From an uncultured Gammaproteobacteria bacterium (lineage in GTDB: Bacteria; Pseudomonadota; Gammaproteobacteria; Xanthomonadales; SZUA-36), in NCBI GenBank assembly GCA_963695135.1, contig CAVOGA010000001.1, positions 292,431 to 356,430 of the forward strand: a stretch of 64,000 nucleotides of DNA, read 5' to 3'. Every line of letters begins with the position of its first letter. Position 1 is the stretch's first letter. The position numbers and the translations under genes are program-made. A model generated the notes under the pieces. It worked only from the letters and a program-made list of their open reading frames with translations, searched no databases and was not told the DNA's origin. Positions 1 through 64,000 of the stretch are shown in pieces.

Positions 1-1
1 T

Positions 2-100
2 AACGGCCAGCCACTGCTGGACAATTGCGTGCGCCTCACCGTTGGCAGCAGCGACGACATGGCCGCCCTGCGCGCAGCCCTCGACGATTTTCAGCCCTGA
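2..100 (+). CDS. hisC: histidinol-phosphate aminotransferase, C-terminal fragment (runs off the 5' edge)
   Basis: Frame 2 reads ...NGQPLLDNCVRLTVGSSDDMAALRAALDDFQP, then TGA at 98-100. Position directly upstream of hisB fits his-operon order. Identity rests on 32 aa only. Confidence 0.55.
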   Translation, partial: NGQPLLDNCVRLTVGSSDDMAALRAALDDFQP

Positions 101-131
101 GCCCGACCCATCAACCAGGCATGACAACGAC

Positions 132-1202
132 ATGAGCCAGAAGAAGCGACGTATCCTGTTTATCGACCGGGATGGCACCCTGATCATCGAGCCGGAGGAC
201 TTCCAGATCGACAGCCTCGAGAAGCTGGAGCTTGTCGAGGGCGTGATTCCCGCCCTGCTCAGGCTGCGCGATGCGGGCTACGAGTTTGTCATCGTGAGCA
301 ACCAGGACGGCCTGGGCACGGACAGCTACCCGCAGGAAGACTTCCAGGTTCCCCACGCCAAGATGCTGCAGCTGTTCAACTCGCAGGGCATCCACTTCAG
401 CGCGGAACACATTGACCCGCATTTCGAGGAAGACGGCTCGCCAAACCGCAAACCGGGCATCGGCATGGTGCTCGATTACCTGAAGTCCGGCGAACTGGAC
501 CTGGCGGACAGCTGGGTGATCGGCGACCGCGAAACCGACCTGCAACTGGCCGCAAACATGGGCATCGGCGGCCTGCGCCTCGGGCCGGAAGGCCTGGACT
601 GGGACACGCTGGCCCACCAGCTGGTGACCCGGCCCCGTACCGGCGAGGTGCGCCGTACCACGAAAGAAACCGACATCCGGGTGCGCGTTGACCTGGACGG
701 CACCGGTACGACCATCGATACCGGTATCGGCTTTTTTGATCACATGCTGGACCAGATCGCTTCCCACGGCGGCTTTGCCCTGGAACTGAGCTGCAAGGGC
801 GACCTGGAAATCGACGAACACCACACGGTGGAGGACGTCGCCCTGGCACTGGGTGAAGCCCTGAACAAGGCGCTGGGCGACCGCCGCGGCATCGGCCGCT
901 ACGGTTTTGTCCTGCCCATGGACGAATCCCTGGCCCAGGTGACCGTGGACCTGTCCGGCCGGCCGGCGTTCGTGTTCATGGCCGAGTTTCCGCGGGACCA
1001 GGTCGGCCAGCTTTCGACGGAGATGGTGCGGCACTTCTTCGCCTCCCTGTCGCAATCCCTGGGCGCCGCCCTGCACCTGGAGGTCAGGGGGGAGAACACG
1101 CACCACATGGTGGAAGCGCTGTTCAAGGGCGCGGGCCGGGCGCTGCGGCCGGCGCTGGCCCGCTCCGGGTCGGAAATGCCCAGCACCAAGGGCATGCTTT
1201 GA
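132..1202 (+). CDS. hisB: bifunctional histidinol-phosphatase / imidazoleglycerol-phosphate dehydratase
   Basis: ORF 42..1202. Likely start is ATG 132 (MSQKKRRILFIDRDGTLI, HAD DxDGT motif). The C-terminal half is IGPD-like (HHTVEDVALALG, HHMVEALFKG). About 356 aa, like E. coli HisB. Confidence 0.93.
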   Translation: MSQKKRRILFIDRDGTLIIEPEDFQIDSLEKLELVEGVIPALLRLRDAGYEFVIVSNQDGLGTDSYPQEDFQVPHAKMLQLFNSQGIHFSAEHIDPHFEEDGSPNRKPGIGMVLDYLKSGELDLADSWVIGDRETDLQLAANMGIGGLRLGPEGLDWDTLAHQLVTRPRTGEVRRTTKETDIRVRVDLDGTGTTIDTGIGFFDHMLDQIASHGGFALELSCKGDLEIDEHHTVEDVALALGEALNKALGDRRGIGRYGFVLPMDESLAQVTVDLSGRPAFVFMAEFPRDQVGQLSTEMVRHFFASLSQSLGAALHLEVRGENTHHMVEALFKGAGRALRPALARSGSEMPSTKGML

Positions 1203-1212
1203 GCGCCCCGCC

Positions 1213-1806
1213 ATGAGCCTGGCCATCATTGACAGCGGCGGCGCCAACATCGCCTCGGTGCGCTTTGCCCTGCAGCGCCTCGGCGCCGACTCGGTTTTCA
1301 CCGCCGACCCGGCGGTCATCCAGCGCGCGGACCGTGTCATCCTGCCGGGCGTCGGTGCTGCGGCGGCGTCCATGCGCCACCTCCGTGAGCAGGGCCTGGT
1401 GGACTGCATACGTGCGCTGACCCAGCCCGTGCTGGGCATCTGCCTGGGCATGCAGCTGCTGTTCGACTCGTCGGAGGAGGGCGACGTGGACTGCCTGGGG
1501 CTGATTCCGGGCCGGCTCAGGCGCTTTCCCGGCAGTCCGGGCCTGCGCATACCGCACATGGGCTGGAACGCCGCCGATGCGCTGCGCCCGGATCCGCTGC
1601 TGAACGACCTGGGGGAAACCCCGTGGTTCTATTTCGTCCACAGTTACTATGCTCCGGTCAGTGATGCGACGCTGGCGGTCACGACCCATGGGCTGCCGTT
1701 CAGCGCCATGGTGCAGCGCGGCAACTTCCGCGGCGCGCAGTTTCACCCGGAGCGCTCGGCCGGCGCCGGAGCGCAGGTGCTTAAAAATTTCCTGGAGCTG
1801 TCATGA
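1213..1806 (+). CDS. hisH: imidazole glycerol phosphate synthase, glutamine amidotransferase subunit
   Basis: 197 aa; class I GATase motifs (ILPGVG, GICLGMQLL, FHPERS); his-operon context. Confidence 0.93.
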   Translation: MSLAIIDSGGANIASVRFALQRLGADSVFTADPAVIQRADRVILPGVGAAAASMRHLREQGLVDCIRALTQPVLGICLGMQLLFDSSEEGDVDCLGLIPGRLRRFPGSPGLRIPHMGWNAADALRPDPLLNDLGETPWFYFVHSYYAPVSDATLAVTTHGLPFSAMVQRGNFRGAQFHPERSAGAGAQVLKNFLELS

Positions 1807-2537
1807 ACCTGATACCCGCAATCGACCTGCTGGACGGACGCTGTGTGCGCCTGGTGCACGGGGACTTCCGCAACGTCACCTTCTACGACGAGGAACCCGA
1901 GGATATTGCCCGGCGCTACCATGAAGAGGGCGCGCGCTGGCTGCACGTGGTGGACCTGGCGGCCTCCCGCGACGGCGAGTCGGCGGATACCGCAGCGCTG
2001 TTCAAGCTGATCCACAGCGCCGACCAGATGATCCAGACCGGCGGCGGTGTGCGGTCGGGAACCGACATCGTGGAGCGCCTCCAGGAAGGCGCCGACCGGG
2101 TGGTAATCGGCAGCCTGTGCGCCAAGGACCCGGAACGCTTTCTCCGCTGGGTCGCGCAGCACGGCGCCGACCGGATTGTCGCCGCACTGGACGTGCAGAT
2201 TGACCCGGCCGGGGTTCCCTATCCGCGAATTTTTGGCTGGACCGAGGCAGCCGGGATGGACCTGTGGACACTTCTCGACCAGTTAATGGCAGGTGGCCTG
2301 CGCCACGCGCTGGTCACCGACATCAGCCGGGACGGCGCCATGAAAGGCCCCAACGTGGACCTGTACCGGGACATCATCACGCGCTATCCGGACCTGCAGT
2401 TGCAGGCATCCGGCGGCGTGAGCCGAATCAGCGACCTGGTCGAACTGAAAGCAGCGGGCGCCACGTCGGTCATCGTTGGCAAGGCCCTGCTGGAAGGCGC
2501 CATCAAACTGCCAATGGCGCTGAGCGCCTTGCGGTGA
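1803..2537 (+). CDS. hisA: ProFAR isomerase
   Basis: 244 aa starting [22 protein letters not shown]; ATGA overlap with the hisH stop. Confidence 0.93.
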
Positions 2538-3325
2538 CGGCCACCAGCACAGGCCTGGCCCGGCGCATCATTCCCTGCCTGGACGTGCGCGACGGGCAGG
2601 TGGTGAAAGGCGTGCAGTTTCGCAACCACCGGGTCATGGGTGAGATCGTCGAGCTCGCCAGCCGCTACAGCCTCGAGGGCGCCGACGAACTGGTTTTCTA
2701 CGATATTACGGCCAGCCCGGAAGGCCGGTCCGTGGACCATTCCTGGGTCAGCCGCGTTGCGGAAGTCATCGATATTCCCTTTTGCGTGGCCGGCGGCATC
2801 CGCACCGTGGACGAAGCGCGACGCATCCTGCGCGCCGGCGCGGACAAGGTGTCGGTGAACACCCCGGCAGTCCGCAACCCGGACCTGGTCAATGCGCTGG
2901 CCGATGCCTTCGGCAGCCAGTGCGTGGTGGTCGGAATCGACTCGATCGTGCAGGATGACGGCAGCTGGACCACGCGCCAGATGACCGGTAACCCGGACGC
3001 CATGGAAGCCACGGGACTCGACACCCTGGCCTGGATCGGCGAGGTGGTGGAACGCGGCGCGGGCGAAATCGTCCTGAACTGCATGGGCAGCGACGGCACG
3101 CGGGACGGCTATGACCTGGTCCAGCTCACCGCGGCGCGCGAAGTATGCCCGGTGCCCCTGATCGCCTCCGGCGGCGCCGGGGAAGCGCGGCATTTCACCG
3201 AGGTCTTCACGACTGCGGATGTGGACGGCGCGCTGGCCGCAACCGTTTTCCACAACGGCAGCTTGCCGATACCCGAGCTGAAGCGCATGCTCGCCGGCGC
3301 AGGAATAGGAGTAAGACCATGCTGA
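2534..3325 (+). CDS. hisF: imidazole glycerol phosphate synthase cyclase subunit
   Basis: In-frame GTG at 2534 overlaps the hisA stop (GTGA) and gives [26 protein letters not shown]. The 2264 start in the ORF track adds an Arg/Pro-rich, non-protein-like extension inside hisA. Confidence 0.9.
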
Positions 3326-3951
3326 ATGCAGACCCGGATTGGGAAAAGATGGAAGGGCTTTTGCCCGCCATTGTCCAGGACGCGCTGGACGGGCGGGTGC
3401 TGATGCTCGGCTACATGAACCGCGACGCGCTTCAGGTAACGATGGAAAGCGGCCAGGTGACGTTCTGGAGCCGCAGCCGCCAGGCCCTGTGGACCAAGGG
3501 CGAAACCTCGGGCAACAGCCTGAATTTCGTCGACGCCACGCTGGATTGCGATCAGGACTGCCTGCTCATCCGGGCACACCCGGCAGGGCCGACCTGTCAC
3601 CGGGGCACCCCCACCTGCTTCGATCCGCTGGATGACCCCGGCAATGGACCGCAGCCCGACCTGGCGTTCCTGGCCACCCTGGAACGCGTCATTCACCAGC
3701 GGGACCTGGATCGACCGGAGGGCAGCTATACCACGAGGCTGTTTGAAGAAGGGGTCAAGCGCGTATCGCAGAAAGTCGGTGAGGAGGGCGTGGAAGCCGC
3801 CCTGGCCGGTGTGGCGGGAGAGCGCGAAGAGCTCATCAATGAGTCAGCGGACCTGGTTTACCACCTGATGGTGCTGCTGCGCACCCGGCGCATCAGCCTG
3901 GCCGACCTGCTGGCAACACTGCGCGAGCGCCACGGCCAGATCAGGGACTAG
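3319..3951 (+). CDS. hisI: bifunctional phosphoribosyl-AMP cyclohydrolase / phosphoribosyl-ATP pyrophosphatase
   Basis: ATG 3319 gives [21 protein letters not shown]. Cyclohydrolase half ([16 protein letters not shown]) plus PRA-PH half (EEGVEAALA...[13 protein letters not shown]). Confidence 0.9.
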
Positions 3952-3992
3952 AACCGGGCGCAATGCCGGACCCGGGGACCAGCCGCGCAGGG

Positions 3993-4892
3993 CTAATCCC
4001 GGGCTACCACCGCCGGCAAGGCCTTGAGATAGGCCGCGATCGCGGCACGGTCCGCATCGTCCAGGCGGGACATGTTGGCCTGCACGGCCGCCATGCTGCC
4101 GCCGACCACGTCAAAGTCCGGATCAACACCGGACTCCAGGTAGTAGGCAATGTCATCAGCGCTCCAGTCGGCAAAGGCTGAGTTGCCCGGCGTGATATTG
4201 GGCACCTGGCCCTCGCCATCCGGATTGGGTGCGCCGCCCAGCCAGCGATCCAACTCCAGCGCCTGGGCCAGGTTGCGCGGCGTGTGGCACTCACCACAGT
4301 GGCCCGGGCCCTCGACAAGGTAGCGGCCGCGCTCAAGCTGCTCGTCGCCGGGCGGAACCGGGATCACCGGCGCGCTGTCCAGGTAGAGCCGCTTCCAGGC
4401 GCCCAGGGCGCGACGGATATTGAACGGAAACGCCAGCTCGTTGGGCCCCACGACATTCGGGTCAGCCGGCATCCGGTCCAGGAAGGCCTTCAGATCAAGC
4501 AGGTCGGTCCGGCGCATGCGTGTGTACGAGGTGTAGGGAAAGGCCGGGTAGTAATTCCTGCCGTCCGGCGAAACACCGCGCTGCATGGCATTGAGAAAAT
4601 CCAGCTCGCTCCAGGCGCCTATGCCCTGTTCCCGGTCCGGCGTGATATTCGGCACGCGAAACAACCCGATGGGGCTTTCCATCTCCAGGCCGCCCGCCAG
4701 CACGTCACGCTGTGGCTTGCCGTCCACGATGCGGCCGTGACAGGAGGCGCATCCGCCCGCATTGAACAGGCGCTCACCATTGGCCAGGTCCGGTTGATGA
4801 GCCGGTACATCGCCCGGACCCAGCGCCTCGGGCCGGCTGAACCACCAGCCGGCCAGGGCAAGAACCACCAGGACCAGGAACAGCTTTTTCAT
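3993..4892 (-). CDS. dihaem c-type cytochrome (signal-anchored)
   Basis: 299 aa; N-terminal hydrophobic signal (MKKLFLVLVVLALAGWW); two CxxCH haem motifs (CASCH, CGECH). Confidence 0.85.
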   Translation of the reverse strand: MKKLFLVLVVLALAGWWFSRPEALGPGDVPAHQPDLANGERLFNAGGCASCHGRIVDGKPQRDVLAGGLEMESPIGLFRVPNITPDREQGIGAWSELDFLNAMQRGVSPDGRNYYPAFPYTSYTRMRRTDLLDLKAFLDRMPADPNVVGPNELAFPFNIRRALGAWKRLYLDSAPVIPVPPGDEQLERGRYLVEGPGHCGECHTPRNLAQALELDRWLGGAPNPDGEGQVPNITPGNSAFADWSADDIAYYLESGVDPDFDVVGGSMAAVQANMSRLDDADRAAIAAYLKALPAVVARD

Positions 4893-4904
4893 GCGGCCAG
4901 GCGG

Positions 4905-5339
4905 TTAGTCCTTCTCGACACGGAAGTCGTCGTGACAGCCCTTGCAGGTTTTCAGGATGCCCTGGAGCGCCGGCTGCAGCGTTTCCACCGAGTCGATGTT
5001 GGCATCCTGGGCAGCCTCAACTGCCGCCGCGAAATCCATGAAAGCAACATCAAAGCCGGCCCGGTCGGTCCAGATCGTGGCCTTGGCCTCCGTGTCGTAA
5101 CCGGTATCAGAGCCCGGCGGGAAATAGTTCGGCCCTTCCTCGGCCGTGTTCTCAAACACCGCGAGGCTGGCGGTGACCGTTTCCGCGTTAAAGTCCACCT
5201 GGCCGCGGGTCATGCCGATCAGGGGTTTGAGCGCGTCCCGGGTCTGCTCCATAAGGTGCTGGCGCTGTTCGATCGGGTTATCCCCATCAGCAATGGCGAA
5301 CAACGGCAGGGCGAGAGCGAGAAGAGCAAAACGTTTCAT
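4905..5339 (-). CDS. class II cytochrome c (cytochrome c-prime / c556 family)
   Basis: 144 aa; signal peptide MKRFALLALALPLFAIA; single CxxCH (CKGCH) 10 residues from the C-terminus, the class II hallmark. Confidence 0.8.
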   Translation of the reverse strand: MKRFALLALALPLFAIADGDNPIEQRQHLMEQTRDALKPLIGMTRGQVDFNAETVTASLAVFENTAEEGPNYFPPGSDTGYDTEAKATIWTDRAGFDVAFMDFAAAVEAAQDANIDSVETLQPALQGILKTCKGCHDDFRVEKD

Positions 5340-5429
5340 GGGTTACCTCCAATGATTAAGACAGCAAGCTGAATTCTGAACCGAATCCTACCATGCAATC
5401 CCACCCGGGATTGAGGCATTATCACGCCT

Positions 5430-5942
5430 ATGACCAGTGACGCTAAGCCCATTATCGAGCCTGCCGGGCACCATGACCTGGCGGGCATTCTCGACATCCT
5501 GAACCATTTCATCCTGCACGATCACTGCACTTTTGACACGCAGCCATGGTCCCCCGGGGACAAGCAGGCATGGTTCGAAAGCTTCGGTGAGAAGCCTCAA
5601 TATCTCCTGTTGGTGGCGCGGCAGGGTGACGATATTCTGGGCTATGCGCACAGCGGCCAGTGGCGCGGCAAGCGCGCCTACGACGTGACCGTTGAGACCA
5701 CCGTGTACGTGGCGGCCGGGCATGCCGGACGGGGCCTGGGCCGGGCGCTGCTGGGCGATTTGCTGCACCGGCTCGAAGACACACCGGCGCGCCGTGCGGT
5801 TGCAGGCGTTGCCCAGCCCAATTCCGCATCCAACCGGCTGCATGAATCCCTGGGCTTCAGCGCCGTCGGAACGTTTCACGGGGTGGGCCACAAATTCGGG
5901 AAATTTTGGGATGTGCGCTGGTTTGAGCGCTCAATCCCCTGA
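5430..5942 (+). CDS. GNAT family N-acetyltransferase (phosphinothricin-acetyltransferase-like)
   Basis: 170 aa; acetyl-CoA pocket-like RGLGRALLGDLL; overall PAT-like layout. Confidence 0.8.
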   Translation: MTSDAKPIIEPAGHHDLAGILDILNHFILHDHCTFDTQPWSPGDKQAWFESFGEKPQYLLLVARQGDDILGYAHSGQWRGKRAYDVTVETTVYVAAGHAGRGLGRALLGDLLHRLEDTPARRAVAGVAQPNSASNRLHESLGFSAVGTFHGVGHKFGKFWDVRWFERSIP

Positions 5943-6015
5943 TTCACCCTGCTGCAACGCGCCAATCACCTGGAAAATTTGATTGACCTGCTTCGAGCTT
6001 AAGCTTAGAATCGCA

Positions 6016-6033
6016 ATTCGTCGAATTACGAAT
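6016..6033. promoter_or_regulatory. candidate ArsR operator (inverted repeat ATTCGT-N6-ACGAAT)
   Basis: Perfect 6-bp arms at 6016-6021 and 6028-6033, 11 nt upstream of the ArsR start in an AT-rich leader. Confidence 0.3.
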
Positions 6034-6043
6034 ATTAGCCGAG

Positions 6044-6319
6044 ATGAATAAACGCAAAATCGAGCAGGTGGCCAACACCTTCCGCGCCCTGGGGCACCCG
6101 GTGCGACTGCAGATCGTGCAGATCCTGCTGGACCGTGGCGCACTGTTCGCAGGCGATATTACGCGGCGCCTGCCGGTGGTCGCCTCCACCGCCTCCCAGC
6201 ACCTGAAAATCCTCCGGGAGGCCGGGCTTATTGAGCAGGCAACGGACGGTCCGCACCGCTACTACTCCATCGACAAGCAGGCGCTGCTGGACCTCAAGGC
6301 GCTGGTGAGAAAGCTCTAG
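6044..6319 (+). CDS. ArsR/SmtB family transcriptional regulator
   Basis: 91 aa; winged HTH (FRALGHPVRLQIVQILL...STASQHLKILREAGLI). Confidence 0.88.
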   Translation: MNKRKIEQVANTFRALGHPVRLQIVQILLDRGALFAGDITRRLPVVASTASQHLKILREAGLIEQATDGPHRYYSIDKQALLDLKALVRKL

Positions 6320-6330
6320 GCAACCGCCAG

Positions 6331-7710
6331 TCAGGCCCCCGCCAGATCGACCACCTGCCCGGCTTCAGCCACGTTGACCGTGGCTTCGAAGCGCTCTCGC
6401 AGGTGCGCGGCCAGGGCCTGTTGCGCCTCCGGCTCACCGTGCACCAGCTGCACCGGCGGATGATCTGCGATCCCGGAGTACCAGCGCGCCAGGTCCGCCT
6501 GATCCCCGTGGGCCGAGAAGCCCCCCAGCGTGTGAATCTTTGCCCGCACCGACACATCCTCGCCATAGATTCGCACATGCGATGCGCCGTCCACCAGCTT
6601 GCGACCGGTTGAACCGCGCGCCATGTAGCCGGGAATGATCACCTGGGTGCTGGCCAGCGGCAGGTTGTGACGCAGGTGGTGGACAATCCTGCCGCCGTTA
6701 CACATGCCGCTGCCGGCGATAATAATGGCCCCGGAGCGGATCCGGTTGATCGCCATGGATTCTTCCGTATCGCGGCTGAGCTGCAGGTTCGGCAGCAGCG
6801 GGCTGTGGTCGTTCTCGTCCCGCAGTTCGGTTGCTTCCTCGTCGTAGAGATGGCGGTAGCGCCAGTAGACCTCGGTGGCCTCGATGGCCATCGGGCTGTC
6901 CAGGAAAATCTGGAAGCGCTGCATTCCCCACTCGTCAAAGTGCTTGGCGAACTGGTAGAGGATTTCCTGGCTGCGCCCGATGGCAAAGGCGGGAATCAGG
7001 ATATTGCCATTGCTGGCGGCGCTGATGATCTCCCCCATTTCCACGACGGTCGCGTCGCGGCCCCGGTGCATGCGATCGCCGTAGGTTGATTCCATGATGA
7101 CCAGGTCCGCCCGCTCCGGCGACTCCGGATCGCGCAGGATCGGCGAGTTGTACTGACCGAGGTCACCCGAGAACACGAGGGTGCGTCGTACGCCCTCCTC
7201 CTCCAGCGCCAGCTCGACCACGCAGGACCCGATGATGTGACCGGCATCGCGGAACCGCACCTGCAAACCGGGCACCACCTCGAACCATTGCCCGTAAGCC
7301 TGCGGGCTCATGCGCTTCATGACCGCCCGGCCATCCTCGGCGGTGAACAGCGGCATGTGCTTCTTGCCCTTCTTGCGGGTCAGGTAGGCCGCCTCCCGCT
7401 CTTCGAGATGCGCCGCATCCGCCAGCAATATCGCGACCAGCTCGCAGGTCGCGCGCTGGGCGAAAACCGGGCCGCGGAACCCCCGCTTGACCAGCAGGGG
7501 CAAACGGCCGCAATGATCCAGGTGGGCGTGACTGAGCACCACCGCATCAATCTTTGCCGCCTCGAAAGGAAAGGGATCCCGGTTGCGGGCCTCGTCTGCG
7601 CGGCCACCCTGGATCAGGCCGCAGTCAAGCAGCACCCGGTGGCCGCCAATCTCCAGGATATGGCAGGACCCGGTTACCTCGCCTGCCGCGCCAAAAAATT
7701 GAATTTTCAT
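6331..7710 (-). CDS. MBL-fold metallo-hydrolase with beta-CASP / RNA-specificity domain
   Basis: Start taken at ATG 7710 (MKIQFFGAAGEVTGSCH). HxHxDH motif (SHAHLDHCG); C-terminal GFSAHGDQ typical of beta-CASP. Confidence 0.88.
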   Translation of the reverse strand: MKIQFFGAAGEVTGSCHILEIGGHRVLLDCGLIQGGRADEARNRDPFPFEAAKIDAVVLSHAHLDHCGRLPLLVKRGFRGPVFAQRATCELVAILLADAAHLEEREAAYLTRKKGKKHMPLFTAEDGRAVMKRMSPQAYGQWFEVVPGLQVRFRDAGHIIGSCVVELALEEEGVRRTLVFSGDLGQYNSPILRDPESPERADLVIMESTYGDRMHRGRDATVVEMGEIISAASNGNILIPAFAIGRSQEILYQFAKHFDEWGMQRFQIFLDSPMAIEATEVYWRYRHLYDEEATELRDENDHSPLLPNLQLSRDTEESMAINRIRSGAIIIAGSGMCNGGRIVHHLRHNLPLASTQVIIPGYMARGSTGRKLVDGASHVRIYGEDVSVRAKIHTLGGFSAHGDQADLARWYSGIADHPPVQLVHGEPEAQQALAAHLRERFEATVNVAEAGQVVDLAGA

Positions 7711-7724
7711 AAAGGCTCCAGGGC

Positions 7725-10109
7725 TCAGTGCAGCGGGTTGCCGCAACCCCGCAACACGCGGCCGCCGACATTTACCGCAACCGTGGTCTGATACTCGACG
7801 TCGACCATCGTGTCCGTGCAGGGTCCGGGCGTCAGTTCGACACGAATAGACAGACCCCGCGCCTGGCCGGTAAACACATTGCCCGGTCCCTCCTCCAACA
7901 GCTCCGGGCCTTCGGCCATGAACCGGAAGCGCTCCGCACCGTAATCGGTCACCAGCAGACTTTCCCCGGAAGAGAACAGTTCCAGATGCCAGCCAGGCTC
8001 GTTGCCGACCGCACGAAAGTCAGCACCGCGCAATTTCGCGTCTTCCCACACGGAATAGTAGCTGTTGACCTTGCACTGCAGGGATTTGCCGTTAACCTCC
8101 AGCGTGGCTTCATCGCCCTTGGCCCAGAACGACAGGCCACGGGTTTCATATTTAGCGCCGGACGCGCTGCGGGCCGGCTTCAGCGTACGCTGTTCCTGGT
8201 CAATCCACAGGTACATGTCGCCATCCTTCATGCTGCTGACCAGGTAGCGGCCATCTTCACAGTCCCAGGCCCAGTTGGTCTGGCGAACAACTTCCTGAGC
8301 CTCGGCTTCCGGCTCAACAATTTGCGGCAGTGCCGCGACGATCGCCACCGGCTCCGGCAGCACGGTGGCCGGCGCGTCTTCGCTCATCATCCGCTGACGC
8401 GCCAGCGGAATCGGCGGGCCGCCCAGGGACAGGAACTCGTCGTGAAATGCCTTCCAGGCCTCGCGCCCGCCCCGCTCCGCGGTCCAGTCATCGCGAAGCT
8501 GCTTGATCATCAGCTTGCCAAGGGTGTAGTTCAGGTACGCCGGATCGTAGGTGCCCCGCGCCGCCTGCTGGATCGCGGTGCCTTCACTCTGGTAAGCCTC
8601 TTCCATGAAGAAGACCCTGGCATCTTCCACGCTCCAGCCCTGCGTATGCAGGCCAATGCTGGCCAGGAACCGGGCATTGCGCAGCAGGGCGTTGCTCAGC
8701 TGACCGATGCGTGTCTCGGCATCGGCATTGCGCAGGCCGGCCTCCAGCATCATCTCTTCCGTGTAATGCGCCCAGCCTTCACCGAAGGCATAGCTGACGA
8801 AGGCGCGGCCAAAAATCCACGGCGCGCGGTTCGCATGCATGAAGTTCAGGAAATGGCCGGGCCAGACCTCGTGTACCGAGGTGAACAGCAAGTCCGACTC
8901 GCCCGGAATGTAACCCTCCTGAACATCTTCCGGCCAGGCCGGATTCGGGGGCGTGATGTAGTAGACCGATGGCTGGTTCTCTTCCCACGGCCCCGGGATG
9001 GAAATGTAGGCAGAGTTGGACCGCGCGTAGGGCGGTGACTCCTCCACCAGGGCGAGTTCATCGCCGGGAATGCTGACCAGGTCCGCTTCCACCAGGAATG
9101 CACGGGTTTCCTCGAGCTGCCGGCGGGCGGCGGCAACCGGGCCACCCTCCGGCTTGCGCGCGGACATTTTGTCCATGCAGTTGGGCAGGTCCATGCCCGG
9201 GGCAAACTCGGCACAGGCGTTGCGCAGGGCGGCCAGGTTGCGCTCCATGTCAGCGCGGCCGGCAGCCTCCAGCTCGGCCAGGTCCATGTCAACCCGTTCG
9301 GTATCCCAGAGCATTTCCGCGTAAAGCTGCGGGCCCAGGGCAAAGCTCTGGTCCGCGATGGTCTTGCCCAGTTCCATCCAGTCAGCCAGGTCACTCATGG
9401 CGGCGACCGCCGTCGCATTGGCCCGCTTGAAGCGCGCCTGCAGTTCCGGGTTGTCCACGGAGGCAAAAATGGCCGGCACATCGTCCCGGAAATAGCTGGC
9501 GTAACCGGCGAAGGTGTCCTGGCCGAGCTGCAGCCAGGTTTCCGGCATGGGCATGCGCAGGTTGTTGCGGATCTGTGCCGCGGCGAAGGGCAGCGCCTCC
9601 AGGTACCGCGTGAAGGACACCATGCGCTCTTCGAGGGGCGCATAGTCCAGCGTGAGGTAGGGGGCGGGGTCCAGCGAATCATTCATCCAGCCGAAATAGA
9701 ACTGGGGATTCCGGTAGGGCCAGCGCGCCTTGACCAGCCAGAACAGGTCATGGTCCATGCGGGCAACGAAATAATCGCGCTGGTACTGCTGCTCTGCTGA
9801 CAGGCTGTCATCGGCGAAAGCGAGGGCATCACGCCGCGCCTTGCGCAGACGCTGCGCCTCGCGCTCCAGGCCCTCCTGGCTCCAGTCCGGCAGCTTGCCG
9901 TCAAACTCGTGACGGCCCTGCGTCACCGCCCAGGCAGGGTGCGCAGCCAGGTAAGTCTCGATCTGCCCATCGATGAACACGTCCCAGGGATGAGGTGGAG
10001 GCGGCTCCGGCGCTGCAACGGTCTGCGGCTCGTCGTTGTTGCCGCCGCAGGCAACCAGCAGCAGGGTGAACAGCGCGGCCAGGGCCGGCGCAAGGCGAAG
10101 TTTTTTCAT
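7725..10109 (-). CDS. DUF885-family lipoprotein fused to a C-terminal MliC-like plus COG3650-like module
   Basis: 794 aa; lipobox LLVAC; DUF885-type HEVWPGH motif. After an acidic/Pro linker, the last ~190 aa (WAWDCEDGRYLV...LQCKVN...GCGNPLH) resemble lysozyme-inhibitor/META-type beta domains. Confidence 0.8.
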   Translation of the reverse strand: MKKLRLAPALAALFTLLLVACGGNNDEPQTVAAPEPPPPHPWDVFIDGQIETYLAAHPAWAVTQGRHEFDGKLPDWSQEGLEREAQRLRKARRDALAFADDSLSAEQQYQRDYFVARMDHDLFWLVKARWPYRNPQFYFGWMNDSLDPAPYLTLDYAPLEERMVSFTRYLEALPFAAAQIRNNLRMPMPETWLQLGQDTFAGYASYFRDDVPAIFASVDNPELQARFKRANATAVAAMSDLADWMELGKTIADQSFALGPQLYAEMLWDTERVDMDLAELEAAGRADMERNLAALRNACAEFAPGMDLPNCMDKMSARKPEGGPVAAARRQLEETRAFLVEADLVSIPGDELALVEESPPYARSNSAYISIPGPWEENQPSVYYITPPNPAWPEDVQEGYIPGESDLLFTSVHEVWPGHFLNFMHANRAPWIFGRAFVSYAFGEGWAHYTEEMMLEAGLRNADAETRIGQLSNALLRNARFLASIGLHTQGWSVEDARVFFMEEAYQSEGTAIQQAARGTYDPAYLNYTLGKLMIKQLRDDWTAERGGREAWKAFHDEFLSLGGPPIPLARQRMMSEDAPATVLPEPVAIVAALPQIVEPEAEAQEVVRQTNWAWDCEDGRYLVSSMKDGDMYLWIDQEQRTLKPARSASGAKYETRGLSFWAKGDEATLEVNGKSLQCKVNSYYSVWEDAKLRGADFRAVGNEPGWHLELFSSGESLLVTDYGAERFRFMAEGPELLEEGPGNVFTGQARGLSIRVELTPGPCTDTMVDVEYQTTVAVNVGGRVLRGCGNPLH

Positions 10110-10302
10110 GATGACCCGAATTCGTCTGCGATTCCCTAGTTTACCAAGGCATCGGGGCCGGCATAACTCCCGGCCGGGTGTTTGCCGTGGCCTTGGCGGA
10201 CCGCCGCCGGCATGATGCAGCGCGCTGGGCTATGGTTCGGAGCACGGGCCGTGGAATAATGTGCTCCCACGCCAGAATCACCGACCGGAGATCTCCCGAA
10301 CC

Positions 10303-11744
10303 ATGGATACACCCAGCGCGCAAAACTTCATCGACGAGAAGTGGAACGACGAGATCGTTCCCGAGCTTGTCGAGTACATCAAGATTCCCAACAAGTCCCC
10401 GCACTTTGATCCGGACTGGGAAGCGCACGGGTACATGGAAGACGCGATACAGCAGATCTACGCCTGGTGCGCGAAACAGGACATTCCCGGCATGACCGCG
10501 GAGATTGTCCGCCTGCCTGGCCGCACCCCGCTGATTTTCATGGAAATTCCCGCAGCCAACGGTGGCAGCAACGAGGACACGGTGCTCCTGTACGGGCACC
10601 TGGACAAGCAGCCGGAGATGAGCCGGCTGGGCGGACGACCTGGGTCCATGGAAGCCGGTCATCAAGGACGGCAAGCTCTACGGGCGCGGCGGCGCGGATG
10701 ACGGCTATGCGGCCTACGGCTCGCTGACCGCGATCCTCGCGGTGCAACGCGAAGGGCCTGCCCCATTGCCGCTGCGTGGTCATCATCGAGGCCTGCGAGG
10801 AGTCCGGCAGCTACGACCTGCCGTTTTACATTGACCACCTGCAGGACCGCATCGGTGAACCGTCCCTGGTGGTTTGCCTGGACTCGGGCGCGGGCAACTA
10901 CGAGCAGCTGTGGCTGACGGTGTCCCTGCGCGGCATGGCGGCCGGCACGCTGCGCGCGGAGGTGCTGACCGAGGGCGTTCACTCCGGCTATGCCTCCGGC
11001 GTGGTGCCCTCCAGTTTCCGGATCCTGCGCCAGCTGATAGCGCGCCTGGAAGACGAGAACAGCGGTCGTGTACTGCCGGATTACCTGCACGCGGATATCC
11101 CGGAACAGCGCCTGGAGCAGACCCGCCGCATGGCCGAAGAACTCGGCGACAAGGTATGGCAGGCCTATCCCTTCGTTAAGGGCGTGGAACCGCAGGCCGA
11201 CAACAACGTGGACCGGATTCTCAACCGCACCTGGCGCCCGGCGCTGTCCTATACCGGCGTGGATGGCATGCCCGCACTGGGCTCCGCCGGCAACGTGCTG
11301 CGCCCCTACACCAGCCTGAAACTGTCCATGCGCCTGCCGCCCACGGTCAACGGTGACCAGGCGACCGCGCGCATGAAAGAGACCCTGGAGGCCAACCCGC
11401 CCTGCAACGCGCGGGTCAGCTTTGAATCAGACCAGGGCGCCACGGGCTGGAATGCGCCGGCGATTGCGCCCTGGCTGCATAACTCGCTGGAGAAGGCCTC
11501 CCAGGCCACCTATGGCCGCAGCGTGATGTACATGGGCGAGGGCGGCACGATTCCCTTCATGGCCATGCTGGGCGAGGCATTCCCCGAGGCACAGTTCATG
11601 ATCACCGGGGTCCTCGGGCCGCAGTCGAATGCGCACGGACCAAACGAGTTTCTGCACATTCCCTTTGCGCGCCGCCTGACCACCTGCGTGGCGCAGGTCC
11701 TCACGGACCATGCGGGACGCAGCCCGCAGCAAGCGGCCGCCTGA
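10303..11744 (+). pseudogene. M20/M25/M40 family metallopeptidase (dipeptidase-like) with two +1 frame changes
   Basis: Frame 1: MDTPSAQNF...LYGHLDKQPEM. Frame 2 from ~10625: GWADDLGPWKPVIKDGKLYGRGGADDGYAAYGSLTAILAVQREG. Frame 3 from ~10760: CVVIIEACEESGSYDL... to 11744. One continuous homologue spread over three frames. Confidence 0.85.
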
Positions 11745-13664
11745 GGCGCACCGCACAAAACGTCGCCGGCAAGAACGCCTAGCTGACGCCCGGCTCCGGG
11801 CGGGGTTCAGGTGGCGGTTGCTGTTCGCCATCCGGCCCGGCCGCACGGCATCCTGGGCATCGTCCGCCAGGACGCGCTCCAGTTCCGCCAGGTTTGCCTG
11901 GATACGGAAACCGTAAGCCTCCTCGTCACCCCAGACCTCGTAGAGTTTGCGCAGGCCTTCCGTGTCGTGCTTCTCGAAGGTCTCTGCAATCCACCTGGCG
12001 CGGGCGTCCGGCACGCCCAACATGCGCAAGGCCTCCTCGCCGGTGGCCAGGGCGGAGCCAAAGGTTTCGCGGGCAAAAAAGTCGACCCCGGCCTTCATCA
12101 GGCGGTAGCTGTGGGGGCGGTCCACGGCCCGGGCCAGTACCTTGAGATGCGGGAACATGGCCTTGGTGGTTTCCACCATGGCGACCGCCTTGTCCGGGTC
12201 ATCGATCGCGATCACCAGCAGGCGCGCGTTGGCCGCTCCGGCCGCCAGCAGCAGGTCGGCCCGGGACGCATCACCGTAAAACACCTTGTTGCCAAAGCGG
12301 CCGGTCAGTTCGATCTGCCCTGCGTCATGGTCCAGCAGGGTGGACTCGAAGCCGCCGGCCTTCAGTGTGCGACCGACGATCTGGCCGAAGCGCCCGTATC
12401 CGGCAATGATCACGGGGCGTCCATGATCCTCCAGGGTTCCATCATCCTCCGGCTCGCTGCTGCGGTCCGCCAGGCGGGGCTGGATGACCCGCTCAAAGAC
12501 AATGATCATCAGGGGCGTCAGAATCATGGAAAGGATGACCACCAGGATCAGGACGCTGGCCGTGTCACCGGGCATGGCGGAGGACTGGAGCGCGAACGAC
12601 ACCAGCAGGAAGGCGAACTCGCCCCCCTGGGCCAGGGCAAAGGCAAACAGGGTCGCATCCGGCACCGGCAACCGGAAAAAGCGCCCCAGAAAGTAGAGCA
12701 CCAGCAGCTTGATGCCCATGAGCGCCACGACCCAGGCCAGGATGGTTCCCGGCTGCGAACCCAGCAGCGCCAGGTCGATGCTGGCGCCAACCGACAGGAA
12801 AAACAGGCCCAGCAGCAGCCCCTTGAAAGGCTCGATATCCGATTCGAGCTGGTGGCGGAACTCGCTTTCCGCCAGCACCACCCCGGCCACGAAGGTGCCC
12901 AGCGCCGGTGACAGGCCGATCAGGTTCATCAACACGATGACGCCAATGATCAGCAACAACGCGGTCGCCATGAAAATCTCGCGGCTGCCGGTACGCGCGA
13001 TGTAGCGGAAGAACGGACGGGCCAGGTAGCGGCCCGCCAGCCAGATACCGAGCACCACGCCGATGACCATCAGGGCGCGCAGCCAGCCGGCCATGTCACC
13101 ATGCGCCGGGCCGTGACCCGCTTCGGCGCCCGGCGCACCCAGACCTTCGAGGGCGAGGAAGGGAATGATCGCCAGGACCGGGATTACCGCGATGTCCTGG
13201 AACAGCAGCACGGAGAAGGCGCGCTGCCCGGCAGCGGTTTTCATCCAGCCCTTCTCATCCAGCGTCTGCAGGACCATGGCAGTGGAGCTCAGGGACAGGG
13301 TCAGGCCAATGAGCAGCGCGGTTTGCCAGGGATAGCCGAAGGCATAACTGATGGTGCCTATCGCCAGCGCCGTGATGACCACCTGGGCGCCGCCAAGACC
13401 CAGGATGGGCACGCGCAGCCGCCAGAGCTTCGACGGCTCCAGTTCCAGCCCCACGATAAACAGCATCAGCACCACGCCAAACTCGGCGAAGTGCATGACA
13501 TCGGAGCCCTCCTCGCCAACCAGCCCGAGAAAGTAGGGGCCGATCAGCAGGCCGGCCAGCAGGTAGCCCAGCGCAGAGCCCAGGCCGAGACGCTTGGCCA
13601 GGGGCACGGCAATCACCGCTGCGGCGAGATAGACCAGGGCCTGTAGCAGTATCTCCTGGTACAT
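11427..13664 (-). CDS. CPA2 family K+/H+ antiporter, KefB/KefC-like, with RCK/TrkA-N domain
   Basis: About 610 aa look genuine (12+ TM region, then VIIAGYGRFGQIVGR Rossmann motif). The last ~135 aa are Arg-rich, non-protein-like, and antisense to the M20 gene. The real stop may be TAG 11781-11779 in another frame (...EPRPEPGVS*). Confidence 0.8.
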   Translation of the reverse strand: MYQEILLQALVYLAAAVIAVPLAKRLGLGSALGYLLAGLLIGPYFLGLVGEEGSDVMHFAEFGVVLMLFIVGLELEPSKLWRLRVPILGLGGAQVVITALAIGTISYAFGYPWQTALLIGLTLSLSSTAMVLQTLDEKGWMKTAAGQRAFSVLLFQDIAVIPVLAIIPFLALEGLGAPGAEAGHGPAHGDMAGWLRALMVIGVVLGIWLAGRYLARPFFRYIARTGSREIFMATALLLIIGVIVLMNLIGLSPALGTFVAGVVLAESEFRHQLESDIEPFKGLLLGLFFLSVGASIDLALLGSQPGTILAWVVALMGIKLLVLYFLGRFFRLPVPDATLFAFALAQGGEFAFLLVSFALQSSAMPGDTASVLILVVILSMILTPLMIIVFERVIQPRLADRSSEPEDDGTLEDHGRPVIIAGYGRFGQIVGRTLKAGGFESTLLDHDAGQIELTGRFGNKVFYGDASRADLLLAAGAANARLLVIAIDDPDKAVAMVETTKAMFPHLKVLARAVDRPHSYRLMKAGVDFFARETFGSALATGEEALRMLGVPDARARWIAETFEKHDTEGLRKLYEVWGDEEAYGFRIQANLAELERVLADDAQDAVRPGRMANSNRHLNPARSRASARRSCRRRFVRCASGGRLLRAASRMVREDLRHAGGQAARKGNVQKLVWSVRIRLRPEDPGDHELCLGECLAQHGHEGNRAALAHVHHAAAIGGLGGLLQRVMQPGRNRRRIPARGALV

Positions 13665-13666
13665 AA

Positions 13667-14632
13667 TCAGTCCCCGACCAGGGGACGCCAGAGCTGATCG
13701 GTGAAGTACTCGCGGCGATCGGTGAAGATGTCCTGCACTTCGAAACCCGCCGCCCGGGCCAGCGCATCGATGTGCGGCTGGTCGTATTTCTGGGAAATTT
13801 CCATGTGAATCAGCTCACCCTCATCGAAATCAAAGGACTGCCCGAGTGCCGCGATATGCACCCGCTGGGCCCTGTCGCTGCGCAGGTAACTTTTGGCCGC
13901 GCCCGTTTCCGGATCGTAATCAGGCTGGTGGGAGAACGCGCTGGTGTCGAAGTCACCACCCAGCTCCCGGTTGATCCGCTCGAGCAGGTTCAGGTTGAAA
14001 CGGGCCGTGATACCGGCGGCGTCATCATAGGCGGCGCGGATCACCGCCGGGTCTTTCTTCAGGTCCAGGCCAATCAGGAGAAAGTCGCCGGCGGTCATGG
14101 ACTGGCGAATGGCGGCAAGAAACTCCACGGCCGCGTCCCGGGTAAAGTTGCCCAGGTTGGACCCCATGAAAGCAAACACCCGGCGCACGTCGGGCCGGCG
14201 CTGCTCCGCCAGCCAGTGCATGTAGTTGCCGGCGATCGGCTCCATGACCAGCCAGGGGCGACCGGGGCGCAGACGCTCTTCAAGCAGGCGCAGCACGTTG
14301 GCCGAGATGTCCAGGGGCTTGAAGACAAACTCCGCGCCGAGCTCGTGGAGCGCGTCGACCAGGTGAGAAATCTTGCTGCCGTCGCCTGCCCCAAGCTCAA
14401 CCAGCTCAAAGGCGCCACCCGTGGCCATGGCGCGGGCAATGCCAGGGCCCTGTTCGCGCAGAATTTCGCGCTCACAGTCGGTCAGGTAATACTCGGGGCT
14501 GGCCATGATGTCCTGGAACAGTCGGTCACCGGCCGCGTCGTAGAAATAGCGTGATGAGAGACGCCTTGGCTTTGCAGCCAGGCCCTCAAGGACGGAATTG
14601 GCGAATTCCCTGTCGATTCCATTGACCTCCAT
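13667..14632 (-). CDS. EgtD-like L-histidine N-alpha-methyltransferase family protein (methyltransf_33)
   Basis: 321 aa; signature SSRYFYDAAGDRLFQDIMASPEYYLTDCEREIL; SAM-binding ELGAGDGSK. The stop lies 2 nt before the KefC-like start. Confidence 0.8.
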   Translation of the reverse strand: MEVNGIDREFANSVLEGLAAKPRRLSSRYFYDAAGDRLFQDIMASPEYYLTDCEREILREQGPGIARAMATGGAFELVELGAGDGSKISHLVDALHELGAEFVFKPLDISANVLRLLEERLRPGRPWLVMEPIAGNYMHWLAEQRRPDVRRVFAFMGSNLGNFTRDAAVEFLAAIRQSMTAGDFLLIGLDLKKDPAVIRAAYDDAAGITARFNLNLLERINRELGGDFDTSAFSHQPDYDPETGAAKSYLRSDRAQRVHIAALGQSFDFDEGELIHMEISQKYDQPHIDALARAAGFEVQDIFTDRREYFTDQLWRPLVGD

Positions 14633-14649
14633 GAACCCCCCGGTGCGTT

Positions 14650-15561
14650 TTATTGTGCGCAGTTGAGCTGCGGGCAGGGTTCGTCAGCCTCGCCCCGTTC
14701 CAGCTGGATGGTAGCGTGCTCGATACTGAACTGCTCGTGAAGCCGAACCGCGAGTTCGTTGAGGAAGTTGTCCGAATCCGGCAGAGGCGACATGACCAGG
14801 TGGGCGGTCAGGGCCGTGTCCGTGGTGCTCATGGGCCAGATATGCAGATCATGCATTGCCTGCACAGCGGGTTGAGCGAGCAGGAACGCCCGCACCTGCT
14901 CCGGGTCAATTTGCTCCGGGACCCCGTCCACCGCCAGGTTCAGGGAGTCGCGCAGCAGGCCCCAGGTCGACCAGAAAATCACCGCGGCGATCAGCAGGCT
15001 GACTGCCGGATCCACCCAGGCCCATCCGAACCACCAGATCAGCGCGCCGGAGATCACCACACCCAGGGAAACCGCCGCATCGGCGGCCATGTGCAGGTAG
15101 GCGCCACGGATGTTCAGATCGCTGTCCTTACCGCGCAGAAACATCAGTGCCGTTGCCGTGTTGATGACCACGCCGATGGCAGCCACCACCATTATGGTGG
15201 TGCCCACCGGCTCCACCGGTTCAAAAAGCCGCCCCAGCGCTTCCCAGGTAATGGCGCCTACCGCAACCAGCAGCAGCAGGCCGCTGCCCAGGCTGGCAAG
15301 TATCGTCGCCCGGGAATAACCATAGGTGCGTCGTGCCGAGGGCTTGCGCGTCGCCAGCGCCGCGGCGCCCCAGGCCAGCAACAGTCCCAGCACATCGCTG
15401 AGGTTGTGGCCCGCATCGGTGAGCAACGCGAGGGAATTGGAGGCCAGCCCGAAGATGACTTCGACCACCACGAAGATGACATTCAGCGCAACGCCAACTC
15501 CGAAAGCCCTGCTGAAGTCAGGGGCCGAATGGTGATGATGGTGGTGATCAGCGCGGTTCAT
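14650..15561 (-). CDS. cation diffusion facilitator transporter (CzcD/ZitB-like)
   Basis: Start at ATG 15561 (MNRADHHHHHHSAPDF, His-rich N-terminus). TM motifs DAGHNLSD and HMAADA; C-terminal cytoplasmic domain. Confidence 0.88.
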   Translation of the reverse strand: MNRADHHHHHHSAPDFSRAFGVGVALNVIFVVVEVIFGLASNSLALLTDAGHNLSDVLGLLLAWGAAALATRKPSARRTYGYSRATILASLGSGLLLLVAVGAITWEALGRLFEPVEPVGTTIMVVAAIGVVINTATALMFLRGKDSDLNIRGAYLHMAADAAVSLGVVISGALIWWFGWAWVDPAVSLLIAAVIFWSTWGLLRDSLNLAVDGVPEQIDPEQVRAFLLAQPAVQAMHDLHIWPMSTTDTALTAHLVMSPLPDSDNFLNELAVRLHEQFSIEHATIQLERGEADEPCPQLNCAQ

Positions 15562-15577
15562 GACAACAGGCTGCTCA

Positions 15578-15865
15578 TTAGGCGGCAGCAAAAAATCCGC
15601 TGTACAGCACCCAGGCGCCGATGACCATGAATCCGCTGCCCGCAATAAGGGACAGTATCCGCGGATTGAGCACCTCGGACAGCAAGGCGCCCGCTGCCAC
15701 ACCGATCGCGCTGGTCAGCACCAGTGCGGAGGCGGCGGCCAGGAATACGGTCAGCTTGCTCACGTCACGATCCGCCGCGAACAGCATGGTGACCAGCTGG
15801 GTTTTGTCCGCCATTTCAGCGATAAAAACGCTGAGAAACACGGTGCCAAGCAGTTTCCATTCCAT
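15578..15865 (-). CDS. UPF0016 (GDT1/TMEM165/MneA) family protein, single-repeat half-size form
   Basis: 95 aa, 3 TM; family motif variant E-M-A-D-K-T (FIAEMADKTQL). Confidence 0.75.
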   Translation of the reverse strand: MEWKLLGTVFLSVFIAEMADKTQLVTMLFAADRDVSKLTVFLAAASALVLTSAIGVAAGALLSEVLNPRILSLIAGSGFMVIGAWVLYSGFFAAA

Positions 15866-15938
15866 CTCGATGTATCTCCGGTCAGGTAGTCACAGTGTAA
15901 CGGGCCGGAATGATTCCGGCCCTCGTCCCGGCGCCTGG

Positions 15939-16550
15939 CTAGCCGCGTTTTTCCCGGGCCAGGGCGCGCTGAACACCCTCGTCATCTTCCATCAGCGCCA
16001 GGAAATTCGCCAGCTTCGGCCAGGGCTCAAGGCCGCCGTCGAGCAGCCGCAGCCAACGCAGCATTGCATAGGCGTAGGCATCGAGCAGCGTGCGGCGCCC
16101 CAGCGCGATATGACCGTCCCCGCTGACCTGGCCCTCCAGCACATCCACGACCCGGCGGATACGCAACTCGAGGCCCGCCTTCACCGCCGCCAGGGCTTCT
16201 TCGCTGTGATCGGTCGTGAAGCGGCCCGGGTTGAACCAGCCGCCAAACGGCGGATGGTAGTCGCCGGTGAGAAAAGCGACCCAACGGTGGAACTGGAGCA
16301 GTTCCTCGTCCGTTTGACCGCCTGCCAGCTCCGAATCTCCGGCCAGGTACTGCAAAATCGCGTCAACCTGGGTCGCCACGGTCCCGTCGTCCAGCTGCAG
16401 CGCCGGAACCGCGCCCAGCGGATTGATGGCGAGGTACTCGTCGGACGGGTCGCGATGATTCACCCGCTTAAGCTCCAGCCCGACTCCCAGCCATTCGGCG
16501 AGAATGATCGGCGCGAGGGCGCAAGTTCCCGGTGCAAAGTAAAGTTTCAT
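15939..16550 (-). CDS. glutathione S-transferase
   Basis: 203 aa; N-terminal thioredoxin-like fold (MKLYFAPGTCALAPIILAEWLG...INPLGAVPAL). Confidence 0.85.
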   Translation of the reverse strand: MKLYFAPGTCALAPIILAEWLGVGLELKRVNHRDPSDEYLAINPLGAVPALQLDDGTVATQVDAILQYLAGDSELAGGQTDEELLQFHRWVAFLTGDYHPPFGGWFNPGRFTTDHSEEALAAVKAGLELRIRRVVDVLEGQVSGDGHIALGRRTLLDAYAYAMLRWLRLLDGGLEPWPKLANFLALMEDDEGVQRALAREKRG

Positions 16551-16559
16551 AAATCCTCC

Positions 16560-17267
16560 TCAGGCCCGCCGGGCCATGTCAAACAACAACACTTCCGCAT
16601 CCTTGCCCGCGGTAAATGACAGGGCGCCGGGCCCGTTAAGCGCAGCACCGTCACCCGCCGCCAGCGCCTGACCGTTAAGCATCAGTTCGCCGCGGGCAAT
16701 GTGCACCCAGACGTCCCGGTTTGCCGTCGCTTCGAAGGTCAGCGCCTCCTCTCCGGACAGCAGACCCGCATAAAGGTCCACGTCCTGGTTCAGGGAGACC
16801 GAGCCGTCACGCCCCTCCCGTGAAGCGACCAGCCGCAGGCGGCCGCGCTTTTCCGCCGCCGCAAAATGCTTTTGCTCATAGCCCGGCTCGTGGCCGCGCG
16901 CATCGGGCAATATCCAGATCTGCAGGAAGTGCACCGGCTCATCAGCCGAGGGGTTGAACTCGCTGTGGGTGACGCCGGTTCCGGCGCTCATCCGCTGCAC
17001 ATCCCCGGGCCGCATCTCCGACCCGTTGCCCATGGAGTCCTTGTGGGCAAGCGCGCCATCGAGCACGTAGGAGATGATTTCCATGTCCCGGTGCGGATGC
17101 GTGCCAAAACCCCGCCCCGGCGCTACGCGGTCATCGTTGATGACGCGCAGCTGCCCGAAACCCATGTGCGCCGGGTCATAGTAATCAGCGAAAGAAAACG
17201 TGTGATGACTGTTGAGCCAGCCATGGTCTGCATGGCCGCGCTCGCTGGCTTTGCGAATCTTCAGCAT
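16560..17267 (-). CDS. pirin family protein
   Basis: 235 aa; cupin metal motif GFGTHPHRDMEIISYVLDGALAHKDSMGN. Confidence 0.9.
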   Translation of the reverse strand: MLKIRKASERGHADHGWLNSHHTFSFADYYDPAHMGFGQLRVINDDRVAPGRGFGTHPHRDMEIISYVLDGALAHKDSMGNGSEMRPGDVQRMSAGTGVTHSEFNPSADEPVHFLQIWILPDARGHEPGYEQKHFAAAEKRGRLRLVASREGRDGSVSLNQDVDLYAGLLSGEEALTFEATANRDVWVHIARGELMLNGQALAAGDGAALNGPGALSFTAGKDAEVLLFDMARRA

Positions 17268-17304
17268 GGTTTTGCTCCTGGTGTTCTGAACCTGCGAGCC
17301 AGTC

Positions 17305-17367
17305 TAATTAATATTCGATAGGTAATTAATAGATGTTTTATTTAATACACCTTTGCATATAATTAAT
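17305..17367. promoter_or_regulatory. divergent pirin / LysR control region with repeated TAATTAAT boxes
   Basis: TAATTAAT at 17305, 17323 and 17360, plus a degenerate TATTTAAT at 17339, in the 102-nt AT-rich gap between divergent genes. These are T-N11-A-compatible palindromic boxes. Confidence 0.35.
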
Positions 17368-17369
17368 CA

Positions 17370-18308
17370 ATGGACCGCCTCGCCACCATGCGCACCTTCT
17401 GCTCAGTCGCCGAAACACGCAGCTTCAGCGAATCTGCGCGGTTGCTGGGCGTATCCGCACCCCTGGTCAGCCGGCACATCTCTGACCTGGAGGCCCACCT
17501 CGGGATCCGCCTGTTCAACCGCACGACGCGGCGGGTGGAGCTCTCCGAGGCGGGAACTGCCTACTATGCCGATTGCCTGCCACTCCTCGAACAACTGGAT
17601 GCGGCGGAGGCGCGGGCCTCCGGGCAGGGGGCGCGGCCCATGGGCCTGTTGCGCGTCTCCGTGCCCATGGACTTTGGCCGCCTGTTCCTGGGGCCGGCGC
17701 TGCGCGAATTCCTGTCCCGGTCGCCGGAGGTACGGCTGGACGTGCACTACGAAGACCGGGAAGCGCGCATTGTTGAAGAGCAGGTGGACGTGGCGCTGCG
17801 TATCGGTGAACTCGTGGACTCTTCCCTGGTGGCGCGACGCCTCGGCGAGGCATGCCTGGGCTGTTACGCCTCCCCCGACTACCTCGCCACCCACGGCGAA
17901 CCCCGCTCCCTGGATGAGCTGGAGCGGCACCGGCTGCTCGCTTACAGCCTGTCCAGCACGCCGGGACAGTGGCCATTTGAAACCGGTGAAGGAGAGCGGC
18001 TCATCAACCTGGCAGGACGCTGGCAACTGTCCTGCAACAACGGCCGGGTATTGGCGGACGCCGCCTGCCGCGGGCTGGGAATCGTGAGGTTGCCGGAGTT
18101 CCTGGTCGCCGATCACCTCGGGAGCGGCAGGCTCATGGAAGTGCTCAGGCGCTACCGCTCCCGCTCCCTGCAGATCTCCGCGGTGACCCTGGATCGCCGC
18201 TTCAGGCCTGCCAAGGTCAGCGCATTTCTGGACTTCCTCGGCGAGTATTTCGCACGGCAGGATGGCTGGATGCCCCGCGGCCTGGTGAGCCAGCCGCCGA
18301 TGGCTTGA
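17370..18308 (+). CDS. LysR family transcriptional regulator
   Basis: 312 aa; N-terminal HTH (MDRLATMRTFCSVAETRSFSESARLLGVSAPLVSRHISDLE); divergent from pirin. Confidence 0.9.
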   Translation: MDRLATMRTFCSVAETRSFSESARLLGVSAPLVSRHISDLEAHLGIRLFNRTTRRVELSEAGTAYYADCLPLLEQLDAAEARASGQGARPMGLLRVSVPMDFGRLFLGPALREFLSRSPEVRLDVHYEDREARIVEEQVDVALRIGELVDSSLVARRLGEACLGCYASPDYLATHGEPRSLDELERHRLLAYSLSSTPGQWPFETGEGERLINLAGRWQLSCNNGRVLADAACRGLGIVRLPEFLVADHLGSGRLMEVLRRYRSRSLQISAVTLDRRFRPAKVSAFLDFLGEYFARQDGWMPRGLVSQPPMA

Positions 18309-18363
18309 TTCAGGGCGGTGCCGCAAGGATACTGCGTCCCTGTTTCATCAGGATTGCAGCGTT

Positions 18364-19281
18364 ATGAGTGATGAGTTCAAGGTCTGGTTCAACGGCCAGA
18401 TAAAGCCCTTTGAAGACTGCCAGGTCAGCGTCCGGGCCCACGCCCTGCACTACGGCTCTTCCGTTTTCGAAGGCATTCGCGTCTACCGGACACCCGACGG
18501 GCCGCGGGTATTTCGCCTCACCGACCATCTGAAACGCTTTTTCTGGTCTGCCTCGGTGTACCGGATTCCGATCAAATGGAGCCCGGAGGAAATCCACGCG
18601 GCCTGCCGTGAGACCGTCACGGTGAACGGCCTGGAGGCAGCCTACCTGCGCCCGGTGGCATTCCGTGGCGACTGCGGCCTGGGACTGTTTCCCCGGAACC
18701 TGGATGCGACGGAAACCGCCATCATCGTCGCCGAGTGGGGTACCTACCTTGGCGAAGGCGTGCTGGAGAACGGCGTGGAAGTATGCGTCAGCTCCTGGCA
18801 GCGCGTGGCGCCGAACACGATTCCAGCGGGCGCCAAGGCCGGCGGCAACTACCTGTCATCGTTCCTGATTGTCTCCGAGGCCCGCGACCGCGGCTTCACG
18901 GAAGGGATCGCGCTGGGCACCGACGGCCTGGTCAGCGAGGGCAGCGGTGAAAACATCTTCGTGGTCAGCGAGGGGCGCATCCTGACGCCGCCCGTGTCTT
19001 CCTCGATCCTGGGGGGAATTACCCGGGATACCGCCATCAAGCTGGCCGGCGACCTGGGCATGAACGTGGTGGAACAATCGATTTCCCGCGAGCAGCTCTA
19101 CGCGGCCGACGAGATTTTCATGACCGGGACAGCGGTCGAGATTACGCCGGTCCGCCGCGTGGATCACCTGGTGATCGGCTCCGGACGCCGCGGTCCCGTC
19201 ACCGAGCAACTCCAGGATGCCTTTTTTGGCCTCTTCGACGGCCGGACAGCGGACTCGCGGGGCTGGCTGGAGCCGCTCTGA
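18364..19281 (+). CDS. ilvE: branched-chain amino acid aminotransferase
   Basis: 305 aa; class IV aminotransferase pattern (FEGIRVY, YLRPVAF, GGNYLSS, EGSGENIF). Confidence 0.9.
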   Translation: MSDEFKVWFNGQIKPFEDCQVSVRAHALHYGSSVFEGIRVYRTPDGPRVFRLTDHLKRFFWSASVYRIPIKWSPEEIHAACRETVTVNGLEAAYLRPVAFRGDCGLGLFPRNLDATETAIIVAEWGTYLGEGVLENGVEVCVSSWQRVAPNTIPAGAKAGGNYLSSFLIVSEARDRGFTEGIALGTDGLVSEGSGENIFVVSEGRILTPPVSSSILGGITRDTAIKLAGDLGMNVVEQSISREQLYAADEIFMTGTAVEITPVRRVDHLVIGSGRRGPVTEQLQDAFFGLFDGRTADSRGWLEPL

Positions 19282-19287
19282 GACGGC

Positions 19288-19698
19288 CTAGTCTTCGATC
19301 GGGTCGATCTGCAGGTTGAGAATGACTTTTTTCGTGCTGGTCTGATAGGGCTCGCCGATCGGCACGACCAGGTTGGGCTGCGCGGAAAGGTTGCCCGAAC
19401 TGTAGTCCATTGACACCTGCAACTGGCCGTCGTCCATGGTTTGAATCAGCACGCCCATGGTGAAGTTGGGCGGGTCATCCCGGTAAATCCGGGTCGTCTG
19501 ACCTTCCTCGGCAATGATGACCGGCGCGGCCACCACTTCCCCAAGGTGCACCAGGGATACCGTCACGCGGTATTTCTGGGCTGCCAGGGCCGGCGTCGAC
19601 AGCAAGGCGAACGACAGCATCAGCAACCAGCTGAGAACCAACTTGCGCCTGGGCGCCCGGGCGCGTTTCGGGCAATGATTGATCGTTGTCATGAGCAC
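19288..19698 (-). CDS. hypothetical secreted protein
   Basis: 136 aa; signal peptide (LVLSWLLMLSFALLSTPALAAQ); no recognised motif. Confidence 0.6.
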   Translation of the reverse strand: MLMTTINHCPKRARAPRRKLVLSWLLMLSFALLSTPALAAQKYRVTVSLVHLGEVVAAPVIIAEEGQTTRIYRDDPPNFTMGVLIQTMDDGQLQVSMDYSSGNLSAQPNLVVPIGEPYQTSTKKVILNLQIDPIED

Positions 19699-20024
19699 AA
19701 TTTAAGGCCGCCGGCCCCCGCTTACAATCCGCCAGGGCGCAAAACGCCGCCTTTTTATCGCTTTTTCGGCCGGCACACGGGCCAATGGTGACAATTTCTG
19801 TCACCACGCCGCCCCAAAAAGTCAGCTTTCGCGCATCGCCAGGTTATGCGCTGACGCGATTAATTCATAATAAGTTATATTTTTCAGTCGGTTATGGATT
19901 CTTTCCAAATGTGGCATCATTTTTGTATTTATATACCTGCCAGCGACGATGGTCTGCCCGATTCAGCCTTCGCTGTTGGTAAGAGAAGCCAGCTTTCTGC
20001 TTCAAGGCCCCATGGTTGCTGGGC

Positions 20025-20366
20025 CGCCACAAGGGAACTTCCGCTGGTTCCCCGGCACGCAGAAAGTTCGGACCGAATCTTCACTGTGGAAAGGACTCCG
20101 CATTGCCAGACGCGCGGAACCAGGGAAGATAAGCCGAGGGGGGGTAAGGACGCCCGTTCAGACCCCCCGGCACTCCGCCCACCATGCCGCCCACCCGCGG
20201 CACGGTGGAGGCCTCTCACCGAATATCCCAAGGACAGCTTGGGGGTTAGGTGTCTGTGACCGGTCTGCAGGGGGAATGCGACCGGTCACGACCTAGGGGA
20301 ATGTGGCCGGATGCCTATCCAGCCACATTTTTGAAAAGACCCGCGGATGCCGGGTCTTTTCTTTTT
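20025..20366 (+). ncRNA. candidate CsrA/RsmA-sequestering sRNA (CsrB/RsmY/RsmZ-like); 5' end undefined
   Basis: Protein-free gap. 13 GGA triplets on the plus strand between 20034 and 20347, several in loops of clear hairpins (20227-20243, 20256-20289, 20300-20329, 20334-20360). Ends in a hairpin plus T-tract. Confidence 0.4.
20334..20366. terminator. bidirectional intrinsic terminator
   Basis: AAAAGACCCG / CGGGTCTTTT stem with loop cGGAtgc. Followed by CTTTTT on the plus strand and by TTTTCAAAAA on the minus strand, downstream of the NYN gene. Confidence 0.7.
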
Positions 20367-20426
20367 CCGGCGTTCTAAACTTGACTCTGCCGGGCTGATC
20401 CAGCGCGCTGGCGCCCGTTCCCGACC

Positions 20427-21270
20427 CTAATCGTTGTTGTAGTCGGTAATGATAAAGCCGCCTGACTTGCTGTCGTGCTCCAGCTTGAGCAGATCGCGCT
20501 TTTCCATTTCCGCCAGCAGCAGTCCCGAAGGACTTGAAGCCGTGATAGCTTTCGCTGAATGAGGGTTTGCGGCGCTTGATGGCCTGCTTGACCATCGAGC
20601 CCCAGACATTGCTTTCCTCGCCACGCTCGCTGGTAATATCGTCCAGCGTTTCCAGCACCAGGTCGAAGGCCTGCTGCTGCCGCTCCTCGGCGCCGCGACC
20701 ACTCCCTCCGGCACCGCTGGCACCGCCCGCATTGCTCTCCTTGGCGCTGGTGTCATTTTTCTTGGGCTGATTCTGCTTCTTGGGCTTGCGCTGTGCCGCC
20801 TTGCGAACGATGTCCTCGTAGTAGATGAACTCGTCACAGTTGGAAATCAGCAGGTCCGAGGTGGATTCCTTGACGCCGATTCCGATCACGATCTTGTTGT
20901 TTTCCCGCAGCTTGGAAACCAGCGGTGAAAAGTCCGAGTCGCCGGAAATAATCACGAACATGTCCACGTGGGACTTGGTGTAACACAGGTCCAGCGCATC
21001 AACGACCATGCGAATGTCCGCGGAGTTCTTGCCGGACAGGCGCCGGTGCGGAATGTCGATCAGCTCGAACGACGCCTCGTGCATGTCGCGCTTGAAGTCC
21101 TTGTAGCGCTCCCAGTCACAGTAGGCTTTCTTGACCACGATGTTGCCCTTGACCAGCAGCCGTTCCAGCACCTCCTGGATATCGAAGCGGGCGTAGCGGG
21201 CGTCGCGTACGCCCAGGGCGATGTTTTCGAAATCACAGTACAGCGCGAGGTTGTTCGTGCCAGTGCTCAT
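20427..21270 (-). pseudogene. NYN (LabA-like PIN) nuclease domain plus OST-HTH/LOTUS domain protein, one frameshift
   Basis: N-terminal NYN domain (ALYCDFENI...FVIISGDSDFSPLV); low-complexity linker; OST-HTH (VWGSMVKQAIKRRKPSFSESYHGFKSF). Continues in another frame (LLLAEMEKRDLLKLEHDSKSGGFIITDYNND*, stop 20427). The shift sits at a GGG/CCC run near 20530. Confidence 0.8.
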
Positions 21271-21409
21271 ATCAGGTTTGCCTTTGTGTTTCGACGATCA
21301 TTGGAATATGCCCATTCTAGGGGATTACGGCACCGCCCGAGGTCAAAAGCGCGGCGCAAGCCGGTTAAATGAGGACACCGACCTCACGGCAAAGGGCTAA
21401 GATGCGCCG

Positions 21410-22405
21410 ATGACTGACAACATCGACAAGGCGCCGTATTACCAGCTGGGCCCCGACCAGGTGATTCAGGCCGTGGAATCCCTCGACCTGCTCTGCGATG
21501 GCCGGCTGCTCGCCCTGAACAGCTACGAGAACCGGGTCTACCAGGTCGGCCTCGAGGAGGCCGCACCGCTGATCGCCAAATTCTACCGGCCGGCGCGCTG
21601 GAGTGACGAGCAAATCCTCGAGGAGCACGAGTTTGCCCTGCAGCTGGCGAAGGCGGAGATTCCGCTGGTTCCGCCCCTGCTGATCAACGGCGCGACGCTG
21701 CATCATTACGAAGGCTTCCGCTTTGCCCTGTTCGAGCGCCGCGGCGGTCATGCCCCGGAACTTGGCGACCGGGATACGCGCCTGTGGCTGGGCCGCTTCA
21801 TGGGCCGGATTCACGCGGTCGGCGCGAGCCAGCCGTTCAAGTATCGCCCGGCCCTCACGCCGGCGCGCTTTGGGCAGGAGTCTATCGACAGCATCCGGGC
21901 CGGTCGCTGGCTGCCGGCGCACCTGGAAACCGCCTTTGACAGTCTTGCCAGGGACCTGATGATCGCCATCGAGGCGGCCTGGGCCAGGGCCGGCGACTTC
22001 CGCTCAATCCGCCTGCACGGGGATTGCCACGTCGGCAACGTGCTGTGGCGCGACGGCCCGTTTTTCGTCGACCTGGACGACTGCCAGTCCGGGCCTGCAG
22101 TACAGGACCTGTGGATGTTCCTGTCCGGCGAGACCCCGGAAATGGCGATTCAGATGAAGGACCTGCTGGAGGGCTACAAGGAGTTCTGCGCTTTTGACCA
22201 CCGGCAACTGCAGCTTATCGAGGCGCTGCGCACGCTGCGTATGCTGCATCACGCGGCCTGGCTGGGGCGCCGCTGGGAAGACCCGGCTTTCCCGCAGGCC
22301 TTTCCCTGGTTTGGCGAAGGGCGTTACTGGGAAGACCTGGTGCTCGGCCTGCGTGAACAGCAGGCGCGGCTGCAGGAGCCCGCCCTGGAACTGCCCTGGG
22401 ACTGA
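21410..22405 (+). CDS. srkA: stress response kinase A (YihE/RdoA-like Ser/Thr kinase)
   Basis: 331 aa; APH/kinase fold; catalytic loop IRLHGDCHVGNVLW; DLDD. Confidence 0.88.
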   Translation: MTDNIDKAPYYQLGPDQVIQAVESLDLLCDGRLLALNSYENRVYQVGLEEAAPLIAKFYRPARWSDEQILEEHEFALQLAKAEIPLVPPLLINGATLHHYEGFRFALFERRGGHAPELGDRDTRLWLGRFMGRIHAVGASQPFKYRPALTPARFGQESIDSIRAGRWLPAHLETAFDSLARDLMIAIEAAWARAGDFRSIRLHGDCHVGNVLWRDGPFFVDLDDCQSGPAVQDLWMFLSGETPEMAIQMKDLLEGYKEFCAFDHRQLQLIEALRTLRMLHHAAWLGRRWEDPAFPQAFPWFGEGRYWEDLVLGLREQQARLQEPALELPWD

Positions 22406-22422
22406 GGATTGAGCCCGGATAC

Positions 22423-22653
22423 TCAGTAGTGCGGGGGAATCTCGTGACCCGCGTCCGTCGCGCCGGGCGATATATCCCGCAACTCGGCCAGCCGCATGGC
22501 CAGCGCCTTGAGCTGGCTCTTGAGCTGCAGGACTTCCTGGTCCTGGCGGGCGACCGTGTCATCAAGCCGCCGCAGCAGCTCTTCCTGGAACGCCACCTGG
22601 GTCTCCAGTTCGTGAACGCGGGACTCCAGAACGCGCACTGCGTCGCCACTCAC
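22423..22653 (-). CDS. slyX: SlyX family protein
   Basis: GTG 22653 overlaps the VOC stop (GTGA). Coiled coil LESRVHELETQVAFQEELLRRLDDTV ...; C-terminal PPHY as in SlyX. Confidence 0.8.
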   Translation of the reverse strand: MSGDAVRVLESRVHELETQVAFQEELLRRLDDTVARQDQEVLQLKSQLKALAMRLAELRDISPGATDAGHEIPPHY

Positions 22654-23066
22654 TCGCCCAGATCCTCGGGAATGGTCGTGGGCGGCTCCCACAGCTCCAC
22701 GCGGTTGCCGTCCGGATCCTCGAACCAGCCGAAGCGCCCAAAATCCGCCTCTTCCCGCTCCGGGAGGACGATGCCGCCGGCACGGCGGACCCGCTCCAGC
22801 GCCGCATCCAGCTCATCAACCACCAGGTTGATCATGAAGCCCTGGCCGGAAGGGCCAAAATATTCCGTATCCTTGGCAAACACGCTCCAGACCGTGAAGG
22901 AATTTTCCGGCATGTCCGCCGGCGCAAAGCTGGTCCCCCGCGTATCCCCGTAGGCCTCCACCTCTATCCCCAGGGTGGCCTGGTACCAGCTTGCCAGTCG
23001 CGCCGGATTGGCTGAGCGAAAAAACACACCGCCAACCCCCAATGCCCTGCCTTTTGTCTCCGCCAT
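22650..23066 (-). CDS. VOC (glyoxalase/bleomycin-resistance) family protein
   Basis: 138 aa; paired beta-alpha-beta-beta-beta modules (GVGGVFFRS ... FEDPDGNRVELWE). Confidence 0.85.
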   Translation of the reverse strand: MAETKGRALGVGGVFFRSANPARLASWYQATLGIEVEAYGDTRGTSFAPADMPENSFTVWSVFAKDTEYFGPSGQGFMINLVVDELDAALERVRRAGGIVLPEREEADFGRFGWFEDPDGNRVELWEPPTTIPEDLGE

Positions 23067-23203
23067 GCTGATCTCCGGGAAATGAATTCGGGCTCATTCT
23101 AACCCAGGGTGGTCGCGTGGCCTTCAAGACCCGGCCACCGGCGCTTGCGCCGAAACGCTTCAGGCGCAATAGTTGACAGCGGACAGAAAAGGACTCCCCA
23201 GCC

Positions 23204-25306
23204 ATGCGCCATCTCGCCCTGCTAGTGCCACTGACCCTAGGCCTGACCTCCATGACCGCAACTGCCGACCTGAACCAACAACCGCTGCCGGATCCCAACC
23301 AGGACCCCTATCTCTGGCTTGAAGATGTCGAGGGCGAGGAAGCCCTGGACTGGGCCCGCGCGCGCAACCAGGAGACCCTCGCCGTGCTCCAGGCGCAGCC
23401 CGAATATGAGGAATTTTTCGAGAAGAACCTGGCGGTCTACGATTCCGAAGAACAGATCGCCAACCCGACCATCCGTGGACAGTACGTGTTCAATTTCTGG
23501 CGCGATGCGAACAACGAACGGGGCCTCTGGCGCCGGACCACGACTGCGGAGTACCGCAAGGACCAGCCCGAGTGGGAGGTGCTGATCGACCTGGATAAAC
23601 TGGCCGAAGAAGAGGGCGAGAACTGGATCTGGGGCGGCGCCTCCTGCCTGCCACCGGCCAACGAACACTGCCTGGTTTCCCTGTCGCGTGGCGGGGCGGA
23701 TGCCGCGGTTATCCGCGAATTCAATGTCAACGAGCGCCGCTGGGTGGCGGACGGCTTCAATCTGCCCGAGGCCAAGGGTGGCGCCGTTTTTGTCGACCGG
23801 GACACGGTCTTCGTCAGCACTGACTTTGGCCCCGGCACGATGACCGCGTCGGGCTACCCGCGCATCGCGAAAATGTGGAAGCGCGGCCAGCCGCTGGAAG
23901 AGGCCACCACGCTTCTCGAGGGCACAACGGAGGACATCGGGGTATTTGCTACCGTCATTCACACACCGGAACGGGACTACCCGATGGTGATCGTGGCGCC
24001 CACGTTTTTCACGAACGATTACTACCTGCGTGAAGGGGATCAGCTTCGCCGCCTGGACCTGCCCCAGGACGCCGACATCGAGGCGATCTTCAAAAATCAG
24101 CTGCTCGTCGGCCTGAAATCTGACTGGCAGCGGGACGGCCAGAGCTGGAAGCAGGGCAGCCTGGTCAGTATTGACGTGGACGAACTGCTGGCCGGCGAAG
24201 GGCAGGTCAAAAAAGTCTACGAGCCCGATGCACGTTCCTCGATTTCCAGCGTCAGCCGCACCCGCGACCTGGTGCTGATCAACCGCATGGAAGACGTGCG
24301 CAACCGGCTCGATGCCTACTCCCTGGTTAACGGGGAGTGGACCTCACGCGCGCTGGACGCGCCCACCATGGGCCGTATCGACGTTCGTCCGACCTCGGAA
24401 GACAGCAACTTTTTCTACTTCAGCTACACCGACTTCCTGAACCCCACGACCCTGTTCGAAGCCGAGGGCGTCAGCAAGCCGACGGTTGCGAAATCCCTGC
24501 CGGCGTTTTTTGACGCCAGTCCCTACGAGGTGCAGCAGCAGTTCGCGACCTCGGAAGATGGTACCCGCGTGCCCTATTTCATCGTGGCGCGAAAGGATCT
24601 GGAAAAGAACGGCAAAAACCCGACACTGATCTATGCCTACGGCGGTTTCGAAGTATCCCAGCGCCCCAGCTACTCGGCCACGATCGGTATTGACTGGCTG
24701 GATGAAGGCGGGGTCTACGTGCTGGCGAACATTCGCGGCGGCGGTGAGTACGGTCCCCAGTGGCACCGCCAGGCGCAGCGGGAAAATCGCCAGAAATCCT
24801 ACGATGACTTCTACGCGGTCGCGGATGCTGTCATCGCCGACGGCATTACTTCCCCGCGTCACCTGGGCATTCGCGGGGGCAGCGGCGGCGGTCTGCTCGT
24901 TGGCATGCTCTTCACCCAGCGGCCGGACCTGTTCAACGCGGTGGTGTGCCAGGTGCCACTGCTGGACATGTACCGCTTCGACAAGCTGCTCGCCGGCGCC
25001 AGCTGGGTAGAGGAATACGGCGACCCGGACAATCCGGAAGACTGGGTCTGGCTGCAGAATTACTCGCCTTACCACCAGGTCCGGGAGGGCGTGGATTACC
25101 CGCGCGTCTTTTTCACCACCTCCACGCGCGACGACCGGGTGCACCCGGCCCACGCGCGCAAAATGGTGGCCCGCATGCTCGACCAGGGGCATGAAGTGTT
25201 CTACTACGAGAACATCGAAGGCGGCCACGGCGGCGCGGCCAATAACCGCCAGGGCGCCATGGTGCAGGCGCTGACCTACACCTACCTGTTGCAGGAGCTG
25301 CGCTGA
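23204..25306 (+). CDS. prolyl oligopeptidase family (S9A) serine peptidase, secreted
   Basis: 700 aa; signal peptide; beta-propeller region; catalytic domain with nucleophile elbow GIRGGSGGGLLVG; DDRV; GGHGG. Confidence 0.9.
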   Translation: MRHLALLVPLTLGLTSMTATADLNQQPLPDPNQDPYLWLEDVEGEEALDWARARNQETLAVLQAQPEYEEFFEKNLAVYDSEEQIANPTIRGQYVFNFWRDANNERGLWRRTTTAEYRKDQPEWEVLIDLDKLAEEEGENWIWGGASCLPPANEHCLVSLSRGGADAAVIREFNVNERRWVADGFNLPEAKGGAVFVDRDTVFVSTDFGPGTMTASGYPRIAKMWKRGQPLEEATTLLEGTTEDIGVFATVIHTPERDYPMVIVAPTFFTNDYYLREGDQLRRLDLPQDADIEAIFKNQLLVGLKSDWQRDGQSWKQGSLVSIDVDELLAGEGQVKKVYEPDARSSISSVSRTRDLVLINRMEDVRNRLDAYSLVNGEWTSRALDAPTMGRIDVRPTSEDSNFFYFSYTDFLNPTTLFEAEGVSKPTVAKSLPAFFDASPYEVQQQFATSEDGTRVPYFIVARKDLEKNGKNPTLIYAYGGFEVSQRPSYSATIGIDWLDEGGVYVLANIRGGGEYGPQWHRQAQRENRQKSYDDFYAVADAVIADGITSPRHLGIRGGSGGGLLVGMLFTQRPDLFNAVVCQVPLLDMYRFDKLLAGASWVEEYGDPDNPEDWVWLQNYSPYHQVREGVDYPRVFFTTSTRDDRVHPAHARKMVARMLDQGHEVFYYENIEGGHGGAANNRQGAMVQALTYTYLLQELR

Positions 25307-25330
25307 GCGGGCGCAGCGCCCCGGTAACCG

Positions 25331-26068
25331 TCAGTCGCCGAAAACGTCCCGCAACATGAGCTGCATATGGGACCAGGCGGCAGCCTCGGCCAGCGCGTTG
25401 TACGCCAGGGGCAGGCCGTAGGTCTGCCCCTTTTCCGTGGCCGCCGGATTGGAGAATCCGTGCAGGGCGCCAGGCAGCTGCACCAGGTAGTAGTGCGCAT
25501 CGACCTTGCGCATTTCCGCCTCGAAGGCCGCGATGTCCTGCGCCGGCACAAGCACATCCTGCTCGCCGTTATACGCCGCGACCCGTGTGCTGATCCGGTC
25601 GGGGCCTTCGGTAACCGCCAGCCCCAGGCTGCCGTGAAAGGAAGCCACCACGTCCAGTGGCACGCCGGCGCGGGCCATGTGCGTGACCACACCGCCGCCG
25701 AAGCAGAAGCCGATGGCGCCGCAGCGTTTTGCATCAACCCGGTCGTGGGCCCTGGCGGCGTCCAGCGCCGCCTCGAAGCGCCGTCGCGTCGAGGCCATGT
25801 CGTTAATCAGGGCGGTCATCAATGCGCCGGCCTCGTCCGGGTTGCCGGCCTCGCGGGCGTCGCCATAGAGGTCAAGCGCCAGGCCGACATAGCCCATCGC
25901 AGCCAGCTGCTCGGCGCGGCCGCAGGCATAATCGTTGCGGCCCCACCACTCGGGCGCAACAATCACTAACGGCCGCGGGCCGGCCTGCCGCTCATCAAAT
26001 GCGACGTGACCGTGCATGAGGATGCCGTCAGCGCTGTATTTCAGTGTCTCCGTACAAATCTTTGCCAT
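25331..26068 (-). CDS. dienelactone hydrolase family protein
   Basis: Start at ATG 26068 (MAKICTETLKYSADG). Cys nucleophile motif GAIGFCFGGG; C-terminal His (GALHGF). Confidence 0.88.
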   Translation of the reverse strand: MAKICTETLKYSADGILMHGHVAFDERQAGPRPLVIVAPEWWGRNDYACGRAEQLAAMGYVGLALDLYGDAREAGNPDEAGALMTALINDMASTRRRFEAALDAARAHDRVDAKRCGAIGFCFGGGVVTHMARAGVPLDVVASFHGSLGLAVTEGPDRISTRVAAYNGEQDVLVPAQDIAAFEAEMRKVDAHYYLVQLPGALHGFSNPAATEKGQTYGLPLAYNALAEAAAWSHMQLMLRDVFGD

Positions 26069-26251
26069 CTCAAGCTCCCAGTCCGGCCCTGCAGCCGCGC
26101 AAGCGGCTATCACCGGTCCGCTGTTCAATATTGATAATCCTGGATGCACATGACCCGCTGCGGGCGCGCCGCTACACTGGGGCCCATGTTGCGTCGCAGG
26201 GCGCTTGCCCCAAGATAGCAAAGCATTACCCATTATTCACAGGACAAACCA

Positions 26252-26668
26252 ATGAGCGACTTTATGCAGTCTCCCGGGCGGGAGCAGGACATAGAAATGG
26301 ACGCCGGCAACCTCTGCCGCGAAGAGATTTACACGGACAGCCGCATTGGAACCGTGCGTTGCCTTATTCCCGTCACCGTCGCCGGCGAGACGGACCCGGA
26401 GCGCGAGGTGCAGTACATCGGATCCACCCAGATCATGACGCCCGCCGGCGCACTGCCCCTCAACTTTGAGCTGCCCAACGAGTCGCTCGCCGCCGCGGTT
26501 GCCGGCTTCGGTGCAGCCGCCAGGGAAGCGGTGGAACGCACCATGGAAGAACTCAAGGAGATGCAGCGCCAGGCCGCCTCGCAGATCGTGGTGCCGAAAG
26601 GCGGCATGGATCCAGGCAGCATGGGCGGCATGGGTGGCATGGGCGGCGGCGGCATCCAGATGCCGTAA
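26252..26668 (+). CDS. hypothetical cytoplasmic protein with GroEL-like Gly-Gly-Met C-terminal tail
   Basis: 138 aa; no TM or signal; tail GGMDPGSMGGMGGMGGGGIQMP. Confidence 0.65.
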   Translation: MSDFMQSPGREQDIEMDAGNLCREEIYTDSRIGTVRCLIPVTVAGETDPEREVQYIGSTQIMTPAGALPLNFELPNESLAAAVAGFGAAAREAVERTMEELKEMQRQAASQIVVPKGGMDPGSMGGMGGMGGGGIQMP

Positions 26669-26672
26669 GGTC

Positions 26673-27545
26673 ATGCGGTTCAAGGCACAGCTGATTCTGG
26701 CCCTGGCCCTGCTGCTCGCGGGGCCGGCAGCGTCGGCCCAGGACGGGCTGACCTGGCGGCAGGTGCCGCCGGAGAACCTGGTCTTCATCGGCATGCGTGA
26801 AGGCGAGATCGTGCTTGAGCTCAACCCGGTGTTTGCGCCGGAAACCGTGGAGCGTTTCCTGCAGCTGATTCGCGAGGACTTTTATCGCGGCATGAGCTTT
26901 TACCGGGTGATCGAGGGCTTTGTCGCGCAGGCCGGACCAGGCGAGGACATTGTCCTGGGCGAGGAAGATATGTTGCCTCCCGAATTCCAGCTGGACTGGG
27001 ACCCGGAGCTTCCCTGGGTGTCCGTTCAGCGCGACGACCTGTTCGCCCCGGAGACCGGATTCATCGATGGATTCCCCGCCGCGCGTAACCGTGACGAGGT
27101 CTGGCTGACGCACTGTCCCGGCGCCGTGGCCATTGCCCGGGGCAATGAGCCGGGCTCCGGCGCCAAGGATTTTTACATCGTTATCGGCCAGGCGCCGCGC
27201 TACCTGGACCGGAACCTGACGATCTTCGCCCGCGTCATCAATGGCATGGATACGGTTCAGCGGATCCAACGTGGCGCCATTGAAGACAACGGCATCATCG
27301 CCAACGACCTGGCCCGCAGCCGCATCGGTCGGATGCGCATTTATGACCAGCTGGAGGAGGAAGAGCGCCGGGATTTCTATGTCATGGATACCAGCAGCCG
27401 CGGATTCCGCACGCTGATGAATGAGCGCAAGAACCGGAACCAGGACTTTTTCATCAACCGCCCCCCGCGGGTGCTCGACGTCTGCCAGATTCCGGTACTG
27501 ACCCGGGTAGAGCAGGTCCCCGCCATGACCCGGATTATCGAGTAA
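26673..27545 (+). CDS. cyclophilin-type peptidyl-prolyl cis-trans isomerase, periplasmic
   Basis: ATG 26673 gives MRFKAQLILALALLLAGPAASAQ (signal peptide). Cyclophilin core FYRGMSFYRVIEGFVAQAG. Confidence 0.85.
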   Translation: MRFKAQLILALALLLAGPAASAQDGLTWRQVPPENLVFIGMREGEIVLELNPVFAPETVERFLQLIREDFYRGMSFYRVIEGFVAQAGPGEDIVLGEEDMLPPEFQLDWDPELPWVSVQRDDLFAPETGFIDGFPAARNRDEVWLTHCPGAVAIARGNEPGSGAKDFYIVIGQAPRYLDRNLTIFARVINGMDTVQRIQRGAIEDNGIIANDLARSRIGRMRIYDQLEEEERRDFYVMDTSSRGFRTLMNERKNRNQDFFINRPPRVLDVCQIPVLTRVEQVPAMTRIIE

Positions 27546-27620
27546 TGAGCCTCGCCGGCACGGCCGGGATGATGACGGCGCCGGCGGGTCTATAATTCCG
27601 ACTCGATTTGCGACCCACCC

Positions 27621-28889
27621 ATGAGGAGCCGCCGGATGCGCGTCATGCTTCAACTGCTGTTTGTTCTCCTGATTTCCAGCGGGTCCGCCATGGCGACCGC
27701 GGGCACAGGCAGCGGGGGGATCAATGCGCCGGAGCAGCAAGAGAAGCCCTACGTGGTTCTCGTATCGCTTGACGGGTTTCACCAGGACTATGCAGCACGT
27801 TATCCCACGCCCAATATCCAGCGCTTGCTGGCCTCCGGCAGCCGCGCGGAATCACTGGTTCCGGTCTGGCCGACCCTGACCTTCCCCAACCACTACAGCC
27901 AGGTTACCGGGCTGACGCCGGCGCAACACGGGCTGGTGGGCAACGAGTTTCCGCTGCGACCCGGTGCAGGCTGGTTCGACTACCGCGATCGCGAAACCGT
28001 CAGTAACGGCCGCCTCTATGACGGCACACCGATCTGGGTGCTGGCGGAACAGCAGGGCATGGTCTCCGCATCTTTTTTCTGGGTTGGCAGCGAAGCGGAT
28101 GTGCAGGGCGTTCAACCCACCTACTGGCGCCCTTATGACTACACGGTTTCCCACGAAGTGCGCGTTGACCAGGTCATCGCCTGGTTGCAGGAGCCGGCCG
28201 AGACCCGGCCGCACCTCATTACCCTGTACCTGGGCATCGTCGACGACCGCTCGCACCGTTTCGGCATCGACAGCGATGAAATGATTGCTGCGATCGACCA
28301 GGTGGACCGCTCCCTCGGGCGGCTCATGGACGGTCTTGATGCCCTCCCGATCGCCGGCCAGGTCTACCTGCTGGTGGTTTCCGACCACGGCCAGATGGGC
28401 TACCGGAACGAACCACCGTTCATCCTCGACGAGCACGTGGACCTGGAAGGCCTGGAGATCAACGATGAAGGCCCGGTGGTCTACCTCTGGGGAGCGGACC
28501 CGGAACGCGCCGCCGCCATGGCGCAGGTGATCAACAGCGTATGGACAACGGGCACCGCCTATACCCGCGCCACCGCGCCGCCGGAATGGGGTTTGCCCGG
28601 TAACCCGCGCATGCCGGACCTGGTCCTGCAGGCTGACGCGGGTTATGGCGTCATCCCCAGTGCAGGCGCCACATCCACCCTGTCCATCGGGGACCATGGC
28701 TGGACGCCGGACGTGCCGGAAATGCAGGGTATTTTCTGGGCGCGCGGCCCCGGCATCACGCCGGGTAAAATCATTCCCGCCCTGCACGCCACCGATATCT
28801 TTCCCTTGCTGGTCGGTTGGCTGGGCCTGGAGCCGCCGGCCGGGTATACCCGGATCGCGCCGGTCAACGAACAATTGGAACCCCGCTGA
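27621..28889 (+). CDS. nucleotide pyrophosphatase/phosphodiesterase (alkaline-phosphatase superfamily, NPP)
   Basis: 422 aa; signal peptide; VSLDGFHQDY; TFPNH; VSDHGQMG metal-site motifs. Confidence 0.88.
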   Translation: MRSRRMRVMLQLLFVLLISSGSAMATAGTGSGGINAPEQQEKPYVVLVSLDGFHQDYAARYPTPNIQRLLASGSRAESLVPVWPTLTFPNHYSQVTGLTPAQHGLVGNEFPLRPGAGWFDYRDRETVSNGRLYDGTPIWVLAEQQGMVSASFFWVGSEADVQGVQPTYWRPYDYTVSHEVRVDQVIAWLQEPAETRPHLITLYLGIVDDRSHRFGIDSDEMIAAIDQVDRSLGRLMDGLDALPIAGQVYLLVVSDHGQMGYRNEPPFILDEHVDLEGLEINDEGPVVYLWGADPERAAAMAQVINSVWTTGTAYTRATAPPEWGLPGNPRMPDLVLQADAGYGVIPSAGATSTLSIGDHGWTPDVPEMQGIFWARGPGITPGKIIPALHATDIFPLLVGWLGLEPPAGYTRIAPVNEQLEPR

Positions 28890-28907
28890 GCAGGAGCCCT
28901 GGACCCC

Positions 28908-30056
28908 ATGAGCCGGTTTGACGCCGTGATCAACGTCTCCGATTGGCGGGCCCTGGCCCGGCGGCGCCTGCCGGCGCCCCTGTTCCATTACATAGATGGC
29001 GGCTCGGAAGACGAGAGCAATGTGCGCGGCAACGTGGACGCTTTTCGCGAGGCGAAGCTGGTGCCGGAATACCTGGTGGATGTTGCGGACATCGATACGC
29101 GAACGACACTGTTCGGCCGGGAACTCTCCATGCCATTGTTCCTCTCACCGACCGGCATGACGCGCCTGTTCCACCACGTGGGCGAACTGGCGGTAGCCCG
29201 CGCCGCGGCCCGGGCCGGCACGGCGTACAGCCTGTCGACCCTGGGCGCGACGTCCATCGAGGACGTCGGCGCCGCCAGCAGCGGGCCAAAGGTGTTCCAG
29301 ATCTACGTGATGAAAGACCGCGGGCTGACCCGGGAATTTATCCAGCGCTGCAAGGAGGCCGGCTTCGATGCGCTGGCGCTGACCGTTGATGTGCCCGTGC
29401 CCAGCAAGCGGGAGCGGGAAATCCGCTATGGCTTCAACCTGCCACCCAAACTCACACCTGCGGCGCTGCCAGGTTTCCTGGCCAGGCCCGGATGGCTGTG
29501 GCGCTACCTGACGACACCAACGCCGATACTGGCCAACGTGGCGCACCGCATCGACCAGGGCAGCCGGGACAACTCCTCGCTGATTCAGTACGTGGCTGAC
29601 CAGTTCGACCCCAGCGTTACCTGGGACGATATGGCATGGATGATTGACGAGTGGGGCGGCCCCTTCGCGATCAAGGGCATCCTGTCACCGGCGGACGCGC
29701 GCCGCGCGGTCTCCGTGGGAGCCAGCAGCGTCATGGTGTCCAACCACGGCGGCCGGCAACTCGATGGCGCCCTGTCCGCCTTTGAAGCCCTTGGCCCGAT
29801 CGCCGACGAGGTCGGCGGTGAATGCGAGATCATCCTGGACGGCGGTATCCGCCGCGGAACCCATGTGCTCAAGGCGCTGGCCCGCGGCGCCACCGCCTGC
29901 TCTACCGGGCGGCCCTACCTGTGGGCGCTGGCCGCCGGCGGCGAGGCCGGCGTTGGCCGGATGCTGGAAACGCTGGGAGAGGAAATTCGACTGAATATGG
30001 GACTGTTGGGTGTGCAGCGGGTTGCGCAGATCGGATCCCGTCACCTGCAGGGCTGA
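28908..30056 (+). CDS. FMN-dependent alpha-hydroxy acid dehydrogenase/oxidase (LldD-like)
   Basis: 382 aa; TVDVP...; VSNHGGRQLD; ILDGGIRRGTHVLKALARGA. Confidence 0.9.
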   Translation: MSRFDAVINVSDWRALARRRLPAPLFHYIDGGSEDESNVRGNVDAFREAKLVPEYLVDVADIDTRTTLFGRELSMPLFLSPTGMTRLFHHVGELAVARAAARAGTAYSLSTLGATSIEDVGAASSGPKVFQIYVMKDRGLTREFIQRCKEAGFDALALTVDVPVPSKREREIRYGFNLPPKLTPAALPGFLARPGWLWRYLTTPTPILANVAHRIDQGSRDNSSLIQYVADQFDPSVTWDDMAWMIDEWGGPFAIKGILSPADARRAVSVGASSVMVSNHGGRQLDGALSAFEALGPIADEVGGECEIILDGGIRRGTHVLKALARGATACSTGRPYLWALAAGGEAGVGRMLETLGEEIRLNMGLLGVQRVAQIGSRHLQG

Positions 30057-30453
30057 ACAGCCGGTTGCGCTGAACGCGGGCTCATAGATGAGATCTTTTC
30101 ACCTGTATTTCCAATTAACGCATTGTGTCTGAATGTTCTCGCAATGAAAAATCAGTTGCTTAGCCAGATGCACTGTTTTTACGCCTCGCATTTAGCCAAA
30201 AATGCGCTATACTCGGACGAAGTGGACTGAATTATCGTCTTACAGGCTCTGAAATCTGGGCGAACCGCGTATCACCCCTGCTTACGCTTCGCATCCATCT
30301 TCTGGTCCAGGTTCAAAGTCCGCGCCGCCTTGTGCGGGGCGACACAGCATCCGATATTCGAACGATTTTCGAATTAATCACGTGGAAAGCTGGCAGGGGA
30401 TGCCCGGCCGGCTCATTTCATATGGAAATACGTCGCCACCCGCGTGATTAACA

Positions 30454-30483
30454 GAAAGCCCGATCTCTCCTGGTCGGGCTTTC
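30454..30483 (-). terminator. stem-loop downstream of the ABC exporter gene (weak T-tract)
   Basis: Perfect 10-bp stem GAAAGCCCGA / TCGGGCTTTC with a 10-nt loop, 55 nt past stop 30538. Followed on the minus strand only by TGTTAATC. Confidence 0.4.
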
Positions 30484-30537
30484 GCCTTGTTGGACGTCCG
30501 TTTCTGCAAATCCGCTTAAGCGCAAAGGAGGCTCGTC

Positions 30538-32322
30538 TCAGGCGGCCTGCTCACCGAACTGCAGCGCCGCCAGGCGCGCGTAGAGGGGCGTGTTGCGCAA
30601 CAATTCTTCATGGGTGCCCTGCGCCACCAGCTTGCCGTGGTCGAGCACGAGAATCCTGTCGGCCTTCTGCACCGTGGAAAGACGGTGGGCAATGATCATG
30701 GTGGTGCGGTCCTGCATAAGCACCTCCAGGGCGGCCTGCACCAGGCGCTCGCTTTCCGAGTCCAGCGCGCTGGTCGCTTCGTCCAGCAGCAGTATCGGCG
30801 GATCTTTCAGAATGGCGCGGGCGATGGCGATGCGTTGACGCTGACCGCCGGAAAGACGGATACCGCGCTCGCCAAGAAAGCTGTCATAGCCTTCCGGCAG
30901 GTCCTTGATGAAATCATGCGCGGCCGCGGCGATGGCAGCAGCCTCGACCTCGGCATTGGTGGCGCCAGGCCGGCCCAGGCGGATGTTCTCACGGGCGCTC
31001 TCGCCAAACAGCACCGTATCCTGGGGCACCAGGGCGATCTGCCGGCGCAACTCCAGCGGGTCCAGGTGGTCCAGGGCATGCCCGTCCACGCAAACCCGGC
31101 CGCCCTGCGGGTCATAAAAGCGCAGCAACAGCTGAAAGCAGGTGCTCTTGCCCGCCCCGGAGGGGCCCACGATCGCCACGGTCTCGCCGGGCGCAACGGT
31201 AAAGTCCACGCCCGCCAGCGCCAGGTCATCGGGACGCGAGGGGTAGCTGAAGCTCACCCGGTCAAAGTGGATGCTGCCTTCGGCCCGGGGGCCCAGGCTT
31301 TCCGGACTGGCCGGCGCGGCGATGGCCGGGGTTGCCTTGAGCAGCTCGGCCAGGCGCTCCATGGCGCCCGCACCGCGCTGAATCTCACCCCACAGCTCGC
31401 TGAGGGCACCGGCCGAGGCGCCCACGAACAGGGAATAGGCCAGGAACTGGGCGAGCTGACCCCCGGTCATGGTGCCACCGATGACCGCCCGCGACCCCAT
31501 CCACAAAATGAAGGTGATGGCGCCGAAAATCATGATGAAACCCACCGCTGTCATCGCCGCGCGCGTGCGAATACGGCTCATGCCGGCCGCGTAGCTGTCC
31601 TCCACCGCTTCGTCGTAATGCTGCACCTGCAGGCTTTCCAGCGTGTAGGCCTGCACCGTCTGGATGGCTTCCAGGGACTCACCGGCAACGCCGCTGGTAT
31701 CGGCCACACGATCCTGCGCCGTGCGCGAGAGGTTTCTTATCCGCCGGCCGATCCAGATAATCGGCAGCACCACCAGCGGCACGCCGAGGATGATGTACAG
31801 CGTCAGCTGAAAGCTCGTCAGGGCCAGCATCACCAGGCCGCCGATAAGGTTCAGCGTCGAGCGCAGCGCGATGGACAGGCTGACCCCGGCGATGCCCTGG
31901 ACCAGGGTGGTGTCCGTGGTCAGGCGCGACAGGACCTCGCCGGTGCGCGTCACTTCAAAGAACGTCGGGTCCATGCGGACAACCCGCTTGAACACCGCGC
32001 TGCGCAGGTCCGCCACCACGCGTTCGCCAAGCTTGGTCACCAGGTAAAAACGCAGGGAGGCAAAGCCACCGAACATCACCGCGGCCAGGAAGAACCAGCC
32101 GAAATAGCGGTTGACCGTCTGCAGGTCGTTGGTGGCAAATCCGTTATCGATCAGGTAACGCAGCGCAATCGGCAGGGCCAGCAAGGCCACGGCCGCCACC
32201 AGCAGGGCGGCCAATGCGCCGAGCATGAGGGCCCGGTAGGGCCGCAGGAACGGCCCGAGCATGCGCAGGGGCCGAAGCGAATCAGCCTTGGGGCGTTCGC
32301 CGGAATCCGGGGTTGGGGGCAT
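30538..32322 (-). CDS. ABC transporter, fused permease/ATPase (MsbA/ABCB-type exporter)
   Basis: 594 aa; 6-TM domain; Walker A GPSGAGKST; signature LSGGQRQRIAIARA; Walker B ILLLDEATS. Confidence 0.92.
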   Translation of the reverse strand: MPPTPDSGERPKADSLRPLRMLGPFLRPYRALMLGALAALLVAAVALLALPIALRYLIDNGFATNDLQTVNRYFGWFFLAAVMFGGFASLRFYLVTKLGERVVADLRSAVFKRVVRMDPTFFEVTRTGEVLSRLTTDTTLVQGIAGVSLSIALRSTLNLIGGLVMLALTSFQLTLYIILGVPLVVLPIIWIGRRIRNLSRTAQDRVADTSGVAGESLEAIQTVQAYTLESLQVQHYDEAVEDSYAAGMSRIRTRAAMTAVGFIMIFGAITFILWMGSRAVIGGTMTGGQLAQFLAYSLFVGASAGALSELWGEIQRGAGAMERLAELLKATPAIAAPASPESLGPRAEGSIHFDRVSFSYPSRPDDLALAGVDFTVAPGETVAIVGPSGAGKSTCFQLLLRFYDPQGGRVCVDGHALDHLDPLELRRQIALVPQDTVLFGESARENIRLGRPGATNAEVEAAAIAAAAHDFIKDLPEGYDSFLGERGIRLSGGQRQRIAIARAILKDPPILLLDEATSALDSESERLVQAALEVLMQDRTTMIIAHRLSTVQKADRILVLDHGKLVAQGTHEELLRNTPLYARLAALQFGEQAA

Positions 32323-32397
32323 GGCGTGGTATCGATGCGAGAATGATCAGGGTGCTAATCATCGCATGTCTGCCGCCGCAAGTCCGTAGCGCGGCCC

Positions 32398-33237
32398 CTA
32401 TTCACCCTCGGCCGGCGCTGCACCGGCCAGGGCGGCCCGCAGCTGGCTGAGCTTGTCGCGCAGCGCCCGGCGGTCGTCCGGCGCCAGGCGCAACATGGCC
32501 TTCTGGCCCACTGCCAGCGCCTCGAGATCCGGATCCACGAACTCGTAAACCGCCTCATTCTGCCGGACCTCGATCAGGCCCACCGGCTCCGGCGTTGCAA
32601 GCAGCAGGTCCAGGATTTCAATCAGCCGGTCATTGAAATAGACATCCTGGTAGCCAAGTCCCAGGTAGGCTTCCTGCAGCAAGGGGTAATAACGCAGATA
32701 GAGGGGCACCATGGTGTCCACGTCCACGGCCTGCACCAGGTCCAGGTAGGGCTGGTAGCGCTCCCCGTTGGCGGGCGAGATAACCGACTGGTCGTCCGCC
32801 TCCAGCACGAGGAAGCGGCCGGACACGGGCTGCGTCGGACGCATGGGTTGCGGCAGCCGCGCCGCATCCAGGCCGTCAATGGTCGAAACCAGCCGGCTGA
32901 GCAGATAGTCAGGAACCAGCACGGCGGCGAGATCGGCCCCGGGAAACAGTTCTTCCGCCTGCGCCAGGACTTCCCCGTCACTTTCCGCCAGTATTGGCAG
33001 CGGCACCGCGGGCTCGGGCGGCTCCTGGACCTCCAGGATCTCCACTTCCGGCTCCGGTTCCGGCACCACCACGCGCTCGACCGGATAGCGCGGCGCGGGC
33101 GCCACGATCTCCTGCTCCACCGGCGCCGGAAGGGTCTCCACCTGTTCCAGCTCTGCCTGGTCCTGGCGCATGGAAAAGTACCAGGCGCCCAGCGCGACAG
33201 CGACAATGACGATGACCCAGATCAGGCCGTTTTTCAT
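32398..33237 (-). CDS. membrane-anchored hypothetical protein (possibly DUF3014; assignment from memory)
   Basis: 279 aa; one N-terminal TM (LIWVIVIVAVALGAWYF); Pro/Glu-rich linker; then a globular domain. Confidence 0.65.
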   Translation of the reverse strand: MKNGLIWVIVIVAVALGAWYFSMRQDQAELEQVETLPAPVEQEIVAPAPRYPVERVVVPEPEPEVEILEVQEPPEPAVPLPILAESDGEVLAQAEELFPGADLAAVLVPDYLLSRLVSTIDGLDAARLPQPMRPTQPVSGRFLVLEADDQSVISPANGERYQPYLDLVQAVDVDTMVPLYLRYYPLLQEAYLGLGYQDVYFNDRLIEILDLLLATPEPVGLIEVRQNEAVYEFVDPDLEALAVGQKAMLRLAPDDRRALRDKLSQLRAALAGAAPAEGE

Positions 33238-33320
33238 GGTTTCTCCCTTCCTTTATCCACGGGCATCTCTCAGTCTTTCTGCGTGCCCTGAAAACTGTGA
33301 CCACCACGCGGGGCGGCGGT

Positions 33321-39247
<5,927 letters not shown>

Positions 39248-39398
39248 GGTTGATCAGTTTCCTCGTCACCGGCGGGCTTGCGCCGCATCGCCGAAATGGG
39301 CCGCCGCAAAGGCGGGGAGACCCTTGATCATAAAGAAGATACCGTCAAAGGGAAGGGAATTTGACCTTGTTGCCGGAAAATCCAGTGCCGGCGCGGGT

Positions 39399-40589
39399 TT
39401 ATTGCTCGCGAAGGGCCAGCGCTACCGGGGTGCGCGCGGCGTGAATCGCCGGAAACAGGCCACCGATAAAGCCGATAAGCAGGGCGAAGGCGATGCCCAG
39501 GGCAAGCAGGGGCGCATTCACGTCAAAGGCAAAGGTAATGGCGCTGAAACTCGCGAAATTCAGGGTCGCCGCGCGGAAGCCGTCAAAGGCCAGCCAGGCC
39601 AGGCCGGCGCCGATCATGCCGCCCACCAGCGCCAGCACCAGCGACTCGGCCAGCACGGAGATTACTACCGGCCCGGAACGGAAACCCAGTGCCCGCAGCG
39701 TGGCAATTTCCCGTGTACGCGCTGATACGGCCGTGTACATCGTATTCAGCGCGCCAAAAATGGCGCCCAACCCCATGATCGCGGCGATGATCACCCCGAG
39801 CCCGGTGATCACCCCGTAGAGGGTCTGGGACTGTTCCGAGTAATACTCTGCCTCCGTAACGACCTTGACGTTCAGCCGCGAGTCGCTGGTCAGCGCGTCC
39901 TTGAACTCGTTGAAGCGATCGGGGGATTCGAGGGTCGCATGCACCGACTGGAAAGAGTTTTCCCGGCGGAAGGCGCCCTGCAGCACTCGCGAATCGGTCC
40001 AGATTTCCGACTCGGCCATGCCGCCGCCGGCGGTAAAGACGCCAACCACGGGCCATTGCTCTGTACCCACTTCAATCGCGGAGCCCACATCCAGCCCGGC
40101 GAACTCCATGTGCGCGCCCAGGCCGACCACTACCTCGGCCAGGCCCGGTTCGAACATGCGGCCTTCAGTAATCTCGAAGCCTTCGCGCACCAGCGGAGCA
40201 GCCTTTTCAATGCCCCGCAGGGGAACATTGGCGTCGGTGCCGGTGGAGCGCATCGGCAGATTGATGATCACGAACAGCTCCCGGGAGGCAATCGGGCCGT
40301 CGCGGTTGGCTGCCAGACCCGGCGCCTCGGTAACGATGCGCGCATCATCGCCGCCGAGGCCGCTGACCAGTTCCGTGTCAGCACCGCTGCGCAGCACCAT
40401 GACGTTGCCGGTGCCGGTGGAACTGGTCATGGTGCTCACGATGCCCTGGGCAATCGACAGCACACCCACCATCACCGCCACCACCCCGGCAATACCCAGC
40501 ATGGCGGAAGCCGAGGAGCCGAGGCGCTGGGGGATGGACGCGAGGCTGAAACGCGTGACGGCAAACACCTGGTCGAGGACATTGAACAT
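39399..40589 (-). CDS. ABC transporter permease, FtsX/MacB-type (second copy)
   Basis: Start at ATG 40589 (MFNVLDQVFAVTRFSLASI). N-terminal TM, periplasmic domain, C-terminal FtsX 3-TM module. Confidence 0.88.
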   Translation of the reverse strand: MFNVLDQVFAVTRFSLASIPQRLGSSASAMLGIAGVVAVMVGVLSIAQGIVSTMTSSTGTGNVMVLRSGADTELVSGLGGDDARIVTEAPGLAANRDGPIASRELFVIINLPMRSTGTDANVPLRGIEKAAPLVREGFEITEGRMFEPGLAEVVVGLGAHMEFAGLDVGSAIEVGTEQWPVVGVFTAGGGMAESEIWTDSRVLQGAFRRENSFQSVHATLESPDRFNEFKDALTSDSRLNVKVVTEAEYYSEQSQTLYGVITGLGVIIAAIMGLGAIFGALNTMYTAVSARTREIATLRALGFRSGPVVISVLAESLVLALVGGMIGAGLAWLAFDGFRAATLNFASFSAITFAFDVNAPLLALGIAFALLIGFIGGLFPAIHAARTPVALALREQ

Positions 40590-40597
40590 GGCTGCCG

Positions 40598-41749
40598 TCA
40601 GCGTCTCAGGGCGTCGGAAATCTGCAGGCGCTGGGCGGTCCGCGCGGGCAGGATCCCGACCAGGAAGGCCAGCGCAACGATCAACAGCAGGCCCAGAAAC
40701 AGATCCCGGGTCGGAATGAAGAACACCGGCAGGGAACCGCCGGTCGGGTCCCCGGCAGAGACCATCAGCCACGCAATCAACAGGCCCAGCCCGCCGCCCA
40801 GGGCCGTGAGCACCAGGGATTCGCCCAGCACCAGGCCCAGGACGCCGCTATTGGTAAAGCCGATCGCCTTGAGCACGGCGAGTTCGTTGGTCCGCTCGCG
40901 CACCGTGTAGGCCATGGTGTTGCCGGCCACGAGCAGGATCGTGAAGAACACGGCGGACACGATCGCCATGATGATGAATCCGATGTTGCCGATCTGGTTG
41001 GCGAAGCCCTGCAGGAAGGCGCCCTCCGGCTCGGTTTTCGTCTCGTTCGATGAGTTGGCGAAGCCGCGATCAATTTCCGCAGCGATCTCCGCCGCCCGCT
41101 CAGGCTCGGTGATCCGTACCAGGTACCAGCCGACCTGTCCCTTTCCGCCGCTGCGCGCCTCGTCAAAATAGCCATAGGGAATGAACATCTGGCTTGTGTC
41201 CACGCCCTGCTCTGCTGCCTCGTAGATCGCTGCCACTTCAAAATCCCAGTTGCGGTCACCGCCGCTTCGGGACCAGATCGGCGACATGAGCGGAATCCGG
41301 TCGCCCACGGACCAGCCGAAGCGCTTCGCCAGGCCACTGCCTACGGCCACGCCGGTCCGGCTGTTGAACCAGGCCTGCTTCTCCGCCTCGTCGAAAACGT
41401 ACTCCGGGTAGAGCTCAAGAAACAGTTCCGGCTCCACCACGAACTGGGTAAAAAAATTACTCGGCTTCTGGTACACACCGCCAAACCAGGTGTTGTGGGT
41501 CACCAGGTCAACGCCCTCGATGCGCAGCATGTCATCGCGATAGCTCAGGGGAACCAGGTTGATGATCGTGATCTTGTCGCGCGTGATCAGCCGGTCCTGG
41601 CCCGCCACCTCGACACCGGCGGTAAAGCCGGTCTTGATCGCGGACAGGTAGCCGAACAGCAAAAAGGCAATCATGATCGACAGCAGCGTGAGCAGGGTGC
41701 GCAGCTTTTTGCGCTTCAGGCTGGCGAAGATCAGGGACAGGTACTTCAT
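40598..41749 (-). CDS. ABC transporter permease, FtsX/MacB-type (first copy)
   Basis: 383 aa; MKYLSLIFASLKRKKLRTLLTLLSI; same architecture as the downstream paralogue. Confidence 0.88.
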   Translation of the reverse strand: MKYLSLIFASLKRKKLRTLLTLLSIMIAFLLFGYLSAIKTGFTAGVEVAGQDRLITRDKITIINLVPLSYRDDMLRIEGVDLVTHNTWFGGVYQKPSNFFTQFVVEPELFLELYPEYVFDEAEKQAWFNSRTGVAVGSGLAKRFGWSVGDRIPLMSPIWSRSGGDRNWDFEVAAIYEAAEQGVDTSQMFIPYGYFDEARSGGKGQVGWYLVRITEPERAAEIAAEIDRGFANSSNETKTEPEGAFLQGFANQIGNIGFIIMAIVSAVFFTILLVAGNTMAYTVRERTNELAVLKAIGFTNSGVLGLVLGESLVLTALGGGLGLLIAWLMVSAGDPTGGSLPVFFIPTRDLFLGLLLIVALAFLVGILPARTAQRLQISDALRR

Positions 41750-41753
41750 CGTT

Positions 41754-42449
41754 TCAGGCCGCGACGTCCGTTTGCAGGCGGCCCTTGTCCAGGTGCAGCG
41801 TGCGCGTGGCGCGGTCCGCCGCCAGCTGATCGTGGGTCACCATGATAATGGTCTTGCCCTGGTCCCGGTTCAGGGCCTGGAGCAGGGTGAGGATCTCGTC
41901 ACCGGATTTGCGGTCCAGGTCACCGGTGGGTTCATCGCAGAGCAACAGCGTCGGGTCGGTAACGATGGCACGCGCAATACCGACGCGCTGTTGTTCACCG
42001 CCGGACAGCTGGCGCGGGTAGTGATTCAGACGGTGTGAAAGCCCCACGATATCGAGGGCGATGGCGGCGCGCTTTTTCCGCTCGCTGCCGGAGAGCCTGG
42101 TGAGCAGCAGGGGCAGTTCCACGTTCTTGCGCGCATTCAGGACGGGCATCAGGTTGTAGAACTGGAACACGAGGCCCACGTGGCGTGCGCGCCAGCCGGC
42201 CAGCTTGCGCTCGGACATGTTGTCGATCCGCTGGCCGCCGATCGTGACGCTGCCCTGGGTGGGCCGGTCGAGGCCACCGATCAGGTTCAACAAGGTTGAC
42301 TTGCCGGAGCCGGAAGGCCCCATCAGCGCCAGGAACTCACCCTCGGGAATCTGCAGGTCGAGGCCGCCGAGCACGTGAATCTCCTCGGAGCCGCGCCTGA
42401 AGACCTTGTCTACCCCGCTCACTTCAACGAGGGTTTCCTTGTTACCCAT
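41754..42449 (-). CDS. ABC transporter ATP-binding protein (MacB/LolD-type)
   Basis: 231 aa; Walker [13 protein letters not shown]; [14 protein letters not shown]; LLLCDEPTG. Confidence 0.93.
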
Positions 42450-42452
42450 TGC

Positions 42453-43664
42453 TCAACTCCCGCCTGATACCTTGACCCGCGCACCGTCCCTGAGCCCTGC
42501 CGGGGCGTTGATGATCACCTTTTCGCCACCGGACAGGCCGGCAACAATCATCACTTCGCTGTCCTGCTTGCCGCCGGTGGATACCGCGCGGCGTTCCGCC
42601 AGGTCGCCATTCACTATCCAGACGATCGTGCGGTCACCCTCCTGGCTCAGCGCACGCTCCGGCAACAGCACGCCGGATTGCGGTGCCGCATCCGAACGCT
42701 CCTCCTGGAAAGCGACCTTGACCCCCATATCCGGAAGAATGCGCGGATCCAGTTCATCAAAGCCAACCCGCACCTCAACCGTGGCACGCTGGCGGTCCGC
42801 GGTCGGGATGATGGCGATCACGTGCCCGGGAATGTCCCAGTCCGGGTAGGCGTCCAGGCGCGCGGTCACCGGCTGGCCCGGCTCGACCCGGTTGATATAG
42901 GCCTCGTTAACGTCGATCTCGATTTCCAGCGATTCCATGTCCACCACCGTGCCGATACCGGTGCGGGTGAAGCCGCCGCCGGCCGATACGGGGGAAATCA
43001 TTTCACCGGGCTGCGCGTTCTTGGCGATGACCACGCCGGCAAAGGGCGCGCGGATGACCGAGTCCTCCAGCTGCTGGGCAAAGATCGCCACCTGGCGCTG
43101 GGCAACCTCGATATCGGCCACCACGCGTTCCAGGCGCGCCGCCAGCGACTCGGCGGCAGCATTGGCGCGGTCCAGCTCCTGCGCGCTGGCCAGCTCGCGC
43201 TCCACCAGGTTCTTCGTGCGGGCCAGGTTGGCACGGGCCTCGCGCAACAGGGCCTCGGTTTCGTGGGCCGCGGTCTTCTGGGATTCGAGCTGCGCCAGGG
43301 ACAGTTCATAACTGCGGCGGATATTGGCGTCATCCAGGTAGGCCAGCACCTGGCCGGCTTCGACCTCCATGCCTTCCTCGATGAGAACTTCGCGCACCTG
43401 GCCGGTGAGCTTGGAGGAGACGGTGGCGGAGCGCCGGGCGGTCACATAGCCGGAGGCGTTCAACACCGTGTTGGCCGCGGCGCCACTGACCGCCCGCGCG
43501 GTCACGACCCGCACCTCCAGCGCCGGCTCCGGACGCAGGGTCCACCAGGCGCCCGCTGCGCCGGCAATCAGCAGGATGATGACAACAGGAATCCACCAGC
43601 GGAAGCGGGACTCACGTTCCGGTTCCCGTTCGATCTTCAGCTGGTCAAGCTTGGAGGAATCCAT
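42453..43664 (-). CDS. efflux periplasmic adaptor (HlyD/MacA membrane-fusion family)
   Basis: 403 aa; N-terminal TM; long coiled-coil hairpin; beta-barrel C-terminus. Confidence 0.88.
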   Translation of the reverse strand: MDSSKLDQLKIEREPERESRFRWWIPVVIILLIAGAAGAWWTLRPEPALEVRVVTARAVSGAAANTVLNASGYVTARRSATVSSKLTGQVREVLIEEGMEVEAGQVLAYLDDANIRRSYELSLAQLESQKTAAHETEALLREARANLARTKNLVERELASAQELDRANAAAESLAARLERVVADIEVAQRQVAIFAQQLEDSVIRAPFAGVVIAKNAQPGEMISPVSAGGGFTRTGIGTVVDMESLEIEIDVNEAYINRVEPGQPVTARLDAYPDWDIPGHVIAIIPTADRQRATVEVRVGFDELDPRILPDMGVKVAFQEERSDAAPQSGVLLPERALSQEGDRTIVWIVNGDLAERRAVSTGGKQDSEVMIVAGLSGGEKVIINAPAGLRDGARVKVSGGS

Positions 43665-43723
43665 GAGCTCCGATCGGTATGCATGACCGTCGCATCATAA
43701 GATGCCGGCGGTGGAAAAGCGAC

Positions 43724-43752
43724 GCGGGCCCGGACGACTGGACCGGGCCCGC
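43724..43752 (-). terminator. GC-rich hairpin terminator after the methyltransferase gene
   Basis: GCGGGCCCGG / CCGGGCCCGC 10-bp stem. On the minus strand it is followed by GTCGCTTTTCC, 27 nt past stop 43779. Confidence 0.5.
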
Positions 43753-43778
43753 TTCGGGAATAGCCGCCGTGGCTGGAC

Positions 43779-44552
43779 TTATTCCTTGATGAACTTCAGC
43801 GTCCAGCGGTCCGTGTTGCCGGTCACCGACGGCCGGCCGACCTCGTACACCAGTTCGTCATCAGGCCGGTAGTGCAGCGTGGAGAAATCCACGAGCGTGA
43901 AACCGGCATCCTGAATCTCCAGGATGGCCAGCACCGGGTCGACGCGGCGGCCGTTTTCCGGGCCATCCGGCTCCATGTGCCGGCGCGTGTGATCCACCAC
44001 GGCGTAAATGCCACCGGGCGCCAGCGCATCGTAGACCGCCTCGTTCAGCGCCGCGCGCGCTTCTGCGTTGAAGTTGTGGTAGTTGCGGAAGGTCAGGACC
44101 ATGTCGACGTCTTCGACCCCGAGACCGTCAAACTCCAGGCTGTAAAAGCGGTCGCCTTCGGCCCGGAAGATGTTCGCGTCTGTCGCGACGAACTCCATCT
44201 CCTCGAAACCCGGCTGGTCCGCCAGCGACTCAATGCGGCCCGTGCCGATAGCGCCGTAGTACTGGCCGTTCTCCGCCACCACCGGTGCGAGGATTTTCGT
44301 GTACCAGCCGGAACCGGGCATCAGCTCCACGATGGTCATGTCTTCGGTCAGACCGAAAAACTCGAGGGTCTCCAGGGCGCGCCGGTTACGGTCACGCTCC
44401 GTATCGCCTTCGTCACGGATGTCGGCAGCCAGGGCGGCCTGGATCTTGGCCTGGGTTGGCGCCCAGTCCGTATCCTGGGCCAGCGTGGTGAGGGGGGCCA
44501 GCATCGCCAGGCCGGCAATCAGGGTGTACTTTGCACTCCGCATACTTCGCAC
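43779..44552 (-). CDS. class I SAM-dependent methyltransferase with a signal peptide (predicted periplasmic)
   Basis: 257 aa; signal MRSMRSAKYTLIAGLAMLAPLTTLAQD; SAM motif I-like VELMPGSGWY. Confidence 0.8.
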   Translation of the reverse strand: MRSMRSAKYTLIAGLAMLAPLTTLAQDTDWAPTQAKIQAALAADIRDEGDTERDRNRRALETLEFFGLTEDMTIVELMPGSGWYTKILAPVVAENGQYYGAIGTGRIESLADQPGFEEMEFVATDANIFRAEGDRFYSLEFDGLGVEDVDMVLTFRNYHNFNAEARAALNEAVYDALAPGGIYAVVDHTRRHMEPDGPENGRRVDPVLAILEIQDAGFTLVDFSTLHYRPDDELVYEVGRPSVTGNTDRWTLKFIKE

Positions 44553-44624
44553 TCCATTAACTGTGTTTATGTCGTTGGCCAGTATGCCAACCTTGCATCA
44601 AAGATGCGTGATTCAGCGCCTGCA

Positions 44625-45240
44625 TCAGTCTGACGTCCCGCCACCCAGGTTGGCCGACTGATCGACCATGATCAGCTCATCCATCGGAAAGCCATGCGCC
44701 CCGGCCATGGCCCGAAGTTCGCCAGGGTGGCCTCCGGCAGTGCTCGGCGTGCGCGACAGTATCCACAGGTAGCCCCGGTCGGGACCGGAAATCAGCGAGT
44801 AGCGGTAATCCGGCGCCGTCCTCGTCCAGGGCCATGATGTGATAGCCACCGTAGAAGGGTCCGAAAAAGGAGACCTTGAGGGAACCCGACGTCCGGCGCC
44901 CCGATGAAATAGGCCTTGCCTTCAATATCGTCCCAGGCGCCCTTGTCTTCCTTGAAGCCGCGGTTGAGTACCGATACCCCGCCGTCCTCCCGCCAGGCGT
45001 ATTCCGCGGTGACCGCGCTCAGGCCGCGCTCAAAACGGTGATCCAGCCGCGCGATCTCGTACCAGCGTCCCAGGTAGCGCTCGGCCTCAAAGTCCGTGAC
45101 CGGCTCAACGCCCTCGGGCGGATGACGAGCAGGCTGCAGGCCACCAGGAATGCGGTTGACAGCAGGGCCGCCAGCGGTAGCCGGAACGCAACGGGCGCCG
45201 CCCGGCACCGGGCAAGGGGATAGCTGCTCTGTTGGCTCAT
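44625..45240 (-). pseudogene. blc: bacterial lipocalin (Blc-like outer-membrane lipoprotein), about 3 frameshifts
   Basis: Lipobox LVAC in one frame; FEAERYLGRWYEIARLDHRFERG...DIEGKAYF in a second; LKVSFFGPFYGGYHIMALDEDG in a third; DYRYSLISGPDRGYLWILSRTP in a fourth. Confidence 0.8.
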
Positions 45241-45314
45241 AAGATTATCCTAAACAAATGTTATACAATCGCCGCCCAATTCCTGAATGATACGGATCGA
45301 ACCCGGAACAGCCC

Positions 45315-46784
45315 ATGCAACCAAGCCGCCACCATCGTCTGGTTTCGCCGCGACCTGCGCCTGCAGGACAACCCGGCACTGGCCGCAGCGCTGGAGCGCG
45401 GCGCGCCCGTTGTCCCAGTGTATCTCTTCTGCGCCGGACGAGGAAGGCGCTGGGCGCCGGGTGGCGCCAGCCGCTGGTGGCTGCACCATGCCCTGGAAAG
45501 CCTGCAGTCGGCCCTGGCGGAGCGTGGCCTGCCGTTGGTATCTGCGACGCAGCTGCCAGTCTCGACGGACTGCGCAGTCCCTGGCACGGAGACCGGTGCG
45601 GACGCAGTCTACTGGAATCGCCGCTACGAGCCCGCCATCGTCGCGCGGGATAGGGCATCAAGCAGGCGCTGCGCGATGACGGTCTGCAGGCCAGGAGTTT
45701 TAACGGCTCGCTGATCTGGGAGCCGCACGAGAGTCAGCACGCAGACGGGCGAGCCCTACCGCGTGTTCACGCCCTTCTGGAAATCACTGCGCGCGCGGCC
45801 TGCCCCTTCCCCGTGCCCGCTGCCGGAGGTGAAGTGGCTGCCACCGGAAAATAATCCGGCGAGTGAAACACTGGAGTCACTGGCACTGCTGCCCCACCCT
45901 GGACTGGGCGGACCGCTTCACGGAACGCTGGACGCCGACACTGGCGGGTGCGGAAACGGCGCTGGCGGAGTTCCTTGCCGGGCCGATCAGCGGCTACCCG
46001 GACCGCCGCGACCGCCCGGCGCAAGAAAGGCACATCGCGCCTGTCACCGTTCCTGGCCCACGGGCAGCTGGGACCCCGGCAGGTGTGGGCCGCAGTCCAC
46101 GCGAGCGGCGCGGCAGACAGCAATGACGGCTACAAATTCCTCAGCGAAATCGCCTGGCGGGAGTTTGCCTACCACCTGCTGGTGCACTTCCCGCATACGC
46201 CGGAGCAGGCGCTGTACGACAAGTACGATAACTTCCCCTGGCAACCGGACCAGGCACAGTTGCGGGCCTGGCAGCGGGGGCAGACCGGCTACCCGATTGT
46301 CGATGCCGGCATGCGCGAACTGTGGGCCACCGGCTGGATGCACAACCGGGTGCGCATGATCGTCGCCTCCCTGCTGGTCAAACACCTGCTGCAACCCTGG
46401 CAGGACGGCGCCCGCTGGTTCTGGGACACGCTGGTCGATGCCGACCTGGCCAGCAACACCATGGGCTGGCAGTGGTCCGCCGGCAGCGGCGCCGATGCGG
46501 CCCCGTATTTCCGCATCTTCAACCCGATTCTGCAGGGTGAAAAATTTGACCCGGACGGCGCCTATGTAAAGCGCTGGGTGCCGGAGTTGAAGGACATGCC
46601 GGCCAGGTACATTCATAACCCCTGGGAGGCCCCGCCGGAAATCCGTCGCAGCGCGGGCCTGCGCCTGGGTGACAACTACCCGAAACCGGTGATCGAGCAC
46701 AAGACGGGGCGCGAACGCGCGCTGGCGGCGTTGCAGGCCAACAAGGCCCGCAATGAAGCAGCGCAAGAGGAGCACACGTCGTGA
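45315..46784 (+). pseudogene. phrB: deoxyribodipyrimidine (CPD) photolyase, at least 4-5 frameshifts; start uncertain
   Basis: IVWFRRDLRLQDNPAL / GADAVYWNRRYEPAIVARDR / IKQALRDDGLQARSFNGSLIWEPHE / YRVFTPFWKSL / TLDWADRFTERW...GYPDRRDRPA / TSRLSPFLAHGQLGPRQVW...GWMHNRVRMIVASLLVKHL...WQWSAGSGADAAPYFRIFNP. These blocks are spread over all three frames. Confidence 0.85.
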
Positions 46785-47564
46785 GCGGGGCTCTGGTGCC
46801 GGGCGACCGGGATGCGCTGGTGGTCGGCGCCAGCCGCGGTATCGGACTGGCACTGGCCAGCGCCCTGCTGCAATCAGACAGCAGATCACGAATCTGGCAG
46901 CCGGGTGTTCGCCACCTTTCGCGGGGAAACACCACCGGCCGCACTGGAAGCCCTGGCAGAACGTTTTGGGACGCGACTCCAACTGCTGCGCTGCGAACTG
47001 GCTGACGATGCCTCCATCGCGGAACTGGCCAGCCAACTCGCGGCCGCCAAGGCAATCCTCGGCCTGACCCTGCACGCCGCCGGCATTCTGCACGAGGGCG
47101 AACTCCAGCCGGAAAAGGCGCTGCAGCAGGCCCGGCGTGAGTCCCTGGCCCGCCTGTTTGAGATCAACAGCATCGCGCCCCTGCTCATCGCCCGGGCAGT
47201 CCTGCCCCTGGTCCCCCGGCAAGGCGTGAGTCATTTCGCCGCACTGTCGGCCATGGTTGGCAGCATCGGCGACAACCGCATAGGCGGCTGGTACGCCTAC
47301 CGCGCCTCCAAGGCAGCCCTGAACCAGTTGCTAAAGACCCTCGCGATTGAGGCCCGTCGCACCCACCCCGGGCTCTGCGTCACATCGATTCACCCGGGAA
47401 CCACGGACACCGCCCTGTCGAAACCCTTCCAGGGCAACGTTCCTGAGAACCGCCTGTACACGCCGGCCCAGTCGGCGGAGCGCATTCTGCAGGTGGTGCT
47501 GGACGGCACCCCTGAAACTTCCGGCCGTTTCATGAACTGGAACGGCGAACCCCTCCCCTGGTAA
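46781..47564 (+). pseudogene. SDR family oxidoreductase, one frameshift (~46880)
   Basis: GTG 46781 overlaps the phrB stop. ALVVGASRGIGLALA (TGxxxGxG-type motif) lies in one frame; the rest (YRASKAALNQL catalytic YxxxK) is in ORF 46812..47564. Confidence 0.82.
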
Positions 47565-47576
47565 ACGGAGACCCTC

Positions 47577-48561
47577 ATGAAACCACAGCCGGAACACACG
47601 GAACACCAGCAGTTACACCATCGGCGCCGCCGCGCGCCTGACCGGGCTCAGCACGCAGCTGATCCGAGCCTGGGAACAGCGCTACGGCGCCGTGGTGGCC
47701 GAACGTTCAGACAATGGGCGCCGCTGTTACAGCGCCGCAGACGTGGAGAAGCTCGGCTTGCTCAAGGCCCTGACGGACCGGGGCATCGCAATCAGCACGA
47801 TTGCCGGCCTGGACCGCACGGCCCTCCTCGCACAGCTCAACGAAGCCGACCAGGTTGCACTCAGGCCGCTCGAAGGCAAGGTCCGCGTGGTGGCGTTGGG
47901 CGCCAGGGTTTCCGAACTGCTGGAGCTGGACGTGGTGCCCACCAACCCGATTGAACTGGTGGCCCGGGGCGTTGAGACAGATCGCTTTCTTGCGGATGCG
48001 CGCGGCCTGGCGCCGGATGTTCTGGTGATCGAGACCGGCAGCCTGGGTCCCGACAGCCGTTCCTGGCTGGAGTCCGTGCGCCAGTCAACGGGCGCCGGGG
48101 AAGTCCTGGTGGCCTACGGATTTGCGCGCGGCGCGGATGAACGGGAACTCGCCGCGCACGGATTCCGCCTGCTGCGCACGCCGATCAACGGCGAAGAGCT
48201 GGCGGTCGCCATCCTTGCCGCCGCGGTCAAGCTGCGCTCCGGCGACTACTTCAATGCGCCGGTGGAAACGCGCACGGCCCCGGCACGCCCGGTGGTAGAC
48301 ATCCCGCCCCGCCGTTTTACCGAGGCCCAGCTCGTCGCCCTGGCAAGGATCAAGAGCGCCGTGGACTGCGAGTGTCCCAACCACATGGCGGACGTGGTCC
48401 AGACCCTGTCCGCCTTTGAAAGCTACTGCGCGCAATGCGAGGACCGTAACGACGACGACGCGGCATTGCACGCCTACCTGCACCGCAGCACCGCCCAGGC
48501 GCGGGCCCTGATGGAGGTCGCCCTGGCGCACCTGGTCGAAGAAGAGGGCCTGACCCTGTAG
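47577..48561 (+). pseudogene. MerR family regulator with a Rossmann-like middle domain and a 4-Cys C-terminal module; one frameshift just after the start (~47600)
   Basis: ATG 47577 is in frame 0. The HTH (YTIGAAARLTGLSTQLIRAWEQRYGAVVAERSDNGRRCYSAADVEKL) is in frame 1, with TGA at 47578 and no start codon before it. C-terminus: DCECPNH...YCAQCE. Confidence 0.8.
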
Positions 48562-48710
48562 GGACTTGCATCTTGTTTATCTTTTGTATATGATTAAATC
48601 ATTCCTTAGTTAAACAAGTCTTTAACAAAGGAGTGCGACTTCCCAACGATTGTTCGCATCTCCCTCTGCACTTCGCAATCCCATCACTCCGATGGATGTG
48701 AACAATCCCT

Positions 48711-48740
48711 CGCCCGCCGTCACACCGGCGGGCGTTTTTT
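48711..48740 (+). terminator. intrinsic terminator, plus strand
   Basis: CGCCCGCC / GGCGGGCG stem with an 8-nt loop, followed by TTTTTTATT; about 150 nt downstream of the MerR stop. Confidence 0.7.
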
Positions 48741-48812
48741 ATTCCTCCTCGCCAACCAATGGTGGCTTAGTTGGCGGTTGTGGTGGGGCGACCCGGTACT
48801 GACCGGCCGGAC

Positions 48813-50364
48813 TCACAGGCGGGCAGGGTCGGCGATGATCTGCTCGGCGGTCGCCAGGATTGCTTCGCGGCGATCTTCGGCCATGCGGTCCCAGTTGCGG
48901 TAGACCATGCCGATACGCGGGTTTTTTTCCAGGCGCGCCCGGTGGCGCTCCATGAAGTGCCAGTAGAGCGGATTGAAGGGACAGGCCTTGTCGCCGCTGC
49001 GCGTTTTCACGTCGAAGTGGCAGCCGGCGCAGTGATCGCCCATCTTGTTGATGTAATTACCGGAGGAAACATAGGGCTTGCTGGCGATCACGCCGCCGTC
49101 GGCAAACTGGCTCATGCCCCGCGTATTCGGCATCTCCACCCATTCGATCGCGTCGATGTAGACGCCCAGGTACCAGGCATCCACCGCGTCCGGGTGCACG
49201 CCCAGCAACAGGGCGAAGTTGCCGGTCACCATCAGGCGCTGGATGTGGTGCGCGTAGGCGTGCTCCAGGGACTGGCCGATGGCCTGTCGCATGCAGGCCA
49301 TGCGGGTCTCGCCGGTCCAGTAGAACTCCGGCAAAGGCGCTTCGTGCCCGAGCTCGTTCAGCGCCGCGTAGTCCGGCATGCGCGTCCAGTAGATGCCGCG
49401 CATGAACTCGCGCCAGCCGATGATCTGGCGCACGAAGCCCTCCACCGAGGCCAGCGGATAGCTGTCCGGGTCAGACTTCCACGCCTCGAGGACCGCCTCC
49501 ACCACCTCCCGCGGCGACAGCAGCTTGCTGTTCATGGCAAAAGACAGGCGCGAGTGGAACAGGGCCCAGTCGCGGTCGGTCAGCGCATCCTGGTATTTAC
49601 CGAAGTGCGGCAGCAGCTCCGCGATAAAGTGTGCCAGCAGTTCCTCGCACTGCTCGCGGCTGACCGGCCAGGACAAGGTATCGCCGGCGATCGAGCCCAG
49701 GGTCGGGATCTCGTGACGCTCCAGGCGCGCCCGGGCGGCGGTCACATCGTTGCTGAACAGCAACGGTTCAGGGAGCTCGATGGATTTGGGCAGCGACTTG
49801 CGGTTTTCCACGTCAAAGTTCCACTGGCCACCGACCGGCTCACCGTCCTCGTCCATCAGCCAGCCGCTGTCGCGCCGGATTCGCCGGTAGAAATGCTCCA
49901 TGCGTTGTTGCTTGTCCGCGGGAAACACCTCACCGAGCGCATCGAAGGTGACCAGGAAGTGTTCCGTACCGCAGCAGCGACCGGGGATATGCAGACCATC
50001 GCAGAACTTCGAGAGCTGTTGGAGGAGGCGGAACTCATCCGGACGCTGGTACTCAAAGACCTCCGCGCCGCTGTGCCTCAACAAATGGGTCAGCAGGGCG
50101 GGAAGGTCCTGGAAATCGGCCGTCGTCGTCCAGGTCCAGGTGCAGCACCCGGTGGCCGCGCGACTGCAGCTGATCGGCGAAGGCCTGCATGGCGAGAAAA
50201 AAAGCGAGCACTTTCTGCACGTGGTGACGCACGTAGGTCGCCTCCTGGTGGAGCTCGGCCAGCACGTACAGCGTGTCGGGATCGGTCTCGCCCAGCCAGG
50301 AGTGGGCATCATTGAGCTGATCGCCCAGGACCAGGCGCAAACGCTTGCAGGCGGGGACGTTCAC
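48813..50364 (-). pseudogene. FeS-BCP type cryptochrome / (6-4) photolyase family protein (CryB/PhrB-like), one frameshift (~50125)
   Basis: N-terminus KRLRLVLGDQLN...HRVLHLDLDD lies in ORF 50053..50409; TADFQDLPALL... to the end lies in ORF 48813..50312. Four-Cys Fe-S pattern incl. HCAGCHFD...ACPFNPLYW. Putative GTG 50364 overlaps the DUF2256 stop. Confidence 0.85.
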
Positions 50365-50555
50365 GAGGCGCCAGCCGTCTGCGCGCCCTGGCGGCGCCCC
50401 CGGCGGCATCGCTCAGAACAGTACTTCACCTCGTCCCAGCACTCCGCCCACTTGCGTCGCCACTCAAAGGGGCGATCACAGACCGGACAGAGCTTGGTCG
50501 GGCTTCGGGTCCGCGCCGGCCCACGACAGGCGCTATGAGCCGGGCCGCTCGGCAA
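50361..50555 (-). CDS. DUF2256 zinc-ribbon protein
   Basis: CPVCDRPFEWRRKWAECWDEVKYCSERC (CxxC...CxxxC). The start is uncertain: the annotated ATG overlaps the corrected end of the upstream cfa-like gene by 23 nt. Confidence 0.7.
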   Translation of the reverse strand: MPSGPAHSACRGPARTRSPTKLCPVCDRPFEWRRKWAECWDEVKYCSERCRRGRRQGAQTAGAS

Positions 50556-51777
50556 TCAGGTGCACGTCGGAGATGGCGCGCTCGATAAATCCGCCTTCGC
50601 AGTAGCACAGGTAGTACTCCCACATGCGGATAAACGCCTCTGAGTAACCCAGCTCACGCACCTCGTCGAGGCGCGCGTAGAACCGTTTGCCGCCAGTGAT
50701 TCAGGGTCAGGGCATAGTCGCGGCCGATGTCATGCAGGCCGGTCACCATCATGTCGCTCTGCCCGGCGATCGAGTTCACCATGGCCTTGACTGACGGCAG
50801 GTTGGAGCCGGGGAAGATGTAGCGCTGGATAAAGTCCACGGACCGCTTGGCCTCTTCATAGCGGGGCTCGCAATGGTGATCGCCTGCATCAGCAGCCGGC
50901 CGCCCGGCTTGAGCAGTTCGCCACACTTGTGGAAGTAGGTGTCGTACTGCTGCCAGCCGATCGCCTCGATCATCTCGATGCTCACCAGCTTGTCGTACTG
51001 GCCCTGCAGATCGCGATAGTCAGACAGCAGCAATTCGATGCGGTCCTCGCAGACCCGCCTCCGCAATCGCCGCTGGCCGCCCAGCGATGCTGCTCCGCGG
51101 AAATGGTGGTGGTGGTCACCCGGCAGCCGTAGTGCTGCGCCGCGTGGATCGCCAGCCCGCCCCAGCCGGTGCCGATCTCCACCAGGTGGTCGCCGGGCTG
51201 CAGGTCCAGGCGCCGGCAGACCGCGTCCAGCCGGGCCAGTTGCGCCTCGTGCAGGGGCGTATCCGGGGTCTCGAATATCGCGCTGGAGTACATCATGGTC
51301 TCGTCCAGCCACAGGGCAAAAAAGTCATTGCCCAGGTCGTAGTGCGCCGAGATATTGCGCCGCGCGCCCTCACGCGTGTTGCGGTTCACCCAGTGAAACA
51401 GTTTCTGCAACGGCTGCGGTAAAGCGCGCCGTGCCACCTTCCATGTCATCGAGCACATGGCGGTTGCGCAGCAGCATCTGCACCAGCGCAACCAGGTCGT
51501 CACAGTCCCAGGAGCCCTGCATATAGGCCTCGCCGGCGCCGATGGAGCCGCCAAAGGCGATATCGGAATAAAACGACGGCTCGCGCACGGTGATCGTCGC
51601 GGCCGGCGCATCACCGGCGCCGAACGTGTGCTGCTGCTCGCCGTCGACGAGCACCAGGCGGCCGATCTCCAGCCGGGCCAGTTGCTTGAGCACCAGGCGC
51701 TCGGCCAGCTGATCCAGGCGGCGGGGCTTGGGTGTGCCGCCCAGGTGGCGGTCGGAAGCCAGACTGACAGCTTTCAT
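50533..51777 (-). pseudogene. cyclopropane-fatty-acyl-phospholipid synthase family (SAM-dependent lipid methyltransferase-like), about 4 frameshifts
   Basis: Blocks in four ORFs plus a fifth frame: EAYMQGSWDCDDLVAL / NISAHYDLGNDFFALWLDETMMYSSA...VEIGTGWGGLA / DKLVSIEMIEAIG...LKPGGRLLMQAITI / RYEEAKRSVDFIQRYIFPGSNLPS / FYARLDEVRELGYSEAFIRMWEYYLCYCEGGF...* (stop 50535-50533). Confidence 0.85.
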
Positions 51778-52553
51778 GAACTTTGCTCCATTTTCCGGGC
51801 ATCGATTTTATTCGGATGGTCGTGGACCGGCGAGCCCTTCAGCCACAGTTTCAGGGCCTGCCAGTGTATCGCCGCCATGACCTTGCCGGTCATGAACGGG
51901 ATGACTGGCCAGGGCGCCGGCCAGCACCGGGCCGGTGAGCGGGCGGCGTTCCAGGTCCAGCGTCGCATCAAAGATCTTGTCACCTTTACGGTGATTGGCC
52001 ATGTGCACCGTCAGGCGCTCGTCGGGGGCGCGAAAGCGCCAGTCATAATCCACGTCCATTTCCATGAAGGGCGAGACATGCATGGCCTTGACCGGCTCGA
52101 AAGCGCTGGTGACGGCCGACCCGCCCGCTGTCGTCCCGCAGCACGTAGCAGTGCCGCTCACCCCAGGGCGTGTTGTTGACCTCGGCCACGATCGCCTCGA
52201 CCCGCGAGTCCGGCCTGGTCAAAGCAGTAGTAAAAGCTCACCGGGTTGAAGCAGTAGCCGAAATACTGGAGGTGGGTCAGCAGGCGGATGGGGCCGTCCA
52301 CGGTCGCGCCCGACTGCTCCAGCACGTGCTCGCGAACGCAATCGGCCAGCGGCCGCTGCGGGTCGCCGAGGTGATCCTCGCGCCGGAAGCGCGCCGGCGC
52401 GGCCCGCCGCGTGGACCAGAGCCAGCGGCCGTCAAACACCGTGTCCAGCTCGTCCAGGTCGAGGTAGACCATGAACAGCCGGTAGCTGAACTCGTGCTCC
52501 ACCGGGCGCATGCGCCGGTGTCTAACTTGCCCTTGATAGATTGCGCTGTGCAT
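51774..52553 (-). pseudogene. DUF1365 family protein, about 3 frameshifts
   Basis: MHSAIYQGQVRHRRMRPVEHEFSYRLFMVYLDLDEL...FYYCFD / AIVAEVNNTPWGERHCYVL / FEPVKAMHVSPFMEMDVDYDWRF / PFMTGKVMAAIHWQALKLWLKG. ATGA overlap with the cfa-like start. Confidence 0.82.
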
Positions 52554-53810
52554 AACTGCGGTCGGTGGCGAAGTGTTCCAGCGCCGCCAGGGCGCTGACC
52601 ACGCCGTCCTCGTGAAAGCCGTTGCGCCAGTAGGCGCCGCAGAAACTGGTGCGGCGACCCTGGTTGAGTTCGCGCTGCCGGGCCTGCGCGGCAACCGCCT
52701 CCGGGCGTAAACACCGGGTGGCTGTAGGAATAGCGTGTCGATAATACGTTGCCGGGTCGATCGCATCGGTGTGGTTGAGCGTCACGCAAAACGGCTGCTG
52801 CGACGCCAGGCCCTGCAGAATGTTCATGTTGTAGGTCACCGCGGCGGGCCGGTCCGGCTTCTCCAGCAGGTGATAATTCCATGCCGCCCAGGCCAGGCGG
52901 CGTTTCGGCAGCACCGTGTGATCCGTGTGCAGAACGGCCTCGTTTTCCTGGTAGCCGATCGCACCCAGTACTTCGCGCTCAGCGTCGCTGGGATCCTTCA
53001 GCATCGCCAGCGCCTGGTCGCTGTGGCAGGCGATGAATACGTGGTCGAAGCGCTCCGCCTCCTGCCCGCGCACCTTCACCGTGACATGGTCGGCAAAACG
53101 CTGATGGCCTCGACCGGCGCGCCCAGGCGGATGCGCTCGCGATGTCCGGCAACCAGCGGCTCCAGGTAATTGGCTCGAGCCGCCCTTGATCACCCGCCAG
53201 GTCGGCCGGTCATCCACCGACAGCATGCCGTGGTTCTTGAAAAAGCGCACAAAGAACTGCGCCGGCATATGGCGCAGGCGCTCCTGGGTTGCCGACCAGA
53301 TCGCCGAACCCATGGGCACGATGTAGTGCTCCTGGAACGCGCGGCCGTAAGCCTTCCCGCTCCAGGTACTCACCCAGCGTTCCGGCATCCGGCGCATCGG
53401 CTGCGAGCAGCGCCGGCGCCTCGCGGTGAAAGCGCAGAATGTCGCGAATCATGCCGAGAAACGACGGCCGCAACAGGTTGCTGCGCTGGGCGAACAGGCG
53501 AGTTGAGCGACGTGCCGTTGTATTCCAGCCCGGTGCGCTCATGCTTGCACGCTGAAACTCATGTCGCTGTCCTGCCAGGGCACCTGCAGCGTCATCGAGC
53601 ATCTCGATGAAGTTCGGGTAGGTCCAGTCGTTGAACACGATAAAACCGGTGTCGACGGCGTAGTGCTGGCCGTCGAGCTCCACATCCACCGTGTGCGTGT
53701 GGCCGCCGATGCGCCGGTCCGCCTCAAACACGGTGATGTCGTGCTCCCGGCGCCAGCTTCCAGGCCGCCACATTGCCGGCAATGCCGGTGCCCACCACGG
53801 CGATTTTCAC
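52522..53810 (-). pseudogene. NAD(P)/FAD-dependent oxidoreductase (flavin amine-oxidase / desaturase-like), at least 6 frameshifts
   Basis: GTG 53810 gives VKIAVVGTGIAGNVAAWKLA (GxGxxG). Later blocks HDITVFEADRRIGGHTHT, FIVFNDWTYPNF, LFAQRSNLLRPSF, YGRAFQEHYIVPMGSAIWS, FFKNHGMLSVDDRPTWRVIKGGS, FDHVFIACHSDQAL, FCGAYWRNGFHEDGV lie in alternating frames. Confidence 0.82.
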
Positions 53811-53850
53811 GGCGTCGCTTCCGCGGCGAACGCGGTGGGATTCACGCCGC

Positions 53851-54755
53851 TCACGGGACACCGGCTTGCAGGTCCCAGACCAGGCCGACGGCGGCCATGG
53901 CGCGCAGGACGTAGTAGGTCAGGTCAATTTCCCACCAGTAGAAGCCCTGGCGCGCAGCCAACGGGATAATGATGATGATTGTTGTGCCAGCCCTCACCGA
54001 AGGTCAGCAGGCCAGCCAGAAATTGTTGCGGCTGTCGTCGCGCGTTGCGTAGCGGCGGCTGCCCCAGCGGTGCGCCAGGGAATTGATGGTAAAGGTGGCG
54101 TGGTACAGCACGACGGTGGAAATGAAGAAACCCCACACCAGCATCTGCCCCCCACTGGTGCCCAGGCCGGGCGCAACACGTTCCAGCAGCATGCCCAGCA
54201 GCAACATGCTCACGGCAAACAGCACCGGCACCGCAATGTCGAAACGGTCCAGGAAACGCAGTTCGGGAAAGCGCATCAGGTCCTTGACCCGCTTCTCCTG
54301 GATCGGGAAGTGTTCGCGGGTCAGGAACCAGGCCGTATGGCTGTGCCAGAAACCATGCTGCACCGGCGAATGCGGATCTTCAGGCTGCTCGGAAACCACG
54401 TGGTGATGGCGGTGATGCGCCGCCCACCAGATCGGCCCGCGCTGCACCGAGGCCGCGCCGATGAAGCCGAAAATAAACTGCATCGGCCGCGAGGTCTTGA
54501 AGCTGCGGTGGGAGAAATAGCGGTGATAGAAGCCGGTGATGGCAATCATGCGCACCGCGTAGGCCAGCAAAGCGACCACCACGGCCACCGGGCTCCAGCC
54601 CACCCAGAACACGGCCAGGCAGGCCAGGTGCATGCCGATATAGGGCAGGGTGCGCAGCCAGTCGACTCTGCCGGCCGGGGCCGCGCCATCGGCAGCACAG
54701 ATCCAGCCGCGCTGGCGTCGAACCAGCTCATCAATACCCGCAGGGGATTTCTCAT
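53851..54755 (-). pseudogene. membrane fatty-acid (acyl-CoA/acyl-lipid) desaturase, about 3 frameshifts
   Basis: Three His boxes: HRYFSH, HHRHHH, HNNHHH. N-terminus (MRNPLRVLMSWFDA), core (ORF 54004..54633) and tail (LLTFGEGWHNNHHHYP / ARQGFYWWEIDLTYYVLRAMAAVGLVWDL) are in different frames. Confidence 0.82.
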
Positions 54756-54762
54756 TGGCGCG

Positions 54763-55299
54763 TTACCATTGTTGCGGCACCTTGCGAAGTTTGGACGTGT
54801 CGTAACCCATGTCTGCCATCAGCGTGACCAGTTCCGCGTAGCGGTCATCGGGAATGGCGGGCTCGCGCGCCATCAGCCACACATAGTCGCGCTTGTTGCG
54901 TCCAATGATGGTGATGGAGTAGTCCTCATCCAGGTAAACGATACGAAAATCGGCCTTGATCGGCCAGATAAAGCGCATGCCCCAGACGGCGTTGTTCTCG
55001 CTCTGCACGAAGCCCTTGGGGTTGTACTCCTTTCGCTCGCCATCGAAACCGCCCTCGCGAAACGTGAAGGTGGTGGCAATCGTGCCGTCATCATTGAGCG
55101 CGTAACTTTCCACCGCGTTGTAGGCATCGGTCTCGATGAAGGTCGGAATGTTGCCGATCACGTACCAGTCGCCCATGAAGCGCTCCAGATCCACGTAATC
55201 GACGGGCTTCAGCGGCTCCATGCTGCTACAGCCCACGGCCAGCAGCGCCAGGGCGGCAAGGCCCCAGCTGCGCAACGATGTCGTTCGAAATGATTTCAT
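54763..55299 (-). CDS. lipocalin family lipoprotein (Blc-like), intact
   Basis: 178 aa; lipobox LAVGCSS; FMGDWYVIGNIPTF lipocalin motif. Confidence 0.85.
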   Translation of the reverse strand: MKSFRTTSLRSWGLAALALLAVGCSSMEPLKPVDYVDLERFMGDWYVIGNIPTFIETDAYNAVESYALNDDGTIATTFTFREGGFDGERKEYNPKGFVQSENNAVWGMRFIWPIKADFRIVYLDEDYSITIIGRNKRDYVWLMAREPAIPDDRYAELVTLMADMGYDTSKLRKVPQQW

Positions 55300-55324
55300 G
55301 ATTGATTCTCATCAGGTTCTTCAG

Positions 55325-56102
55325 TCAGCCGCGGTTGCGCGGCGGACCGGGAAAAAACGCATTTGTGCGCTTTATGTAGTCGGCGTAAGCCGGCCGCCGG
55401 TCTTTTATGTCCTTTTCCAGCAGGGTCACACCGGAAACCCGCAGCAGCAGGAAGGACATGAGCAGCGGCGAGCCGATGGTCCACCAGCCGCCAGCCGCGA
55501 CCGCAATCAGGTAGTAGCCCCACCAGAGGGCAAACTCACCAAAATAGTTCGGGTGACGAGTGTAGCGCCACAGGCCCGAATCGAGCACCTTGCCCTGGTT
55601 ATCCGGGTTGGCCTTGAAGCGCGCCAACTGGTTATCTCCACCGACCTCGAACACCATCCCCAGGCACCACAGGGCTACGCCCTGCCAGGTCCAGCCAGCC
55701 CAGCGGCGCGGCACCGCCAATGCCCAGCGCCAGGGGCATGGCGACCAGCCAGGCCAGCAGCGCCTGCAGGCCGAACACGATGTACAGGCTCTTGAACCAG
55801 AAGCCTGGCTGGTTGTTGGCACGGATTTCCTGGTAGCGACGGTCTTCTCCGTCGCCATGGTTGCGCTTGGTGATGTAGTAGGAGAGACGCAAGGACCAGG
55901 CCGTAACCAGCACCAGGACCAGCACGGCCCGGCCGCTCATCACATCCAGCTGCCAGGCGTAACCCAGCGCCACGATCAGAAACATCAGCGACCAGAGGCT
56001 GTCAACGATGCTGACATCCTTGCGCGGCACGCTGATGCCCCAGAACACCAGGGCAACGGCGACCAGGCAGGCGAGCATGATGCTGTAGGCAATCCAGTCC
56101 AT
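55325..56102 (-). pseudogene. DUF1295 family membrane protein (steroid 5-alpha-reductase / ICMT-like fold), one frameshift (~55690)
   Basis: ORF 55632..56102 is genuine to ...AAPLGWLDLAG. It continues in ORF 55325..55858 (LWCLGMVFEVGGDNQLARFK...GLWRYTRHPNYFGEFALWWG). Confidence 0.8.
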
Positions 56103-56119
56103 GTTCAGCGCGTTAACAT

Positions 56120-56671
56120 TCAGTGGGTCAGCCAGGTCATTGCGGTCGGCCTGCCGGGCACGGTGGTCCCGTCAAACCGCTCAGCCAGCCGGCTCAGCAA
56201 GGGCATGAGCAAACCCCACATCAGCGCAAGCGCCAGTAGGGCGGGCAAGGGCTGCATGAGCTCCAGCGCACCCAGGCGGGCGCCCAGCAAGTACACCAGC
56301 GGACCGCTCACCAGGCCGAAACCGACCGCCAGCAAGGGCCGGCCCCGCAGCCAGCGCATGCTGCCATTCAATGTTGTCGCGAAACCGGCCCACATGAAAA
56401 TGATCCAGTAGGGGGCGATGCCCGGCAAAAACAGGCCTTCCCGGTAGCCCACGAGGCCAGCGGCAACCAGTGCACTGTCCAGCACCAGCCCGATCAACAT
56501 GGCCAGCACGACCAGGATGGCTTCCTGCCCCGGGCGGGCCACGATGCTCAGGTGCAGGGCGACAACCATCAGCACGATCATCGGGCCCACCCAGGGCAGG
56601 CCGGAGGCAGCGCCGAGCACACTGCCAAGCCAGCCGGCCTGGAAGGCCAGGAAGTTAACGATCGTGTTCAT
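56120..56671 (-). CDS. polytopic membrane protein (DUF2878-like; family name from memory)
   Basis: Start ATG 56671 (MNTIVNFLAFQAGWLG) overlaps the upstream stop (ATGA); about 5 TM segments. Confidence 0.7.
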   Translation of the reverse strand: MNTIVNFLAFQAGWLGSVLGAASGLPWVGPMIVLMVVALHLSIVARPGQEAILVVLAMLIGLVLDSALVAAGLVGYREGLFLPGIAPYWIIFMWAGFATTLNGSMRWLRGRPLLAVGFGLVSGPLVYLLGARLGALELMQPLPALLALALMWGLLMPLLSRLAERFDGTTVPGRPTAMTWLTH

Positions 56672-57756
56672 GTCTGACTGTCCTGCTGACGCACGAAGCG
56701 GTAGTGGCTCACGAGCCACTCCTGTCCGTTGTTCAGGCCGAACAGTTCGGCGCAGGCCATGAAGAAGATACGCCAGCGCTGAATCCACTGCTGTACCCTG
56801 GCGTCGCCGTAGACCGGCGCCAGCACCTCGCGGGCCTCTTTACGGTTCGCATCAAGCAGCGCCAGCCAGGCATTGGCAGTCTTTTCGTAATGCGTGCCAT
56901 CCCAGAGCCACTGTTCTTCCAGGCGCAGGTCACGCTGGAAGCGCAGGGGCAGGTCAGCGCTGGGCATGATGCCGCCGCTGAAAAAGTGCCGGCTCATCCA
57001 GTCGCTGGGCCCGTTGTCCTCGAAGGCATAAGGCGTGGAACGGTGGCAGAAGATGTGCATGAAAAACTGTCCGCCCGGTTTCAGCCAGCGACTGATCCGT
57101 CCGAACAGGGTCTGGTAGTTCCGCATGTGCTCGAACATTTCGACAGAAACGGCGCGGTCGAAGCGCTCGTCGATATCGAAATCGTTCATGTCCGCAGTGA
57201 TTACCCGCACGTTGTCCAGGCCGCGCCGCTGGACCTCCGACTCGATATAGCGCCGCTGCGGCGCCGAATTGCTCACCGATGTCACGCGGCAATTCGGATA
57301 TTGGCTGGCGATCCACAGGGTCAGGGAGCCCCAACCGCAGCCCAGGTCGAGGACATCCATACCGTCTTCGATACCGGCGCGCTCGGCGCTGATTGACAGC
57401 GAAAGGGCCTCCGCGTCATCCAGGGTCCGGGTGGTTTCATCCCAGAAGCACGAGCTGTATTTGCGGTGCTTGCCCAGCGCGATGGCGAAAAATTCCGGCG
57501 GCACCTCGTAATGCTGTTCGTTCGCAAGCTCGGGAACCGGCGCAACCTCGGCCTGTTCCATCGCACGCACGAAGGCATTCTTTAAGTCCGCGGATGCCTC
57601 CACGTCCAGCGCCTGGATCTCCGCCAGGCGATCCCGGCACAGCCGGCGGATGCCCGCGCGAATGACACTGTCCGGGACCAGGCCCATTTCGGCCCAGCCG
57701 ATCGCCCGGCTGCCGGATTTGCCCGTGTTGCTCATCTGTTCTGCTTCCACCGCCAT
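56668..57756 (-). CDS. SAM-dependent methyltransferase of the CFA-synthase / mycolic-acid cyclopropane synthase family, intact
   Basis: 362 aa; SD GGGAGG 5 nt before the ATG; HYEVPPEFF; VLDLGCGWGSL (motif I); FDRAVSVEMFEH. Confidence 0.88.
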   Translation of the reverse strand: MAVEAEQMSNTGKSGSRAIGWAEMGLVPDSVIRAGIRRLCRDRLAEIQALDVEASADLKNAFVRAMEQAEVAPVPELANEQHYEVPPEFFAIALGKHRKYSSCFWDETTRTLDDAEALSLSISAERAGIEDGMDVLDLGCGWGSLTLWIASQYPNCRVTSVSNSAPQRRYIESEVQRRGLDNVRVITADMNDFDIDERFDRAVSVEMFEHMRNYQTLFGRISRWLKPGGQFFMHIFCHRSTPYAFEDNGPSDWMSRHFFSGGIMPSADLPLRFQRDLRLEEQWLWDGTHYEKTANAWLALLDANRKEAREVLAPVYGDARVQQWIQRWRIFFMACAELFGLNNGQEWLVSHYRFVRQQDSQT

Positions 57757-57778
57757 GTCAACCTCCCATTATGAGCCC

Positions 57779-58708
57779 TCAGCTTTTGCGGGGCACCAGT
57801 TTTTCCAGTCGGGCCAGGCCCGTATCCACGTCCGTGCCCAGCGACTCGATGCCGCAGCGGCGCAGGGCGTCCAGGTAACGGACACTCGCGGCGCCGCCCA
57901 TGAGGACGGGCACCGCCGCCGCCTCCACCAGCGCCGGCAGCCTGTTCCTGAGCAAATCACCGGACAGTTCCATCAGCGCGGACAGCACAATGGCGGCACA
58001 GCCGGTTTTTTCCGCCGCCACCGCCAGTTCTTCCAGGGGCATATCTGCACCGAGGATGACCGGACGAAAGCCGGCCTCGTTGGCGCCCAGCGCCAGCAAC
58101 AGCAGGCCGATTTCGTGGCGCTCGCCGGGCACACAGGCCATCAGCAACCGCGGCCCGGGACCACTGCGGGCCCGGTGGTGAAAACGGGCGCCCAGGGTGT
58201 TGCGCAGGTAAAACCCGAAGAAATGCTCCTCGGCGATCGATCCCTCGCCGCTGGACCAACGGCGACCCAACTCCACCAGCAGCGGGTATACAAGACGCCG
58301 GGTGACTTCCTGAATGCGGAACCTGGACAGCGCCTCGTTATACACCGCGTCCAGCGCCTCTTCGTCAAACCGGATGATCGCCGACAACATGCCATCCATC
58401 AGCCGCTGCCAGGTATCCTGCTCCCCGGGGCGGCCGGCGGCATCTTTTGCCGGCGGCCTGCCTTGGTTTTCCTCACGATCCAGGTAAGAGCCTACCTCGC
58501 CGATGCGCATACCGCGGTCAAGTAGCGCGACCACCCGGTGTATGCGGTCGACCTGCGCCTGGCTGTAGAGCCGGTGGCCACTCGCCTTGCGTTGCGGCAT
58601 GACGATGCCGTAGCGGGTCTCCCAGGCGCGTAAGGTAATGGCCTTGACGCCAGTGAGGTGCGCCACGGCCCGAATGGGATAAAGACCCGTTTGCGCGTCA
58701 TCGTTCAT
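57779..58708 (-). CDS. litR: CarH/LitR-type MerR regulator with cobalamin-binding domain (light-dependent repressor family)
   Basis: ATG 58708 (alternative TTG 58732). MerR HTH (YPIRAVAHLTGVKAITLRAWETRYG). Wx9EH motif (RRWSSGEGSIAEEHF). B12 lower-ligand motif ExHxxG (GERHEIG) in a Rossmann-type domain. Confidence 0.85.
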   Translation of the reverse strand: MNDDAQTGLYPIRAVAHLTGVKAITLRAWETRYGIVMPQRKASGHRLYSQAQVDRIHRVVALLDRGMRIGEVGSYLDREENQGRPPAKDAAGRPGEQDTWQRLMDGMLSAIIRFDEEALDAVYNEALSRFRIQEVTRRLVYPLLVELGRRWSSGEGSIAEEHFFGFYLRNTLGARFHHRARSGPGPRLLMACVPGERHEIGLLLLALGANEAGFRPVILGADMPLEELAVAAEKTGCAAIVLSALMELSGDLLRNRLPALVEAAAVPVLMGGAASVRYLDALRRCGIESLGTDVDTGLARLEKLVPRKS

Positions 58709-58795
58709 CGGCAAGGCACTGATCCTGTTCAAAGCAACTCCCGCTGGCGGAGGTTCAGTGTACGGCCGGCCCAGGGTCTAAGCAATTTCCTATAC

Positions 58796-58821
58796 AAAAA
58801 AACCCCGGCATCATGCCGGGG
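58796..58821 (-). terminator. intrinsic terminator, minus strand, with no protein gene upstream of it
   Basis: CCCCGGCA / TGCCGGGG stem (58803-58821) with a 3-nt loop. On the minus strand it is followed by 7 T (58802-58796). Confidence 0.7.
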
Positions 58822-59035
58822 TCCAAGGTCATTCGGGAATGAATGAGGGTACAGAGGATCACATTCCCAGGGAGTAAACGAGTTAGGATTCAGCGGCGGC
58901 GCTATGTTCCGCGCTTCATCATTAACCTGTCGCGAATGTAATTCAGCTCTCGTGAAAGCCGCGTCAAGTTAAATTCACCCTGTGTGAATTATGATACAAA
59001 AACTATACGACTTCTCCACACGGAGCACCTGAAGT

Positions 59036-59536
59036 GTGCTGAGCTTCCTGATGACCGCCATGATCAACCTGAGCACCGGCCCCTGGATCATCGTCAATGA
59101 CGGCGTCATGGGCGGCCGTTCCAGCGCCCGCATCGAGGCGACGGATGACGGCATTCGCTTCGCGGGCTACCTGTCCCTTGAGAACAACGGCGGTTTCAGC
59201 TCGACCCGCCACCTGCTGGCAGAGGCGCCAACGGGCATGTCCGGCGTGCGCATGAAGCTGCGCGGCGACGGGCGCTCCTACCAGCTGCGTCTTCGCCAGG
59301 ACCAGCGTTATGACGGCGTGGCCTGGAGCGCCCCATTCCGCACCACCGGCGAGTGGCAAACCGTCGAGTTCCGGTTCGCCGACTTTGAGCCCGTGTTCCG
59401 CGGCCGGAGCGTACCCGGCGCCGGGGCGGTTGATCCGGCCGCGGTCACGCAGATCGGCATCATGCTCGCGGACAAGCAGGAAGGGCCTTTCGCACTCGAG
59501 ATCAGTCAACTGGGTTTTTACCGGGCTGACGACTGA
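59036..59536 (+). CDS. CIA30 (complex I intermediate-associated protein 30-like) family protein
   Basis: 166 aa; VNDGVMGGRSS...ENNGGFSS pattern. GTG 59036 is preceded by GGAG (ATG alternatives at 59051 and 59060). Confidence 0.78.
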   Translation: MLSFLMTAMINLSTGPWIIVNDGVMGGRSSARIEATDDGIRFAGYLSLENNGGFSSTRHLLAEAPTGMSGVRMKLRGDGRSYQLRLRQDQRYDGVAWSAPFRTTGEWQTVEFRFADFEPVFRGRSVPGAGAVDPAAVTQIGIMLADKQEGPFALEISQLGFYRADD

Positions 59537-59636
59537 ACCCGGGGGCGCCCGTGCACGGTCCGCAGGCATGACTGATGGACCTTAAAAACCCCCGGGTCCT
59601 GCCGTATGCTCTGCGCTTACCTTGAGGGGGGTCGAC

Positions 59637-60158
59637 ATGTCCTTTACCAATCTGCCCGTTGATTCAGAGGCCCTGCCCCGGGCTGCCGAACTCGATCTGA
59701 AACCCCTGCCGGAAGAACACCGGCGGGAAATTATCGTGCAGAGCCTGATCACCCTGGCCATCATTACGGCATCTGCGCTGATTCCCCAGCTGATCACCGC
59801 CATACCCCCGGAGGTGCGTCGCGGGTTACTTCTGATTCCTGCTGCGGTGCTGCTGATCGGTGGACTCATCACCGTTTTGCTGCTGATCCGGCATCGCTAC
59901 AAGGGTTACGCGATGCGCGAGCACGACATCGTGTTCCGGACCGGCTTGTTCTGGCGCAAAACCACCGTGCTGCCCTTCAACCGCATCCAGCATGCAGAGG
60001 TGACCCACGGCCCCTTGCAGCGCCGTTTTGGCCTGGCGACCCTGAAGTTCTTCACTGCTGGCGGCGCCAGCGTCGACCTCAGCATCGAGGGTTTGCACGC
60101 CGCGGAGGCCGAAGCCCTTCGCGAGGATATCCTGCGCCGCAGCGCCAATGCCCGCTGA
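59637..60158 (+). CDS. bacterial PH (bPH_2) domain membrane protein, YdbS-like
   Basis: ATG 59637 with SD GAGGGG. Two TM segments, then the bPH_2 core (REHDIVFRTGLFWRKTTVLPFNRIQHAEVTHGPLQRRFGLATLKFFTAG). Confidence 0.8.
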   Translation: MSFTNLPVDSEALPRAAELDLKPLPEEHRREIIVQSLITLAIITASALIPQLITAIPPEVRRGLLLIPAAVLLIGGLITVLLLIRHRYKGYAMREHDIVFRTGLFWRKTTVLPFNRIQHAEVTHGPLQRRFGLATLKFFTAGGASVDLSIEGLHAAEAEALREDILRRSANAR

Positions 60159-61749
60159 CGCCAACAGCCTGGCCGGCAGCAACCCCGGCCACGACTGGCA
60201 GCGCGTTTCACCACTGTCGGTCATCGACTACGTGGTCACGCTGGTCCGCCAGGGCGTGATCCAGTCCGTGCCGGCGCTGGCCGTGCTGGTCGCCAGCGCC
60301 GCCTCCTCGGAAAGGCTGCAACTGGCCTTCGTGATCCTGGGGGTTGCCGTCCTGCTGCTGCTGATCATCGTCTATGCCTTCCTTGCATACCTGAGATTCG
60401 GCTACCAGCTGACGGACGACCGCATCAATGTGCGCAAGGGGGTGCTGCACCGGGAGCTGTTGAATATCGACAAGGACCGGATCCAGAACGTCACGATCCA
60501 CGAACCGTTCTACTTCCGGCCTTTCTCTCTCGCGGCCCTGGGCATTGATACGGCGGGAAGCAGCGGCAAGGAGATCCGCCTGCCCGGAATTAGCCTGCTC
60601 GAGGCGCGCCGGCTGCGCGACGAGCTGGTTGATGAGGACAGCCTGATGTCAGGCGCCGGTGCCCCGCCGCAAGAGGATGACCGGCCTGCAGGCGTTGACG
60701 CACCGGCCGCGACCGGCTCAGCTGCCCGCGAGGTGCTTGTCCGGCTGACGCGACGGGACGTCATCATTGCCGGCCTTACCGCCAACTTCATGCTGTGGGC
60801 CGTGATTGCCATCGGTACGATTTTCGGCTCCGGCGACACGGCGGAGCACGCGGTTGACTGGCTTTTCAGGGAGTTCCAGATCAAGGAGACGGTGGCGGCG
60901 GCGCGCGCGGAGGGCGGCGACCTGTTTGCCGGTCTGCTGATTCTGGGCGGCATGATGCTTGCGATGATCCTGCTGCCCCTGATTTCCATTCTTGGCGCCC
61001 TGTTTCGCTATGACGGCTACGAACTGAGCGTCAACGGCGACCGCTTCCGCCGCTCCAGCGGCCTGCTCAGCCGGCATGATGAGTCGGTTCGCCAACACAA
61101 GATCCAGGCCGTCACCTGGCGGCAGAACGCGATCGCCCGGGCGCTCGGGCGAATCAACCTGCAACTGCGCCAGGCCAGTGCGGGCACCGGTCTGGAATCG
61201 GGTGACGTGACCGGCGGGGTTTTGCGGCAGACTTTTCCCGTGCCGTCCCTGAGCCGGGACCAGGCCGAAACGCTCACTGCGCGCTTTTTGCCGGGCTACC
61301 CGCCACATGCCGCCCGCTTTACCCGGGTTGACCTGAGACGCTACCTCACGGTCTCACCCCTGCTGATGCTGACCCCCCTGGGCGTCGGGCTTGCGCTGCT
61401 GGGCTACTTTGTGGACTGGCGTTTCGCCGCCGCCTGGGTGCCGGTTGCCCTGGCCGTTTTTCTGATTCACATCCAGTGCTGGCGCCAGACCGGCTGGGCC
61501 GTGGTTGGCGATCATGCGCTGCTGCGCACCGGCTTTATCGGCTCCACCACCAGCGTCTTTCCGCTGTTCAAGGTCCAGCGTGTGGACGTGACGCAAACCG
61601 CGGGCATGCGCCGCCGCGGCCTGGCGCATTGCACGGTGCACCTGGCCTCGCACTCAACCACGCTTCCCTGGATGGGGGCGGAGGACGCCTTCCGGCTGCG
61701 GGACCTGGCGATATTCAAGGCGGAAAGCAGCCGCCAGGCATGGTTCTGA
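60148..61749 (+). CDS. triple bPH_2 domain membrane protein, YdbT-like
   Basis: 533 aa; overlaps the YdbS-like stop by 11 nt. Three TM-pair plus PH repeats (e.g. RINVRKGVLHRELLNIDKDRIQNVTIHEPFYFRPFSLAALGIDTAG). Confidence 0.8.
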   Translation: MPADANSLAGSNPGHDWQRVSPLSVIDYVVTLVRQGVIQSVPALAVLVASAASSERLQLAFVILGVAVLLLLIIVYAFLAYLRFGYQLTDDRINVRKGVLHRELLNIDKDRIQNVTIHEPFYFRPFSLAALGIDTAGSSGKEIRLPGISLLEARRLRDELVDEDSLMSGAGAPPQEDDRPAGVDAPAATGSAAREVLVRLTRRDVIIAGLTANFMLWAVIAIGTIFGSGDTAEHAVDWLFREFQIKETVAAARAEGGDLFAGLLILGGMMLAMILLPLISILGALFRYDGYELSVNGDRFRRSSGLLSRHDESVRQHKIQAVTWRQNAIARALGRINLQLRQASAGTGLESGDVTGGVLRQTFPVPSLSRDQAETLTARFLPGYPPHAARFTRVDLRRYLTVSPLLMLTPLGVGLALLGYFVDWRFAAAWVPVALAVFLIHIQCWRQTGWAVVGDHALLRTGFIGSTTSVFPLFKVQRVDVTQTAGMRRRGLAHCTVHLASHSTTLPWMGAEDAFRLRDLAIFKAESSRQAWF

Positions 61750-61782
61750 ACAACTATCGCGTTGCCGGACAGCCATGAAAAA

Positions 61783-61822
61783 GCCGCTGCCACCCCGCGC
61801 CGGGCGCGGGGACAGCAGCGGC
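61783..61822. terminator. bidirectional terminator between the YdbT-like and HerA-like genes
   Basis: Nested stem GCCGCTGC..CCCCGCG / CGCGGGG..GCAGCGGC. TTTTT follows on the minus strand, GTTTGT on the plus strand. Confidence 0.65.
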
Positions 61823-61840
61823 GTTTGTCAGAATCCCGCG

Positions 61841-63535
61841 TTAGCGAATCTGCTTGTGCCAGCGGCGCACCAGCTGTTTGACGTTGATGTCCGGGCCACC
61901 CTGGCGCCAGTTTTTGGTAAAGTCGATGTCGGTGGAGTTGGGTGGCGGGCTGGGCCGGTTGACCTGCAGGCGCACGGGAATCGGCACGCCTTCACCCATC
62001 GCAATGACCTCTCCGGGGGCCAGGCTGGTCATGGCGGACAGCACGCCGTGGGCTGAATCCGGCACCATGGCGCGAATGTATTCCTGGTCATTCGGGTTGG
62101 TGGTGCGCAGACACACGTAAGTGCCGCACTGGGCCAGCACCGTTTCGGAAACATCGTGCGGACGCTGGCTGACCACCACCAGGCTGACACCGTATTTACG
62201 GCCAACCTTGGCAATACGCTCCATCATGCGACGCGCCTGCTTGTAGCGCGGGTGGTCGCCGCGCGGAATGTATTCATGCGCCTCTTCGCAGACCAGGGTG
62301 ATCGGGAACTCGCGGCACTGCGGGTTCCAGAAGTTGAACTCGAAGGCCAGTCGCGCAATCTGCGCGGTTACCATCGGCGCAACATCAATCGGCACGGCGC
62401 TGAGGTCGAGCACCGTGACTGCGGCCGGCTTGTCGCCACCGAGACCGACGAAATCCTGCATCAGGTCCACCAGTGACTCGGTCGAGGTGCGGTGCTTCGG
62501 GCGCAGCAGAAAATCGTAGCGGTTGTCGTGGAGCAGGCTCTCCATGCGCACCAGCAACTGGTCGAACTTGCCGAAGGTCGCGGCCTTGGTTTTGCCAAAG
62601 TCACTGGAGCGCTTGTTGGCGTCCTTGATGCGCTGGAACAGGTCTTCCATGGCGAAGTACACCGGGGCATCCACGGTGATCTGGCCGAGATCGGCGTCCG
62701 CGTTGGTCTCGCGCTTCAGATCGATCAGGCTGGAGCGCAGCAGCGCTGTCTGCACGGCCGCGTGCGGGTCGTCGTCGTCGATGAACAGCTCGCACAGCTC
62801 GGCAAAGCTCAGCAGCCAGTACGGCACCTCGAGATCGCGCGCATCCAGGCAGCGCACCTTGTTTTCCGGGAACGGTGAACGGGCCATGACGCCCATTTCC
62901 TTGTCCCCGTATTCCGCGTGCATGTCCATGATGATGATGTGCGAGTTGGGCATGGTGCGCAGCGCGGACTGGATGAAGCTGGTCACCGTCCAGGACTTAC
63001 CGGAACCACTCTGACCGAGAATGGCCGCATGGCGGCCAAAAAACTTGTTGGCGTCAAAGAACACGTCAATGGTCTTCGAGGCGCTGAGCTTGCCGATCTT
63101 GTAGCCGCCCTGGGCGTTATCCGCGAAGATGCGCTCCAGCTGCATGCTGGACATCGCGTGAATCTCTGCGCCGGGCGTCGGGTAATTGGCCACGCCGCGT
63201 TTGAATTCGCCGCCCATTTCCATTTCGCCCATCGGGCTGAGGCGGATCATGTGCTCGATCCGCCCGTCCGGATCACGCTCCTGCCAGGTGCCTTCCACCA
63301 TCACGATCACATCGTGGCCGTGCTGGCTGACCTTCAGATAGGAGCCGACCTGGCCCACACGCACCTTGTGCATGCCAACCATTCGCTCGGAAATGAATTC
63401 GCCACCGCGACTGATGAGCCGGCCGGTGAAGGCGTCGCCGTCGACCGCGACAAGGCGTCCCACCAGGGTTTCATTTGCGGGCGACTTGCTCCCGCCGGTG
63501 CCGATTTGGGCTTCGGTCTCTTTCTCTGACAGCAC
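61841..63535 (-). CDS. HerA-like (DUF87) FtsK/HerA-superfamily ATPase
   Basis: 564 aa; GTG start with SD AAGGAG; N-terminal barrel-like region; Walker A ILGQSGSGKS; Walker B-like ITLVCEEAHEY; VVSQRP. Confidence 0.85.
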   Translation of the reverse strand: MLSEKETEAQIGTGGSKSPANETLVGRLVAVDGDAFTGRLISRGGEFISERMVGMHKVRVGQVGSYLKVSQHGHDVIVMVEGTWQERDPDGRIEHMIRLSPMGEMEMGGEFKRGVANYPTPGAEIHAMSSMQLERIFADNAQGGYKIGKLSASKTIDVFFDANKFFGRHAAILGQSGSGKSWTVTSFIQSALRTMPNSHIIIMDMHAEYGDKEMGVMARSPFPENKVRCLDARDLEVPYWLLSFAELCELFIDDDDPHAAVQTALLRSSLIDLKRETNADADLGQITVDAPVYFAMEDLFQRIKDANKRSSDFGKTKAATFGKFDQLLVRMESLLHDNRYDFLLRPKHRTSTESLVDLMQDFVGLGGDKPAAVTVLDLSAVPIDVAPMVTAQIARLAFEFNFWNPQCREFPITLVCEEAHEYIPRGDHPRYKQARRMMERIAKVGRKYGVSLVVVSQRPHDVSETVLAQCGTYVCLRTTNPNDQEYIRAMVPDSAHGVLSAMTSLAPGEVIAMGEGVPIPVRLQVNRPSPPPNSTDIDFTKNWRQGGPDINVKQLVRRWHKQIR

Positions 63536-63896
63536 TGTGGCTCTCCTTGCCGTGGGACTCCAGGGACGCTTCTTGCGGCGCTTAAGCTCGTAAAGATTAC
63601 TTTTTTGAAGGATTTAGCGCAACTTTCTAATATTCAGTCGCTAAACACCATTCTTCAGGCCGCGTTAGTGTAACCGCCAACCCGGCAACGTACACTGGCG
63701 GCTCTTTAGGACAAGCGGCCCTGAAACGCAAAGCATGGTGCACGACGTCGCCCACCCATGACCTTCGCCACTGGCTGCAGGGCGACCTGGGCCCTAGCCT
63801 TTTGCCCGCCGTAACCAAACTACAGTACAGTGTGCGCCCCCGGCCACGCGCTGCGCGGCCCTTCAAGACACAATCAGCCCACCCGAGGGAATAGCA

Positions 63897-64000
63897 ATGG
63901 ATAGACGGGATTTCGTCAAACTCACCGGTATCGGTGTCACCGGACTCATGTTGCCCATCACCGGCCGCATCGTTTCCGCCGCCGAACTTGTTGGCACCGG
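63897..64000 (+). CDS. Tat-signal protein, N-terminal fragment (runs off the 3' edge)
   Basis: ATG 63897 with SD GAGGGA; MDRRDFVKLTGIGVTGLMLPITG carries the twin-arginine motif RRDFVK. Confidence 0.6.
   Translation, partial: MDRRDFVKLTGIGVTGLMLPITGRIVSAAELVGT

Follow-up and report, generated by a model that had tools for sequence, protein, structure and literature searches.

A predicted photoprotection island with two DNA photolyases, a furan-fatty-acid-type lipid operon and two light-regulator-type repressors in an uncultured gammaproteobacterium-like organism

Within a 64-kb stretch of DNA (the window), we found known photoprotective genes in a new arrangement: an island of ~15 kb that carries two DNA photolyases, a furan-fatty-acid-type membrane-lipid operon and two light-regulator-type repressors (Pfam matches and gene calls) and that probably holds two small RNAs in addition. 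The best explanation, which we rate at a probability of about 0.72, is that the island lies on the chromosome of an uncultured gammaproteobacterium-like organism, serves photoprotection and is mis-assembled in the record, with light control by LitR-family proteins and furan-type lipids as its product. We compared the window with L081, a metagenome contig 97.7% identical to it across 8.2 kb, and with the relatives L082 (a genome), L083 and L085. The gene families named in a first-pass annotation of the same DNA were all recovered above Pfam thresholds and in the order given there, including a second lipocalin at the left border and, by family matches, the CPD photolyase, the SDR and the second MerR on the plus strand. 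The features are as follows.

44625 to 45240, minus strand: lipocalin2, a Blc-type lipocalin lipoprotein with 5 single-base indels (74% identity to an intact 206-aa Lipocalin_2 protein of L082, no stops)
45251 to 45279, minus strand: predicted CarH/LitR-type operator between lipocalin2 and the photolyase, with two perfect tandem 11-bp repeats (TTGTATAACAT TTGTTTAGGAT) and one degenerate unit
45315 to 46784, plus strand: class I CPD photolyase, ~11 indels (FAD_binding_7, E = 1e-92)
46781 to 47564, plus strand: SDR with a GTG start, 1 indel (adh_short and adh_short_C2 matches; 75% identity to the L082 SDR)
47577 to 48561, plus strand: MerR2, a 327-aa LitR/CarH-family regulator without a B12 domain, 1 indel near codon 7 to 12
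48565 to 48592, plus strand: promoter TTGCAT-N17-TATGAT just after merR2, enclosing two perfect 11-bp repeats (TTGTTTATCTT TTGTATATGAT)
48598 to 48741, plus strand: sRNA-A, a conserved and structured candidate small RNA of ~145 nt downstream of merR2
48813 to 50364, minus strand: FeS-BCP / bacterial (6-4) photolyase, 516 aa, 1 indel (DPRP domain)
50361 to 50524, minus strand: DUF2256 zinc-ribbon-like small protein, one frameshifting difference near 50497 (PF10013, E = 3e-20)
50533 to 51777, minus strand: CMAS2, a long CFA-synthase-family methyltransferase, ~412 aa, ~5 indels (DUF7884 and CMAS)
51774 to 52511, minus strand: DUF1365 protein, 3 indels (PF07103 matches in two fragments; intact 244-aa copy on L081)
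52522 to 53810, minus strand: FAD oxidoreductase, 426 aa, 10 indels (Pfam Amino_oxidase/NAD_binding_8)
53807 to 54731, minus strand: membrane fatty-acid desaturase, 306 aa, 6 indels (FA_desaturase)
54763 to 55299, minus strand: Blc-type lipocalin lipoprotein, 178 aa, intact (Lipocalin_2, E = 7e-40)
55325 to 56102, minus strand: DUF1295 membrane protein of the steroid-reductase / ICMT-like fold family, 258 aa, 1 indel at 55679 (Pfam)
56120 to 56671, minus strand: DUF2878 membrane protein, 183 aa, intact (PF11086, E = 5e-41)
56668 to 57756, minus strand: CMAS1, a short CFA-synthase-family methyltransferase, 362 aa, intact (CMAS, E = 9e-42)
57779 to 58708, minus strand: LitR, 309 aa, intact, first gene of the 11-gene operon (Pfam MerR_1, B12-binding_2 and B12-binding)
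58795 to 58985, minus strand: sRNA-B, a conserved non-coding element that may be a small RNA in its own right or a 5' leader
58991 to 59021, minus strand: promoter-like site TGGAGA-N16-TATCAT with imperfect 11-bp repeats (GTCGTATAGTT TTTGTATCATA) in the litR/CIA30 divergent region
59036 to 59536, plus strand: CIA30-family protein, divergent from the operon (PF08547, E = 3e-42)

From this layout we infer three transcription units: phr-SDR-merR2, with the structured sRNA-A, which has its own promoter, as its 3' end; the divergent lipocalin2 gene; and a 9.9-kb operon of 11 genes in the order litR-CMAS1-DUF2878-DUF1295-lipocalin-desaturase-ufaD-like-ufaO-like-ufaM-like-DUF2256-(6-4) photolyase. 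The 4-base overlaps previously noted at 56668-56671, 51774-51777 and 50361-50364 are real, as seen by mapping the L081 gene calls to the window and by reading the sequence, and further ones join photolyase and SDR (GTGA, 46781-46784) and desaturase and FAD oxidoreductase (L081 gene calls); the remaining intergenic gaps of the minus-strand run are all 31 nt or less. The functional unit is probably larger than the first-pass annotation had drawn it, adding the regulatory region 58709-59035, and it possibly also includes the CIA30 gene, a conserved neighbor at the equivalent position in L082 and L083 whose product is a possible regulon member. The two non-coding elements lying inside the functional unit had been missed in the earlier annotation.

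The enzymes of the large operon can be set against a characterized furan fatty acid pathway. In Rhodobacter sphaeroides, the FAD oxidoreductase RSP1091 is UfaD and the DUF1365 protein RSP1090 is UfaO, and in Rhodopseudomonas palustris RPA2571-2570-2569 is ufaD-ufaO-ufaM (PMC7380195), an order identical to that of the island. By Pfam family and gene order, on which the proposed orthology to these proteins and to Pseudomonas counterparts rests, the FAD oxidoreductase is a candidate UfaD fatty-acyl desaturase, the DUF1365 protein a candidate UfaO (O2-dependent furan ring formation) and CMAS2, by its position after DUF1365, a candidate UfaM. The match to an RSP1087-1091-type core that had been suggested earlier stands for these three, by family and order, but not for the SDR and "CFA-like" genes, which are not proven pathway steps because RSP1087-1089 are dispensable for furan fatty acid synthesis (PMC7380195). 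CMAS1 is 100% identical on L081, 91% identical to its L082 counterpart and only 29% identical to CMAS2, which itself is 89% identical to the L082 protein. The desaturase carries the His boxes HRYFSH, HHRHHH and HNNHHH and scores below threshold against the NCBIfam DesA family model (102 bits, cut-off 400). L082 and L083 lack the DUF2878 gene in an island that is otherwise the same, and the DUF2256 stop overlaps the (6-4) photolyase start (GTGA), with an intact but uncalled 47-aa DUF2256 homologue in L082. Among PDB entries, the last gene product comes closest to the V. cholerae (6-4) photolyase (7YKN, E = 8e-208), with CryB (3ZXS) and PhrB (4DJA) next in rank, and the four cluster cysteines align. 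On the plus strand, the CPD photolyase is 81% identical to an intact 487-aa DNA_photolyase and FAD_binding_7 protein of L082, and the SDR N terminus, VVGASRGIG, was recovered from another frame.

Next to these enzymes stand two regulators of the LitR/CarH type. LitR matched Thermus thermophilus CarH (5C8D) from end to end (E = 4.5e-31) and has the motifs Wx9EH, ExHxxG, SxL and GG, the first two aligned to 5C8D. As had been proposed, LitR shows all the sequence hallmarks of class I AdoCbl-dependent CarH/LitR proteins (criteria from PMC9304148) and is, as far as sequence tells, a genuine CarH-type B12 photoreceptor-repressor; its score against the NCBIfam CarH equivalog model is far below the cut-off (131 bits, cut-off 400), and no protein of the island reaches an NCBIfam equivalog cut-off. 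A TTG at 58732 was rejected as the litR start, the true start being the ATG at 58708. MerR2 combines a CarH-like HTH (best PDB match, 5e-15) with an α/β domain that resembles receiver domains and, at the C terminus, a helical domain in which the motif CxC..H..C..H is invariant; its recognition helix RxWE(R/Q)RY reads RAWEQRY in the window, RxWERRY being the family consensus. MerR2 homologues adjoin photolyase genes in every context examined, and some carry the JGI name "light-induced transcriptional regulator."

Known CarH/LitR operators are built on the motif nnnnTnnACAn (PMC9304148). When we scanned the whole 64-kb window for two-unit sites (threshold of at least 12/14, 0.2 expected), only three strong tandem sites were found, all in intergenic DNA of the island. 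The repeat motif at 45251 to 45279 is the reverse complement of nnnnTnnACAn, and this site is conserved in L082 and L083; the promoter at 48565 to 48592 has the same sequence in L082 and almost the same in L083 and L085. The first-pass annotation had placed all components behind the B12 repressor, and this was not borne out. Both perfect tandem pairs, one at lipocalin2/photolyase and one after merR2, are kept in L082 and L083, where the whole island is present, lipid operon included, with no litR at the locus, whereas 11-bp repeat scoring found no canonical operator at litR's own promoter: the litR-proximal promoter has a single canonical repeat and scores 11/21, no better than shuffles, so that the sequence gives no sign that LitR controls the big operon. 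The promoter-like site at 58991 to 59021 is absent from the litR-less relatives. Because the perfect repeats lie at MerR2-linked promoters and persist in relatives without litR, the B12 LitR is unlikely to be the master switch. Nor is a LitR-led lipid operon special to one locus, since one is present at no fewer than 21 of 80 related loci; in 14 of 25 litR-upstream regions from related loci, three 11-bp repeats score at least 17/21 (shuffles, 0/200). Of the earlier interpretation, the LitR type, the ufaD-ufaO-ufaM match and the parallel with light induction in Pseudomonas are supported.

That parallel rests on published work in which phrB, SDR, FAD oxidoreductase, ufaM and the PME7070-cryB operon are light-induced 25- to 33-fold via LitR-family regulators (PMC9758184), families that the island has as well. 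Like the island, the pplR1/pmlR1 cluster (P. putida KT2440, P. mendocina NBRC 14162) has phrB, a MerR-type LitR-family regulator, SDR, FAD oxidoreductase and "ufaM"; it also has hypothetical proteins in an operon of nine closely coupled genes and a two-gene operon closed by cryB, blue light is the inducer, and the sites recognized by the repressor are of the T(G/A)TACA type and lie at a sigma70 promoter (PMC9758184). We take PME7070-cryB to match the DUF2256 and FeS-BCP pair. Pseudomonas uses a class II LitR with a short LOV protein, whereas the island has a class I B12 LitR, a MerR without the B12-binding_2 bundle and no LOV protein motif in the window; it also joins lipid genes and (6-4) photolyase in one 11-gene operon and adds a membrane desaturase, a second methylase, DUF2878 and two lipocalins. 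As in the Rhodobacter regulon, an SDR and another CFA-like gene accompany the operon (PMC7380195), but in Rhodobacter an ECF sigma/anti-sigma pair answering singlet oxygen takes the place of MerR-type repressors, and the genes are scattered over several loci (ufaM is RSP2144). Class I CarH/LitR proteins of T. thermophilus, B. megaterium and M. xanthus share the domain order, Wx9EH, ExHxxG..S..GG and the RxWExRY recognition helix, and their three tandem nnnnTnnACAn repeats overlapping the promoter are seen in the island's related loci, although the operator at its own litR promoter is degenerate; their known targets are carotenoid genes, whereas here and in the at least 21 related loci litR heads a lipid-modifying operon. 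In Vibrio cholerae, a non-B12 MerR-family regulator co-transcribed with a photolyase (VCA0056-phr) is required, with ChrR, for the blue-light response, and a CFA-synthase gene is light-induced (PMC5241685); the regulator comes first in that operon and MerR2 last in the island's.

As written in the window, most genes between 44.7 and 55.7 kb are broken by ~45 single-base indels. The same genes are intact on L081 and in L082, and the gene calls of the island are likewise intact on L083. Relative to L081 there are 24 single-base gaps (span, 50871 to 55679), 21 of them insertions in the window and 3 deletions; 18 of the 24 do not adjoin an identical base, and the indels are not homopolymer-linked. 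Frameshift-aware protein alignments with L082 place ~20 further indels at 44.7 to 50.5 kb, with no stops, and the 163 coding substitutions relative to L081 are ~80% synonymous and create none. The flanks (GltB, 1501 aa; ABC/HlyD genes; a 254-aa neighbor) and litR-CMAS1-DUF2878 are clean. Given the excess of insertions, the absence of a homopolymer link and of stop codons, and the ~80% synonymous substitutions, the indels are most likely assembly artefacts rather than gene decay, and the island is most likely intact in the living cell. Genuine decay, in a strain without light where relaxed selection on photoprotection let ~45 frameshifts inactivate most genes, seems to us quite unlikely. It would account for indels restricted to the photoprotection genes at 44.7 to 55.7 kb beside intact housekeeping neighbors, a clustering also expected in a dark habitat, and truncations are present in the source contig's public gene calls (P0001, 289 aa). 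Bacterial pseudogenes, however, show a deletion bias and mixed indel sizes, and here 21 insertions face 3 deletions, each of one base; no in-frame stop occurs in ~3,800 codons, the ~80% synonymous share argues for purifying selection up to the present, and indel density follows local SNP density, as expected of a poorly polished long-read metagenome consensus in strain-variable stretches.

The non-coding elements can also be read in more than one way. sRNA-A is predicted to fold into a 5' hairpin, a 12-bp long-range stem enclosing an exposed CAUCUCCCUCUGCAC region and a strong terminator, the top match of the terminator scan. A core of ~60 nt is invariant across four distinct sequences whose adjacent MerR2 proteins are only 66 to 78% identical, with compensatory changes at 4 of 43 predicted pairs; inspection of the alignment by eye found no conserved ORF (the stop codon of the sole candidate is not kept among relatives), and Rfam gave no matching family. 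sRNA-B contains an inverted repeat, GTGAA-N17-TTCAC, around CTTGACGCG, a hairpin (GGGAAUG..CAUUCCC; in relatives, GGGAGUG..CACUCCC) and a strong terminator ending 87 nt before the litR ATG, and it is kept upstream of CMAS1 in L082 and L083. That both are only untranslated regions, sRNA-A the merR2 3'UTR and terminator and sRNA-B an attenuator 5' leader of the lipid operon, is a serious possibility, though we lean against it: no terminator separates merR2 from sRNA-A, and the sRNA-B terminator lies directly 5' of the operon in litR-plus and litR-minus genomes alike, but sRNA-A has its invariant core, shows covariation in stems other than the terminator and has a conserved promoter of its own that contains operator repeats. 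Since 3'UTR-derived sRNAs are common, the two readings are compatible, and sRNA-A is possibly also the 3'UTR and terminator of phr-SDR-merR2. The palindrome around CTTGACGCG, conserved 5' of the lipid operon in the window, L082 and L083, would also suit an island controlled by some other regulator in response to singlet oxygen or general oxidative stress, with LitR and MerR2 controlling their own small units only; an ECF sigma/ChrR pair or a putative GTGAA-N17-TTCAC-binding protein are possible regulators. We hold this to be unlikely. The same families do occur in the sigmaE-ChrR regulon of Rhodobacter and Vibrio (PMC7380195, PMC5241685), and the litR-proximal promoter is without a canonical operator; on the other side, reading of the window, short of a systematic search, revealed no ECF sigma/ChrR pair, no sigmaE-type promoter motif is conserved by eye across three sequences, and litR promoters in at least 21 related loci carry clear three-repeat operators.

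Under light control by LitR-family proteins, the preferred reading, repressors would sit in the dark on tandem 11-bp TnnACA repeats overlapping −10 and −35 elements. MerR2, with its CarH-type recognition helix and putative Cys/His sensor, would hold the perfect-repeat sites in the lipocalin2/phr promoter region and at the sRNA-A promoter, and AdoCbl-bound LitR the weaker sites in the litR/CIA30 region. Light would photolyse AdoCbl, light or photo-oxidation would inactivate MerR2, and both repressors would leave the DNA, releasing the CPD and (6-4) photolyases for DNA repair. Phospholipid-bound vaccenate would then be methylated (UfaM-like), desaturated (UfaD-like) and given O2 (UfaO-like), yielding furan-type fatty acids that may scavenge singlet oxygen, with the second methylase, membrane desaturase, DUF1295, DUF2878, two lipocalins and SDR as putative accessory proteins; some other modified lipid could be made instead, for instance a fatty acid with a methyl branch, a cyclopropane ring or a conjugated diene. 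New here is that MerR2, judged by its sequence, is a member of an uncharacterized CarH-like family with an invariant Cys/His motif, that its gene is followed by the conserved candidate small RNA sRNA-A, and that lipid operons headed by litR are common among uncultured Gamma- and Betaproteobacteria.

The photoprotection island lies in a chromosome stretch of 64% GC, and a mechanical listing of its open reading frames (ORFs) gives a jumble of short overlapping frames to which Pfam still assigns families. These are exactly the families named in the first-pass annotation, in the same order, and the three four-base overlaps that it quoted are real, with two further overlaps present. The genes are arranged as follows.

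58708 down to 48813, minus strand: LitR (MerR_1 + B12-binding_2 + B12-binding), CMAS1 (the short CFA-synthase-family methyltransferase), DUF2878, DUF1295, Lipocalin_2, FA_desaturase, Amino_oxidase/NAD_binding_8 FAD oxidoreductase, DUF1365, CMAS2 (the long CFA-synthase-family methyltransferase; DUF7884 + CMAS), DUF2256, DPRP-type photolyase
Plus strand (assigned from Pfam): CPD photolyase, SDR, second MerR regulator (MerR2)
Left border of the island, minus strand: second lipocalin (lipocalin2)

Because no gap in the minus-strand run is longer than 31 nt, we treat it as one 11-gene, 9.9-kb operon, and the island belongs to a known kind of photoprotective regulon, here in a more consolidated arrangement. 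At its left edge, a secreted protein of ~254 aa (43779-44552, minus strand) with no Pfam match adjoins lipocalin2 in the window and in the relatives L082, L083, and L085 and may be a member of the island. Divergent from litR, at 59036-61749 (plus strand), are a gene for a CIA30-family protein, kept in L082 and L083, and then two bPH_2 (bacterial PH domain) membrane proteins.

Most island genes are split across two or more frames: 11 are broken by ~45 single-base indels between 44700 and 55700, mostly insertions and mostly outside homopolymers, and none falls in the flanks or in litR-CMAS1-DUF2878. Taken at face value, the broken frames would make the island a cluster of truly decayed pseudogenes, with substitutions spread across codon positions, stop codons, and deletion-biased indels of mixed size as the expected marks. 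We found the opposite in a comparison with a JGI metagenome contig, L081, which carries the exact CMAS1 protein and on which all nine genes are intact. Across window positions 59102-50840 the two are 97.7% identical, with 164 mismatches and 24 one-base gaps; the gaps comprise 21 insertions and 3 deletions in the window, all between 50871 and 55679, and the litR-CMAS1-DUF2878 part has 7 mismatches and 0 gaps. Every indel is 1 nt long, ~80% of the 163 in-gene mismatches are synonymous third-position changes, none creates a stop, and the density of indels tracks the local SNP density relative to L081. A homopolymer origin was ruled out, as 18 of the 24 gaps have no adjoining identical base.

Frameshift-aware alignment to the homologues of L003, a distant locus, gave many single-base shifts and zero in-frame stops. 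In L082 (73 to 91% protein identity, same flanking genes) every island gene is intact, and its proteins, aligned to the window, revealed ~20 further one-base shifts and no stops in lipocalin2, the CPD photolyase, the SDR, MerR2, and the (6-4) photolyase; the 254-aa gene beside lipocalin2 was clean in the same alignment, and the window's long housekeeping ORFs outside the island are unbroken. Because the changes are biased toward one-base insertions, include no nonsense mutations, show substitutions of the kind left by purifying selection, and follow SNP density, we read the shifts as probable assembly errors, of the kind that enter a long-read metagenome consensus where strains vary; the source contig is 1.36 Mb long. 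The pattern does not match pseudogene decay, and real decay of the island is improbable. The case is a warning, since an unprocessed reading of the public assembly would label the island as a string of pseudogenes. Identity to L081 rises from ~96.8% (50840-55700) to 99.8% (55700-59100) at ~55.7 kb, a jump that suggests either recent recombination or a sweep of litR-CMAS1-DUF2878 between strains or a chimeric assembly consensus.

The enzymes of the operon were compared with the furan fatty acid pathway described by Lemke et al., in which UfaM (a SAM methylase of the CFA-synthase family) methylates vaccenate to 11Me-12t-18:1, UfaD (RSP1091, FAD oxidoreductase) desaturates the product, and UfaO (RSP1090, DUF1365) closes the furan ring with O2; the dimethyl product comes from a second methylase, FufM, the R. 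palustris gene order is ufaD-ufaO-ufaM, and RSP1087-1089 are dispensable (PMC7380195). In the window, an Amino_oxidase + NAD_binding_8 gene, whose described FAD-oxidoreductase counterparts by family are RSP1091/RPA2571 (PMC7380195), lies directly upstream of the DUF1365 gene across a 10-nt gap, and PF07103, the family expected of UfaO, is found on two fragments (E = 2e-37 and 1e-17). For UfaM there are two CMAS-family candidates, CMAS1 and CMAS2, with 29% identity to each other; CMAS2 occupies the R. palustris ufaM position, but RSP1089, at the same position in R. sphaeroides, is dispensable. Compared with the Ufa pathway, the window carries all three of its families, ordered as in R. palustris, plus a second, divergent methylase; judged by families and gene order, this supports a predicted furan-type product for the lipid operon. 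The likeness to RSP1087-1091 proposed in the first-pass annotation stands for the families and gene order of UfaD and UfaO and loses force for RSP1087-1089, given their dispensability.

At the end of the operon, the (6-4) photolyase carries a PF04244 DPRP domain and matches PDB entries 7YKN (E = 8e-208), 3ZXS (2e-140), and 4DJA (3e-124), and its four cluster cysteines, C..CxxC..C, line up with the [4Fe-4S] ligands of the V. cholerae enzyme; we regard its assignment as an FeS-BCP/(6-4) photolyase as firm. In Pseudomonas, LitR-type regulators are documented to mediate light induction of these gene families (PMC9758184), which supports the Pseudomonas part of the likeness to LitR-controlled light regulons drawn in the first-pass annotation, and in V. 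cholerae such induction runs via a MerR-like protein and ChrR (PMC5241685).

LitR (309 aa) aligns over its full length with Thermus thermophilus CarH (5C8D; E = 4.5e-31). Its HTH matches MerR_1 (E = 2e-15) with LRAWETRYG opposite LRQWERRYG of CarH, an RxWERRY-like recognition helix, and its four-helix bundle matches B12-binding_2 (E = 3e-12) with Wx9EH intact, RRWSSGEGSIAEEHF opposite EAWHRGEIGVAEEHL of 5C8D. A hand count on the 5C8D alignment gives PGERHEIG, 41 residues, SAL, 25 residues, and GG for the Rossmann module, in agreement with D/ExHx2G-x41-SxT/V-x22-27-GG except that the third position is L, not T/V; the His ligand in ExHxxG is kept. Pérez-Castaño et al. (PMC9304148) rely on the same motifs to tell true CarH photoreceptors apart from paralogues that are independent of B12, and on all three modules the sequence argues for the B12 photoreceptor-type LitR initially claimed. 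Against the NCBIfam CarH equivalog NF052513, LitR scored 130.7 bits for a cut-off of 400, and because this is far under the cut-off we class it as a member of the CarH family and not as an equivalog. None of the island proteins reached an equivalog cut-off in the NCBIfam search.

Dozens of metagenome-assembled genomes (MAGs), from Woeseiaceae, Methylophilaceae, Burkholderiales, Acidiferrobacterales, and other groups, share the gene order LitR-CMAS1-DUF2878-DUF1295-(DUF6134)-lipocalin-(desaturase)-FADox-DUF1365-CMAS2. In at least 21 of 80 related loci, LitR immediately precedes the lipid operon. A search of open-access full text found no paper on a class I LitR heading such a lipid operon. The (6-4) photolyase pair fused at the operon 3' end, together with the convergent phr-SDR-merR2, occurs only in the window, L082, and L083; the latter two hold the whole island at the same chromosomal position without litR and DUF2878. 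These two genes flank CMAS1, which L082 (17687-19920) and L083 (11559-13792) keep alone (91% identical), and their absence on both sides of a conserved gene implies that genes were gained or lost in two separate events. A joint horizontal replacement of CMAS1 and litR was ruled out, as CMAS1 is as close to its L082 counterpart as its neighbors are. The best CMAS1 relatives in the genome-contig collection are 52 to 65% identical. L003 has a DUF6134 gene (12462-13091) between DUF1295 and lipocalin that is missing from the window, L081, and L082; a gap of ~700 bp between DUF1295 and lipocalin is seen in many of the 80 related loci (the Pfam scan covered L003 only).

MerR2 has 327 aa after a single frame correction near codon 7-12. 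Pfam shows an HTH alone, with B12-binding_2 absent even at E 0.01. The MerR2 family has ~120 detected members of ~325 aa, some of them named "light-induced transcriptional regulator" by JGI. Common to the family are a recognition helix of the CarH type, RxWERRY, and, toward the C terminus, an invariant block, C-E-C-P..H..E.Y...C...H. The invariant Cys/His positions (C264, C266, H269, C287, and H298 of P0005, the L082 homologue, in family alignment A3) lie in a C-terminal helical hairpin and form a candidate metal or Fe-S site. The best PDB sequence match of MerR2 is the CarH HTH (5e-15), and its middle region matches receiver domains weakly. A confident AlphaFold model of P0005 (74% identical to MerR2; pLDDT 85.6) shows an HTH, a five-stranded α/β domain, and a helical hairpin, and Foldseek with this model returned CarH and PhyR-type receivers. 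Class II LitR, represented by Pseudomonas PplR/PmlR, combines an HTH and B12-binding_2 with a short-LOV partner; MerR2 does not match this plan, and the LOV motif NCRF[LM]Q was found in none of the six frames of the window. Given this domain and structure evidence, MerR2 is not class I and, as far as the present evidence goes, not class II either. Its homologues adjoin photolyase genes in every genomic context examined.

In related loci, the DNA ahead of litR carries two or three 11-bp TTGTAYAnnnn units in tandem, which overlap a TTGACA-N17-TATAAG/TATAGT promoter; read on the opposite strand, the unit is the CarH repeat published as nnnnTnnACAn (PMC9304148). A three-repeat score of at least 17/21 was reached in 14 of 25 related litR-upstream regions and in 0 of 200 shuffles; the 220 nt directly upstream of litR in the window scored 11/21, no better than shuffles, and by eye the litR-proximal region holds one good 11-bp unit beside a TTGCTT-N17-TACACT promoter. 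We scanned the window for two units at 11-bp spacing (threshold, at least 12/14; 0.2 sites expected), and only three sites reached the threshold, all intergenic and all inside the island.

45251-45268: operator site 1, between lipocalin2 and photolyase, perfect TGTnnA pair
48573-48590: operator site 2, four bases past the merR2 stop, perfect TGTnnA pair
58993-59010: operator site 3, between litR and the CIA30 gene, imperfect pair (58991-59021)

Sites 1 and 2 are kept in L082 and L083, and the imperfect site 3 is missing from both. In the window, the imperfect repeats overlap the likely CIA30 promoter, TTAAAT-N15-TATGAT. Pseudomonas-type TGTACA palindromes were also considered; there are 6 in the window versus 3.7 expected, 0 of them in regulatory regions, and the 11-bp direct-repeat model was preferred. 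In our reading, MerR2 would be the ancestral regulator of the photolyase side and the B12 LitR an added layer, with a putative operator that is weak or displaced in the window's lineage. For these reasons the earlier picture of the whole island standing behind a B12 repressor is not established.

Two candidate non-coding elements were delineated in the island.

48565-48741, plus strand: sRNA-A (L082 10985-11168; L083 4856-5040; L085 8790-8980)
58795-59021, minus strand: sRNA-B, upstream of the lipid operon (L082 19673-19885; L083 13542-13740)

Just after merR2, a TTGCAT-N17-TATGAT promoter holds both 11-bp repeats. The sRNA-A element comprises ~145 nt without a credible ORF and ends in the strongest terminator of 43.5-62 kb; it also directly follows merR2 in L082, L083, and L085, the last of which has no lipid operon nearby. 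An invariant core of ~60 nt is common to the four sequences, with the stretch CAUCUCCCUCUGCAC exposed, and the consensus fold has 43 pairs, 4 of them compensatory, split evenly between a 12-bp long-range stem and the terminator. The sole small-ORF candidate, judged by eye on the alignment, loses its stop codon between relatives, and sRNA-A may also be the 3' untranslated region of the phr-SDR-merR2 operon. Scans of metagenome contigs found no exact match to the sRNA-A promoter pattern and, for the core pattern, no contig beyond one already known. At 9745-11388 of L085, merR2 and sRNA-A are followed by a B12-binding radical SAM enzyme, not by a photolyase or lipid operon.

From the end of the second-strongest terminator (58824-58800, minus strand) to the litR ATG is 87 nt, and no gene precedes this terminator on the minus strand. 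In the 190 nt that lead up to it, the palindrome GTGAA-N17-TTCAC around CTTGACGCG is conserved, and a hairpin of sRNA-B has changed in a compensatory way between lineages (GGGAAUG/CAUUCCC versus GGGAGUG/CACUCCC). It folds better than shuffles (z = -3.2), no short ORF in the window sequence of this region was judged convincing, and a promoter-like TGGAGA-N16-TATCAT under the imperfect repeats is present in the window only. The element may be a second small RNA, or else a leader that attenuates the lipid operon. Rfam gave no match across the whole window at gathering thresholds, and permissive scans of sRNA-A and sRNA-B gave sub-threshold, terminator-driven hits (anti-hemB, SorX, and others; 15 to 25 bits).

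We put at roughly one in three the probability of the joint reading, in which a class I LitR switches modified lipids, MerR2 is layered on top, and MerR2 controls sRNA-A. Class I LitR, with its B12-dependent light sensing, would directly switch on furan-type or otherwise modified membrane lipids, not carotenoids, in many uncultured Gamma- and Betaproteobacteria. In the window's lineage, MerR2 would be a second, undescribed LitR-family sensor layered over LitR, composed of a CarH-type DNA-binding head, a receiver-like domain, and a CxC..H..C..H module that is possibly a metal or Fe-S redox or light sensor, and it would control sRNA-A with its exposed anti-Shine-Dalgarno-like loop CUCCCUCU. If true, sRNA-A would be a post-transcriptional arm of a bacterial light response.

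Furan fatty acids have been proposed to scavenge singlet oxygen in membranes. To our knowledge, the regulators known to control them are limited to sigmaE-ChrR in alpha-proteobacteria and, indirectly, LOV/class II LitR in Pseudomonas. The intact compact operons on L081, L082, and L003 are candidate sources for heterologous production of these lipids, and the MerR2 family and the small RNA offer concrete extensions of the LitR regulon that can be tested. A version led by a B12 photoreceptor and widespread in environmental bacteria would tie cobalamin availability to membrane photoprotection.
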